A DNA stretch of 64,000 nucleotides from Neoechinorhynchus agilis (Eukaryota; Animalia; Acanthocephala): positions 7,256,044 through 7,320,043 of the forward strand of contig CM121343.1 in assembly GCA_051530055.1 (NCBI GenBank), given 5' to 3'. Every line of letters starts with the position of its first letter. The stretch's first letter is position 1. Positions 1 to 64,000 of this stretch are shown here, one piece after another. The notes beneath the pieces were generated by a model, which worked only from the letters and a program-made list of their open reading frames with translations, was not told the origin of the DNA and made no database searches. Both the position numbers and the translations under genes were made by a program.

Positions 1-1197
1 AGTCTGATATTGTGACTGGGATAAAAGGCGATCCAGCTGAAGTAACTACTAAGAAAGCTACGGTCGAACAATAGGTCCATGCAACACCTGAAAGAGTAGT
101 AACACGAGCAAAAGGAGGAACACAATCAAAATCAATCAACCCTCCAATTCATTTCGGTAATGATACGCCTTCTCCACCTCAGCAATCATCCCTCGTTGCT
201 CTGAATTCGACCCTTCGCATCATGCACTCCTCCATCGAGGATAGAAATCGCACCATATTTATTTCTGGTATGCCGGAAGCCCCTGTTACAAATCCTGTCG
301 CCGCTGATGCACACAACCGCAACCAAATCCTTCGAATCGGTCAACTCCTGTTCCCGACATTCACTCCACTATTCCTCCCCCATCAACAGTTATGCGCATT
401 CCCTCCAAAAATCCCTTTAACTCGAGACCATGTCTTCTCAAAGTAACTTTTATTTCACCACTCGTAGCCTCCCTCTTTCTTAACAGGAGATACAAACTCC
501 TTACTTCTCAATTTTCTTTTCGTATCTATTAACTTAAGAACTCATCACAAAATCTTTCCACCGTCCCTCCAAACTCAACCCAGAACTCATCTTCCCAATG
601 TAACCCGTCACTTTTAGCGAACACCCATGAACATCTCCCCCATCCTAAAAAATCGAAGAACAAGCGACTTCCCAGTTTCTCTGATTACATGCAACTCCAC
701 CGGCGCCCGAATAACCACAAAGGTCAATCTCCCAGCCGTTCCACATTAAATACTCTCTTTTTCCCGAATCAAGTAAATCCATGCAAAGTCCCAACCCTAA
801 ACTCATTTCTATCATTACCATTCACTCATTCCAACTCAAATTTTGGAGTCGCCCCCGAACTTCTCTCTTTGGGCTAATCAATCGTTCTTTGTCGGCATCC
901 CGTAACGATTCCTCCCTTAACCCACCACCCGCAACGAACAATGCAACCCCATTCTCCCTCACTTCCGCCCTCCCCCCATTTCCCGAAATCCAAAACTCCC
1001 TTTCCCACCGTTTTCTACTCCAATACTCGTAGCCTCCTTCCTTAACTAGATGAAATTTCACTCATTTCATTTACCTCAAAAGTAGACGTAGTCATCTTAA
1101 CAGAAACGTGGATTACCCCCTTCAACAGCGATTCGGCCATCCTTCCCGGGTACTCTTCCTTCCATAAATACCGTGATGACCGCTCAGGATGGGAGGT
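1..1197 (+). mobile_element. Decayed LINE (CR1/L2-like): ORF1 remnant plus N-terminus of ORF2 apurinic endonuclease, broken off at about 1197
   Basis: The frame through 222-446 has EDRNRTIFISGMPE, an ORF1 RRM-like motif. From about 1004 a frame reads PTVFYSNTRSLLP*LDEISLISFTSKVDVVILTETWITPFNSDSAILPGYSSFHKYRDDRSG, the typical APE N-terminus (NxRSL, lTETW, PGY, RxDR), with an in-frame TAA at 1043-1045. Confidence 0.78.
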
Positions 1198-1469
1198 TTC
1201 AATTTACTACGGCGCCATTTTTCGGAATTGAAAATCCGTAATATTTACGATTTTTTGCCAACACAGCGTGCCAGAGATGTTGCCAATGAAGGCACATAGA
1301 AAGAAGTTGTTCTTTGGATAGAAGCTGCATAATTTTCTCTGGGCCCCATAACAAGTTAGACTGTCGGAATAAAGGCACTGTGGTGGAAATCATTACGGGT
1401 ATCAGATGTTTTGTAGCTCCGCTGCACAATATTTCTTCTTATTGTGTGTTGGCGAATTATGTCTCCGGT

Positions 1470-2990
1470 GTTTTCGTTGCTCATTTATTTTAGAAATATT
1501 TCGCAAGGTTTTCCTTGCCTCTTCAGTCTCTATTTAAAATGGAGGACATAGACAGCATGCACCGCCGGTCACGTCTGGATGCAGCTCAGATCCGCGGGTT
1601 TGCTAATACCCGAAGTGTGAGGAGTTCCATCCGCACACACCTCTTGCGGTTTGTTGCCGACTAATTTGCCCGTCATGCTACGCAACTTTGGTAGCACCAG
1701 AGTGTGGTTTGATTTATTGCCCTACATCGTAGGACTTCCCCGGATGTGAATGGCCTCAAGAATCAGTCTTCTTCTAAGATCCGGTTCGCTGGTTATGAAT
1801 CTCGCCTTTTCAAAATCCACCTTGTGCTGGATTGTTTGCTGATGGTTCGAGATTGCTGAGGATTTGTCGAAAGTCCTGCAAGCCTGTTTATGCTGCGAGA
1901 TCCGTTTCTTGACCCCTTGCATAGTTTGCCCAATGTATACACTTGAGCATTCTGCACATGGAATTTTGCAGATCCCTGATTTGGTCTCTTGCTTGGTTTT
2001 CCTCTTGAGAATGCCCGCAATGGATCAGCCCTGTTTGTTGTAGATCAAAAGATTTATAGCGAGGTACTTGAGACGCCTCAGTTTTCTGGTCGCTGTGCCA
2101 TTTATGTGGTGAAAGCCAGTGTATTTGAGGGAGATGCATGCGGTATCCTTCTTCTTGCGATGGCCGCTATGTGTTGCCTTTTTCAGACTGATTTTGATGG
2201 CATATTCAGGGAAGCCTCGTGATCTGAGAACTTTGGTGATACTTTGTTTTTCTTCTTCTCAATCCCTGCTTTCTGAAGAAATCATCCTGGCCCTCTTGAA
2301 GTAGGACGTTGCCGCTCTTATTTTATAGTGCAACGGTTGGTGGCTCGACCAGTGAGGTGGACCTAATGGTATACCTGGTTTGCGGTATAGCTGTGTTTTG
2401 ATATTGCCTTTATCATCGTGTTTTATCCTTACGTCCAAAAAGGAGATAGCCCCCTCTTCATCTTCCTGAGTCATTGACCACTGGATGTTTGGATCCTCCA
2501 TGTTGAGTGGAATGCTTAGGTCTCCCATGCTCGCTTCATCATCAGTGACTATGAACACGTCGTCAACATAGCGATACCACTTTTTGATGTTGGGTTGCTT
2601 CTTCAAAAAGTTGTTTTCCCATCTTCTCATGTAGAGATCAGCTAGAGTGGGTGCTAGAGGTGAACCCATTGCAACTCCGTCGCGTTGTTCATAGAAAACT
2701 TGATCGAATTCAAAAAAGGTCTTGCATGTGCACTACTGCAGTAGAGTTATCCACGTTTTATGATCAAGGCGCGGTTCTTCGCATTGATTGTGTACAAGTT
2801 CAGCTGCTATGGAAATTGTCTCTTGTAGTGGAATGTTGGTAAATAAGGACGTTACGTCGGCCGTGAAGAATTTGCACTGTTCATACTTTTCCAGTCGCAT
2901 TCCATAAGACTTTGGCTACTATCTCTTCTGAATCGAGAGCCAGTGCTGTTTATAAGACAGTCTTGCCCAAAGAATCAGTTAGGCAGCAGC
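1470..2990 (-). mobile_element. Penelope-like retroelement (RT plus GIY-YIG endonuclease), 5'-truncated, with frameshifts and stops
   Basis: Minus-strand frames give ADVTSLFTNIP, FYEQRDGVAMGSPLAP, WYRYVDDVF and ISFLDVRI (RT), then SGICKIPCAECSSVYIGQT...KRISQHKQ...SAISNH...RRLILEAIHI (GIY-YIG), ending at stop 1722. A hammerhead motif follows in the 3' terminal region. Confidence 0.93.
1491..1531 (-). ncRNA. Minimal hammerhead ribozyme motif in the Penelope 3' terminus
   Basis: Minus strand: gaga-CTGAAGA-G-GCAAGG-aaaa-CCTTGC-GAAA-TATT-tcta. It has both core boxes, a 6-bp helix II, a self-complementary ATAT helix III and a 3-bp helix I. Confidence 0.75.
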
Positions 2991-3849
2991 AGAAAGTTTT
3001 TGAAATTTCGGAGGATAAAATGAAGACGATAAAGGAGGAGAAATAAAAATTAAGAGTGGAGGTTTAAAGGATTCCGGGATTCCTTACAAACTTTGCTCGT
3101 ACAATTTCTCTCCTTATCGATGGAATCAAAGGATAAAGGATGAATCGGAGTTCCCTATAGAACCTCCCGATGTCTTGAATACGGGAGCAGGAAACCATCA
3201 CGCAAGAGGCATTGTGATCACAAGTCAAAGTCCTCTAAACTATGAGTGAGGATTCGAATTACGATTTTTTCGAACCTTTAATGTGTCAAGGGCACAAAGT
3301 TCACTGCGCTTTTCAGGAATCCGGCCTTACCAATTTTTTTATTACGATACAAAGTATATTTCCATCTTTATTTAAACAAGGAAGCGTATCAATCGGTTTC
3401 TCTGGCGGTTTATAATATTTTGTCAAAAAGAGAAAATCACCAATGTATGTTTTTTCAGGAGAAAAATTCTGATTATGCCATTCAATTGGTAAAATTGATA
3501 AATTTTCAAAAACGGAAATACGTCACGAAGAATGGGTTATTTTTTTAAATATTGTACAGGTTGTCTGAGACGTTTGGGACGCCGACTTTATTATCTATGA
3601 CCTTAATTCCAATCCATTATCCAGTTTCGATTATTTTAGCGAGGATTATGATATAATTTTACCTCAGTAGCCTTCTTGCCCCCACATATTGAGGAAAACG
3701 TTTTGTTTTTTTGACGGATGTTTGATAAAAAGAGGGAAATTGCCTCTGGTTGTTCCATTAATTCAATTACTACAACATCAATGTTTGAAGGGTCTGATGC
3801 AATTTTATTTGGAAATAATAGTGGAGGCGGTAAGTCGGTTTGTTTCATA

Positions 3850-4009
3850 TCATCATTAAATTTTAGTTTGTCCCTTCTTGTCCGGCTTATTTTTTTAGAC
3901 ATGAAGTCAAATCAATTACAGTTATATCACTTCTCAAATGTAATTGGTTTGGCTTTATGCCTAAAAAATAAGCCTGACAAGAAGGGACAAACTAAAAATT
4001 TAATGATGA
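3850..4009. repeat. Inverted repeat / hairpin with arms of about 70 bp
   Basis: 3850-3920 (tcatcattaaattttagtttgtcccttcttg...caattaca) is the near-exact reverse complement of 3939-4009, with an 18-nt loop. Confidence 0.9.
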
Positions 4010-4207
4010 AGGAACTACAGCAAAATATAACCGACTTCTCCATTGATAATTCTCGAAGTGTAAACCTTTTTTTGAAAGAAGAACTCCTGGCTGAGTTTCA
4101 AGGAGGAGTTGAGAGTTTATCTAAACCTTTTTGAAATTTGGTTTCTCAATAGAAAATATAAGTGCTGGAAATTTAACTCCGATTCGTATGCATCGGTTCC
4201 ATGGTAG

Positions 4208-4549
4208 ATGTTAAAAGAAGAGGATTGGAGGGAAGTACAGTCTAAAGCACTTAATGGTTGTCTCTTTCACCCTGTTTACTCCGAAGATGCGACGGCGGCC
4301 GAAAGGAGGAAGACAGCGAAATACGCTGAGCTGGAAAAGACTCACCTATTCCTTCCTTTCGGTGTGGAGACAAATGGGGCGTTTGGAGTTTCGGCAAAGA
4401 AATTTTGCGCGGAGATAGGCCGACTACTCATAAAAGCCAGCGGAGATCACAGACAAAGGAACTACCTCATCCAACGCTTGAGTGTGGCTATTCAACGGGG
4501 CAACACGGCAAGCGTGATAACAACGGCCCAATGGAGTGGCGCGGAATGA
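4208..4549 (+). mobile_element. 3' fragment of a CRE-clade non-LTR retrotransposon (restriction-like endonuclease C-terminus)
   Basis: AAERRKTAKYAEL...FLPFGVETNGAFG...IGRLLIKASGDHRQRNYLIQRLSVAIQRGNTASV matches the KxxKY / PFxVETxG / QRLSVAIQRGN signature. Confidence 0.8.
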
Positions 4550-4939
4550 GGGATTACGAAAAGTTAGTCTTTTAACGTATTAACAGTTTTTGTTGGTAGT
4601 TGAATTATTCAAAGTTAAAGTAAATCGGAAAAAGAAAATTTATCCTTATTTTTAAATAAATTGGATCAATTAATTAAAATTGAAGATCTTTTACAATTTA
4701 ACATTGTAAAGACCTAAAGAGAAAGTTAAGAAAATAGCCAGCTCCTCGCGTCTTCGATCGGTCGCAATTCAAAATCCGATAATTTCAGGAATTGAATGAA
4801 TTTCAAACAGACTCAGTTTTGATTTTTCCTTTAAAAATAATGTTTTTGATAAATGTTACCATTATTTTTGTGAACCTCAAATAGGTTCATTCTCTTTTTA
4901 GCGATCTCAATAACTTTAATGAGAAATCCCACACAAATA

Positions 4940-5250
4940 AGGTTTTAATCCAAATGCATATTTCAAAAGCATTTGACTCCATTGACCAGTTTGTTGTTTA
5001 CAAGGTGATGGAATTTTTTTATATTTCAAGGTTTTTGTCTCTGAAGATCAAATATTTGATAGAGACAAAATCATTTTTTACGAGCTCGACCCGAAGAGAT
5101 CCAACTTTTTTTAGCAAATATAAAGTGCCATCTCCTTGGTTTACGTGGATGATTTCTTTGTTTAACACCGTCTTGCATCTCGTTAATTGGACTTTTGAGA
5201 AACGAATCTTTAAAACAGCTTACCCGCTTTTTTGAACGAGAGCAAATCTA
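4940..5250 (+). mobile_element. Degenerate non-LTR reverse-transcriptase fragment
   Basis: HISKAFDSIDQ resembles the DxxKAFDSV motif, and is followed by an ISLFNTVL-like segment. The GxxQG motif is not preserved. Confidence 0.5.
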
Positions 5251-6147
5251 TCATTATCGCCCTCAATAAGTCATCGACTTCACAAACACATCTTAATATT
5301 AAATTACAAGCTGATCCTAATTTAGAATCACTGAACTTCAAAAATCGAATGGAGTTTTAGACATTGATTTTCCGAGTTCCATCGTCCGGAAAACTGCGCT
5401 CTTGTGATAAGAACTTTAAAATTAAAGTTAGTTTCTAACAAAAAATTTACAGCTATTAAGACATTTGTGGGAGGCACGCTTGTTTTTCCGATCAATGAGT
5501 GTTCTTTGTCGACTATTTTATTTCCAGGACGTGTATAATTATTAATCCGATTTCTCAGACTTTCCCTGATGCAAAGGAACACATTAAATCTTTTATCTGA
5601 AGAATTTTCTTAAATAAAATTTTATTTTATAAACCACGATTTCACTCAGTGTATTTTAATTTTTTGTATAATGACATTAGCCTAATTTTTAGTCCAAATT
5701 ATTCTTCTGACCAATCTTCAGCTCGGTTACCAATTGGTCGAACGAAACGAGGATGTTTGATGATTTAATTTTCGTTATTTAATACCCCCAAACACCTATG
5801 TTAACCAAGCTGTGAAGTTTCGATATTTACGAATGAAGTCGATTGATTAAGAGGGATTCATGGCGAGGAATGCTTTGCTAATCAATGAATTAAAACTCTA
5901 TTCAGACCTGACACCTTCGTTTCGGATCATTAAATAGTGTAATGTTGTGTTTTTCATAAAGTGAAAAAAAACGATGAATTTTACCCGATACAATAAAAAA
6001 TCGCCGGTTTTTACAATTTTATACAGCACGATTAAATTCATATCCACACTGGAGTAGAACGGCACTCGTGTTTGATAATCAGGGATTATGTTAGTGTGAA
6101 CATTTGAACCTGAGGTCAAGTAGCTTGCGACCTTTATTCTGAGTATG

Positions 6148-8099
6148 TCATACTGGATTATCCGTTTCAAGTGAATTATTCATTGCTTTTGTGCTCCATC
6201 CAATTTTTATCTTATATGTCCGCCAAATAACATGGGAATTTGTAACCGCCTGGGTGAAAATGTAAACCGAAGATATTTCCCGGAATGCCCATGCCAACAG
6301 GAGGTTGGTCATTGTGATTAACAATGGCTTTTCCTTAAAAAGAACCATCATTTCGATGGCGACAAGATACTAATGTGCAAAAACTCAACTTTTTGTATTA
6401 GCAGAAGTAAGATAATGTCCAAAACGAACCATATCGATATATAGGAAAGAAATACCAGCAAAATATTGAACGAATGCATATAGTAGAGTGCTGTTGACGT
6501 TAAAAATGCCGATATAATACAATCTTGAAGAGGTTCCAGCCAAGCGATCGGACTCAGTCTTACGCGCAATTGGCACCAACGAACCATTCGTTCAATCCAC
6601 TGTTGTAGTGATGTACTACCTGGATTTTGCATTGCTGGGTAGGTTGATAATCTCATTTTCCAATTTCTTAACAATTAATGTGAACTCAATAGTTTTTGTG
6701 GAATCTCCCTTCCTACCGGTCTGTAAATGCCTTTCCGATAAAAAAATCTTCAGCCAAATACGATCCAAAAGCGGATATTCCGCCACAACTGTCAATGACA
6801 GATTTCCGGAACAAAAATGACATCCCAGTCAAACACGGTGCACCCAATAAGTTCAAAAAGGTATAAAGTCTAGCTTGTTGCGTTCCAAAACACACCTAAA
6901 AAAGGAGGGGAAAACGTATAATTGGCTTCAAGGAATTCGGTTTCACGCGCCTTCTCAACTGCATGCGGAAATCCTTCCACATCAACTGTAAAGGGCATTT
7001 GATGAACAATTCCTACTCCATCGGTCATCCGGTTAACAACATCCAGCATCGCTTCGGTACTCACTAAGTAATTGATATCTTTACACATCTATTCTCCCTC
7101 ATGAGTACTTACGTATAATCCTGCTATCGGAAATCATTACCAGTTCATACTTGGCTTTATTATAACCATCGGTTATATTGGCAATTTTGGGGTTCACACA
7201 TCCATGATGGATTTTCTCGTCGCCGCCTAGAATATATTCAGTTATCGAGGGCTCACTATTTTGTCCCCTTTGGGGTAGAGACGTATGGAGCGCTCGGCAC
7301 TCTGCTCCGGGATCTCTCGAAGAAATTGAGAACCGGAGACTCAAGAGCAGTCCTTCGACAAAATATCTCGCTCGCAGTACAACGGGGCAATGCTGCCAGC
7401 GTGATGGCGACGGTCGACGGAGGAGAGAAGCTGGAATTCGGCGGACGGTGGTGAGTGTGCTTCAAACAGATTGTTTGAATTGTTAAAAAAATTCGATAAT
7501 CCATAACCCGTTAAAAAATCCGATTATAAGTTTTTACCTTCGTCGTAGATTTCAACGTCGACCTTTCCTTTATATAATTCAACCAGCCCATTTACTATTT
7601 GTCTCGTGGACTCATTTGCGTTCTGGAGACATATTATAAGCTGGAACTATAATAATAATAATAGAAGTGTACGGGAATTGGTTAAAAAAAAGCGGTTCAC
7701 CTTAGGATATTCGAGTTTAAAAAAAGATTCCAAATTGACTTTAGTGTTAGCGTCAGCAGCCACCAGTGGCTTGATGATTGATATTCCGGGCAAAATATCA
7801 GTAGAGGACGGGATTTTCGTGCATTTCCGTATTCGGATGTTGTATAACCTTCATTAACGTGATAAAGAATGAGATTGGACATGGACGAACCAGTAGAGGA
7901 TGCCACAAATGTGTAAAGTAAGTAATGTGGCACAATTCAATAAGACGTAGATTCCACTTAAGTAATAGAGCCAATGATCCGTTGCGTGATACAGCAATGA
8001 CGTCGACGAGTCTTGTGTTTTGGTAAGAGGTGGCGGCAAAAAAAGCCAAGGTGAATTCGAACTGGCAGACGAGTTGTTTGAACTGATCATCATCATCAT
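6148..8099 (-). CDS. UGCG: Ceramide glucosyltransferase (glucosylceramide synthase), multi-exon
   Basis: Spliced exons give [10 protein letters not shown]...[12 protein letters not shown] | FQLIICLQ | GCVNPKIAN...[15 protein letters not shown] | VGIVHQMPF | [11 protein letters not shown]...[18 protein letters not shown] | RMVRWCQLR | LAWAFRE. Most introns are about 42-56 nt, and the intron near 7245-7535 holds a CRE fragment. The start codon is uncertain. Confidence 0.93.
7267..7459 (+). mobile_element. 193-bp CRE-derived 3'-end element (copy 1), inside a UGCG intron
   Basis: Encodes [11 protein letters not shown]...[20 protein letters not shown]...*. It differs at 2 positions from the copy at 56534-56726 (opposite strand). 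Confidence 0.85.
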
Positions 8100-8699
8100 C
8101 AGTTTGATGCAATCGATAATATCAGCGTTACTCTACACGAGTGCCATAGCAACACGATTAAGACGACAAAAAAAATTAACGGTGAAACACGCAGCACGCA
8201 CAGAGTGCAATCGGAAAACCCGCTGCTCACCGATTGCACCGCACACGTCATCATTTTATCCGTAAGATGATGGCGCACGTTGAAGAGGGGCTACGCTGAA
8301 TGTGCGAGTGCCACGCAGCGCGCAATTTCTGACGTTCTAAGCCAACGTTCGTATTCAGCTTTACAAAAACATTTGAAGAAGTGCTACGACGGATCACGAT
8401 TTCGCTCTACTTTAAAAAAGTCCTTCACTGAAAACTGCCTTGGACGTGTCCCCGGTTTTAATCAAAATTGGGAAATTATTTTGGGAAACGGAGACTCGGA
8501 CGATGATCTCAAAATAAAAACCTTGAATCAAATGCGATTCAGTCAAGCAGAAATCATTCGCTCCTCTTTAGACAACGTCTTAATGTGTTGACGAATACAA
8601 TGACTCCGCCCAAAAACTAACTTATCTCCTCGCAAACAAACTAAAACGAAGATTCTAGCAAGCAGTTGTAATAACATTTGAAGGAAAATCAAAGTCGAA

Positions 8700-10222
8700 G
8701 TAAAGAGTTTATTAAAGACGTTCTCAGAACCTTCGCCGGGTGCGTCTTAAGCGTTTTTTAATACGAGGTTCGCGGAACGTCTTTAATAAACTCTTTACCG
8801 GGTGATGGCCTAAATAAAAGACTTTTAACCATATTCTCCGGTACCTAATCACATATCAACATTTTGAACTTTTTATTAAAAGTCTTTTATTTGGGTCTTC
8901 ACCCGTAAAGAGTTTATTAAAGACGTTCTTCGAACTTCGTTGGGTTCGTCATCAGTTTGTGAGTTATTAAAATACGCTAACAAACTGATGATGAATCCAG
9001 CGAGGTTCGCAGAACGTCTTTAATAAATTCTTTACCGGGTGATGGCCTAAATAAAAGACTTTTAACCATATTCCCTGGTACCTCATCACATATCAACATT
9101 TTGAACTTTTTATTAAAAGTCTTTTATTTGGGTCTTCACCCGGTAAAGAGTTTATTAAAGACGTTCTGCGAACTTCGTTGGGTTCATCATCAGTTTGTTA
9201 GTTATTAAAATACGCTAACAAACTGATGAGGAATCCAGCGAGGTTAGCAGAACGTCTTTAATAAATTCTTTACCGGGTGAAGGCCTAAATAGACTTTTAA
9301 CCATATTCCCTGGTACCTCCTCACATATCAACATTTTGAACTTTTTATTAAAAGCCTTTTATTTGGGTCTTCGACCCGTAAAGAGTTTATTAAAGACGTT
9401 CTGTGAACCTCGTTGGGTTCATCATCAGTTTGCTAGTTATTAAAATACGCTAACAAACTGATGAGGAACCCAGCGAGGTTAGCAGAACGTCTTTAATAAG
9501 CTCTTTACCGGGTGAAGGCCTAAATAGACTTTTAACCATATTCCCTGGTACCTCCTCACATATCAACATTTTGAACTTTTTATTAAAGCTTTTATTTGCT
9601 TGACCCGTAAAGAGTTTATTAAAGACGTTTTGTGAACCTCGTTGGGTTCATCATCAGTTTGCTAGTTATTAAAATACGCTAACAAACTGATGAGGAACCC
9701 AGCGAGGTTAGCAGAACGTCTTTAATAAGCTCTTTACCGGGTGAAGGCCTAAATAGACTTTTAACCATATTCCCTGGTACCTCCTCACATATCAACATTT
9801 TGAACTTTTTATTAAAAGCCTTTTATTTGGGTCTTCGACCCGTAAAGAGTTTATTAAAGACGTTTTGTGAACCTCGTTGGGTTCATCATCAGTTTGCTAG
9901 TTATTAAAATACGCTAACAAACTGATGATGAACCCAGCGAGGTTAGCAGAACGTCTTTAATAAGCTCTTTACCGGGTGAAGGCCTAAATAGACTTTTAAC
10001 CATATTCCCTGGTACCTCCTCACATATCGACGTTTTGAACTTTTTATTAACAGTCTTTTATTTGGGTCTTCAACCGGTAGAGTTTATGAAAGACGTTTTG
10101 TGAACCTCGTTGGGTTCCTCATCAGTTTGTGAGTAACTAAAATACGCTAACAAACTGATGATGAAGAGCCAACGAAGTTCGCAGAACGTCTTTAATAAGC
10201 TCTTTACCGGTTGAAGACTGTC
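8700..10222. repeat. Tandem array of about 235-bp palindromic units (about 6.5 copies)
   Basis: caaactgatga recurs with its core at 8985, 9223, 9458, 9687, 9922 and 10155. Each unit has two inverted arms of about 80 bp separated by alternating spacers of about 50-nt and 20-nt. Confidence 0.95.
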
Positions 10223-11199
10223 TTAATGGTGATGCTCCTGACATGTACAATTATTTTATCACAAGAATGCAAAACTTTCAGAACTTACAGGTGGCAAAAC
10301 TAAGAAAAAGGAAATATTTTTTCCCAGAAGATAATAATTCTAGACACAAATTTATATGTACTTTTACTCATAGTTCATCATCGGAACAACTTGTATTGAC
10401 TTTGGATGGGTATAAAAGGATATATACCACAAATCAGTCACGCTAGGACAAATTTGCAATCGGCTTCATCTTTAAATGTCTCAAGCTTAAAACGCGGAGG
10501 AAACTGGATTGAGAAAAAAGCTGTTGATTATATGGGTACGAACGAGGAAATCCAAAGAGTCAAATGATTGAAGATTGAATTGTTCATGCTTTTTTTGTAT
10601 GGCAGAAAATTTGAAGTAATTTATAGACTCTGGCATATTCGTGTGTCTTCTTTATCAAGGTTCCAAAATATTGGAATCAATAAAATCTTTTAATTTTACG
10701 CCATACAAAAACAAAGAGTCAAATGGTTATCCATGAGAATTATAAATATAAACACGGAGAATGTATGAATTTGTATGTCGCTTTGCCGTCAAGGTTCGTG
10801 AAACGCATTTGAGACGTAAATTGATGTTTGAGCGTGTTTTTAATAAGAACTAACAATGTAACGGTGTGTTTTATTTGGTTGAAAATATCGAAAAGATGTC
10901 ATTTACTTTAACAAAACACTTTCTTTTAACACAGTTTAAATTCTGCTACCATAATCTTCTTTAAAGATGTATAAATTTCGGAACAATGATTAGTTGAGCA
11001 ACTTAGAAGACATGGAAAGTTGATCAATGAGCCTTTTCGGAGAGTTACAGCTAATTTCTTTTCATCGATTTGCAATATCTCGTTTTAGATTTTGTGCACA
11101 GAAGCAATAATACACGCGCGAATTGTTAAATTCGGCATTAAAGCTACTGGCGAAGTTAGTGATTTTTCTGTTCAGCCAGTAATTTTCATCAATACTCTT

Positions 11200-11343
11200 T
11201 TTTGGTCTTCGGTGAGCTGTCACCACCCGGAGAATCATTAATCATTGAATTAAATATTTCGGAATCTGAGTTCCCTCTTCCTGAAATATTTAATTCAATA
11301 ATTAATGATTCTCGGGGCGGTGACAGCTCACCGAAGACCAAAA
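11200..11343. repeat. Hairpin with arms of about 65 bp
   Basis: ttttggtcttcggtgagctgtcacc... pairs with ...ggtgacagctcaccgaagaccaaaa. The 10-mer aatactcttt occurs at 11191 and again at 11374. Confidence 0.9.
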
Positions 11344-11387
11344 TTAGATTCCCCCGAATGTAATTCTCGAAGAAATACTCTTTAATG

Positions 11388-11488
11388 TTCATTGCGAATT
11401 TTCAAGGCCTCAGCCTCCTTCTCAAGCATTGCTCGTCTTACAAGCAATGCTTGAGAAGGAAGCTGAGGCCTTGAAGATTCGCAATGAA
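11388..11488. repeat. Near-perfect 46-bp stem hairpin with a 9-nt loop
   Basis: ttcattgcgaattttcaaggcctcagcctccttctcaagcattgct / cgtcttaca / agcaatgcttgagaaggaagctgaggccttgaagattcgcaatgaa, with 44 of 46 Watson-Crick pairs. Confidence 0.93.
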
Positions 11489-11516
11489 GAGTTCAATAAT
11501 AAAACTCAAGTGTGTG

Positions 11517-13938
11517 TTACAATTCGCCATTGAGAATACACATCCATTCGAAGGAACAATTGGATAGAAGTACTCTTTTATTGTAAAGATCTAAAATAAA
11601 GAAAACACCCATATTACCGCCTCTTTTAACAAAATACAAAACGATCTAGTTTCAAAACACAGATTCGATCAATATAATCGCGATGGAATAAATGGATTTT
11701 GTTCAAATTGTCTTTGACTTATTAAACGACTTAACCATTTTAAAAATAAGCTCTTAAGCGAATCCATCAAATGTGAATAGGTACCAGAAAGTGCTTATAC
11801 CTTTCCATCCACGCATGCACAGTATTTTCCCCTCGTATGGATCATTGAATGTATCCGCTGTTGGCTCATCTTCCGGCAAATGATATTCCTCGAAAAACGG
11901 GTGTTCTAAAGCTTTCTCTGCAGTCGGTCTTTCTGATGGGTTGAGTTTGAGTAAACTCTCCAAGAGGCTGACACCTTAATGAAAAAAAACATTAGAGGGG
12001 ATTTTATGAAATGTTTGACAGTGAAAAATTGAAGGAATTTTATTTCGCAACAATCTAAAAAGCTCCTGTAAGAAGTATTTTACTCGCACTTGAATGGGCG
12101 AATAAAACACGCAGAAACCAATAGGATTTAATAAAATTCCTTCAATTTTTCACCGTCATAAACAAACATTTTATGAAATCAAACCATACTGACCGTGTGG
12201 CGATAAGGTTGAAAATATTTCCGAGAACGGTTTTCGTTCAATTTCTCGTTGTTTTTCAATATAATTAATTGCCTTTTTTGAAGCTCATATCAATATTTTA
12301 TGGAACGGAACTTACACTGGGATCAAAATGTAGTCGGAGTTGCTCAGAATCAGGCGGCGTGACTTTTTCTAATATGCACGAAAGTTGATGTAGTTCTAAG
12401 GAAAAGATAAGAATTCTAGACAAAGTAAGCTACTAACGGCTGGATCCCGGGAAAATGGGCTGACCCTTGATAATCTCCCCCATGATGCATCCAACTGACC
12501 AGATATCCGCTTAAGTAGACAAAGTATAATCGTCCACTATAAAAGTTAATTAAAATGCTTACCTGTTGCGTCGTAATGTGTTGGATTAAACAAAAGTTCA
12601 GGCGCCCTCCACCACCGTGTGGCAACGTATCCGGTCATCATTTCGGATTGTGACTGTCTAGCCAAGCCAAAATCCAAGATCTTACATTGAGTATTGAATC
12701 TTATCAACTGATTTTGAACCAATATACTCACATATGTATTAAGATCATCATCCAGCCCAATATTGCTCGGCTTAAGGTCCTAAAGATTAAAAATAATCAA
12801 AAACTTATCATGGTAAAATCAATACCCGGTGTATTATACCAGCCGAATGAATGTACTACTCGAACGCTTTGGTTTTTAGAGGCTAACTCTTAAAAAGACT
12901 AACCTTTAGTGATCTTATAATCGAATATATGATTAATCGAATCTGATCTTCGCTTTCAAGTAATCCACTTTGAATTACTTTGTTTAAATCATACGGCACA
13001 TACGGGAATACCAGATAGCTGTAAAATCGAATTCTAAATATCTTATTTATTCCAACGAAGTGTTTACATGCTTTCAAAGAGTTCAACTGAAGAGTCTGGA
13101 CTGAATGCGTCAATCAATTCAATCACCTACAAATTAAAAGCGATAGAAAAAAATTAAAATATTTGATGTAAGCTTGACAGTCCTAAAGGTTTTGATCTTT
13201 TAAATATCAATTACAAATTAAATAACATTGAGCCGTAAATATTTGTTAAAGTTCCATTCCCGATGCATCCGCCCACTCACTGCCATAACAACTTGCTTTC
13301 ACTTAGATACTTTTTCTATGCTCCGCATTTTGTTTTCGCTCAATATTTACAATTTTGTGGATACCAAGTCCGGCGAGAATCAGTTCACTAAACTTACTAC
13401 ATGAACAAACCCGAGCTAAATGGGTTTCTAGCTGCTCCTCTCTATATAAGGAAAATTAAACATGATCGTGAATTTCAACTATATGGAAAAGTGAGCATTC
13501 GAACTAAGAACGAAGGTCCTATTGAAAGCTGCATTGCACATTAAACGTGATTTTAAACGAAACATTGAAGAGAATTTGCCTGGTAAATTATTACGACTAA
13601 GATTAACCGTGTATATAAGCATACCCCGGACTCTTGATTATTCAGAGTTTGAAGTAGTTTGAGTTCTCTATAAGTTCGTTTAATGGTCACAATATCTTGA
13701 AATGGTCGGATTAGTTTTTTGATGGCTAATTTTGTGTCCCCAGATCGATTAGTTCCTAAACTAATGGGCCTGTGAAACGATTCCTGACTTACGATTTGCT
13801 TTACGCTACGCTTCCATAAGCGCCCGATCCAATAAATTTTATGATTTGATAACATTGAGGTACATTAAATATACAGTGGCCTACATTTTGAGTGTGCCAC
13901 TGTTGCTCATAGCATTCAGGTTTTTGATCTTGACTCAT
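11517..13938 (-). CDS. MAPK14: p38-type MAP kinase, multi-exon, divergent
   Basis: Exons give [20 protein letters not shown]...[31 protein letters not shown]|[37 protein letters not shown] (TGY activation motif) and [23 protein letters not shown]. The last exon (stop at 11517) and the start (13938 or 14016) are less certain. The symbol denotes the p38 family, not exact orthology. Confidence 0.9.
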
Positions 13939-14246
13939 ATACTTGAACTTGTATCTCGAAGGCAACATTATGCAGTTGTAGGAGGGCGGAACACTCATTA
14001 ATTCCTGGAACACCAAGATTTCGGCTGCAAGGAGCAGGATCCGAGTAAACGGAACAAAAATGAGTAACCTGTAGTCTTGACATTTTCAGTAGTGTCAAGT
14101 AGTGCACACAAGAGAATGAGTAATTGCTACACTGTTTTGCCTTCCAAAAGGTACAGAAAACTGCGAAAAGAAAAGGTTGAGTCTTAGCTCAAACAACTTT
14201 GAGAACCTAAATCTGCAGAACTAGCAGAGGAGAGAGCATCCAAACC
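13939..14246. promoter_or_regulatory. Probable shared (bidirectional) promoter between the p38 gene and the + strand ORF
   Basis: Head-to-head start codons lie only about 230-310 bp apart. No specific motif was identified. Confidence 0.4.
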
Positions 14247-15461
14247 ATGTTCGGTGAAAGCAATAACATTATTGCAAGCATCGAAGCTATGCATCTCGGT
14301 GAATCGCCAATCGCTACTCTTGCTCACAATGAGCTAATGAGCGAGCTAAAAAATGTACTGCAAAAACACTTTTCAAACGACAAGGAACAATACGTGTCCG
14401 GGCCTTTCGTGAACGTCCAAGTCAGCGAATACGATTTACGCATTATTTATAAGAGTGTACAGAGGCCAGATCAAGTATTTCCTATAAAGTTCCTCATATA
14501 TACTGGAGCGATCAGAAAAGTACTAATGGGATCGAACTCAACATTCGAAACTTTAGATAATATATTTGGTGAAAATAGAAAGGATGTCACTGCAGTACTT
14601 CATCCACCACTTCTTGTCCTGATCTTTAAGGGATTTGGAAATTATATTTGTCATGTTCTTGCTACCAATAACGACAGTGATGCGCTGAAAATCGTCAATG
14701 TTCTAAAGGTTGTTTCCACTAATCCGGCAAAATCCTTACAACAGTTTACTTCAGTTCCTACTTCATCAAATGCTGCTTCAAGAGTCTCGTCCGAATCGAC
14801 GAGCCAATCGACTCGCGCTGACAGGATTCGACATAGTTCAAGTCGAAGCTCATCTACGTTCAACACAGATCACAACCAAGCTGGACGATTTATAGTTCGA
14901 ACAGAAGATGGAAGCATATTGAACGAAGAGGAAATAAGAAAAAATCCAAATATAATGCGAGCTTTGAACCTAGCCGATCAACTGATCGATACAAATCAAT
15001 CTAAACAAACGTCCAATCCAATGAACATGCCCACTGGTGCACCTTACGACCAACATCAACAGAATTTCGGTCAAAATCCACCAAATATCTTTGTAAAATA
15101 TATGGATAACAATGGTGATCAGAACGACGAAGAAGATGAAATCGTTATCAGGGAACGAAATTCCAGATATAGGCAGCCGTCCACAGGGGTAATATCCAAT
15201 CCATTAGTGGTGGAACGATGGCTACCATCCTGCAATCTTCCCACACAATGTGAGAAGCCGACGAAATTCATTTTGCCATTGACCGTTAAAGAAGTTAAGC
15301 TGATAACGCCCAAGCCAATAGTTATCCAACAATTGAGGCCGGTTTTTAAAACACGAAAGCGGGTAGTCGCAGGTGGTGAGTCAAAAACCACCAAACGTTC
15401 TGAAGACCGGATCATACCGAACGAAAGGAATTTTAGAATGGGGATCTTTCCTTGCTTTTGA
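14247..15461 (+). CDS. Hypothetical protein with a PTB/PH-like N-terminal region and a low-complexity Ser/Asn-rich tail
   Basis: 404-aa ORF. The beta-rich N-terminus ending ...LVLIFKGFGNYICHVLATNNDSDALKIVNVL resembles the CHVF-plus-helix end of PTB domains. The 3' end may be spliced differently. Confidence 0.55.
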   Translation: MFGESNNIIASIEAMHLGESPIATLAHNELMSELKNVLQKHFSNDKEQYVSGPFVNVQVSEYDLRIIYKSVQRPDQVFPIKFLIYTGAIRKVLMGSNSTFETLDNIFGENRKDVTAVLHPPLLVLIFKGFGNYICHVLATNNDSDALKIVNVLKVVSTNPAKSLQQFTSVPTSSNAASRVSSESTSQSTRADRIRHSSSRSSSTFNTDHNQAGRFIVRTEDGSILNEEEIRKNPNIMRALNLADQLIDTNQSKQTSNPMNMPTGAPYDQHQQNFGQNPPNIFVKYMDNNGDQNDEEDEIVIRERNSRYRQPSTGVISNPLVVERWLPSCNLPTQCEKPTKFILPLTVKEVKLITPKPIVIQQLRPVFKTRKRVVAGGESKTTKRSEDRIIPNERNFRMGIFPCF

Positions 15462-17934
15462 TAGGGTCGATGCACTTTGTGCCGAAAGCAAGAGGAAGTC
15501 AAACAGACGATGGTATGATCGTGAACGTGTGATTACCCACTTTAGACCTAGACGTTACAAATACAGTCGATCACTCGACTTAGATATCGATAACTTGTGA
15601 AAGAGCAATAAAGTTGCGCAGAGATAAGTCTTCAATAAAATATTTTCATAAGAAATAAAAGTCCGGGGTATGCGCCGCTTAGTTCGCGGCACTAGAATTC
15701 CAAAACATGCCATGACGCTTAAACCGTATTTGATACTTCGTTTAATATTGATTTGCTCGTGTAAATAAGGTAAACTTCTCCAACGAATATAGAATGGATC
15801 CAATTATTACATTTCCATGTAATTTTGAGGAATTCAGTATGAGCCACGGCTTTGCTCAGAAACTCATCCAACGATTTTTGTTCCTTTGGAATATAAAAAT
15901 AACAAGTTTTATTATTTGTAGTTAAGAAATTAGACCCATGTACCTTTGGGTCATCTCCGTAGAAAAAACCTAACTTCAAATAGAATTAGCGACAATCCAG
16001 TGATTGATTATTGGAATTTAACATACTTTACGCTTACATAACATTTCGTATAACGTCTACGAGTTTGTAAAACCGACACATAATCGATGAAATTGATATG
16101 AAAATCTTTGCTAATTGACTCGGTGTGTGTTTTAAGGTCCAAGTGATTAAATAGAAGTCAACTTGCAGTTTAATTTGAAGATAAAAACCAAGTTGGGACA
16201 CTAGTTGTGGGTAAAAAATCCAATTATCAATTATAAAACGAACATAAAATGTTTTATATTCCTAAGGCAACATTAAATCAATAGAGATTACCAGAGATTA
16301 CAGTTCTAATCTTATCATTAAGCTATAAGTCATGTCGAAAGTACTCAACTAAATTTGTTTTACTTTATTATAAAAAGTTATCGTATAGTTCGAATATTTG
16401 CGATCCTAGTTGTTGCGACAAATTAAACCCCCAGTTTTGTACGAATCGACGCTCATTCGTTTTTCGATTGCTTTAGAGCTGTGGCTGCTAAAATGTTTGT
16501 TTCGAACCATCACAGGATTGTATATATATGGAGGAAAATTAAAAGAATTTATTGATTGCGATATTTCGGCACTTTCCACCATATAAGAACATGAACAATT
16601 AAATCTTCAAACAGTCATAGAATTGTTGATCATGCGAAACCTGTTGAAATCCATTCAATTGAGACAAAAAAAGTTCTTTTTATTTCATGAGCTAAGACGA
16701 AGATGGTTTAAGAGAAAGATTTGAATCAAGGCAATGGAATTTAACTCGGCCGATAAGATTAGGTGTGGATCAATGCGAAAAGGATTCAAGCGAGTTTGTA
16801 AAGGTTGGTGTACGCTGAGGATATGAATTGCGCATTCATTTTTCAAAGATGATCCATGAAGAAATCACAATTAATACATGGCAAAACCCGACAAATTCGT
16901 TTATTTTTCCAGAAAAGTTCGTGTTCAAAACAATAATATTCGGCGGATATATAAAGATGTACCTAAAAAACGAATTGGACATATTGATTTTGTTGATTTG
17001 TCGTGGTGTTACTGTCTAAATGGACAGCGGACGATTGCGTAAACGAAAGGAATGGGCGGTGCTGAGAGAGGGAATCTAGGTTAAAATTTAAAAGGAATGT
17101 AAAAGGTGTAAGAGATCTACCTGTCTAACAGGCAGTAAAGCGGAAGCTTTTCAGTGTAGACGCGACGAAAAAGCTAAGAAATTTTGGGGCGGTAAGGTAA
17201 AGGGGCGACTTAACGCCAATTGATTGTATTTTACACGAATAAGAACATCCTTCTGCTTAGACAAGTGCATTTAAAGAGTTCAAAAGTTCAAGTTTTAGAA
17301 AGGTCACTCGTTGTTTCTTGCACTCAAGAATAGTGAAGACGGGCATCCTCTTTCTCATTTTCTCGTCTAATAGCACAATGGCGGCAGTTGTGCCGTACAG
17401 ATCCTCAGATACACAGGAATCTCTCAAATGATCCCCGATTTGCGCATTATGTCACGAATCCCGCGCCTCAAGCACTGTCGCCCTTCCAGACAAACAGCGC
17501 TTCGCTCTGACATTGACGGCGTTCCGACGACCTCGGTATTTACGGATCACTTTCGCTCTGCCATAAGATCCATCCCAGATATGGTGGAATCGATAGCCCT
17601 CCTCCTCCTCCACCAACGATGACCGTGCCATACACGCGACATAATAAAAGGCGACAGCGGTGGCGCGGCGGTAACGATGTGATGATTAATCACTATATCC
17701 TCGTTATCTGTCTCCTTTCCGCATGGAAAACTAGGAGGCAGTCAATGGAGGGGAGGGAGAATGCTATCGTCGTTATTAGTTGGAAAAATAGGCGTATGCA
17801 CGTTTGTCCTACTTGTTTAAACAGAGAAACTCTTACATCCACGCTATTGGACTTTTGAATGGCATATTCCCGATTATTGATTCCATTCAACGACAAAACT
17901 CAGCTACCAATGCCCATCACGCCAAGTGTGTGAA

Positions 17935-20900
17935 ACTTCTTTTATAAAGGAACCGACGTTGATCTACTTTTTTGTCTTACAAGAGTCGTCTTCTCGAGAC
18001 TTTGATCAAATTGATCACCGATCGTTGCCTTGCTCTCCAATCAATGATTTCTATTCCCTTTTTTTCTTCTTTTTTATTAAGGAACCGACGTTAATCTCCT
18101 TTTTTGTCTTACAATAGTCGTCTTCTCGAGACTTTGATCAAATTGATCACCGATCGTTGCCTTGCTCTCCAATCAATGATTTCTATTCCCTTTTTTTCTT
18201 CTTTTTTATTAAGGAACCGACGTTAATCTCCTTTTTTGTCTTACAATAGTCGTCTTCTCGAGACTGATCAAATTGATCACCGATCGTTGCCTTGCTCTCC
18301 AATCAATGATTTCTATTCCCTTTTTTTCTTCTTTTTTATTAAGGAACCGACGTTAATCTCCTTTTTGTCTTACAAAGTCGTCTTTTTTCTTTTTATGGAA
18401 CCGACTTACTCCTCCCAAAACACTTTTTGTCTTACAATAGTCGTCTTCTCGAGACTTTGATCAAATTGATCACCGATCGTTGCCTTGCTCTCCAATCAAT
18501 GATTTCTATTCCCTTTTTTTCTTCTTTTTTATTAAGGAACCGACGTTAATCTCCTTTTTTGTCTTACAATAGTCGTGTTCTCGAAATTTTGATCAAATTG
18601 ATCACCGATCGTTGCCTTGCTCTCCAATCAATGATTTCTATTCCCTTTTTTTCTTCTTTTTTATAGGAACCGACGTTAATCTCCTTTTTTGTCTTACAAT
18701 AGTCGTCTTCTCGAGACTTTGATCAAATTGATCACCGATCGTTGCCTTGCTCTCCAATCAATGATTTCTATTCCCTTTTTTTCTTCTTTTTTATTAAGGA
18801 ACCGACGTTAATCTCCTTTTTTGTCTTACAATAGTCGTCTTCTCGAAACTTTGATCAAATTGATCACCGATCGTTGCCTTGCTCTCCAATCAATGATTTC
18901 TATTCCCTTTTTTTCTTCTTTTTTATTAAGGAACCGACGTTAATCTCCTTTTTTGTCTTACAATAGTCGTCTTCTCGAAACTTTGATCAAATTGATCACC
19001 GATCGTTGCCTTGCTCTCCAATCAATGATTTCTATTCCCTTTTTTTCTTCTTTTTTATTAAGGAACCGACGTTAATCTCCTTTTTTGTCTTACAATAGTC
19101 GTGTTCTCGAAATTTTGTTCAAATTGATCACCGATCGTTGCCTTGCTCTCCAATCAATGATTTCTATTCCCTTTTTTTCTTCTTTTTTATTAAGGAACCG
19201 ACGTTAATCTCCTTTTTTGTCTTACAATAGTCGTGTTCTCGAAACTTTGATCAAATTGATCACCGATCGTTGCCTTGCTCTCCAATCAATGATTTCTATT
19301 CCCTTTTTTTCTTCTTTTTTATTAAGGAACCGACGTTAATCTCCTTTTTTGTCTTACAATAGTCGTCTTCTCGAGACTTTGATCAAATTGATCACCGATC
19401 GTTGCCTTGCTCTCCAATCAATGATTTCTATTCCCTTTTTTTCTTCTTTTTTATTAAGGAACCGACGTTAATCTCCTTTTTTGTCTTACAATAGTCGTCT
19501 TCTCGAGACTGATCAAATTGATCACCGATCGTTGCCTTGCTCTCCAATCAATGATTTCTATTCCCTTTTTTTCTTCTTTTTTATTAAGGAACCGACGTTA
19601 ATCTCCTTTTTTGTCTTACAATAGTCGTCTTCTCGAGACTTTGATCAAATTGATCACCGATCGTTGCCTTGCTCTCCAATCAATGATTTCTATTCTCTTT
19701 TCTTCTTTTTTTATTAAGGAACCGACGTTAATCTCCTTTTTTGTCTTACAAGAGTCGTCTTCTCGAGATTTTGATCAAATTGATCACCGATCGTTGCCTT
19801 GCTCTCCAATCAATGATTTCTATTCTTTCTTCTTTTTTTATTAAGGAACCGACGTTGATCTCCTTTTTTGTCTTACAATAGTCGTCTTCTCGAGACTTTG
19901 ATCAAATTGATCACCGATCGTTGCCTTGCTCTCCAATCAATGATTTCTATTCCCTTTTTTTCTTCTTTTTTTATTAAGGAACCGACGTTAATCTCCTTTT
20001 TTGTCTTACAATAGTCGTCTTCTCGAGACTTTGATCAAATTGATCACCGATCGTTGCCTTGCTCTCCAATCAATGATTTCTATTCCCTTTTTTTCTTCTT
20101 TTTTTATTAAGGAACCGACGTTAATCTCCTTTTTTGTCTTACAATAGTCGTCTTCTCGAGACTTTGATCAAATTGATCACCGATCGTTGCCTTGCTCTCC
20201 AATCAATGATTTCTATTCCCTTTTTTTCTTCTTTTTTTATTAAGGAACCGACGTTAATCTCCTTTTTTGTCTTACAATAGTCGTCTTCTCGAGACTTTGA
20301 TCAAATTGATCACCGATCGTTGCCTTGCTCTCCAATCAATGATTTCTATTCCCTTTTTTCTTCTTTTTTATTAAGGAACCGACGTTAATCTCCTTTTTTG
20401 TCTTACAATAGTCGTCTTCTCGAAACTTTGATCAAATTGATCACCGATCGTTGCCTTGCTCTCCAATCAATGATTTCTATTCCCTTTTTTTCTTCTTTTT
20501 TATTAAGGAACCGACGTTAATCTCCTTTTTTGTCTTACAATAGTCGTGTTCTCGAAATTTTGTTCAAATTGATCACCGATCGTTGCCTTGCTCTCCAATC
20601 AATGATTTCTATTCCCTTTTTTTCTTCTTTTTTATTAAGGAACCGACGTTAATCTCCTTTTTTGTCTTACAATAGTCGTCTTCTCGAGACTTTGATCAAA
20701 TTGATCACCGATCGTTGCCTTGCTCTCCAATCAATGATTTCTATTCCCTTTTTTTCTTCTTTTTTATTAAGGAACCGACGTTAATCTCCTTTTTTGTCTT
20801 ACAATAGTCGTCTTCTCGAGACTTTGATCAAATTGATCACCGATCGTTGCCTTGCTCTCCAATCAATGATTTCTATTCCCTTTTTTTCTTCTTTTTTTAT

Positions 20901-22870
20901 TAAGGAACCGACGTTAATCTCCTTTTTTGTCTTACAATAGTCGTCTTCTCGAGACTTTGATCAAATTGATCACCGATCGTTGCCTTGCTCTCCAATCAAT
21001 GATTTCTATTCCCTTTTTTTCTTCTTTTTTATTAAGGAACCGACGTTAATCTCCTTTTTTGTCTTACAATAGTCGTCTTCTCGAGACTTTGATCAAATTG
21101 ATCACCGATCGTTGCCTTGCTCTCCAATCAATGATTTCTATTCCCTTTTTTTCTTCTTTTTTATTAAGGAACCGACGTTAATCTCCTTTTTTGTCTTACA
21201 ATAGTCGTCTTCTCGAGACTGATCAAATTGATCACCGATCGTTGCCTTGCTCTCCAATCAATGATTTCTATTCCCTTTTTTTCTTCTTTTTTATTAAGGA
21301 ACCGACGTTAATCTCCTTTTTTGTCTTACAATAGTCGTCTTCTCGAGACTTTGATCAAATTGATCACCGATCGTTGCCTTGCTCTCCAATCAATGATTTC
21401 TATTCCCTTTTTTTCTTCTTTTTTATTAAGGAACCGACGTTAATCTCCTTTTTTGTCTTACAATAGTCGTCTTCTCGAGACTGATCAAATTGATCACCGA
21501 TCGTTGCCTTGCTCTCCAATCAATGATTTCTATTCCCTTTTTTTCTTCTTTTTTTATTAAGGAACCGACGTTAATCTCCTTTTTTGTCTTACAATAGTCG
21601 TCTTCTCGAGACTTTGATCAAATTGATCACCGATCGTTGCCTTGCTCTCCAATCAATGATTTCTATTCCCTTTTTTTCTTCTTTTTTTATTAAGGAACCG
21701 ACGTTAATCTCCTTTTTTGTCTTACAATAGTCGTGTTCTCGAAATTTTGTTCAAATTGATCACCGATCGTTGCCTTGCTCTCCAATCAATATTCTTTCCA
21801 ACAAAACCCCCCCCACATTTCTATTCCCCTTTTTATAAGGAACCACGTTATTTTTTTTGTCTTACAAAGTCTTCTCGAATTTGCAAATTGATCACGATCG
21901 TTCTCTCCAATCAATGATTTCTATTCCCTTTTTTCTTCTTTTTTTATTAAGGAACCGACGTTAATCTCCTTTTTTGTCTTACAATAGTCGTCTTCTCGAG
22001 ACTTTGATCAAATTGATCACCGATCGTTGCCTTGCTCTCCAATCAATGATTTCTATTCCCTTTTTTTCTTCTTTTTTTATTAAGGAACCGACGTTAATCT
22101 CCTTTTTTGTCTTACAATAGTCGTGTTCTCGAAATTTTGTTCAAATTGATCACCGATCGTTGCCTTGCTCTCCAATCAATGATTTCTATTCCCTTTTTTT
22201 CTTCTTTTTTATTAAGGAACCGACGTTAATCTCCTTTTTTGTCTTACAATAGTCGTGTTCTCGAAATTTTGTTCAAATTGATCACCGATCGTTGCCTTGC
22301 TCTCCAATCAATGATTTCTATTCCCTTTTTTTCTTCTTTTTTTATTAAGGAACCGACGTTAATCTCCTTTTTTGTCTTACAATAGTCGTCTTCTCGAGAC
22401 TTTGTTCAAATTGATCACCGATCGTTGCCTTGCTCTCCAATCAATGATTTCTATTCCCTATTTTTCTTCTTTTTTTAAGGAACCGACGTTAATCTCCTTT
22501 TTTGTCTTACAAGAGTCGTCTTCTCGAGACTTTGATCAAATTGATCACCGTTCGTTGCCTTGCTCTCCAATCAATGATTTCTATTCCCTATTTTTCTTCT
22601 TTTTTTTAAGGAACCGACGTTAATCTCCTTTTTTGTCTTACAATAGTCGTGTTCTCGAAATTTTGTTCAAATTGATCACCGATCGTTGTTCCGCTCTCTT
22701 GTGATCTTTCACTAGAATCTTTTAACCTATCTCGCAATCAATAGTTTCTATTCTCTCTTCTGTTTTTTCTATTAAGGAAACTACGTTGATTTCCTTTTTT
22801 GTCTTATACGAGTCGTCTTCTCGAGACTTTGATCAAATTGATCACCGATCGTTGCTTTGCTCTCCTGCGA
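17935..22870. repeat. 132-bp satellite, about 37 copies
   Basis: Unit ggaaccgacgttaatctcc...ttgatcaaattgatcaccgatcg...cttttttattaa counted as 132 nt (18081 to 18213). Copies are highly homogeneous, with diverged copies at the ends. Confidence 0.97.
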
Positions 22871-23574
22871 TCTTTCACTAAAATCGATAACGAATCTCTC
22901 CCTTCTTTATTCAATAATTAAGGGACGTCGTTATTTTCATTTGTAAACACAAGTTTTGAATTTTTGTTCTTTTTTTTGTATATTGGGCGATGCTACTTCG
23001 AATGATTCACTGTGCTTTGTGTCTATCAACGCATGGTTCCGATTTCTCTCTATTACTAATTTCTCTCTCTTGCAGTTCATAGAAAAACTTTCGTTTTCTT
23101 TATGAACGATTTGAAGTTTATTGAAAAATATTCCTATAATCGTGCTTGATTTATTGATCGAATTCTTCAAAACGGCTGAACGCACTTTGGATGATTGCCT
23201 TAGAATCCTGATTTTACAGCGCTTTTAAAGATCTTGATGATATTTGTATTAGCTGATGCATTGAGGTTAATGCATTGTCCATCGTCTGACACGATCGATG
23301 GCGAAAATTAAAGCAAGTAAAATTTGTAACTTAACATATCGATCGTTGTTTCTAAACAGTAGTTTTTTGCACGGAGTATTCGCCGTGCCAGCTCTCTTTT
23401 ACTCTAAGGAAATCGTAAATTCGCTACCATGACTCTTGCTCGGGTTTGATCGTTTTCTGACAACTGATGCTTGTTGTACCAAGAAAAGATAGTTTTAAAT
23501 TCAAAATTCTTTGGATTCCATCTTCGTGTAAAAGAGCTGCCCGTAAGTGGATAATATTTAGTTCGCTATTATAG

Positions 23575-25519
23575 ATGCCACAAGGAGCTACAAAGTCATC
23601 GACTATCCCGGACGGTGGATATGGCTGGGTTATCGTGTTCTCGTCATTCGTAAGTCCTATTATCCATCTACCGTCTTCATCTTAGAGATCAATAGATGTT
23701 GAGCTGGCTAGTTGACGGCATGCTTTACGCCTATGGAGTTATGAAAATCGCGCTTCAGGATGCTTTTCAGGCATCTGAAGTTTCAACAATGCTAGTGGGA
23801 AGCCTTTGCGTTGGTGTTTACATGTTACTTGGTATGGATACTTGCTAGTTTACTCATGGCGATTACTGATGTAATATATTCAGGTCCGGTCTATTCAAAG
23901 CTTACGGAGCGTTTTGGATTTCGAAATTCGATTATCGGTGGCAGTATAGTAACTTCATTTTTTATGATATTATCAACGATGGCTAACAGCATATACGTAC
24001 TGATGATCACCTATGGAATAGGAGCTGGTATGGGCCCAATAAAAAGGTTCATACGATTTATCACTAATTATTTTACAGGGTTTGGGTACGGTCTCGTTTA
24101 TTTGGCATCCTTAGGGGTGTTAAACGTTTACTTCGATGAAAAACTGAACCTAGTTATTGGTAGGTCCTCTTAGTGGTCACCGTTATTTGATTTTTGTTTA
24201 AAAAGGAATCGTGGCTTCCGGAACTGGAGTCGGAGTTCTTAGCTTTGGTGTTATATCTGGATATCTATTTGATCTATATGGCTGGCGAGGCGGATTGCTA
24301 GTACTAGCAGCCATAATGATGAACGGTGTAGTGTTTGGAGCTCTTATGCGTCCCTTGGATACCGAGGAACGCCACCCAACAGAAACCAAAATGTAAGTCA
24401 TTTAGTTTCTATTTACTAATAAGACTATTTTTTCAACGAAGAACGAATGTAGACACTTTCACGTCTCTGCAGAAAGTGGATTACGTGAGTTGATTATATA
24501 CCATATCCAGATCTCATTTTCGGTTCAAAATGTAATATTTTAGAAACCACTGCCAACGGACGACCCATCAAAAGTGGTGATTGAAACGCCATGCGCGGTT
24601 GAACCCGTTCGAGCTTCAAAGCGAAACTGGTGGACTAATCTGAAAGCAAAGATCCGTTGTGATCTTATTTTAGACCCACCAATGCTTCTGCTGTGCCTAG
24701 GACAAGTGTTTGGCATGTTTGGCTATTATTTGATCGTTTTACTATTGGTGTCGGTGACCGAAAGGGAAATTAAGGCAACTCCATTTCAGTCGAGAATGAC
24801 AATGACCGTGTTTGGTGCATATAACTTTTCCGCCCTTGAGTTTTTTCACGATTTCCCGCCGTAGGAATCGCAAATACGATCGCTCGAGTAGTATTCGGAT
24901 GGCTAGCTAACCAAAATGGAATGAGTGCGTTGCTTGTGAGCAATATAACATTAAGTATATGTGCCCTCCTGGCATTTCTTTTTCTCTGGGTGACCACTTA
25001 TGCTCATGTGATGATTTTCTCGTTGGCATTCGGCATATTTTCAGGTATCCGTTTTTTGATCAAATACAACTTTAATATCCAAACCCCATTTCAGCACCCT
25101 ACGTTGGTCTAACGATCAGCTGTCTAAAGGAAATTCTGCGAAAGGATGACATTGTACGACGGACTGGTTGGCTTATGATTTCTAATGGGCTTCGATTAAA
25201 AATATTATAAGCCGATCAGCGATATTGGCTGGATCTAGCGACGGGAGCGCCCAAGATGACTATGTAGCTGGTATCGGGATTTTATTCCTTTTCAGGGGAG
25301 TAAGCTGTGTAGTTGGACCTACATCAGGCGGTAGCTGCGTACTTTGGCCTTTTAATTTATCGATTTCTAAAAATAGGTTATCTCACTGATGCTACTGGAT
25401 CTTACAGACTGTCCTTCATGGTCGGAGCATGTGGATTACTAGTAGCTGCGATTCTTCAAATATTGATTCCAGTTTACCAGAGATTTAAAAAATCGAAGAC
25501 ATCCGTCATTGCTCAATAA
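23575..25519 (+). CDS. MFS transporter, SLC16/monocarboxylate-transporter family, multi-exon
   Basis: MPQGATKSSTIPDGGYGWVIVFSSF (PDGGWGW signature), GPVYSKLTERFGFR, GFGYGLVYLAS, MASGTGVG, YGWRGGLLVLAAIMMNGVVFGALMRP, ARVVFGWLA, GYLTDATGSYRLSF. Confidence 0.92.
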
Positions 25520-26115
25520 ATATTTCTTGAGATCGGTTAAGAACCAGGTCGCTGAAATTTTGACCTCATTGCCAATTCTTAACATTGTTCGACACTGGCG
25601 AATGATTTAGATATACTGAGCAAATGGTCGATTTTGAATTTGGTGTTGAATTGTTTTTTTTGTCTGTGTTTGAACACGAGTTTTATCTTTTTTTGCATTT
25701 CAAAGGATACAAAATCATTACGAGAGCGTGTACAACTCAGCATAAAATTAATTAAATCACCTAGGACAATGTTTATGCGATTAGCTTCTTTTTATTAGAG
25801 TATTTGTCATTCGATAAAAGCACAATAGACACACGCAGCGGATTGCCGAGTCCTTGTCAACGCGGGTTCCGAAAACATACGAATTACTTGTAGCAATGTC
25901 ATTATCCCTTCCACTAGCTATCTTTGTTTTTCTATATCTTACGCCAGTTATATTCGTATACTGCATACTTATTACTACTACCTTTTCCTAGATTCCGTTT
26001 GCGCCCACAAATCTTTGGTTTCGTGATATCTTTATACACCACCAACCTCGAGCCTACCTGACATTTCCTTCTCGTACAGGATCACGCAGCCAACACAAAG
26101 AATTTCGACACTAAA

Positions 26116-26538
26116 ATGGTCAATCTACGAACTTCAATCATTCTAACGAACATCTTTGAACTGTGCCTCTTGCTCACTGCATTTGTTCAGATTCAATCAT
26201 GTGCGCTCGACTCGATCGCTGCATCGGTGCTTGTTTCGACAATCTATAAGCTGGCCGCAGTCACGCTTACGGTACTCGTGGCCTTCATATTGATCGAACA
26301 AGTGTTCTTTATGGATATGACTAATCAACCGTCCAATCGCTTACGTATTGCGGTTGCTTTTATCGCGAGTTTATTATTCCTATCTCTCGGAATTGTGATT
26401 TCGATCAGAGCTCATGGAATGCGCGGAGGCGAGAAACCCAGAACCAACACGATATTAGCAGCTATCCTTTCGTTCTTTACTGGAGTAGCGTTCCTTGCTG
26501 AATCTGCATTCAGAAATAAAAGGAACAAGGCAATTTGA
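26116..26538 (+). CDS. Small four-transmembrane protein, MARVEL-like
   Basis: 140-aa ORF with four hydrophobic segments and a basic C-terminus. The family call rests on size and topology only. Confidence 0.6.
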   Translation: MVNLRTSIILTNIFELCLLLTAFVQIQSCALDSIAASVLVSTIYKLAAVTLTVLVAFILIEQVFFMDMTNQPSNRLRIAVAFIASLLFLSLGIVISIRAHGMRGGEKPRTNTILAAILSFFTGVAFLAESAFRNKRNKAI

Positions 26539-27632
26539 AAATTAGAATGATTTGATGTTGTTTAGATCAAAGCGCTGATTTGGTCGCATCAATAATTCGC
26601 TAATAAAGCGTAGTTTATCTAATCAATAAAAAAAGAATCTTAGGGGAGGTCTACCGTTAACGTTGTTATAGAACGTTCCGTCTAACCAGGAGTGTTGTTT
26701 TTTAAAAAAATTGAATCCAATCCAACATTTCAGTCCTTCGCATTTTACCACATTTATTGGCGAGATTGCATTGAGCGCTAAATATCAAACAATCCACTAA
26801 GCAACTTTGTATAATTCCGGAATAAGGAATGTGACTCTTTTTGTCATTCTCAAATTTTTGTATCAGCTATTAGCCATGAAACGGACTTATTACTATTCAG
26901 AGTACTGACATTGCTTTTTCATCCATCGCGCACTTTATTATGCAGGAAATTAATAACAAAATTAAAAATATAATCTTGATTAAACGCACTTCAATCTAAA
27001 ATAATTTTATTAACAACCATGGAATGCACTTACTAGTTAATAAATACTCAAGGTGAGACAAAAATCTTAAAAGGGAACGATGATTACTTTTAATTACAAT
27101 GCTAAAAGTGGAATTTTTGAACTTCTTAATAGAAATCAGTCATTCAGAACTTATCTTACGCCGATATCGATGATACACAAATGAATGAACTTTTAAAATT
27201 CGATAATTTGTGGATATTGCGCTTCGATAATATTTGTCGATTTCGTAATGCAAATGTTGCGGAAGTTTAAATTATCAAAAATCGTGGTTAAAATTATATT
27301 ATTGTTTATCTGAAAGGCGGATTTGTAAACATTTGACTAATAAATGCTTAAAATCTACAATTTGATTTTTGTTCAAGATTTCGGCATGGAAAAAGTCCAT
27401 CGTCTTCCCGGTAACGCTAATTCGAAATTCTATTGGAATCATTTCGTTAATGCACTAATAAGTTTCAGTGCATCCATCAATGATGAGAAATAAGCTGGAG
27501 TTTAAGGAGTTCCACAAATGTAAAACTTTTTTAAGTATAACACATCGAAAGGTAATCGACGAAGTAATGATTAAAGAGGTTTTTTCGACGAGTATTGAAA
27601 ATGTCCAAGAATTCCAATTCAAAGAGACTGCT

Positions 27633-28791
27633 TTATTTGAGGAAGGGGATCATTTTGAGGACCTCACTACGGAATAGTTTTCCACTAGTGCAGTAAAGAT
27701 GGAAGTTTAGTGAGAAAGATCCAAAGTACCACAATCTGAGCATATCTAGGAACCAGTTATACGTCCAAGGTTTCAGTGGTTTTCCGCTTAGTTTCATGAT
27801 TAACATAGTGAACAACATTGCGTTATAGGGAGCATTTAAAAGTAGAAATGCGCTCGATCTTAGCAATAACATATAAGTAATTCTAGGTTGCCGATACCTA
27901 ACGACTTTCTTAGCAGCAATAAGAACACCTTGTTTTGTTGATTCCATATGAACATAAGACTTTTTCATTCGTCTAAGATCCTTTGACTTGGATCCTTTCA
28001 AAATCTTACATATTGAGGCGTTCATAAATGTTATTAGTCCACAAGGTAGCACAAATGTGAATAGACTATCGATTACGAGTAAAACTGCAAGTGCTACATG
28101 GTGATCGTTTCTGTGTACGGCAGTTTTTATTGATATTATCCAATCTTTTGTTGTTTCAACTCCTTCAACGCATCTTCCATTTTCGACGTGAGTAAACCAA
28201 AAAGCAAACGAATAGAACACAAGTCCAAACATGGTGCAGGCCATTATAATGTGAAAGTCAAATCGATTGCTGGCCCACCATCGTTTAACGGCATAAGTTA
28301 ACGGGAAGTTGGATACAATGAAAAGTCGGGTTGTAAAAATCGTGGTGTAAATTTCCTTGGCTTAAAAAAAGGTTGATTTAAAAACCCAGGAACTATGCTG
28401 CTGATAGGAAACTACTAACGTGAGTTATATACACGGAAACGGAACATACGACAGGTTTAATGATCCATTTTGATGTTTGCCGGTGAGCATCGTACCACGC
28501 CATTGATAGAGTCAATAAAAATACGAGATCACTACAGCATAGAGATATAATAAAGAGTCTTAGCCGGACATGGCGCATTGATTTCCTGCTCATTATCATC
28601 ACTGTCAGTAGGTTTCCAATACATCCAACCACGATTACGATCAAGACGTAGTAGTAACTGATCGGTGCGCTGATGTAATTAAATTGAAGGTGGCTTTTTC
28701 CATTGCTCCATGGTCTTTTCGTTACTGGATTATGGATCGCATTGAGGTCAACAGCATTTGAGGAGGAGGAGGAGAAGATTAATGCCAACAT
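27633..28791 (-). CDS. Rhodopsin-family peptide GPCR (FMRFamide/TRH-receptor-like group), two exons
   Basis: TM1 GCIGNLLT, TM2 ISLCCSDLVFL, TM3 CSVSVYITHVSSFLS, TM5 DSLFTFVLPCGLITFMN, TM6 AFLLLNAPY, TM7 SFSLNFHLYCTSGKLFR. A ~43-nt intron near 28353-28395 is required. Confidence 0.85.
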
Positions 28792-29384
28792 TGCGTTTCG
28801 CTCGTTTTCGGTTCAGTTTGAATTTAGAAGGTTCCTAAAATGGATGTAGTTCAGTGTTTGAATATTGAACTGTTCATATTGGTTGTTTTTTGGCACGTAG
28901 AAAAATTGAAATGACTTTTTTTTAAATCTCCGATTGGTTTCGGAGGCACACAATCTTGTACGCCTTTTTAGACAAGGTAAATCATTTCAATTTCTTCGCC
29001 ATAAAACAATCATGTAGTTCAGTGTCAAAAGAGAATTCTCATTAAATGACAATTCAGCCTCTCTATACTCCAACCAAATTGAAGAGAGTGGCTTTAAGGT
29101 CCATAATAAGTTTTCATTTTTGGTCGTCAAGTAAGTTTGACGGAAATATAAAGCGATTGTGTGTATATGTGAGATGATTGCTCTTCCAACCGAATTTACA
29201 AAAGCCCATGGTTGTCATGAATGTAAAACATTGAGTAACGGATAAAGGGAAATTCTAACTAGGAAACGCTTCGGTTCACATATTAACGAAAAATTGCGAC
29301 TCAATAGATGCGAATGATAGTCTAAAGGAAATCAGCTAAAAGTACTTTCTATATTGAGAATTGCATTCGGATGGTTAGATTGTT

Positions 29385-29595
29385 ATTTAGGTCGCCTGTG
29401 TCGGCAACACTCGAGGAAGATCGTTAAAGACGAATATATTTCGACTGATTAAATCAGTCATTGTCAATTCAAGGAGAAAATTCAAGTAGCTTTCCTCTGC
29501 TAACAATTGAATTGACAATGACTAGGATTCAATCAGTCGACGTATATACATTCGTCTTTAACGACCTGTCTCGGGTGTCGACAAGCGACCTAAAT
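29385..29595. repeat. MITE-like fold-back element, imperfect arms of about 90 bp
   Basis: atttaggtcgc...gttaaagacgaat...gactgatt pairs with aatcagtc...attcgtctttaac...gcgacctaaat. The 11-mer aaagtactttc occurs at 29339 and 29603. Confidence 0.88.
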
Positions 29596-30360
29596 TACAA
29601 CAAAAGTACTTTCATTACAAAAATTTGACAACTAATCCATTTAGGAGAAAGTCGCACTTACGTCGAGACATTGAATTTTCATTTATCACTGCGTGTGGGC
29701 ACCAGAGGTACTCCTAAAATGATATCTAATATTTCTGAAGGTTAAATATCGCCCCCCCCGTGAATATTGTTAACATTAATATTGTGAATTTGTCAGAGTA
29801 AAGGAGAATGAAGTAGTTCTGCATTTTAATAGAAGCTTGAAGCAGTGTTAATGCAGAATGTTAGATTTTTAGCTTGCAATGCAAATATCGTCTTGCTTTA
29901 GCGGTAATTCAAGCCTTGAGATTCTAATGGAAGACATTTGCTTAAAACATAATTGGCACGTCCATCAACTACAAATTAAAAATCTGCTTTAAAATAAGGA
30001 ATAGTAATAAGACAATTTTTTTCTGCGATACCTGTCGACACCAGTCTCGAACGTATTGGCAAAAAAAATCGAAATTTCGAAACAAAACAAGAATTGACAT
30101 CGAGAGGCTTTACGACTTTCATTAACTCGATTTTGATGATTTTATAGAACAAGAAAAATTGCTGAGCATCAACTGTGTGAAACAATGGGCAAGAAAAGCA
30201 ACAGCGAATTTTATAACGGCTAGCAGACTAAGTAAAATAGGCTAAATTTTGAGGGTACCCGATAGTAGCCATCATTAAAAACTATTTGAAAGAACTTAAA
30301 GAATTTCTCTGATTCATTGTTCGCCAGAAACCCATGCCTTCACCATTGTTATCTACTGCT

Positions 30361-30515
30361 GAAAGGGGGAAGTCATTGATAAGCCCCGCCTCCTCGGGAG
30401 GTATCCAAATATCTGGAGGGATTCGTGTAAAACTCATTACCGTATGGTTAATGGTTTAAGTAATTCAATCACTTTCCTGATCCGAGATATCGGTAGGCTG
30501 TGTGGCTAAGGAAAA
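30361..30515 (+). repeat. Solo diverged arm of the 39358-39754 fold-back family
   Basis: tcattgataagccccgcctcctcgggaggtatcc...ggagggattcgtgtaaaactcattaccgtatg aligns with tcattgatgagtcccgtctcctcaggaggtatct...ggagggattcatgtaaaactcatgaccgtatg. Confidence 0.8.
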
Positions 30516-31864
30516 TTTTTCAGTCGTGGGAAAGGACTCACTTCAGCACAGAATTAATGCAACCAGATAGTCAGACTTAATAAAAAGATAAAAATAATAT
30601 AAAAATTCAAAATGAAAAGCGTAAACAGGTTCGCAGAAGGATGCTTTTAATTTAAACATCGATATCTGAACTCTGTGAATTGATGTTTCTTTTAATTGTT
30701 CAATAATGAAATCAATTAACGTTCGAGGATATAATCAAAAATTGTTATCTCAATAATATCCATCTAAATTAGAACCTTGACATCTATCACAAGGGCGATG
30801 GAGTGTGACATTCTCCGTAAAGACGATTTTCCTAATGAATGCATTTACTTCCCAACGTGAAATGGCAAAACTATGATAGACCTTCAATCCGTTACTAAGA
30901 TTAAAAGATAAAAATAATACACCAGGACGATCGTATTTATCAGATTCCGCCTCATGTGTCGGAAACTACAAAATAAAGATCGGTATCCTTCAAGCATCCG
31001 GAAACAAATAACAAACTGTTTTGGGAGAAAATCTTTTGAACTTTAAACTTCTCTATAATATCGTTCTAAATTATCTATTTTTCCATTGGTATCTCCTCAA
31101 ATTTTGCGACAGATTGCAATAATAACACGTTTTATTGTTCAAAATAAAAAGGTGCCATGTACCTGTGAGTCTTCATGGAGACTCGAATCAAATGATAGGT
31201 TAAATGAATGTGGCTGTTGACTTTTTGGAGTGGATTACGGGTACCGTCGGGTTGGAAAGTGGCTATTCACGTCGAGGAGAGTTTGCTAGTTTAGGATAAG
31301 TAATTTTCGTTCTCTTATTGTGAAACTTAAGCGTTGTATTCGAACAATATTCGTTTGGATGCGACAGTAAAAGTTATTTTAAGAGTAAATAAACATTTGG
31401 ACGCTGTCTAAATTAAATAATTCCCATGAATCTTGATCCTGCTATGCATTAGTGATCATCAAATCATTAATAACTTTCATCGTGTCTCAGTCGCATCTCA
31501 AAAAAGCAATCCATAAATAATCATTTTTAAACTCGACAAAAGCTTGAAATCTTACTTTAAGGCCGTGCTTTAAGTCTTGCTTCCAGACATTAAAAACGTA
31601 ATATTTTTGATGCATCTTAAGATATTAAAGATTGAACTTGTGAAGTGCTCAAAATCGATTGTTAATAATACCTACTTTTTTCGACTGAATATTATAAAAA
31701 TTGACCGATTTCCTTTAAATCCCGATGCTCCCTAAAATTATCAGCCGTGGAAAAGGCAACACTTCAGCTAGACTTAAAAAGAAAAAATAAATAGTTATGT
31801 TGGAAAGTCTAAAGAATCAGTTCCTCGATTGCTTACAAAAAACAATGTTCGGTTAAAAAGTCAA

Positions 31865-33268
31865 GATCGTATTGTCTATCCTTCATGATAACACTCGGGT
31901 GAAAAGTAATCCTCTTACACCCCGAGAATCAGTTTTATTTCGTAATATTTCGTGGGCCAAACCTTTTCAAACATTGTCATCTGAAAAAAACCGAAACATA
32001 GATTGCATTAGCCTATTTCCGATTGCTCTGCATGGCTCGGGCTCGCAGGGTTGCCATTCCCGTGGACCGGGGCGCTTCATGATAACATTCGGGTGACAAG
32101 TAATCCTCTTGTGGCGATTCACACCCCGAGAATCAGTTTTATTTTGTAATATTTCGTGGGCCAAACCTTTTCAAACATTTTCATCTGAAAAAAACCGAAA
32201 CATAGATTGCATTAGCCTATTTCCGATTGCTCTGCATGGCTCGAGCTCGCAGGGTTGCCATTCCCGTGGACCGGGGCGCTTCATGATAACATTCGGGTGA
32301 CAAGTAATCCTCTTGTGGCGATTCACACCCCGAGAATCAGTTTTATTTTGTAATATTTCGTGGGCCAAACCTTTTCAAACATTTTCATCTGAAAAAAACC
32401 GAAACATAGATTGCATTAGCCTATTTCCGATTGCTCTGCATGGCTCGAGCTCGCAGGGTTGCCGTTCCCGTGGACCGGGGCGCTTCATGTTAACATTCGG
32501 GTGACAAGTAATCCTCTTGTGGCGATTCACACCCTTCGTGGGCCAAACCTTTTCAAACATTGTCATCTGAAAACCCGAAACATAGATTGCATTAGCCTAT
32601 TTCCGATTGCTCTGCATGGCTCGGGCTCGCAGGGTTGCCATTCCCGTGGACCGGGGCGCTTCATGATAACATTCGGGTGACAAGTAATCCTCTTGTGGCG
32701 ATTCACACCCCGAGAATCAGTTTTATTTTGTAATATTTCGTGGGCAAACCTTTTCAAACATTTTCATCTGAAAAAAACCGAAACATAGATTGCATTAGCC
32801 TATTTCCGATTGCTCTGCATGGCTCGAGCTCGCAGGGTTGCCGTTCCCGTGGACCGGGGCGCTTCATGATAACATTCGGGTGACAAGTAATCCTCTTGTG
32901 GCGATTCACACCCTTCGTGGGCCAAACCTTTTCAAACATTGTCATCTGAAAACCCGAAACATAGATTGCATTAGCCTATTTCCGATTGCTCTGCATGGCT
33001 CGGGCTCGCAGGGTTGCCATTCCCGTGGACCGGGGCGCTTCATGATAACATTCGGGTGACAAGTAATCCTCTTGTGGCGATTCACACCTCGAGAATCAGT
33101 TTTATTTTGTAATATTTCGTGGGCCAAACCTTTTCAAACATTGCCATCTGAAAAACCGAAACATAGATTGCATTAGCCTATTTCCGATTGCTCTGTATGG
33201 CTCGGGATCGCGGGGTTGCCATTCCCGTGCCTCGGAGTGTGAATCACCACAAGAGGATCGTATTATCT
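31865..33268. repeat. Tandem array of 204-bp and about 175-bp units (about 6.7 copies), ending in an inverted 27-bp segment
   Basis: cttcatgataac/cttcatgttaac recurs at spacings of about 196, 204, 204, 175, 204 and 177. Positions 33231-33257 are the reverse complement of the internal tcctcttgtggcgattcacaccccgag (25/27). Confidence 0.93.
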
Positions 33269-33719
33269 GTAACAATCCTTGTAGTTCAGTTCATTCCGTA
33301 ACCTAAAGATCCCAACTTATCAAATCGGCTCTCTAAGTTGCAAAAACGTTCCATTTGAATCAATAGCGGTGATTTTACGAAAATTAAAGCATTATAATGA
33401 CGAAGGGAAGAATACGTCATATAATACATCTTCTTTAACGAAATTCGTCTATTTACCGATTATTCAAGACCATTACATGAAATCGGCACTTTAATACTAT
33501 TCAAATTTCGATCAAACCTATTCAATGGAATTCACTTTTGGGTCGTAATTTCCGGTTCACTAGATTGCAACATGAATTACCATCTCTAACATCGTCGGAA
33601 ATGATAAACAAGTTTACAAGTCTTAGAAGAAAACATGATCATGTTCGGATTTAAAATACTCTCAACAACACCCGAAGGGCTGATTTTTGGGAAAAATCTA
33701 AATATAGAAATGTGAATAA

Positions 33720-34380
33720 CATGATTATTTATTAAAGACGTTTCGAACCTCGTCGGGTTCATTATCATCAGTTCTAAAATAAAAGTGGTTAAGTAATTAT
33801 TCCGCTCTCATACGCTCTTAGGGTTGATTTTGTTGTTTCATTTCGGTTAGCTATGAAGACAGAGTTTGTAACTTCGTCGGTCATTCATATCCGGTTTCTA
33901 TTCGTTGATTAAGAAGGCTTCGTTAATTAAGCATCGAAATTTATAACGTTCAATTACTAAAAATATTGTTTGGCCATAATTGATCACTGGCCACTTTGCA
34001 TCTCGTGTGGTTCAATATTCGATGCTACCACCTTCTGGGTCTTGGACCGTTTATATTCTGCTAATCTCGTCTCCCGATTCTGGCCTGTTTGTTGCTGTTG
34101 CATTGGCTACGAGAAACTTCGTAGACAACAGCTCTCTTTTCCACCTCCTGGTATTTCCGGGGGAAATGAGGTTTGATATCAGCACAGAAGGTTGAAAATA
34201 AGATTCGCATTTTACCGACAGACCGCTGTTCTTCACAATCCTTGAAATTTTGTAGCGCCAACGGTTGGTTTGTGGACCTATGTCCGGCACTCCAATGCGC
34301 AGGTCCATTCTATTCGGGCCCGTGAATGTCCCTTTTGACTGAGTGTTCCTCGCACGTAAAATTGCTCTCGCGCTGAGGTC
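33720..34380 (-). mobile_element. Degenerate Penelope-like 3' fragment (RT thumb/linker plus GIY-YIG) with a terminal hammerhead-like motif
   Basis: Frameshifted segments GVPDIGPQTNRWRYKISRIVKNSGLSVK, AVVYEVSRSQC, GQNRETRLAEYKRS...SNIEPH and ILVIERYKFRCLINEAFLI follow the order of Penelope linker and GIY-YIG motifs. Confidence 0.72.
33728..33778 (-). ncRNA. Hammerhead-ribozyme-like motif (GUC triplet) with a 4-nt insertion after A9
   Basis: Minus strand: agaa-CTGATGA-taat-GAACC-cgacga-GGTTC-GAAA-CGTC-tttaataaa. Confidence 0.62.
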
Positions 34381-35200
34381 GTCAAGTTTCCTCATTTTTA
34401 ACTCATTGAACAATGTTTGAACTCGGTTGATCTGAACATTGAACGGTGAATAATTCATATGCCATTAAAGATATGGCCAAATCAAGAACATATTTGGAAT
34501 CAAAGCATCGAGATGGACTCTATGAACGTAAACTGCAGGTCGTCAGGTTTCTTCAATTTTAACTAATTAAACAATGTTTGAACTCGGTTCATCTGAACAT
34601 TGAACGGTGAATAATTAATAAGCCATGAAAGTTACGGCCAAATCAAGAACATAATTGGAATCAGAGCGTCGAGATGAACTCTGTGAACGTAACCTGGAGG
34701 TCGTCAGGTTCGTTCATTTTTAACTCATTGAACAATGTTTGAACTCGGTTCATCTGAACATTGAACGGTGAATAATTCATAAGCTATGAAAGTTACGGCC
34801 AAATCAAGAACATATTTGGAATCAGAGCTTCAAGATGGACTCTATGAACGTAAACTGGAGGTCGTCAGGTTTCTTCATTTTTAACTCATTGAACAATGTT
34901 TGAACTCGGTTCATCTGAACAATGAACGATGAATAATTCATATGCCATTAAAGATATGGCCAAATCAAGAACATATTTGGAATCAAAGCATCGAGATGGA
35001 CTCTATGAACGTAAACTGGAGGTCGTCAGGTTTCTGCAATTTTAACTCATTGAACAATGTTTGAACTCGTTTCGTCTGAACAATGAACGATGAATAATTC
35101 ATAAGCCATGAAAGTTACGGCCAAATCGAAAACATATTTGGAATCAGAGCGTCGAGATGGACTCTATGAACGTAACCTGGAGGTCGTCAGGTTTCTTCAT
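34375..35200. repeat. 160-bp tandem array, about 5 copies, abutting the Penelope fragment
   Basis: ggtcgtcaggtttc...ttttaactcattgaacaatgtttgaactcgg recurs every 160-161 bp. Confidence 0.93.
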
Positions 35201-35315
35201 TAATGGTTGATTGAACAATTTTGTAGGATTCTTTCGGGTCGCAGCGGGAATTCAAACTATTGTAGAAGGGCATTTAATATTATAGTTGCGAAACGGCATT
35301 TTATTACTGCTGACG

Positions 35316-35908
35316 ATGTTGTTTATTAACGTTATATTTGTTTGTTTACTATATTTGGCTGAATGCGGTAATCGCGATCCACGACACTGCGAAGGTAATT
35401 GCCTCTCCCCTTGGGTCCGATGCTCTCCCTATGTTTGATTTGTTTGTGCGTGTGTTTAGTTTGCATAAAAGTACTGGAGAAATACATTGATTTCGCCAAT
35501 TCGAAGGGTTTGAATCCCTACAAGGAATCCGGATTTGAATCATTGTTTAAGGATTTGTGTAGGACATTGTCTGATAAAGAAGAACGGTTTTGTTATTACA
35601 TGGGAGGATTGGATACCTCAGCAACCTCGTTATTGAAGCACATATCGAGGCCGATGAGTTTTCAGAAACCGATAAAATCAATATGCCAACAGGATGTTTC
35701 TAAAGTTGATCAAAACGTATGTGAGTTGAGATACGAAGTGGAAATCGATTTGACAAAAATCGACCTGGATCGACTTCCTTTACGCGAATTAAGACAAATT
35801 CTCGAAAAATGGCACGAGGAATGTATTGGTTGTACAGAGAAGTCCGACTTTGTCAACCGTATCAAAGAACTCTTACCGTCGAAACTTAAACAAAAGCAGG
35901 AATTGTGA
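35316..35908 (+). CDS. MANF: MANF/CDNF (ARMET-family) ER stress protein, two exons
   Basis: Exon 1 (35316-35394) gives the signal peptide MLFINVIFVCLLYLAECG...HCE. A GT-AG intron spans 35395-35459. Exon 2 gives VCIK...LC...EERFCYYMGG...SAT...PMSF.KP..SIC...D.NVCELRY...LRELRQILEKWHEECIGCTEKSDFVNRIKEL...KQEL. It has eight Cys, a CxxC motif and a KDEL-like tail. Confidence 0.95.
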
Positions 35909-36451
35909 GAACTATGAAGAAATTTTATGCCTTTGAGTGCACGTCTCATGGCCATTAATATTGTTATTTCTAGTTTTGAACAAAGAATTACAATACCTAA
36001 GTTATAATTTGTCTTGCTGAATCGCGATTGTGAAGGCAATCAAAACAAGATCATCTTTTAGTTTTAACCTTCAACTGCTAAGGATTAATATTCTTTTTTT
36101 TGTTGGGTCACTCTTGGAAATACAGATTTTAATATTCGATAGGTTTTAATTCAGTCTTGGTCGAAATCTCGGCTCTTTCCTTGCAATCTCAAAGGTACAT
36201 GGGTCCTATTGCTTGTTATAATTTTGGTGAACATTCTGAGTTTGATTTATTATTCGCTGTTAAAGTGTTTTATTCGCAACTTCAACAATGGCTGATGAGA
36301 CGATGTTGCCTCCTTCGAAATATTTCCCCTATAAATCAAATAAGTTATGACCGGGAATAAGTTCACCAAAATTATACTTTGACTATCGATGATATTCTAT
36401 TTTAATTAACAAATAAATGCAACTCGAATATTTAAAAACTTACAAGTAATA

Positions 36452-36494
36452 ATTGACTGAAGAAGTCCAGTGTGATTGGACGAAATATTTCAAT
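36452..36494 (+). ncRNA. Well-formed minimal type I hammerhead ribozyme motif
   Basis: attga-CTGAAGA-A-GTCCAGT-gtg-ATTGGAC-GAAA-TATT-tcaat. Helix I is 5 bp (attga/tcaat), helix II is 7 bp including one G-U pair, and helix III is a palindromic ATAT. Confidence 0.8.
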
Positions 36495-36632
36495 AAAAGT
36501 GATTCTCGGATATATAATTTTTCCCCACCGCCACATACTCGTGGATAAACCCAAAGCGCATGGAATGTCCCGTTGGAATCGTTGAAATTGGACAAGAATT
36601 TTGACGTTTTGCTTATTGCACAACTCCCCTCA

Positions 36633-37292
36633 GGTATGGACGCCGCTTTTGTTGCGAATCTCAAAAGATTGTCATTTTTAGTGATATTTACGACAAACTA
36701 GATCTCTAGTGTAAAATGAAGATTCATTCCTGATGTATTAAAGCTCAAAAACGGTTTATATAATGAATATTAGAACCGGTGAGTCGGTATAGATCAGGAT
36801 TGAACATTGTAATTGGAACCGTTTTCAATAAGAAACCTTGAAATACATTCTGGTATGGACGCCGCTTTTGTTGCGAATCTCAAAAGATTGTCATTTTTAG
36901 TGATATTTACGACAAACTAGATCTCTAGTGTAAAATGAAGATTCATTCCTGATGTATTAAAGCTCAAAAACGGTTTATATAATGAATATTAGAACCGGTG
37001 AGTCGGTATAGATCAGGATTGAACATTGTAATTGAAACCGTTTTCAATAAGAAACCTTGAAATACATTCTGGTATGGACGCCGCTTTTGTTGCGAATCTC
37101 AAAAGATTGTCATTTTTTTAGTGATATTTACGACAAACTAGATCTCTAGTGTAAAATGAAGATTCATTCCTGATGTATTAAAGCTCAAAAACGGTTTATA
37201 TAATGAATATTAGAACCGGTGAGTCGGTATAGATCAGGATTGAACATTGTAATTGAAACCGTTTTCAATAAGAAACCTTGAAATACATTCTG
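36633..37292. repeat. Triple tandem duplication of about 219 bp
   Basis: ggtatggacgccgcttttg at 36633, 36852 and 37071, in near-identical copies. Confidence 0.95.
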
Positions 37293-37579
37293 TATTTTAA
37301 TTCCTTGTTTCATCGATTAGTATACGCGTGCTTGAAGTGGTACACAGACACACACAAGCAATAGATGATAGATACATCCTCGAGACTCGGCTTAAACCCA
37401 CCATTAACAGCACTAGTAGTCTGATGCTCGTCAAGTCGGAAAAGGAGAGATAATCGAGTGAAAAATAACCTCTGAATGCTAAACGGAAAACACTTTCTCT
37501 TTGTCTGGATAAAACGTCGTTCACTGCTTTCGTATACGAAAACAAAAATTTAAGTCCTTTAAATCATGAAAATCAGTGC

Positions 37580-40500
37580 ATGAATGAACATTTCTTATTT
37601 ACAACTTTCATGCTAATTGTCATAATAAGTAAGAGCTCATCTTTGTTGTTCGTCTTGAAATTCGTATTCAAGCTGCAATCACTAATCGGGATTGTGATCC
37701 AAGGCAACCACTTGGATTGTCGAATAACCTTATAAAAAATTGGCAGTTCTCAGCTTCTTCGTATTTGAAAACACAACCGAAATGCCAACCCTACCAAGCA
37801 AGATTATCCAATGGACGATCCACATCGTGGTGCGCCCGAGATGCACGAGCTAACGAATGGATCCAAATTGACTTTGGAGTCTCAACCAAAGTACGCTTAG
37901 TGCCGCTTTTCGTCGATTCGTTCAATGGAAACCTAAGGTTCATGGAATTATAAGTCAAGGGCGATATGGTGAGAATTATTATGTCTCATCTTACATGATT
38001 TCCTACAGTGATGATTTTTATAATTGGAACTTCTTGACAGACCCAAGAGGCCGGCAAAAGGTATATAAAATAGAAATAAGACCCATAATATTATCAACCA
38101 AAAATGTGCTCTTTAATGCCCAAGAAACGTATTTGACCAACAATTTGTAACTAAAAATATAATCTTAAGAAACCGAAAACAAATCCACTACCGTTTTTTT
38201 GTAATTAGGTATCTTTGAACATTTTTTAAACTGCATAATGAAATCATGCCAATTGCGCCCATGTAGAAATTTAGTGCAAATGTTAATGCCGATCAGCATG
38301 CTATAGACCAAGAATTCTTAAATTGCTGGTAAACGTTTATGAAATCTTGATGTAAATTATATTATCCCTACAATCTATGCAAGATTTCTGCGAATTCATG
38401 TCACAGCATGGCACGGTCATCCATGCATGAGATTGGAGATCTTAGGTTGTCGGAGTAAGTTCATTTCAGCGAAACGTGTTAATAATATCGCAGTTTGCAT
38501 GAGGCTATTAATTGTTCCCTCACTCTTTACCCTTCCTGATTCTGGATATCAAACGGATAAACGAAACCCTTGTCTACCCCGACGAGGCTATCTTAGTGGT
38601 CCTTCACAATGGTGCTGCAGGTCTCAAAATTTAACAACAATCAAGAAAAAACCGAGTTTTGCCCAAAATCAAACTTGTTCGATATCTATTGATATGCTAC
38701 AGCCATGGAAAATATCTGCCATCTCCAGTCGCGGAAAAGGCGACAATACGGACGAGTACGTGCGATCGTATCGACTCGCATTCAGCAACGATACTAGCAA
38801 TTGGTATTTCTACACTGATCGATCAGATTCAATAGTCAAGGTACCATTGCTAAATCGACCTAAATAATCTTTGATTCATGACAGTGCTATGATTTTAATA
38901 ACATTTGCTATATCAATACTCCCTTAATTTCGGTGTGGTGTGCGCAAATGGAAATTTCATTTATATCTTTTTTATATAATTTTCTTTTAATTTTTGTTGA
39001 CTCACATTTCTGATTTAGGACATCTTTTCCTCAACTTTTTAGTTTTTCCTTCTTGGCATGAAGCCAAACCGATCTCCTACGTACGGTAATGAGTTTTTAC
39101 GAATCCCTCCGGATTTGGCTCCAAACCAAAAAAGAATATTAAAAATCCGAAGAAGGGATGTCCGAAATCAGAATCAATAGAAACGGCTTGCCAGTAAAAC
39201 ATGTAGCTATCATATTTATTTAATTATAGTCGCAGCATCAATCACGACCCAGCTAGGCGCCGGTCGAGGTCGTGCCGTAACGTTCGCGGTGTTCCCTCGC
39301 TGGACAGCCGCTATGTTTATCCTCTGTGTGAGCAAAGTCAAAGCAATGTTTATTAAGTGCTTAGTACATCCCTTACTCGACTTTTTTCCTTTTGGTACAC
39401 AGCTAACCGATATCTTAGGGGCAGAGAAGTGATTGAATAATTTAAACTCTCCAAAACATACGGTTTTGAGTTTTTACATGAATCCCTCCGGATCTTTAGA
39501 TACCTCCTGAGGAGACGGGACTCGTCAGCGAGTTTCCTCTCATCAGCCCAAAGGGGAGGAAGTGCCGCTGAAAAGTGGAAACTCATTGATGAGTCCCGTC
39601 TCCTCAGGAGGTATCTAAAGATTCGGAGGGATTCATGTAAAACTCATGACCGTATGTTTTTGAGAGTCTAAGCGATTCAATCACTCGTCTGCCCCTAAGA
39701 TATCGGTTAGCTGTGTACCAAAAGGAAAAGGCCGAGTAAGGGATGTTCTAAACATATAATTCGTATAACCAGCTTGCCAGTAAACATTAGAGATTTCAGC
39801 AATGTTTATTCATTTGATTGAATTATTGAACACATTACCCAATCAAGATAAATATGACCAAAGTTTTAAAGTCAAATTGACCTTTTAAGTCGAATTGTTC
39901 CCAACCACAATTTTTTAATAGTGTCCAATAGCCTTTTACTTAACCATTTCTGTTAAATAAAAACTTATAAAGTTATATTTTTTAGGTTTTTGACGGAAAT
40001 TATGATTCGGAGACGGAAAGAGTGCACTATCTTCTATACACAGTCGTAGCGCGCTATGTTCGCATTTATCCGCTGAATTGGAATCTCGGTCCATCAATGC
40101 GAATCGGAGTATATGGATGCCCTCCACGCGGTATTATTCCTTATATCCGAAAAACCTCGCACATTAACCGTTTTAAACCTAGGAAAATGTCCAAATGGCT
40201 ACTATCGACTAAAAGATCGGTATATCTGTTGTAAGTATCGACACACTGTATATAGATTTGTATAATATATGATTGATTCGAAGTGGAGGATATATTTCAC
40301 CGCAAACGAGCAACAATAAATGACGCTTTCGAACTCAATGAAATCGTTGGTGACAGCTTGGCATGCTTAGAAATGCATACAAATATCAAGCGTGACAATT
40401 CGATACTTCTAAAGATTGATTTGGAAGCTACTTTGAGTCTGAATGGATTTTCACTTCAATTACCCAGTATTTACCGTCGCTTCCCCAACACATTGATCGT

Positions 40501-40781
40501 AAGACTTTCACTTTTTAGAGCACCAAAAGCGAACCTGCAAACCATTTAATCGACTGATTACATACGCAAGTAACTCCAATGTTACCAATAGCCCATTATT
40601 TAAGGATATTTGTGTGGTTATATCGGAGAACGCGTGGAACGAAGTCATCCGATCGGATTACATAAAATGCGATTCTGGTATTAAAGGACGATATATATTC
40701 ATAAAATTTATATGGACAGATCCTCAAGTTCTACGTGGATGTTTACATATTTGTAAAGTACGTGGATTCGAGATTTTTTAA
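37580..40781 (+). CDS. Secreted protein with two F5/8 type C (discoidin) domains and a probable C-terminal F-type-lectin-like domain, multi-exon
   Basis: Signal-peptide exon MNEHFLFTTFMLIVII, then PLGLS...FSASS...QARL...WCA...EWIQIDFG|VHGIISQG...YVSSYMISYS, MRLEILGC; a second domain ISAISSRG...YVRSYRLAFS...W|VFDGNYD...ARYVRIYPLNW...MRIGVYGC; then LKIDLE and CDSGIKGRYIFIKF...LHICKVR. The 3' exon joins are less certain. Confidence 0.8.
39358..39754. repeat. Large fold-back element (arms about 180 bp, loop about 38 nt) in the long intron of the discoidin gene
   Basis: tagtacatcccttactcg...gatacctcctgaggagacgggactc pairs with gagtcccgtctcctcaggaggtatc...cgagtaagggatgttcta. gcttgccagtaaa(a)cat occurs at 39186 and 39772. 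Confidence 0.92.
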
Positions 40782-40899
40782 GTTTCTGAATGCCTCTAAT
40801 TTGATGCAAATGATAAGAATAAAATGTGGTCATAGTTGCTAGAGATTGGTATAATATTTAGTGTTTAAAGATTGAATTGTTCATGTTTGTATCTGGCGT

Positions 40900-41009
40900 A
40901 AAAATTAAAAGAATTTATCGATTCCAATGTGCCTCTTTCAAGGTGTTTTTTCGTTCTGCTAAAAACCTTGAAAAAGGCACATTGGAATCGATAAATTCTT
41001 TTAATTTTT
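40900..41009. repeat. Hairpin with arms of about 44 bp
   Basis: aaaagaatttatcgattccaatgtgcctctttcaagg pairs with ccttgaaaaaggcacattggaatcgataaattctttt. The left flank resembles 10567-10650. Confidence 0.88.
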
Positions 41010-41029
41010 CACCGGCATATAAACAAACA

Positions 41030-41135
41030 CAACATTTTAGATAGCGGCTGAAGAGGCAAGGAAAACCTTACGAAATATTTCTCAAATAAATGAGTAACGA
41101 CAACACCGGGGACAGGATTCGCCAACGTACGAACA
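41030..41135 (+). mobile_element. Solo Penelope terminal fragment containing a second copy of the 1491-1531 hammerhead
   Basis: CTGAAGAGGCAAGGAAAACCTTACGAAATATTTCTCAAATAAATGAGTAACGACAACACCGGGGACAGGATTCGCCAAC closely matches the minus-strand sequence at about 1450-1526. Confidence 0.82.
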
Positions 41136-41506
41136 ATATTCAGTGGAAGGTATATTTGGAAAATCGTATGATCAAATTTCTGTGTAATAATAGACGAATT
41201 GAGGACTGTCAACCGAACAATTCTGGGAAAAGCATTGTCTCCTGAGCAAATGGATACTGTCATTCTAGTGTTAATGGGTGTAGTAAGCTACAAATCAGCT
41301 CAATAATGTTTTGGTGGCACCATTTTGACATGCGCATTTCTAGTACGTCTTCGATTTAGTGAAGACTTCATAACTACTGATGACTTTTCGATTTAAAACT
41401 AACAAGGGTGATTCGTTCAAAATTGATGAATATGGAATAGAAGAAACACAAAAATTTACCATTTTTATCCCAGGTTATCAAACATATCGTACATCAAATT
41501 TCATGG

Positions 41507-43002
41507 TTAGGACTTTGATTGTCGTGTAAGATTCAGACACATTTCAGACTCGAGAAACCGTTGGTAAGGACCTTGATCCATAAGATGTTGCACTCGTGAT
41601 TGTGCGGCGTCAAACATATTCAAATCCAATTTTTCAAGTTGGTTCATTGTGGCGTTTCGTGTTTCCGAATCCAAGTTCACCTTCAAAACCACAATTTCAA
41701 ATGTAAGCGCTCACTTTGGGCAACTTACTTGCTTCGGAGCACCGACTTTTACAAAGGTACTGCAAATATTATGGGCGATTCCTTTGCGCTCGGATTTATT
41801 TGCACATTTAAAGTCCTCGCAAGCAAGCCAGAACTCCAGTGTTTCCTCGCTAAATTCCGTCTTCAGGAAAGAATGAAAAAGTTCAACCCCGTCTAGATTT
41901 TGGAAACTAATCATTGTGAATATGCTACACTCAATACGTACATGAGCTACTAAGAAGTTTGTCGATTGACTCTTCCCATTCCCTGGCATGTTCGGGTTTG
42001 GGTAATTTTCTGCTTGTATTCCTTAAATGGTGAAAGGATCTCATTTGCGATTCATAGTTCACTCGAATCGGAGGTGAAAATGGTCGCCATGGAATCTACG
42101 AAAACGGTGAAAGGTTTCAGTACAAAAAGCTCGAGCATATTGAAGAGTGATTCGGCACGGATATTGGTTCCCGTGAGACGTGGAATAGAGCGTCATTTAA
42201 ATAGACGCCTATGAAGACTGGTATACAGCTTCCCCAGTTCTGCGTGTATGTCTCAATTCTAGCGAAGTTAAATTTCAAGCATAGAGGCAAAGCAAAATCG
42301 TAATTAAGTTGAAACTTAGTACGATAGGCATTTAGGAGAAAAACGCATAGCCCACTTTTACGCCAGTCTCTAGATATATCCGTTAAAGTGCACTGGAATG
42401 CGCTAATTGAAGAGAGAGAGAAAAGAGAGTCTATATTGATTGGCAGGTATTTTACACGTTGGAATTTCTCCTGATAAGAGATGGTGATAAAAAGACATAC
42501 CTTCGTCGGAATTGATCAACAACTGACTCCTAAAAGGGATTTCATAATCGAAACCAAATAATAGATAAGATATGATGCTGCTCACCTTATGATCATCAGG
42601 TTCATTGGTAACCGTGGGTTTTTTTGAACGTGACAAGTGATCCCGTAGTTTGCGGAAGGCTACACTAAAGGTCTTAAGGCCCTCATCTAGCCATGCTTTT
42701 CGGCAGCATCGGTGTTTTCGTGGTTCTTTTCCAAGACTCGACCGTTGTGCTGATGAACTTTCTCCACTATTTCGGTTTGACGTTATTAAACTAAGGGAAT
42801 CTCGTGTCTGTTTGTTCCTAATAATTGAGAGAAAATCATCCATATCGAATATATTTGGACTGCTTTGGGACAAGATTCTATCGCGATGCCTTTCCGAAAG
42901 TTTAATATTGTCGGCATTGTTATCGAACAAGAAAACATTAGAAGCGTGGAATGAGTATCTACATACTGAGGTTGTTTGTGATCGTACATTGCTGGGTGTC
43001 AT
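41507..43002 (-). CDS. Regulator of G-protein signalling (RGS-domain protein), multi-exon
   Basis: Spliced reading AREWEESIDKLLSSSY|GVELFHSFLKTEFSEETLEFWLACEDFK...IAHNICSTFVKVGAPKQV|NLDSETR...FDAAQSRVQHLMDQGPYQRFLESE is a complete RGS box. The N-terminal exon (about 42590-43002) is plausible, but the true start is uncertain. Confidence 0.88.
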
Positions 43003-44104
43003 TCTAGAAAGCTACATATTAGACGGTTATTAGTCACCTATAGACGGCCGCCCACGTTCAAAGGTGCAGAACAAGTGAGCGAGTGTCGGTGTGAGTAGCA
43101 CACCGAATGAAGCAAATAAGCTGCTGCTACATCGATGTTGCGTACAAAACCAAACAAATCGGCACTTCATTTTGGCTCCTTTTCCATCGCACCCCCATTT
43201 TGTGTCTTTGACGAGACTAGCAGTGGGCGTGTATACGGCGCTGTGCGTACTCACATGATGCTTTGTGGATGATGATGATGATGATGATGGTAGTGCTGCT
43301 GGGTAATAAGGACGAGGGAAAAGAAACTCTCTGAAAAAGATTGGCTCAAATCCCATTTTATGCCTCAGAAAGTACGGTGGTAAAGCACCCGGCCATAAAC
43401 CTATCCTTAGCAAATTTAGTCTCGGTAGGCGATATCTCCCTTTCTTCATCATTATTCAATAATGCAAAAATGAAGTGCAAACTCAATAAACAATTTCGAA
43501 ACTTATATCAGTTTGATTGTGAAGTTTTGTCAAGATTACAGGCTTAATGAACTTTGAGATGCAAAACACTTTGTTATCACAACAACGACCTACGACGTAT
43601 TGGTAGAGGCTTCGTTATAGCAAATGAATACATCCTTAAAGAATCTTGCTTAAATGATTTAGTTTAAATCTGATCGACTGGTTAAGTTCAGCGGTGTTAA
43701 AATTGACAATAAATACTATTATTGTTCTCTCATGGAGGAGTAGACACCTTCCTGTAAAACGAACTCCACTTTGGCAAAATCAATGAGAGCTAGTAACCCG
43801 AAATCAATATGTCTTCGGGTGAAAAGATCCTTTCGGATAATTCCGAAATTTCCTCAAGGTTTGTCATCTAAAATACAAACATTATAGTGTTATCCCGTAG
43901 ACTGGATATTGTCGGGCAACGGGTGGGTCAAACCTCTCTCATGTCCACTAGAACCTCTTTTTTCAATGGCATTTTTAAACTGATGCTGGCTTTATTTCCA
44001 TCCATCGGTTGAGCTGAGCAGCCTATTTCGAGATGGCTTCCATTATCAAACGAATTAGTAAATTGTATATTTTGTTTGGTGGTATAGAAACTGATTTATT
44101 ATTT

Positions 44105-44395
44105 TCCTTTCACAATATTTCGTATGTCTCGCCGGACTTCTTCAATGCGGATTAAACACTTTTATAACCTGAAGAAGTCCGACGAGACGGACGAAATATT
44201 GTGAAAGGCAAATAAAAAATCAATTTCACAATCGTACCATCAATTTGATGTCCACAATTCATCATATGATTTGATAAAACTCTACATGAATATCTGTGCA
44301 GTGAGATCCTTTTGCTGAGTCCTTGTTTGGTCTGTCCCACATATTTGGCTAATTTCATGCTGCCCGGACGAAATATCGGCGAAATAAATCAGTGA
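44105..44395. mobile_element. Rearranged Penelope remnant: GIY-YIG fragment (-) joined to an inverted pair of hammerhead motifs
   Basis: Minus ORF KYVGQTKQGLSKRISLHRYSCRVLSNHMMNCGHQID (GIY-YIG second half). The + strand has CTGAAGAAGTCCGACGAGACGGACGAAATATT at 44169-44200, and the minus strand has TTGAAGAAGTCCGGCGAGACATACGAAATATT at 44114-44145. Confidence 0.78.
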
Positions 44396-44726
44396 ATTTA
44401 AATCCGGGTGGCAAAATTACCAAAAGTTAGCGACATGTTATTGTTTTTCACAATGATTTATGAGCCATTTTCCTCAGTGGCGAAGGTATTGCGGTGTGGG
44501 TGAAAGTCTTGCCCTCAGTAAAAAGTGAACGCTGCCAAGTTTTTACTACTAATGCGTCGAATCATCGTGAACAATTAATTGTATACCGAGCAAAAGAATA
44601 TTTGATTAAAGATCTCTTGTCCTTGGGAGTTGGTTGTTTTTGGACTGCAACATTCCACAAAATACTGTGCGTGTTTATACATGTATTTGTCAAATTTTGA
44701 AGAAAACAAGTACAATATAAGGCAGT

Positions 44727-45874
44727 TTAAAGATCAGTGTTGCTCTTTTCGATTGGTTTATGAAAGTGGTTTAAGCATCTTCTCAAAAATTTGATAGCAT
44801 CTTTTCTAAATCCACCAACAAAAATCACATAAATGTAAAAATGCATGGCATGTGACGAATAGTAAAGGTACAAGAGATAGTCATCTTCAACAGTTTTGAG
44901 TTTCTTTGGAACATCCGGCAACAATACTGAACGGAATAGTAAACGGACTGCCTTTACTAAGTGATAGGGTGCGTTGATAAGTGGATAGAAGATAGTAGTT
45001 ATCAAAATGAGAGTTGTTATATTGCATGCAGCGAGTCCGATATTCTTATTGGACACATTTTCGGTTACATCGTTCGCATCAAGTGGTAAACGCTTTGCTC
45101 TTAGACTTCTTAATATTAGCATATTGAAAATGTACAATGCGATATAAGGAACGACAAATACAACAACGGTATCGCAAATGGCCGTCACTTCTAGGGCTTT
45201 GTGGAAATATATCCGGGCACCACAGTTACCTCGAATCGAGACTCCGTTGATTTTAACGATTGGTGAATGAACGGCGAATAGAAAGACTACATAAGCGATT
45301 AATCCAGTAGTACAAATAGTAAGATTGGCTCCTTTTACAATCGCATGAGCATATCTGTAAGTCCGGATCGGAAAACGAATTGCGAAATATCTGTGAATGG
45401 TGAAGGCGACTACCACATAAGTGGTTACAAAGTCGCTGACATAACTTATATAAACCAGTGATTTTCATTGATGCCACTTCAAGGAAGATCATTGGGGTAG
45501 ACCGAGACGGGACATACGACCGGTGAGTTCAGAACTGTAATTCCTTCTCTGGTAAGCACCAACAAGAAGAGTACAATCAAATACGTTGTATCGCTGATGG
45601 CTAATAGCACCAAGTACATTGAAGATGGAGTCTTGCTGAACTCTTTACCTTTAGCAAGGATGATAACGAGAACGTTTCCAGGTAAACCGAGAGCGAGTAA
45701 TAAGATCAAATACGCTTGTCGGAGTATGTGACCGGTGTTGGTCACTTGCTGGATTGCAGCCCCAACTGGGCTTTCCATGTACAAAGTCGTGGTCGAGTTG
45801 GCCACTGTGGTCTCGGCGATTGTTGTTGTTGTTGTTGTTGTCAATACACTCGTAATTGAAACAAACGAGTGCAC
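44727..45874 (-). CDS. Rhodopsin-family peptide GPCR (same broad group as 27633-28791); requires removal of a 47-nt segment in TM3
   Basis: LALGLPGNVLVI, MYLVLLAISDTTYL, CPVS|VYISYVSDFVTTYVVVAFTIHRYFAIRFP, CDTVVVFVVPYIALYIFN, INAPYHLV, HAMHFYIYV..VGGFR. Confidence 0.83.
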
Positions 45875-46120
45875 AATCGTTCTGGATGATGATTAGACAG
45901 CCCGATGTACATTTTCGACCATCTTAAACACAAGCGACCGAATTTAAAAAAAATCACGGTTATTGTGGAACCTATTATTTTAGCATAATTCATTTTCCAG
46001 TTCTAAAAAGATAGAAAGGCTGAGACTAATGGATGATGCATATCCATATACCCTATCAGCATGTTGCGGCATTTCTCCAAGCTCCACAATGACTTCAAGA
46101 ACGATTATGCTATGGTTGAA

Positions 46121-46180
46121 GGTGGTGGTGGCGGTGGTGGTGGTGGCGGCGGTGGTGGTGGTGCTGCTGCTGCTGCTGCG
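46121..46180. repeat. Compound trinucleotide microsatellite (GGT/GGC then GCT)
   Basis: ggtggtggtggcggtggtgg...gtgctgctgctgctgctgcg, upstream of GPCR 2. Confidence 0.9.
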
Positions 46181-47591
46181 TATACGATTCAGTGTATATT
46201 CAATATTTGTGAAGCCGGCACACGCTATTAAAACGAATGGAACCCAGAAGGCAAATTAACAAAATGGCGATATTCGATATGACTTATAGAGCACAACACT
46301 GACCCACGCGCCAATGCATTGGCACTAATTTACATTGTCTCATGTGCATATCTAATGATGGTAATTTATATAAGAGCGGAAATCGTGTCAAATAAATCTA
46401 AAGGAGCTATTATTTAACAAGATGTTAGGAATATTGTGGGTAAGGAACTTGAAATAAACGGATGTTGGCTAATTTGCGCAACATGAGAAAAAATTTATAC
46501 GAGGAAAAGTGCTTCACGCTACCACTTTAAGCAATAAACTCTGCAGAAGATCGGAGAGGCGAGCATGAGATTAAAACATAATTAAGACCAGAATGTGAAG
46601 GCAGACTCTTTTTTTTTCGTGGGTAAATCCAAACCTTTTCAGCTCCCATCGGCTTGTATCGGATAAAAATTAATTGAATTGGAATTAAATTGCGAAACGT
46701 GATATGAGATTTAGAATATTTAAGTAATCGATGATTTAGGCAAAAAGGATTCACATTCCCATTTGTATCAAACGAGATTATTTGTCACTCTTTCAATTTG
46801 CCCTTTCTCTTGACGGTTGGCATCCCGTTCATGTCATCTCTTATTAAAGTTATGAAGAAACTTTATAAGCACCTGTCATATTTACGAACCATCTCCAATA
46901 TAACTCAGGGAGAAAAATGAGGATACTTTAAGTCCTATTACTGCTATTGCTTCAATCATCAACTCAATTCATGTCACACTCAACGCTCATAAGGCGAATG
47001 ATTGCCATAAAAAATATCTTTTATCGACTTGTTAAGCGCAAATGGTTTAACTTGAATTAGCCCATAAAATCCATACGATATAAGCAATACGATGCAAGAT
47101 CGATGGTGGAACTTGCCTTTGATCCTGATTTTATCAGAAATCCTAATGATCTCAGTTTGAAGCCCTTGACCCCGTTTAACACTAATTCCTAGCCACCGAA
47201 AGTTCAAACGCTCTGACGGCCGCCTAATACCGATTCTAACAACAGAGAATTCCCGTAAAAACCTAAGTTGATTGTGCTATCATGGAAGCATTTAAGGTTG
47301 CTTAGAGAAATTAATAGTTTTTAAATAACCCCACAACAAAAATTACATTGAATTATAAAGGATTGACCGGAAGCACTAAAAAAAAGCAGTTTACAGTTGT
47401 TCAACGTTTAAAAATCTTGCGATTACCACGCTGGTTTAAATACCTGCCCGGGTGACGTTGTTCAGTACTATTTTTTATACTGATTCTTTAAATACGAATA
47501 CTTTAATCCTCACATTTACCTCATCAACGAATAAAGCATTAAATAATGCCATGGTTAAACCGGTCCACATCGCGTTCCTTTTCAGTTGCTT

Positions 47592-50500
47592 TCCGTTTTG
47601 AGTAGATTTGTTTTAAAAACCATTTGAGAAACGATCGGACCCGAATGCGGGGGCTCGAATGAAAAACAAATTCCATGAGTAACCGGATTAGGGATTGTGA
47701 CTAAGAATACGAACGAGTGATGCGTTGCCTTAATAATCAGAGATAAATGTTCTATTATCGTTCAATTGTGGGTTTTTTAAGATTTTCAGAATCGTAAAGT
47801 ATGAAATACACGTCGAAGAAATAAAATATATTTCCTTTTTATTGATTTTCCCTTGTTAATGGCACTTTGGTTCATGGGTGAAAGGTCCGTTTTGAGTAGA
47901 TTCGTTTTAAAAACCATTTGAGAAACGATCGGACCCGAATGCTGGGGCTCGAATGAAAAACAAATTCCATGAGTAACCGGATTCGGGATTGCGACTAAGA
48001 ATACGAACGAGTGATGCGTTGCCTTAATAATCAGAGATAAATGTTCTATTATCGTTCAATTGTGGGTTTTTTAAGATTTTCAGAATCGTAAAGTATGAAA
48101 TACACGTCGAAGAAATAAAATATATTTCCTTTTTATTGATTTTCCCTTGTTAATGGCACTTTGGTTCATGGGTGAAAGGTCCGTTTTGAGTAGATTCGTT
48201 TTGAAAACCATTTGAGAAACGATCGGACACGAATGCTGGGGCTCGAATGAAAAACAAATTCCATGAGTAACCGGATTAGGGATTGCGACTAAGAATACGA
48301 ACGAGTGATGCGTTGCCTTAATAATCAGAGATAAATGTTCTATTATCGTTCAATTGTGGGTTTTTTAAGATTTTCAGAATCGTAAAGTATGAAATACACG
48401 TCGAAGAAATAAAATATATTTCCTTTTTATTGATTTTCCCTTGTTAATGGCACTTTGGTTCATTGGTGAAAGGTCCGTTTTGAGTAGATTCGTTTTGAAA
48501 ACCATTTGAGAAACGATCGGACACGAATGCTGGGGCTCGAATGAAAAACAAATACCAGGAGTAACCGGATTCGGGATTGCGACTAAGAATACGAACGAGG
48601 ATGCGTTGCCTTAATAATCAGAGATAAATGTTCTATTATCGTTCAATTGTGGGTTTTTTAAGATTTTCAGAATCGTAAAGTATGAAATACACGTCGAAGA
48701 AATAAAATATATTTCCTTTTTATTGATTTTCCCTTGTTAATGGCACTTTGGTTCATGGGTGAAAGGTCCGTTTTGAGTAGATTCGTTTTGAAAACCATTT
48801 GAGAAACGATCGGACACGAATGCTGGGGCTCGAATGAAAAACAAATTCCATGAGTAACCGGATTCGGGATTGTGACTAAGAATACGAACGAGTGATGCGT
48901 TGCCTTAATAATCAGAGATAAATGTTCTATTATCGTTCAATTGTGGGTTTTTTAAGATTTTCAGAATCGTAAAGTATGAAATACACGTCGAAGAAATAAA
49001 ATATATTTCCTTTTTATTGATTTTCCCTTGTTAATGGCACTTTGGTTCATGGGTGAAAGGTCCGTTTTGAGTAGATTCGTTTTAAAAACCATTTGAGAAA
49101 CGATCGGACCCGAATGCTGGGGCTCGAATGAAAAACAAATTCCATGAGTAACCGGATTAGGGATTGTGACTAAGAATACGAACGAGTGATGCGTTGCCTT
49201 AATAATCAGAGATAAATGTTCTATTATCGTTCAATTGTGGGTTTTTTAAGATTTTCAGAATCGTAAAGTATGAAATACACGTCGAAGAAATAAAATATAT
49301 TTCCTTTTTATTGATTTTCCCTTGTTAATGGCACTTTGGTTCATGGGTGAAAGGTCCGTTTTGAGTAGATTCGTTTTGAAAACCATTTGAGAAACGATCG
49401 GACACGAATGCTGGGGCTCGAATGAAAAACAAATTCCATGAGTAACCGGATTCGGGATTGTGACTAAGAATACGAACGAGTGATGCGTTGCCTTAATAAT
49501 CAGAGATAAATGTTCTATTATCGTTCAATTGTGGGTTTTTTAAGATTTTCAGAATCGTAAAGTATGAAATACACGTCGAAGAAATAAAATATATTTTTTA
49601 TTGATTTTCCCTTGTTAATGGCACTTTGGTTCATGGGTGAAAGGTCCGTTTTGAGTAGATTCGTTTTGAAACCATTTGAGAAACGATCGGACACGAATGC
49701 TGGGGCTCGAATGAAAAACAAATTCCATGAGTAACCGGATTCGGGATTGCGACTAAGAATACGAACGAGTGATGCGTTGCCTTAATAATCAGAGATAAAT
49801 GTTCTATTATCGTTCAATTGTGGGTTTTTTAAGATTTTCAGAATCGTAAAGTATGAAATACACGTCGAAGAAATAAAATATATTTCCTTTTTATTGATTT
49901 TCCCTTGTTAATGGCACTTTGGTTCATGGGTGAAAGGTCCGTTTTGAGTAGATTCGTTTTAAAAACCATTTGAGAAACGATCGGACACGAATGCTGGGGC
50001 TCGAATGAAAAACAAATTCCATGAGTAACCGGATTCGGGATTGCGACTAAGAATACGAACGAGTGATGCGTTGCCTTAATAATCAGAGATAAATGTTCTA
50101 TTATCGTTCAATTGTGGGTTTTTTAAGATTTTCAGAATCGTAAAGTATGAAATACACGTCGAAGAAATAAAATATATTTCCTTTTTATTGATTTTCCCTT
50201 GTTAATGGCACTTTGGTTCATGGGTGAAAGGTCCGTTTTGAGTAGATTCGTTTTGAAAACCATTTGAGAAACGATCGACACGAATGCTGGGGCTCGAATG
50301 AAAACAAATTCCATGAGTAACCGGATTCGGGATTGCGACTAAGAATACGAACGAGTGATGCGTTGCCTTAATAATCAGAGATAAATGTTCTATTATCGTT
50401 CAATTGTGGGTTTTTTAAGATTTTCAGAATCGTAAAGTATGAAATACACGTCGAAGAAATAAAATATATTTCCTTTTTATTGATTTTCCCTTGTTAATGG

Positions 50501-50804
50501 CACTTTGGTTCATGGGTGAAAGGTCCGTTTTGAGTAGATTCGTTTTAAAAACCATTTGAGAAACGATCGGACACGAATGCTGGGGCTCGAATGAAAAACA
50601 AATTCCATGAGTAACCGGATTCGGGATTGCGACTAAGAATACGAACGAGTGATGCGTTGCCTTAATAATCAGAGATAAATGTTCTATTATCGTTCAATTG
50701 TGGGTTTTTTAAGATTTTCAGAATCGTAAAGTATGAAATACACGTCGAAGAAATAAAATATATTTCCTTTTTATTGATTTTCCCTTGTTAATGGCACTTT
50801 GGTT
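47592..50804. repeat. 294-bp tandem array, about 11 copies
   Basis: ttttgagtagattcgtttt recurs at 47890, 48184 and onward with a 294-bp period. Copies are near-identical. Confidence 0.97.
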
Positions 50805-50912
50805 AAGTTTTCGGATGAATATGAACACGAATGCTTACATTGCAAAGTCTAAAGACATTTTATTAAGATAAATTGGGGTTCGGTGATACAATTTTCAGGT
50901 TTAAAACCTTTT

Positions 50913-51932
50913 CTAGCTTTCAGCACTGTCGAGTTTATCGTTGGAGCAAATCTCGTTAACGAAGGATTTGTTTGCTGTTTCCGAAGATAAACTCTTGCTA
51001 AATATCACGGATCTAATTTTAATATTATCATTCGTAACATTCTGGGAGCGAAAATTAGGAATTTCTTCATCAGTGATATCACTTCTTGAAATAGTTTCGT
51101 TGTATTTTCTAAGCTTTGACCGCCTATTTTGAAACCAAACCTACATTATCCAGTTAAAAGCGAATAAAAAATGAAGGCATAATACCTGAATAGTTTTCTC
51201 TGGCAATGTCAGAATGTCAGCGAGTCGTAAGCGTAAGGCCCGGTCCGGTCTTGGGCAAACTCTGAAGGTTTCAATCAATAAATTAGTTTGATTATTAGCG
51301 ATTTTCGTTCTATTAAATTTCTTTTTAGTACTGTCGTCTTTTGAGCTATCATTTATAATTGCCAATAATTCATTTTTATCTATTATTGGTTTATCAGAAG
51401 AAAGCATTTTGTGGACGGGTGTAATGGTATCTGCAACTTGTTTAAATTCACCATCTCCTTTCTTTGATCGTTCATCTAAAGATTGAACATTTGGTTGTTG
51501 TTGTTGGCAACTCATTTTACAATCCATGAAGTCTTTTTCGCAAAGAATCACTCTCTTGTAGTGTTTGGTCCAAGCGGTAATCACATAGATGGGATCGGTT
51601 GCAGTTACAGCACAATGACAGAATGTACATGTTAAACATGAGATATGAAAATACTCAAACCCATTTGATCCATTATCTCCTCTCCGAATAAGATCCTCAG
51701 GTTGTAAAAATTTCATACATATTCCACAATGTGGGCCGAAATTCTCGAAGTAGTGAGTCTTGCAATAATACTTTTTATCAGTGCCGATGTAGCAAGCGGG
51801 TCCTATTAATACGAGACACCGGGAACATCGAAAACATGTCAGATGGAAGTTTTGAAAGTCAATCGAATAGACACGTTCGTTTGAATTGATCAATTTATTG
51901 CATGATTTACAGGTGAAGACAGTCCTTTGCAT
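50913..51932 (-). CDS. Divergent LIM-homeobox transcription factor (two LIM domains plus homeodomain), two exons
   Basis: LIM1 CKSC...FHLTCFRCSRC...YCKTHY and LIM2 CGIC...FHISCLTCTFC...LCEKDF. The homeodomain reads KKFNRTKI...PRPD...LPEKTIQ|VWFQNRRSK across a GT-AG intron at 51141-51185. Stop at 50913. Confidence 0.92.
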
Positions 51933-52904
51933 TTAGTACTTTAATACCGAATCAACCCGCTCAGCCAAATTATTAAAATGCTCGAAACGGACCATAGCGA
52001 ACATTTTTAATACCATTTAAAAACATGGTTCGTTGCACGTCAACACTTATCGCTTTTGCAGCCTCGATAACCATCAAACTATATCTGAAATCTTGACTCC
52101 GGGCAAATCCTATTGAAGTTCGAAAAGTTTTTTCCTTATACAACTTCGATTTATTCTCAAATAAGCATTATGATGCCACGATTTCTCAGCGCCGATCTGG
52201 AAGCTTTTAAGTTGGCCTATGAGATCGAAATAAAACATTTTAAGGATTACAATGAAATCGAGTCACTACTTCTAAAGCGCAAAAGTGGATGCACCTAATT
52301 GCTATTTGCACCCACCAGTGCCACATATCCTTCTGGATTTGATTTTTACGTTCTTTTCAAAATTCTATACTCTTCCAGGAATCTCGAAGAGCAAAAATAA
52401 ACCTCGTTCGGAAATGATTGAATAATCAGAAGATGACACCAATTTTTATTACTGATTAACAACAGAAGCAAGCTTTTTTGGCCCAGAATGGATAAGTAAT
52501 AAAACTTAATGTCTTAGCGAAACTTTCTGCCATGATTACTGTCGACTTGAGAACATTTTTCACAATGCAAAAAATGTGAAGAATACGCTCAAAATGATGA
52601 TGAACTCACGTTTGTTTCCAAAGGGTTTTCATTGTGGCATTGATTTTTTATGAAGATAGAGTAATCGTTATTTGAGCCGTAAACAATATTCGTTTGAAAC
52701 TATGGACTGCGAATTCGGTGAGATCGGGAGAAGTTCATTCGGGTGAGATTATTTTGCAGGAAAAGTCCGTTTTGAGCTGAATTTTGGGTTTTGGTGCACA
52801 TAAATTGCAAGTCTAAAAGCTGTTTGCTAAATAAGGGGATTCTCTATTCGTCTCATAGTCGCGGTGTCTTTTAAACAAATTTTCCAAAATGAGAATTTTA
52901 TTCA

Positions 52905-55900
52905 TCATAGAAGACGGTACCTCTGACCAAGGGGAGCCATTTCAAAGTTTGAGTTGTAATCAACGGAAGTGATGCATTTAACAAGGTTGTTAATTGCAAA
53001 GACTTCGGCATCATCTCCATTGAATCGTACGTCTATTTTATTTTCGGCGTCGCAGACTGTCACTTTAGGCGTACAATTATTGAGGTTCATACTGTGCCGG
53101 TTCGTTTTGAGTCTCTTGGCACTGATACGAGCGGCGTGTTTTCTGAGGCCATACAGATTTAAACAACCGACTTCAATGGCTGCCTTGGATACGAGTGCCA
53201 ATGATCCAGTTGGTCCACATAATCCATCAGCCGACAGAGTGAGTGAAAGATTAAAAGGGCACTTTCCTATTCCACTTGTATCAGTAGAAGCGCTTACCTG
53301 TCCGCCTTTTAAAACATATTTAGGAGATACCATGAATTGCGACGGTTCCCAGATAACCAAATCGGCCAATCGAGATTTCTGGAGAGATCCAACTAGGTGA
53401 TCGCAACCCAAAGCAGTTGCTACGTTCTTTGTGAACTTTGATAAATATCTTATAACTCTGAAGTTATCGCCTCGTTTTGTAGTTTCTTCTTTCAATCTAC
53501 CTCTAATCGATTTCATCCGATGAGCGATCTGCCACAACGATCTAATATTGTCAAATGGCGCCGTTTGATACACTGATTGTCCCAAGTACGATAAAGAGTT
53601 CTCACTTTCGTATTGGCTCTATTAATGAGTAGATAATCAAGGTTGTTCGTTTCAAAACCCCTCCCCGATCTTACGCAATTCGTTCCACATGAAATCATAC
53701 TGATTGCACCGATATCGTGTAGAATATGCTCCAATGTGCATTGATGGTCGGGTACTGTGAGAGACTTACCAAAACGGCTAAACATTATTTTTGAACGAAA
53801 ATCGTCTATTTCACTCTAAAGTACTCACCATGAAGAAGTTAAAATCACAGAAGGCTGTTTGGCAATCTCTTTAAACGGTACCGTTGTAGCTTAGTACGTG
53901 TTCAGAAGTTCAAAACTATTAGCAACCAAAGAACCCTTCAATAAACGCATGGGCGTCTTAAAATCTCATGTTTCATCAATGAGAAGAATAATGTGAGTTA
54001 TAATGACGAAATCCAGGAATTCCGAACTTTTCATTACCAAGCACGAAAAGGGTCTCTACTTTTGCCGTCCTACAATAACTAGGGAACATTCAACTATTTA
54101 AAATTACTGAAAATACTTAAAATGTAACTAATGTTATCGAAGATCTTAGGGGTGAAAAAAAGTACTATTCCCGAACAAAACTTCAGCATCCAAATTGAAA
54201 ATGCTTTGTGATATCACAATCGATACTTATTGACTCATTTAAAGCTCATAAAAGTCACAAGGATGCATCCACCGATGGATATTTCCACAAATATAAACGC
54301 AAAAACGGACGTAATCGAACCTTAGACTTTATAAAACGACCACAAGAGTTCCGTGTAAGTAAACCTTTAAGATAAATTAAAAATTCACCATCCGTGCAGT
54401 GTTCGTCTATGTCTACAATCGTACCAATTATTAAATCCGCCAACATGTGTTCTAAAGCAATCGATTGGCATAATTATTGGTCGATCCTTCAGGATATCCA
54501 TTAATTCTTCGTTTGCAGTATAGGACTCATTCCATGGGTCCGTACAGCAGATCAGTGGAACATCATGATACTCTGCACACCTAAGAGCAGAATCAACTGC
54601 TGCTCTTGACGAACCGAAATGTTCATTGACGACCAAAGCCGCAGCTCCGGCAACCAGGCAATCCTCAACTTCTTTGGCTAAACCTTCAGATTTTGAAGCC
54701 CCGCTTCTTACAATACATCCGACATTGAGTGGATAATTATCGGTTGATTGAAGTACACTCTTTACTGCCCCAGGTCCAGAGAGGCAAATGTTACCACCAC
54801 CTCCCCCTCCAAGAACAAAAAGTGTCGTAATGCCACACTTGGCACACTGTTCACAAACATTTCCACCGGGTCCCACGTTTGCAATGACTACAGAACCAGC
54901 AGTAGCCAAAAGACCTTCACCGCTAATAATGTTAGTGCCTAGACCAATGATAAGTCCATCCGTGACGTGTTCCATAGTATGTGGATTACCGGCATTGCCA
55001 ATATTAACAATCAATCCTTCTCTTATGCCGATATCCGCTTTGATTACCCCGAGAACTGCGTCAATGATAACTACGTTTGTGATGACAGTATCGAGTGCTC
55101 GATCATTTCGAGCATTAGCCATTTGCCCCATACCCTCGCGTATAACTTTACCGATTCCATGAACTGCTTCATCGCCATGAACGGTCAGATCGTGTTCAAC
55201 CTCAACAAAAAGGTTAGTATCTCCTAATTTTATGAGATCACCAGTGGTCGGTCCATATTGCTGCACGTAGATGGAACGCGGCATGACGGCGCCGGGTGGC
55301 CGCTCCTGAGATTCATTAGAGAGTTTATGAGAGAATCCGCGTTTCCTCATATTCTTGATGCTTTTCTTCAAAGCTTCATCCGTAAGTGGACCATCACAAA
55401 CCCAATTGCCACCACGGACGATCCTTTCACCTCCGATGGCAACTAAACATACCTGCACGGATTCCCCTTGATCATTAGCTTCATTGAAAGCCTTTCCCTA
55501 AATGAAACTAACAACATGCAGGAAATTCAAAAGACGTTCCAGCAGGTATACTAAGTCGCATTCCATAGGCAACGGACCGATCAAATTGAAGAGCCTTATT
55601 GACTTCTATGAAATGAAAATGACTACCAACGATAATTTTAGAATCCGAAGAGTTTACAACTGTTACAGTGCGGGTTTCCAATTTATTTGGATTTAGATCG
55701 ATATCACTATTGTCGTGAATCTCAATGTTACCGGGTGGATCAGTCTTTTCGTCTCCGACACTTCCAAATAAATCCAAATCCGGCTCAGGTAAAAAGCTCC
55801 CCATTAGCGCCATCGCCAAGTCTCCATTGAGCGAACAAATTGGATTGGTGATCACTATCTAAATATGCCGGAAAACAAAAAAGGTGATCGATAAAAGCAA

Positions 55901-56231
55901 CAACTAACCGGACGCGTTCCACATTGAAAATCGGCAACAAAACTCAATTCTCGGATCATACTAGGAACTCCGGTCATAACTTGCCGGTATCCTAGAAGCC
56001 GACGTACACTGTCTGCCAACATGGCATCGTCTTCGATTCCTTCACGAATGTACTCCAAGCACTATTTTTTAAGGATGAATCAATGAAATTCTAAGATTTA
56101 CCCACCTGACTGGTCAAAAGAGCCACTGCCTCTTTATAATTCAATCTAACACCTCGAGCCAATCGACGTTGAGCCAAAAAACCCGCATTGTGTAATGTCA
56201 GATTTCCCATCTCATTTTGACTAAGGAACAT
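52905..56231 (-). CDS. Single-chain (gamma-beta-alpha) urease homologue with degenerate catalytic residues, intron-containing
   Basis: [38 protein letters not shown] (gamma), [34 protein letters not shown] (beta), [32 protein letters not shown]...[44 protein letters not shown] (alpha), ending PLGQRYRLL*. Introns 56062-56105 and 55859-55908 are canonical. The junction between about 54400 and 53900 is not fully resolved. Confidence 0.92.
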
Positions 56232-56533
56232 CGCCAAAACCAAACCATCGATTCAGTCGTGAGTTTCCGAACTTAATGCATTCTTTCGAAGAAGAGGGTG
56301 AAGGCTGCCCGGATAACAACGATGGTCCAAACTATAATCGAAATATTTGTTAATACATCCAAAAATAAACAACAATGCTTCAGAAGAACACAAAAACAAT
56401 TGCTTTTTTTGACAAAAAAACATTAAAGAATTCAGTTTGAAAAATAAGCTTTTATATTTGCCCCGTGTCGTTTAATTAATCTAATCCTCTGTTTACAAAT
56501 GTATTCAATCAATCTTCATTTCTCGACAATTAA

Positions 56534-56726
56534 CACACTCACCACCGTCCGCCGAATTCCAGCTTCTCTCCTCCGTCGACCGTCGCCATCACGCTGGCAG
56601 CATTGCCCCGTTATACTGCGAGGGAGATATTTTGTCGAAGGACTGCTCTTGAGTCTCCGGTTCTCAATTTCTTCGAGAGATCCCGGAGCAGAGTGCCGAG
56701 CGCTCCATACGTCTCTACCCCAAAGG
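56534..56726 (-). mobile_element. 193-bp CRE-derived 3'-end element (copy 2)
   Basis: Reverse complement of 7267-7459 with 2 mismatches and the same two boundaries. Confidence 0.85.
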
Positions 56727-56891
56727 AGGCTCAAACAATGAGAGAAGTTTTTTAACAAAATAATTGATAATTTTTGGCCTTTTTATCAGTCTATTGATTA
56801 TTAATAGGAAAAAAGGGTTAAAATGATGACCCGCCCTATGGATGCAAGCCAAATAATTTATATCACAGAAAACAGGATCAATCAGAAGTGA

Positions 56892-58328
56892 TTATCGTAA
56901 TTGCTCATCTGATCGTTCTTCGAGGACAGTCAAAGTACAGTCTGACTCGGACGTATTCGTTTCCCCACCAGTTGTCTCCGACGGAGCTTCGATGGAAGTT
57001 TTATGGATGACTGGACATTGGATCGAGTTTTCAAGCTCACTATCAGCCGTATATCTAAGCTTTGATCTTCTTAGATACTCCATCATGAGCAAATCAACAT
57101 CCTCGTCGTTCATTGTCCTTTTGGAGTTCAATTTTTCACTTTGGTCTGCTTTCTCGGACGTATTATTACCGACGTCATTTTTGGATTCCTCCGGTTCTTC
57201 TAAATCGACAGATTGGTTATTATCGATGATTGCTTTGTCAGCAACGTTCAAATGGTCATCGGTGTAACAAGTGTCCATATCGCCTGAACCCAAAAAGAAG
57301 ACCATATCTTTGAAGACCCAATTCCCATACTGATCGGTTGGACATTGTTCCAAACCAAGAATAATCCGATGTCCACCAGCAATCAATAAACTATTGACCC
57401 AATGACCCGTTGTGGTGATCATATCAGCATGAACATCACTTAAGAATTCAGGTTTGACTTCAACTTCCTTAAATCCATCATTGCTCCTTGATGAACCGGA
57501 TAAGAATATCCCACTAGCAATCAATTGGAAAACACGTCGAAATGCCTTGGCTAAAGTAAGAGGGAATTTATTCCTTTTCTGACTTGTAGAAGCACAGTAA
57601 AGCGCTAATTTGTCGGTTAGCCAACTACTAAGGTATTTCAGTCCTTCAAACCTCCTGAATATATCCTTCAAAACACAAATGAGCATCCGGCTGTATTGAT
57701 TGATCAGAGAATCAGAATGTTCACAACAGGAGGCTCTTGTGATTATAAGACTTTCCATTTGGGATATAAAGCGATCATCTTTCCCAATTCCCAAGACATA
57801 ACAGATAGCTTGGTAAAGACCATCACGGTAATCAAGGCGAACGTAGCAACCACCGGACGAATCCACCCTCAATTCGTCACCGAATGAATCCGCCGCTACC
57901 AAGCCTCTGATAGATTGTGAAACTTCATCGACCAAATCACATTCACGTTCTCGATCATCAACCACTAAAACAAAATCAATCACACTATCTCCTTTGATCA
58001 TTGTTTCAAGTCGATTAGAACCAATAAGGAAGTGATCAAGTAAACAAATTGAATCTTCCTTTGACAACGATACCATTTGATCGAATATTCGTTTGAGACG
58101 ACGAGCAAACTTCGCCAGCTTAGAACGCTCTTTCTCAGTCGCTCTTATGAGTTTATACCGCTCGGTAATTGCATCAGTCAATTCCCGATCCATTGTTAAC
58201 ATCGAACTGGGCTGCGAGAATGATCCATCCGCTACCAGGTCAAACGTCAACCATGTTGATGGAACCACGCTAAACTGGATTTCCTCTTGAAGACTGGCTA
58301 CTTCTCGACCAGGACAACCCGTCCACAT
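56892..58328 (-). CDS. ILF2: ILF2/NF45-like DZF-domain protein with an acidic C-terminal extension
   Basis: TFDLVADGSF...LTDAITERYKLIRATEKE...LIGSNRLETMIKGDSVIDFVLV...LICVLKDIFRRFEGLKYLSSWLTDKLALY...AFRRVFQLIASGIFLSGS parallels the NF45 motifs (PFDF, VGSYKKGTM..G..VADLVV, LKDLR.RF.G...L.PW..DLL..Y, R..Q.LA.G.FLPGS). Confidence 0.72.
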   Translation of the reverse strand: MWTGCPGREVASLQEEIQFSVVPSTWLTFDLVADGSFSQPSSMLTMDRELTDAITERYKLIRATEKERSKLAKFARRLKRIFDQMVSLSKEDSICLLDHFLIGSNRLETMIKGDSVIDFVLVVDDRERECDLVDEVSQSIRGLVAADSFGDELRVDSSGGCYVRLDYRDGLYQAICYVLGIGKDDRFISQMESLIITRASCCEHSDSLINQYSRMLICVLKDIFRRFEGLKYLSSWLTDKLALYCASTSQKRNKFPLTLAKAFRRVFQLIASGIFLSGSSRSNDGFKEVEVKPEFLSDVHADMITTTGHWVNSLLIAGGHRIILGLEQCPTDQYGNWVFKDMVFFLGSGDMDTCYTDDHLNVADKAIIDNNQSVDLEEPEESKNDVGNNTSEKADQSEKLNSKRTMNDEDVDLLMMEYLRRSKLRYTADSELENSIQCPVIHKTSIEAPSETTGGETNTSESDCTLTVLEERSDEQLR

Positions 58329-58959
58329 CTATAAAATCACAAATGACACCATAAGATATTTGAGAGGCAAGCGTACTATTTCCTTCAGACTTTCTTCCCG
58401 GTAGATATCGAAAAAAAAGCGCCATGACGAAAGCAAGATCATTTTGGACTAAAAATACACGTTTCCAATTTTATCCATTCGATTAAAATATCACTTTGGA
58501 CGCACACAAAACAAGTAGTCCTTGCAGAAATCAAGAACGAGTGGTCATTCAGAAATTAAACAGCCACGAAAGAATGCCATTTATACGTCACCGGTCATTC
58601 AACTCTTATACTCGCTTTTCGTCGTGCACAGTATTCTCCATTTTAGAGAAAATAATTTTTTAGTACTCAGGAAACTAACGGACCACAAAAACTTCCTACA
58701 AAATTCGGTCAGACGGCAATTCAACGTGGTGGAGGGCCGTCAAAGATTCTCTTGGTCTACCCAATTCTGATCCATTCCCAAACTTGTCACCACCCCAATT
58801 CAAAACCTCTGCACTGACTCAAATTACAGCCATTACCCCATCTCAGACTTCCTCCAATCAACAAATTATCCCGAAATTCTTATCCCAAACTGGCCCCTTT
58901 GATGAATTATCCCCGAACTCATCGACCTTCTTAATCTCATTGTAAATCACAGCTTTATA

Positions 58960-61874
58960 AACCAACCCTAACTGATAACCCCTGCTGAATAATCCTCCAT
59001 AACGACCTCCCCCTGCTGTATAAACAAACCCGAACGGATAATCCACTTCTGGATAAAATTTACCCCCTAAAACGCAACCGCCATTTGGGAATCTAACCCG
59101 CATCTGCCGTTATCCCGTCTTTTGCAACCTATCACAATCATAAATCCGTCGGCTTGAAGCGTTTCATAAAAGAGCCTCTAAAATTTGCACATTTGATTCT
59201 CCCCCTCGCGCTACCACCACAATTTTTATCACATTTTATTCCACTTTTAACATGAGCACAACACTCGATAATCCCCTGCTTTATAAACCAACCCTAACGG
59301 ATAATCCACCGCTGTATAAACCAACCCGAACTTATAATCACCTGCTGAAAAACCAACCCTAACCGATATCCCCCACTGTATAAACCAACTCGAACGGATA
59401 ATCCCCTACTGGATAATTCCGCCAGAACGGACCTCCCCGTGCTGTATAAACCAACCCTAACGGATAATCCCCCGCTGTATAAACCAACCCAAACAGATAA
59501 TCCCCTTCTGGATAATTCCATCCGAACGGACATACGTCCACTGTATAAACCACCCCAACTGATAATCCCTTACTGGATAATTCCACCCGGACGGACATCC
59601 CCCTGCTGTATAAACCAACCCGAACGGATAATCCCCTGCTGGATAAACCAACCCGAACGGATAATCCCCCGCTGTATAAACCAACCCTAACGGATAATCC
59701 CCTGCTGGATAATTCCGCCAGAACGGACTTCCCCCTGCTGTATAAACCAACCCGAACGGATAATCCCCCGCTGTATAAACCAACCCGAACAGATAATCCC
59801 CTACTGGATAATTCCCCGAACGGACTCCCCCTGTATAAACCAACTCGAACGGATAATCCCCTACTGGATAATTCCGCCAGAACGGACTTCCCCGTGCTGT
59901 ATAAACCAACCCTAACGGATAATCCCCCGCTGTATAAACCAACCCAACCCAACAGATAATCCCCTTCTGGATAATTCCATCCGAACGGACATACGTCCAC
60001 TGTATAAACCACCCCAACTGATAATCCCTTACTGGATAATTCCACCCGGACGGACATCCCCCTGCTGTATAAACCAACCCGAACGGATAATCCCCTGCTG
60101 TATAAACCAATCCGAACGGATAATCCCCTGCTGTATAAACCAACCCGAACGGATAATCCCCCTGATAACCCACACCTGCTGTATAAACCAACCCGAACGG
60201 ATAATCCCCCGCTGTATAAACCAACCCGAACAGATAATCCCCTCTGGATAATTCCACCCGAACGGACATCCTCCACTGTAAACCACCCCAACGATAATCC
60301 CTACTGGATAATTCCACCCGAACGGCATCTCCTGCTGTATAAACCAACCCGAACGGATAATCCCACTGGATAATTCCACCAGAACGGACATCCCTGCTGT
60401 ATAAACCAACCCTAACAGATAATCCCCTTCTGGATAATTCCACCCGAACGGACATACGCCCACTGTATAAACCAACCCAACGGATTCCCCCGCGATAAAC
60501 CAACCAACAATCCCCTCTGATAACACCCACACCCCTGCTGTATAAACCAACCCTAACGGATAATCCCCTACTGGATAATTCCGCCAGAACGGACATCCCC
60601 CTGCTGTATAAACCAACCCGAACGGATAATCCCCTTCTGGATAAATCCGCAAGAACGGACATCCGCCCACTGTATAAACCAACCCGAACGGATAATCCCC
60701 CGCTGTATAAACCAACCCGAACTTATAATCCCCTGCTGTATAAACCAACCCTAACGGATAATCCCCTGCTGTATAAACCAACCCGAACGGATAATCCCCT
60801 TCTGGATAATTCCATCCGAACGGACATACGTCCACTGTATAAACCACCCCAACTGATAATCCCTTACTGGATAATTCCACCCGGACGGACATCCCCCTGC
60901 TGTATAAACCAACCCGAACTTATAATCCCCTCTGATAAACCAACAACGGATAATCCCCTGCTGTATAAACCAACCCGAACGGATAATCCCCTGCTGTATA
61001 AACCAACTCGAACGGATAATCCCCTGCTGTATAAACCAACCCTAACGGATAATCCCCTGCTGTATAAACCAACCCAAACAGATAATCCCCTTCTGGATAA
61101 TTCCATCCGAACGGACATCCGTCCACTGTATAAACCACCCCAACGGATAATCCCTTACTGGATAATTCCACCCGAACGGCTAGTCTCCTGCTGTATAAAC
61201 CAACCCGAACGGATAATCCCCTACTGGATAATTCCGCCAGAACGGACCTCCCCGTGCTGTATAAACCAACCCTAACGGATAATCCCCTGCTGTATAAACA
61301 GACCCGAACGGATAATCCCCTCCTGGATAATTTCGCCCGAACGGACATCCGTCCACTGTATAAACCAACCCAACGGATAATCCCTTACTGGATAATTCCA
61401 CCCGAACGGCTAGTCTCCTGCTGTATAAACCAACCCGAACGGATAATCCCCTGCTGTATAAACCAACTCGAACGGATAATCCCCTGCTGTATAAACCAAC
61501 TCGAAGGGATAATCCCCTGCTGTATAAACCAACTCGAAGGGATAATCCCCTGCTGTATAAACAGACCCGAACGGATAATCCCATACTGGATAATTCCGTC
61601 AGAATGGATCTTAAACGCCTCCGCCATTTAGGAGTCCCTATGGCCGATCTTTCCAAATTTTATTACAGCTTTATTTTACCCTCCTTTACGTCTTTTGCAA
61701 CCTATCGCAATCACAAATCTGTCGTCTTGAAAGGTTTGATAGAGGAGCTTCTAAATTTCGTACAGTAAATTTCTTCCCCACTGAATACCTTTATAAGATT
61801 TTCATCAAACAATCAAAACGCCTCTCAAGCCTACCACCACAATATTCCACACGAGCACAACACTCGTAATCCCC
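58960..61874. repeat. Composite 32-33-bp minisatellite nested in a larger two-unit direct repeat
   Basis: Monomer A ctgctgtataaaccaacccgaacggataatccc and monomer B ctactggataattccrccngaacggacatccc are interspersed over 59277-61606. Spacers 59070-59276 and 61612-61874 are diverged copies of each other. Confidence 0.95.
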
Positions 61875-62348
61875 ATTCATTTCATTTTCTTATACCTCGC
61901 ACCTCCCGCTGCCCAATCGTCTCGGATATCATTGCCTGAAATGAACCTGAGGAAAGTTCCCACCTCACAAACTTTCCCACTTGACCGGATATTCCAACTC
62001 GGTCCACTCCAGAATCAACCGTCACATTCATTTATAGTGACAAAACTCGAGTCTTCATGAGGACCCAAATGTTCATGGTTCCTCTTCCTTGTTTATCAAT
62101 AAAACGCGTTATTATTAATCTAATTTCTCCTGAAAGGGATGTTTGACGAAAAACCTTGTTTTTTCCCAATTCTAAAGTTTAAACTCTTATGGCATAACCG
62201 TGGTTTTATGTTTAAATTGAACGTTCATCTGCAATTAGGAACTTTTGCCGGAAAAGTAGTATTGGTTTTAAGAGTAACGTCAAATATGATTTAAAATGTT
62301 CTAAGCTTTAGTTGCACAATTTAAGTTGACCTTTGAATTTTTAGATTT

Positions 62349-63347
62349 GTGGCGACAATGGCTGACAAAGAAAAAAATCCTTCGGACGTTCTCGGTACCC
62401 ACTACTTTAAAGAACGAGCCAGCATCTATTCAGAACTGGAATCATTACTTCCTGCACTGTTGACTGATTCGACGATATTGGACGATATGGATCGTATCGA
62501 AGAAAAAGTTTATCGATTGCAGAGTTCATTGAGGAATCAGAGTGTTTCACTTGAGCTCCAACTAAGTAAGCTGAAAAAGCCGGCGCGAACTGAGAAAGTG
62601 GTTGAAACTCAGCAACTTGCAAGTACGATTGGGAGCCGTCCTCAAAACCTTGGTCTGACATCTTTGTTCGATTGTACGACTGGTATGCCCAATAGGGATG
62701 AGATGCGAGTCTTCGAAACGCCACAGTCGCGTCTTTGGCGCAAACGGCGTGTAACCGAAGCAGCGGCCTCGAAATGCCTTCGACTGCCCGAATCGAACGC
62801 AGCTCTACCAATCGACAAATTCTGGCCTGCTCTACGAGCGCATTGGATTACTTCGTATTGCCACGTTCTTGCAGCAATCGAGCAACGTAGAGCACGTAAA
62901 TCGCTCGCTCTTGATCCGTTAATTCAATCGGTCGCATTGAAAGAGATACGAAGGTTGCAAGACATTCCTGACCTTTTTGATTCCTCAAGGTCTGAAAAAA
63001 TCACAATGACCATGTTTAGGGAACACACCTTGAACCTATTCGACCGACGTTTTCAGAGCTCCACTTATGCGAAAAACCACCCTAAGACAATCCATAAGAT
63101 GTCTACTACGAGTGACGAATGCGAAAACAATGAACGCACCAACGAACTGATATGCGAAGTTGACCGTTTGACTTCTAAACAGACCCTGATCGAACTAAGG
63201 ATGTTTGAGCGGATAGAGAGGCCCAAGTCAAGACGGTCCGATTTCACGAGAGATCGAAAGCATCTCATCGAACAACTAATCAATCTCAGTTTTCGTAACA
63301 TTTCCTCGTTCCCGAAAAAACAGCCTGACTCACCGATGAACAAGTAA
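62349..63347 (+). CDS. Hypothetical protein with predicted helical/coiled-coil segments
   Basis: 332-aa uninterrupted ORF in AT-rich DNA with natural composition. No family recognised. Confidence 0.65.
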   Translation: MATMADKEKNPSDVLGTHYFKERASIYSELESLLPALLTDSTILDDMDRIEEKVYRLQSSLRNQSVSLELQLSKLKKPARTEKVVETQQLASTIGSRPQNLGLTSLFDCTTGMPNRDEMRVFETPQSRLWRKRRVTEAAASKCLRLPESNAALPIDKFWPALRAHWITSYCHVLAAIEQRRARKSLALDPLIQSVALKEIRRLQDIPDLFDSSRSEKITMTMFREHTLNLFDRRFQSSTYAKNHPKTIHKMSTTSDECENNERTNELICEVDRLTSKQTLIELRMFERIERPKSRRSDFTRDRKHLIEQLINLSFRNISSFPKKQPDSPMNK

Positions 63348-64000
63348 ACCGGTTTGTTCGTCTCCGTACAAATATCCATACTCAAAATGGCGAAACTATG
63401 CACAGATAAAAAAAAGGTTACTCATTTTACGTTTGTTATTAAATTATGTTTCTCATAATCGAAATATGTAAATTTAAGGAATCAATATAGTGACGGGTGA
63501 CCTTTGGTCATAGCCAATTTATAAAATAGTTATGACTTTTCTCCAAGAATGAGCACCGTCACAAACTCGGACGGAAGTCACTATAGTCGATTCCGATTGA
63601 TCGAACCACATCGGGACGCGATCGCTTTGGTTCGATTAACCGAAATGGACTGTATTTTGGATTTATAGTCATATTAGAACATTCTAAAAATATCACATTT
63701 GAGAGTTCTACTTTAATTCACAAGTAAATGATTGAAGGTATTTACAAAGAATATCCGACCTTTTTCCTGGGGTGTCAATAAAACTAACCTGCAGTTGTAC
63801 TATTGGCGGTTTTCCAGAGCACATCGCTTCATGGCGCTTTATTATAAACAATGCTGTAAAGTATAAAGATTCATCAGTGCTTGACCTGAATCGCATCAAT
63901 TCAACTCCATTTCCCATTAGTTGGAAATGTTAAAGTAAAGGAACGGTTTCCAGGCATATCTTTTTGGCACTCTTAACATTAGGAGATAAATGGGAATCTG

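Follow-up and report, generated by a model that had tools for sequence, protein, structure and literature searches.

The minus strand of the 64-kb window (the whole stretch of Neoechinorhynchus agilis DNA that was analysed) carries, at positions 56231-52905, a seven-exon gene for a single-chain urease homologue of 823 residues with gamma, beta and alpha modules. The spliced chain measures 2472 nt, corresponding to 823 codons and a stop; its six introns are all bounded by GT..AG, and it is free of internal stops and frameshifts, which a check of the 823-codon chain confirmed. Minus-strand ORF pieces from 56243 to 52905 match Pfam Urease_gamma (5e-13 in exon 1 and 9e-06 in exon 2), Urease_beta (1e-22, exon 3), the N-terminal domain of Urease_alpha (1e-47, exon 4) and the C-terminal end of Amidohydro_1. 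NCBIfam urease alpha models match at 1.5e-69 and, in exon 7, at 4e-33. Together, the pieces contain PF00547, PF00699, PF00449 and PF01979, with PDB sequence matches at 6e-151, and the Pfam and NCBIfam matches bear out the first-pass annotation, which had read the locus as a fused three-domain urease homologue in the eukaryotic order.

All exons lie on the minus strand. The gamma-like domain is divided between exon 1 (56106-56231; ATG at 56231, residues 1-42), which encodes its first half, and exon 2 (55909-56061; residues 43-93), which encodes its second. In tblastn searches with the Pomphorhynchus and Mytilus proteins, exon 1 homology stops at 56106/56103. Intron 2, in phase 0 after residue 93, occupies a position common to bdelloid rotifers, its alignment column and phase being identical to those of intron 1 in the Adineta genes. 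Exon 3 (55513-55858; residues 94-208 plus 1 nt) encodes the beta-like domain with the motif VGSHFHF and ends at a GTTAGT donor. Exon 4 (54445-55466; residues 209-549) finishes the beta domain, continues through a basic linker helix and the alpha N-terminal domain (YGPTTGD...), and takes in the barrel's first half; its start at 55466 was set by homology with Pomphorhynchus, and the later acceptor of the GenBank model costs 8 residues. Intron 4 (53867-54444) is the sole long intron, with 578 nt and a weak GTTGGC donor. It is followed by exon 5 (53829-53866), a 38-nt micro-exon with a GTGAGT donor that is homologous to 'LKHPSVILTAC' in Pomphorhynchus and 'NVLPSS' in canonical ureases. Exon 6 (53659-53777) holds the remnant of the flap region, and exon 7 (52905-53572) encodes residues 602-823, which supply the barrel's second half together with the C-terminal domain (WQIAHRMK ... 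PLGQRYRLL), with the stop codon TGA at 52907-52905. An AATAAA hexamer 3 nt past the stop (52897-52902, minus strand) is a candidate polyadenylation signal read from the sequence. The earlier description of short canonical introns and open exons thus holds for the GT..AG boundaries and the absence of stops, and gives way at intron 4, with its length and weak donor.

The GenBank models divide this locus into two genes, split at the exon 4/5 junction. The first reads through exon 4 and ends at a TGA at 54387-54385, and the second encodes 274 residues from an ATG (53785) located in the acceptor region of intron 5. Enumeration of in-frame GT..AG pairs between exons 4 and 5 yields two candidates, plus a 4-residue variant of the first, and one solution gives a spacing at most one residue off that of the Pomphorhynchus orthologue. 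The alternative in-frame junction uses a donor at 54416 and an exon start at 53889, adding 17 residues. Intron-position conservation could not choose between the candidates: Adineta shares only intron 2, and the Pomphorhynchus gene is intronless. Two candidate splices remain. Intron 4 was also considered as a transposon insertion, a candidate that was set aside as a second copy is absent from the window; no flap-like coding sequence was found within the intron.

The junction also bears on an alternative in which the family is maintained and the N. agilis copy has recently died or been split by a lesion at exon 4/5, leaving a protein cut short at 560 residues, perhaps alongside a separate one of 274 residues, or no functional product at all. 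The division of the GenBank models at exactly this point is in keeping with such a lesion, as are the end of exon 4, which lacks a strong donor so that its frame reaches the TGA, and the length of intron 4, 7-13 times that of the other five introns. N. agilis additionally has the longest branch and the most invariant sites lost among its relatives (see below). However, two in-frame GT..AG solutions exist, one of them preserving the Pomphorhynchus spacing to within a residue, and exon 5 retains a good acceptor, its GTGAGT donor and the conserved PSVILT motif. Exons 5-7 (275 codons) are free of stops and frameshifts and match the urease model at 4e-33, while the start codon of the second GenBank gene falls inside a splice acceptor. 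Moreover, by a rough estimate, a lesion-free coding sequence of 2.5 kb would tolerate only about 1% neutral divergence. Weighed together, these observations make a recently dead N. agilis copy unlikely.

Nickel ligands, catalytic residues and flap

Residues are numbered as in Klebsiella aerogenes, and the alignments combine HMMER comparison with K. aerogenes UreC chains and MAFFT. All six nickel ligands are replaced in N. agilis (H134A, H136V, K217V, H246C, H272I and D360G), and the catalytic positions H219 and D221 have become Asn and His. Specifically, the motif GGIDTHIH reads GSVVIANV, with Ala at H134 (codon 54882-54880) and Val at H136 (54876-54874), and GLKIHEDWG reads ALVVNEHFG, with Val at K217 (54633-54631), Asn at H219 (54627-54625) and His at D221. 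HSDTLNE is changed to CTDPWNE, placing Cys at H246 (54546-54544). These codons lie on the minus strand of exon 4. In exon 6, SSDSQ is changed to SCGTN, with Gly at D360 (53686-53684). The replacements at H134, H136, K217, H219, H246 and D360 had been proposed by eye in the first-pass annotation, and each is recovered by both HMMER and MAFFT. Its suggestion that H272 might be retained in RTHVGG does not survive alignment: the conserved Arg of 'GRTIHTYH' pairs with 'DRPIIMPI', which places Ile at H272; 'RTH(VGG)' is found farther downstream, and 'VGGFNNW...' probably belongs to an intron.

The mobile flap is missing as well. Between LTSS and EHILHD, N. agilis has 16 residues, compared with 47 in canonical ureases, so that the earlier estimate of about 16 versus about 47 stands; about 30 residues bearing C319, H320 and R336 are deleted. 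Across Syndermata the flap region spans 16-17 residues against the canonical 47. Neither flap-like sequence nor hidden flap exons were found in any frame of the whole 64-kb window.

These losses are uniform across the clade. When 11 catalytic positions were compared, loss was found in 9/9 syndermatan sequences and in 0/7 canonical eukaryotic ureases, the latter being mollusc, chelicerate, mite, plant, alga and fungal enzymes with all 11 residues present. None of the six nickel ligands is kept in any of the nine syndermatan sequences, and all are kept in the seven canonical ureases; H219, D221, C319, H320 and R336 are likewise absent from Syndermata. The equivalent of K217 is the lysine that must be carbamylated for the binuclear nickel centre to form, and the helix-turn-helix flap closes the urease active site. 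Judged by its sequence, the N. agilis protein would be unable to assemble a Ni2 centre or to hydrolyse urea by the known mechanism.

The opposite reading, a working urease whose losses are artefacts of a wrong exon chain or alignment, drew on the earlier caveat about H272 in RTHVGG and on the uncertain junction at 54400-53900. Against it, five of the six ligand substitutions lie in the long uninterrupted exons 4 and 6, are aligned through flanking invariant motifs and are given identically by HMMER and MAFFT. The intronless Pomphorhynchus ORF carries identical losses, flap-like sequence is absent from every frame of the window, and the corrected alignment restores none of the six His, Lys or Asp ligands. 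A working enzyme is therefore highly improbable.

Orthologues and selection across Syndermata

The ligand losses and the flap deletion are common to all four clades of Syndermata (Acanthocephala, Seisonidea, Bdelloidea and Monogononta), and the nine sequences compared include N. agilis, Pomphorhynchus, Seison, Brachionus, Adineta and Rotaria. The Pomphorhynchus orthologue is encoded by one intronless, uninterrupted ORF of 2454 nt (817 codons). The bdelloid orthologues from Adineta and Rotaria are each 819 residues long and at least 90% identical, with synteny around the gene conserved between two Adineta species, and a syndermatan profile run against 1.84 billion representative proteins retrieved the Seison nebaliae orthologue. 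In a neighbour-joining tree, Syndermata form a monophyletic group on a long stem beside the protostome ureases. By sequence, the gene is shown to be a vertically inherited animal urease in which gamma, beta and alpha domains are joined in the order typical of eukaryotes, and the nickel centre was probably lost once, in the syndermatan stem lineage.

The transcriptome of another acanthocephalan, Dentitruncus truttae, includes a full-length orthologue transcript of 2693 nt (CLUSTER-12666.19503); supplementary material to the genome papers on N. agilis and P. laevis yielded no expression or proteome evidence for the gene. No second urease copy was found within the 64-kb window, and the ten largest ORFs elsewhere in it gave no match to urease accessory-protein families. 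Tables of metal-binding proteins drawn from the D. truttae transcriptome list no UreD/F/G entries, a weak negative. Literature searches on urease pseudoenzymes and on urease in rotifers returned no description of the syndermatan protein.

Bdelloids alone gave a usable dN/dS. Between Adineta vaga and A. ricciae, dS is 0.72 and dN 0.055, giving an omega of 0.076, far from the value near 1 that the first-pass annotation had named as the mark of an ordinary pseudogene; for the ex-catalytic barrel, omega is 0.041. For N. agilis and Pomphorhynchus, dN is 0.48, but synonymous sites are saturated, differing at a proportion of 0.78, so that their dN/dS is unusable. At universally invariant urease positions, N. 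agilis keeps 138/154 (90%), and most of its losses are conservative; it has lost 10% of these positions against 6% in Pomphorhynchus. N. agilis is the most divergent member of the group, its branch exceeding that of Pomphorhynchus by only about 10%, and some relaxation may have occurred on this branch.

Conservation is distributed unevenly along the protein. The gamma and beta domains are as conserved between syndermatan classes as in real ureases, and the alpha N-terminal domain shows 62-68% identity between classes, compared with 64-75% between real ureases. By contrast, barrel identity is 39-49% between syndermatan classes and 77-83% between real ureases, and the barrel has evolved about twice as fast in Syndermata as in canonical ureases. 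In bdelloids, constraint is strongest in the barrel (omega 0.04; 92% identity between Adineta and Rotaria). This fits badly with an unimportant pocket and allows for a function in ligand binding or for a new catalytic one.

Predicted fold, barrel and possible role

The structure was modelled with AlphaFold2 on the Pomphorhynchus orthologue, standing in for the N. agilis protein. The model has a pLDDT of 82.9 and a pTM of 0.87, and its top PDB matches are plant ureases, jack bean included, at TM 0.87-0.88. The structure prediction called for in the first-pass annotation thus points to an overall urease fold that is kept.

The N. agilis gene is best explained as the orthologue of a maintained, non-ureolytic pseudo-urease common to Syndermata (rotifers and acanthocephalans), with a probability of roughly 0.78. 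The evidence supports an ancient, clade-wide pseudo-urease rather than a decaying pseudogene. The gene has no stops or frameshifts, its substitutions avoid invariant sites, and the sole candidate lesion is the weak exon-4 donor. Conversely, the features of a pseudoenzyme are present: the catalytic residues are gone, the fold is predicted to be kept, the frame is intact, and purifying selection is measured in Adineta. The first-pass proposal of a maintained pseudoenzyme is supported by the losses shared in four clades, the intact Pomphorhynchus ORF and the bdelloid omega of 0.076. Since the loss, the protein appears to have been kept for a non-catalytic job.

The beta-alpha linker helix of the pseudo-urease has turned basic (LKKxxKNxxK) in all eight syndermatan sequences compared, a D. 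truttae fragment among them; by eye, the Seison linker is not basic, for which reason a nuclear-localisation signal is not claimed. Cysteines are abundant in the acanthocephalan proteins, with totals of 27 in N. agilis and 18 in Pomphorhynchus, compared with 11-15 in rotifer orthologues and 10-18 in canonical ureases. In the barrel, the corresponding numbers are 15, 11, 4-5 and 5-9. Several acanthocephalan cysteines lie at or adjoin the old ligand positions (CCTD, SCGTNC, IDCF).

These cysteines bear on the alternative that a rebuilt barrel site still gives the protein an enzymatic activity or lets it bind a metal or small molecule specifically, making it a neo-functionalised amidohydrolase and not a scaffold. 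One candidate is a Cys/His-based site in the Cys-rich acanthocephalan proteins, and acanthocephalans accumulate metals. The Cys excess, with several residues at or near former ligand positions, agrees with this possibility, as does the strong barrel constraint in the Adineta pair and between Adineta and Rotaria. However, the Cys enrichment is confined to acanthocephalans, the flap that gated the pocket is absent, and the residues replacing the ligands differ between syndermatan classes (A/G/M/C/G at H134, V/I/S/R at K217 and G/N/Y/S at D360). Only 10 scattered positions are invariant in six aligned Syndermata yet absent from canonical ureases, and no new conserved catalytic set at the old site is obvious among them. 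A rebuilt active site is thus improbable, more so than a dead N. agilis copy.

For the pseudo-urease, an oligomeric binding or scaffold mode is proposed tentatively, at somewhat less than even odds. All ureases are trimer-based, and the pseudo-urease would be a cytosolic, urease-shaped, trimer-based homo-oligomer that acts through its surfaces, binding a protein, a membrane or another ligand, and not through the old pocket. This mode is favoured because the oligomer-building gamma, beta and especially alpha N-terminal domains are conserved between classes and the barrel is not, because the beta-alpha linker helix became basic, and because the old site is without a new conserved catalytic constellation. 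The role might be a moonlighting activity that was retained, like those described for ureases of plants and bacteria. A broader picture, somewhat doubtful when all its parts are taken jointly, is that the animal urease has been without its entire nickel centre since the syndermatan stem and has persisted over hundreds of millions of years, both in free-living rotifers and in gutless parasites, under selection as strong as that on a housekeeping enzyme, with the Cys-enriched acanthocephalan barrel perhaps recruited to metal handling.

Known systems and significance

Canonical single-chain eukaryotic urease (EC 3.5.1.5; jack bean PDB 3LA4, 4H9M and 7KNS; Mytilus, Lottia and Tachypleus) belongs to the same family and ancestry. 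The two share the fused gamma-beta-alpha order, 37-43% full-length identity and a predicted fold at TM 0.87-0.88. They differ in that the syndermatan protein lacks the six nickel ligands, H219, D221, C319, H320, R336 and the flap, and has a barrel evolving about twice as fast and a basic linker helix.

Within the amidohydrolase superfamily, the CRMP/DPYSL (dihydropyrimidinase-like) proteins and inactive dihydroorotase-like domains or subunits are pseudoenzymes that kept a TIM-barrel oligomer after metal-ligand loss and reused it for protein binding or scaffolding. They belong to another branch, however: dihydropyrimidinase and dihydroorotase structures match the Pomphorhynchus model only at TMq ~0.32, and no evidence connects the syndermatan protein with the cytoskeleton or pyrimidine enzymes.

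A closer parallel in ancestry is soybean Eu5 (SBU-III), a third urease paralogue that bioinformatics suggests is non-ureolytic, as far as described in PMC5452136, citing Witte 2011. It is likewise urease-derived, with ureolysis proposed to have been lost through substitutions and deletions, and is yet expressed and possibly functional (PMC5452136). By that description, to which the comparison is confined, Eu5 is a young paralogue that coexists with two active ureases in a single plant, whereas the syndermatan protein is an old orthologue found throughout an animal clade, has lost all its ligands and has no intact copy beside it in the window. Active ureases also have moonlighting activities, including insecticidal, antifungal, membrane-active and exocytosis-inducing ones, and in plant ureases part of the non-catalytic activity maps to the beta-alpha linker region (review PMC6077230; PMC5472951). 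These activities document non-ureolytic action of the urease shape, and the same linker may be a point of likeness, being specifically remodelled to basic in Syndermata; those proteins remain enzymes, however, and the syndermatan one is likened to them by sequence.

The syndermatan proteins bear the UniRef name 'Urease'. In a 2025 paper on the metal-binding proteins of acanthocephalans, the orthologue was counted as a nickel-binding urease, and urease-driven ammonia detoxification was inferred from it (PMC12274423). As the sequence appears to rule out canonical-site nickel binding and ureolysis, inferences about nitrogen metabolism and nickel requirement in rotifers and acanthocephalans would need revising. 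More generally, the debate over non-enzymatic urease activities is decades old and has been conducted with active enzymes and inhibitors. A clade without catalysis whose protein is nonetheless under an omega of about 0.08 offers a clean system for finding the other function of urease, and two of its genera, Brachionus and Adineta, can be cultured in the laboratory. Among the pseudoenzymes of the amidohydrolase superfamily, this one is an addition that is ancient and spans a whole clade. If the broader picture of long retention under strong selection holds, ureases would have an important non-catalytic cellular function, and Syndermata would be a natural separation-of-function mutant.

Gene structure and surroundings of the urease homologue in Neoechinorhynchus agilis

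Minus-strand ORF pieces between 56231 and 52905 match Urease_gamma (in two halves), Urease_beta, the N-terminal domain of Urease_alpha and, for the amidohydrolase barrel, its C-terminal end, as well as NCBIfam urease alpha models; urease profile positions ~270–344 find no match among them. The assembled minus-strand chain comprises seven exons (56231–56106, 56061–55909, 55858–55513, 55466–54445, 53866–53829, 53777–53659 and 53572–52905), with a tentative junction between the 3′ end of exon 4 and the 5′ end of exon 5. It spans 2472 nt (823 codons plus TGA), its introns of 44, 50, 46, 578, 51 and 86 nt are all GT..AG, and an AATAAA hexamer begins 3 nt past the stop codon.

In GenBank (CM121343.1, GCA_051530055.1), the locus is divided into two adjacent minus-strand models, 56231–54385 and 53785–52905. 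The first (ACOME3_010241, 560 residues), which is the top database match at 98% identity, runs past the exon-4 donor, terminates at a TGA and omits 8 conserved residues where exon 3 meets exon 4; there, tblastn searches using the proteins of Pomphorhynchus and Mytilus favour the junction of the assembled chain. The second (274 residues) starts at an ATG that falls within the acceptor region of intron 5. The two models are one urease-like gene split in two.

Enumeration of donor–acceptor pairs for exon 4/5 leaves in-frame GT..AG solutions for donors 54444 and 54416 only. Donor 54444 (GTTGGC) joined to position 53866 (or 53854) as the start of exon 5 reads ...CFRTH followed by 12 further residues, and the alternative, which pairs donor 54416 with 53889, is 17 residues longer. 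Because its spacing lies within one residue of that in the Pomphorhynchus orthologue, the donor-54444 solution was adopted as the candidate junction in the 823-codon chain. Neither a second copy of intron 4 within the window nor flap-like coding sequence in any frame of intron 4 or of the whole window was found. A copy that recently died or was split in N. agilis is disfavoured, since 275 more open, homologous codons lie 3′ of this doubtful junction.

Around the urease-like gene lie ordinary animal genes: one for a DZF-domain protein directly upstream (56892–58328, minus), a LIM-homeobox gene downstream (51141–51932, minus), an ARMET/MANF homologue (35399–35908, plus) and two rhodopsin-family receptor fragments (27633–28244 and 44727–45416, minus). 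Ten window ORFs scanned, nine of them of at least 150 residues, gave no match to urease accessory-protein families. The window is also unusually satellite-rich. A 132-bp unit is repeated ~32 times at 18424–22688 (95% match), its strands strongly asymmetric (GC skew −0.32, AT skew −0.36), and 11 copies of a 294-bp unit (98% match) occupy 47592–50804, with a rhodopsin-type receptor fragment on one side and the LIM-homeobox gene on the other; further arrays, with units of 161–379 bp, lie at 8764–10216, 31917–33229, 34375–35201 and 36633–37292. At 59267–61593, ~70 units of a degenerate 33-bp (11-codon) tandem repeat are overlapped by long minus-strand ORFs with GDYPFGLVYTA or GLSVRVGLYSR repeats; these ORFs, which have no Pfam match, may encode a repeat protein or may be mere open frames in a satellite.

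Loss of the nickel centre and flap across Syndermata

In the HMMER alignment to Klebsiella aerogenes UreC (alpha) chains in the PDB, whose numbering is used here, the N. agilis protein carries Ala at H134, Val at H136, Val at K217, Asn at H219, His at D221, Cys at H246 and Gly at D360. In MAFFT alignments, its DRPIIMPI segment pairs with the conserved Arg of GRTIHTYH and places Ile at H272, so that the RTH triplet is not the H272 motif. The segment from LPSS/LTSS to EDILHD/EHILHD is 16–17 residues long as against 47 in canonical ureases, and the flap residues C319, H320 and R336 are therefore gone. The first-pass annotation had reported loss of the nickel centre and of the flap (about 16 residues rather than about 47); both losses are confirmed, its motif readings were all correct, and H272, which it had left ambiguous because RTHVGG might retain it, is lost as well.

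The same losses extend from this single gene to the whole of Syndermata (rotifers and acanthocephalans). Among the matches listed, N. agilis itself is followed by Pomphorhynchus laevis (48% identity, 817 residues), the bdelloids Adineta and Rotaria, and Brachionus, with canonical chelicerate, mollusc, plant and fungal ureases ranking lower. A profile built from syndermatan sequences and searched against 1.84 billion representative proteins additionally picked up a protein of Seison nebaliae, together with several fragments from metagenomes that resemble monogononts. All 11 catalytic positions are lost in 9/9 syndermatan sequences, leaving out chance MAFFT placements of Cys at C319 (Seison) and Arg at R336 (Pomphorhynchus) in the rearranged flap remnant, and all are kept in 7/7 canonical eukaryotic ureases. 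The flap segment measures 10–20 residues in eight of the nine, Seison having an unrelated 58-residue insert instead, and the residues replacing the ligands vary between classes. Neighbour-joining unites the syndermatan proteins in a single clade, whose long stem adjoins protostome ureases, and intron 2 of N. agilis coincides with intron 1 of Adineta in position and phase. The simplest reading is that the catalytic residues were lost once, in the syndermatan stem lineage.

Outside Syndermata, a urease-like protein of Radiomyces spectabilis (Mucoromycota) is missing most of its barrel core, and bacterial "urease subunit alpha" proteins of Rubrivivax/Comamonadaceae and an IMG metagenome bear replacements at K217, H272 and D360 as well as a flap deletion similar in size to the syndermatan one. 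Dead ureases may have arisen several times.

Intact frames and purifying selection among the orthologues

The bdelloid orthologues, from two families, all have 819 residues and are at least 90% identical, and the same genes flank the locus in both Adineta species. Nei–Gojobori estimates on reconstructed A. vaga and A. ricciae coding sequences (15 exons each) give dS 0.72, dN 0.055 and omega 0.076, well below 1; omega is lowest (0.041) in the barrel that once held the active site. For the pair N. agilis and Pomphorhynchus, dN is 0.48 and synonymous sites are saturated. Of the positions that do not vary among the other 16 aligned ureases, N. agilis keeps 138/154, its losses being mostly conservative, and Pomphorhynchus keeps 138/147; the distance from N. 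agilis to rotifers exceeds that from Pomphorhynchus by only ~10%. The Pomphorhynchus gene is one uninterrupted ORF of 2454 nt (WNNJ02000054.1 stretch, 10001–12454), and a 2693-nt transcript of a third acanthocephalan, Dentitruncus truttae, has the Pomphorhynchus protein as its top match (PMC12274423, supplementary file 4). Intron counts are 0 in Pomphorhynchus, 6 in N. agilis and 14 in Adineta, which points to either wholesale intron loss or replacement by a retrocopy in Pomphorhynchus. The N. agilis gene is thus an intact, urease-derived gene that has lost its nickel centre and flap, and its orthologue group, on which purifying selection acts, is clade-wide. Intact frames and selection in bdelloids support the earlier proposal of a maintained pseudoenzyme rather than a decaying pseudogene.

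Predicted fold and possible non-catalytic role

The AlphaFold2 model of the Pomphorhynchus orthologue is confident (pLDDT 82.9, pTM 0.87), with its weak parts confined to loops, among them the flap remnant and the D360 loop. Superposed on the ureases of jack bean and pigeon pea, it reaches TM 0.87–0.88. Identity in the alpha N-terminal domain is 62–68% between syndermatan classes versus 64–75% between real ureases, whereas barrel identity is 39–49% versus 77–83%. In the alignment of six syndermatan sequences, the positions invariant in Syndermata but missing from canonical ureases number only ten and are scattered, and the beta–alpha linker helix is basic (+3 to +5; canonical ureases range from −2 to +2). 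N. agilis has 27 cysteines and Pomphorhynchus 18, compared with 10–18 in the other sequences; the acanthocephalan excess (window 54445–55466 and 53659–53777, residues 396–700) lies mainly in the dead barrel, and part of it falls where ligands used to be (CCTD, SCGTNC). These worms accumulate metals, and a relation to this enrichment would be conjectural.

By descent and fold the protein is a urease homologue, but it lacks two defining features of the enzyme family, the ligands and the flap. In the wider amidohydrolase superfamily, analogous dead enzymes are known among CRMP/DPYSL proteins and as inactive dihydroorotase-like domains. The nearest precedent within the urease family is soybean Eu5/SBU-III, suggested from sequence to be non-ureolytic (PMC5452136), but it is a young paralogue beside active ureases; a review of the non-catalytic activities that active ureases have is PMC6077230. 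Full-text literature searches turned up neither a description of a urease pseudoenzyme nor a discussion of ureases in rotifers, and the only paper found to mention the acanthocephalan protein takes it as a nickel-binding urease in ammonia detoxification (PMC12274423).

What emerges is an ancient, clade-wide pseudo-urease, whose protein should be unable to bind the Ni pair or hydrolyse urea. The barrel may instead serve ligand binding or a new enzyme activity, an alternative kept alive by the very low barrel omega within bdelloids, the main observation that a surface-binding oligomer explains poorly. Non-catalytic action is nevertheless the reading we prefer: the syndermatan protein would most likely act as a urease-shaped oligomer that binds something via its surfaces.
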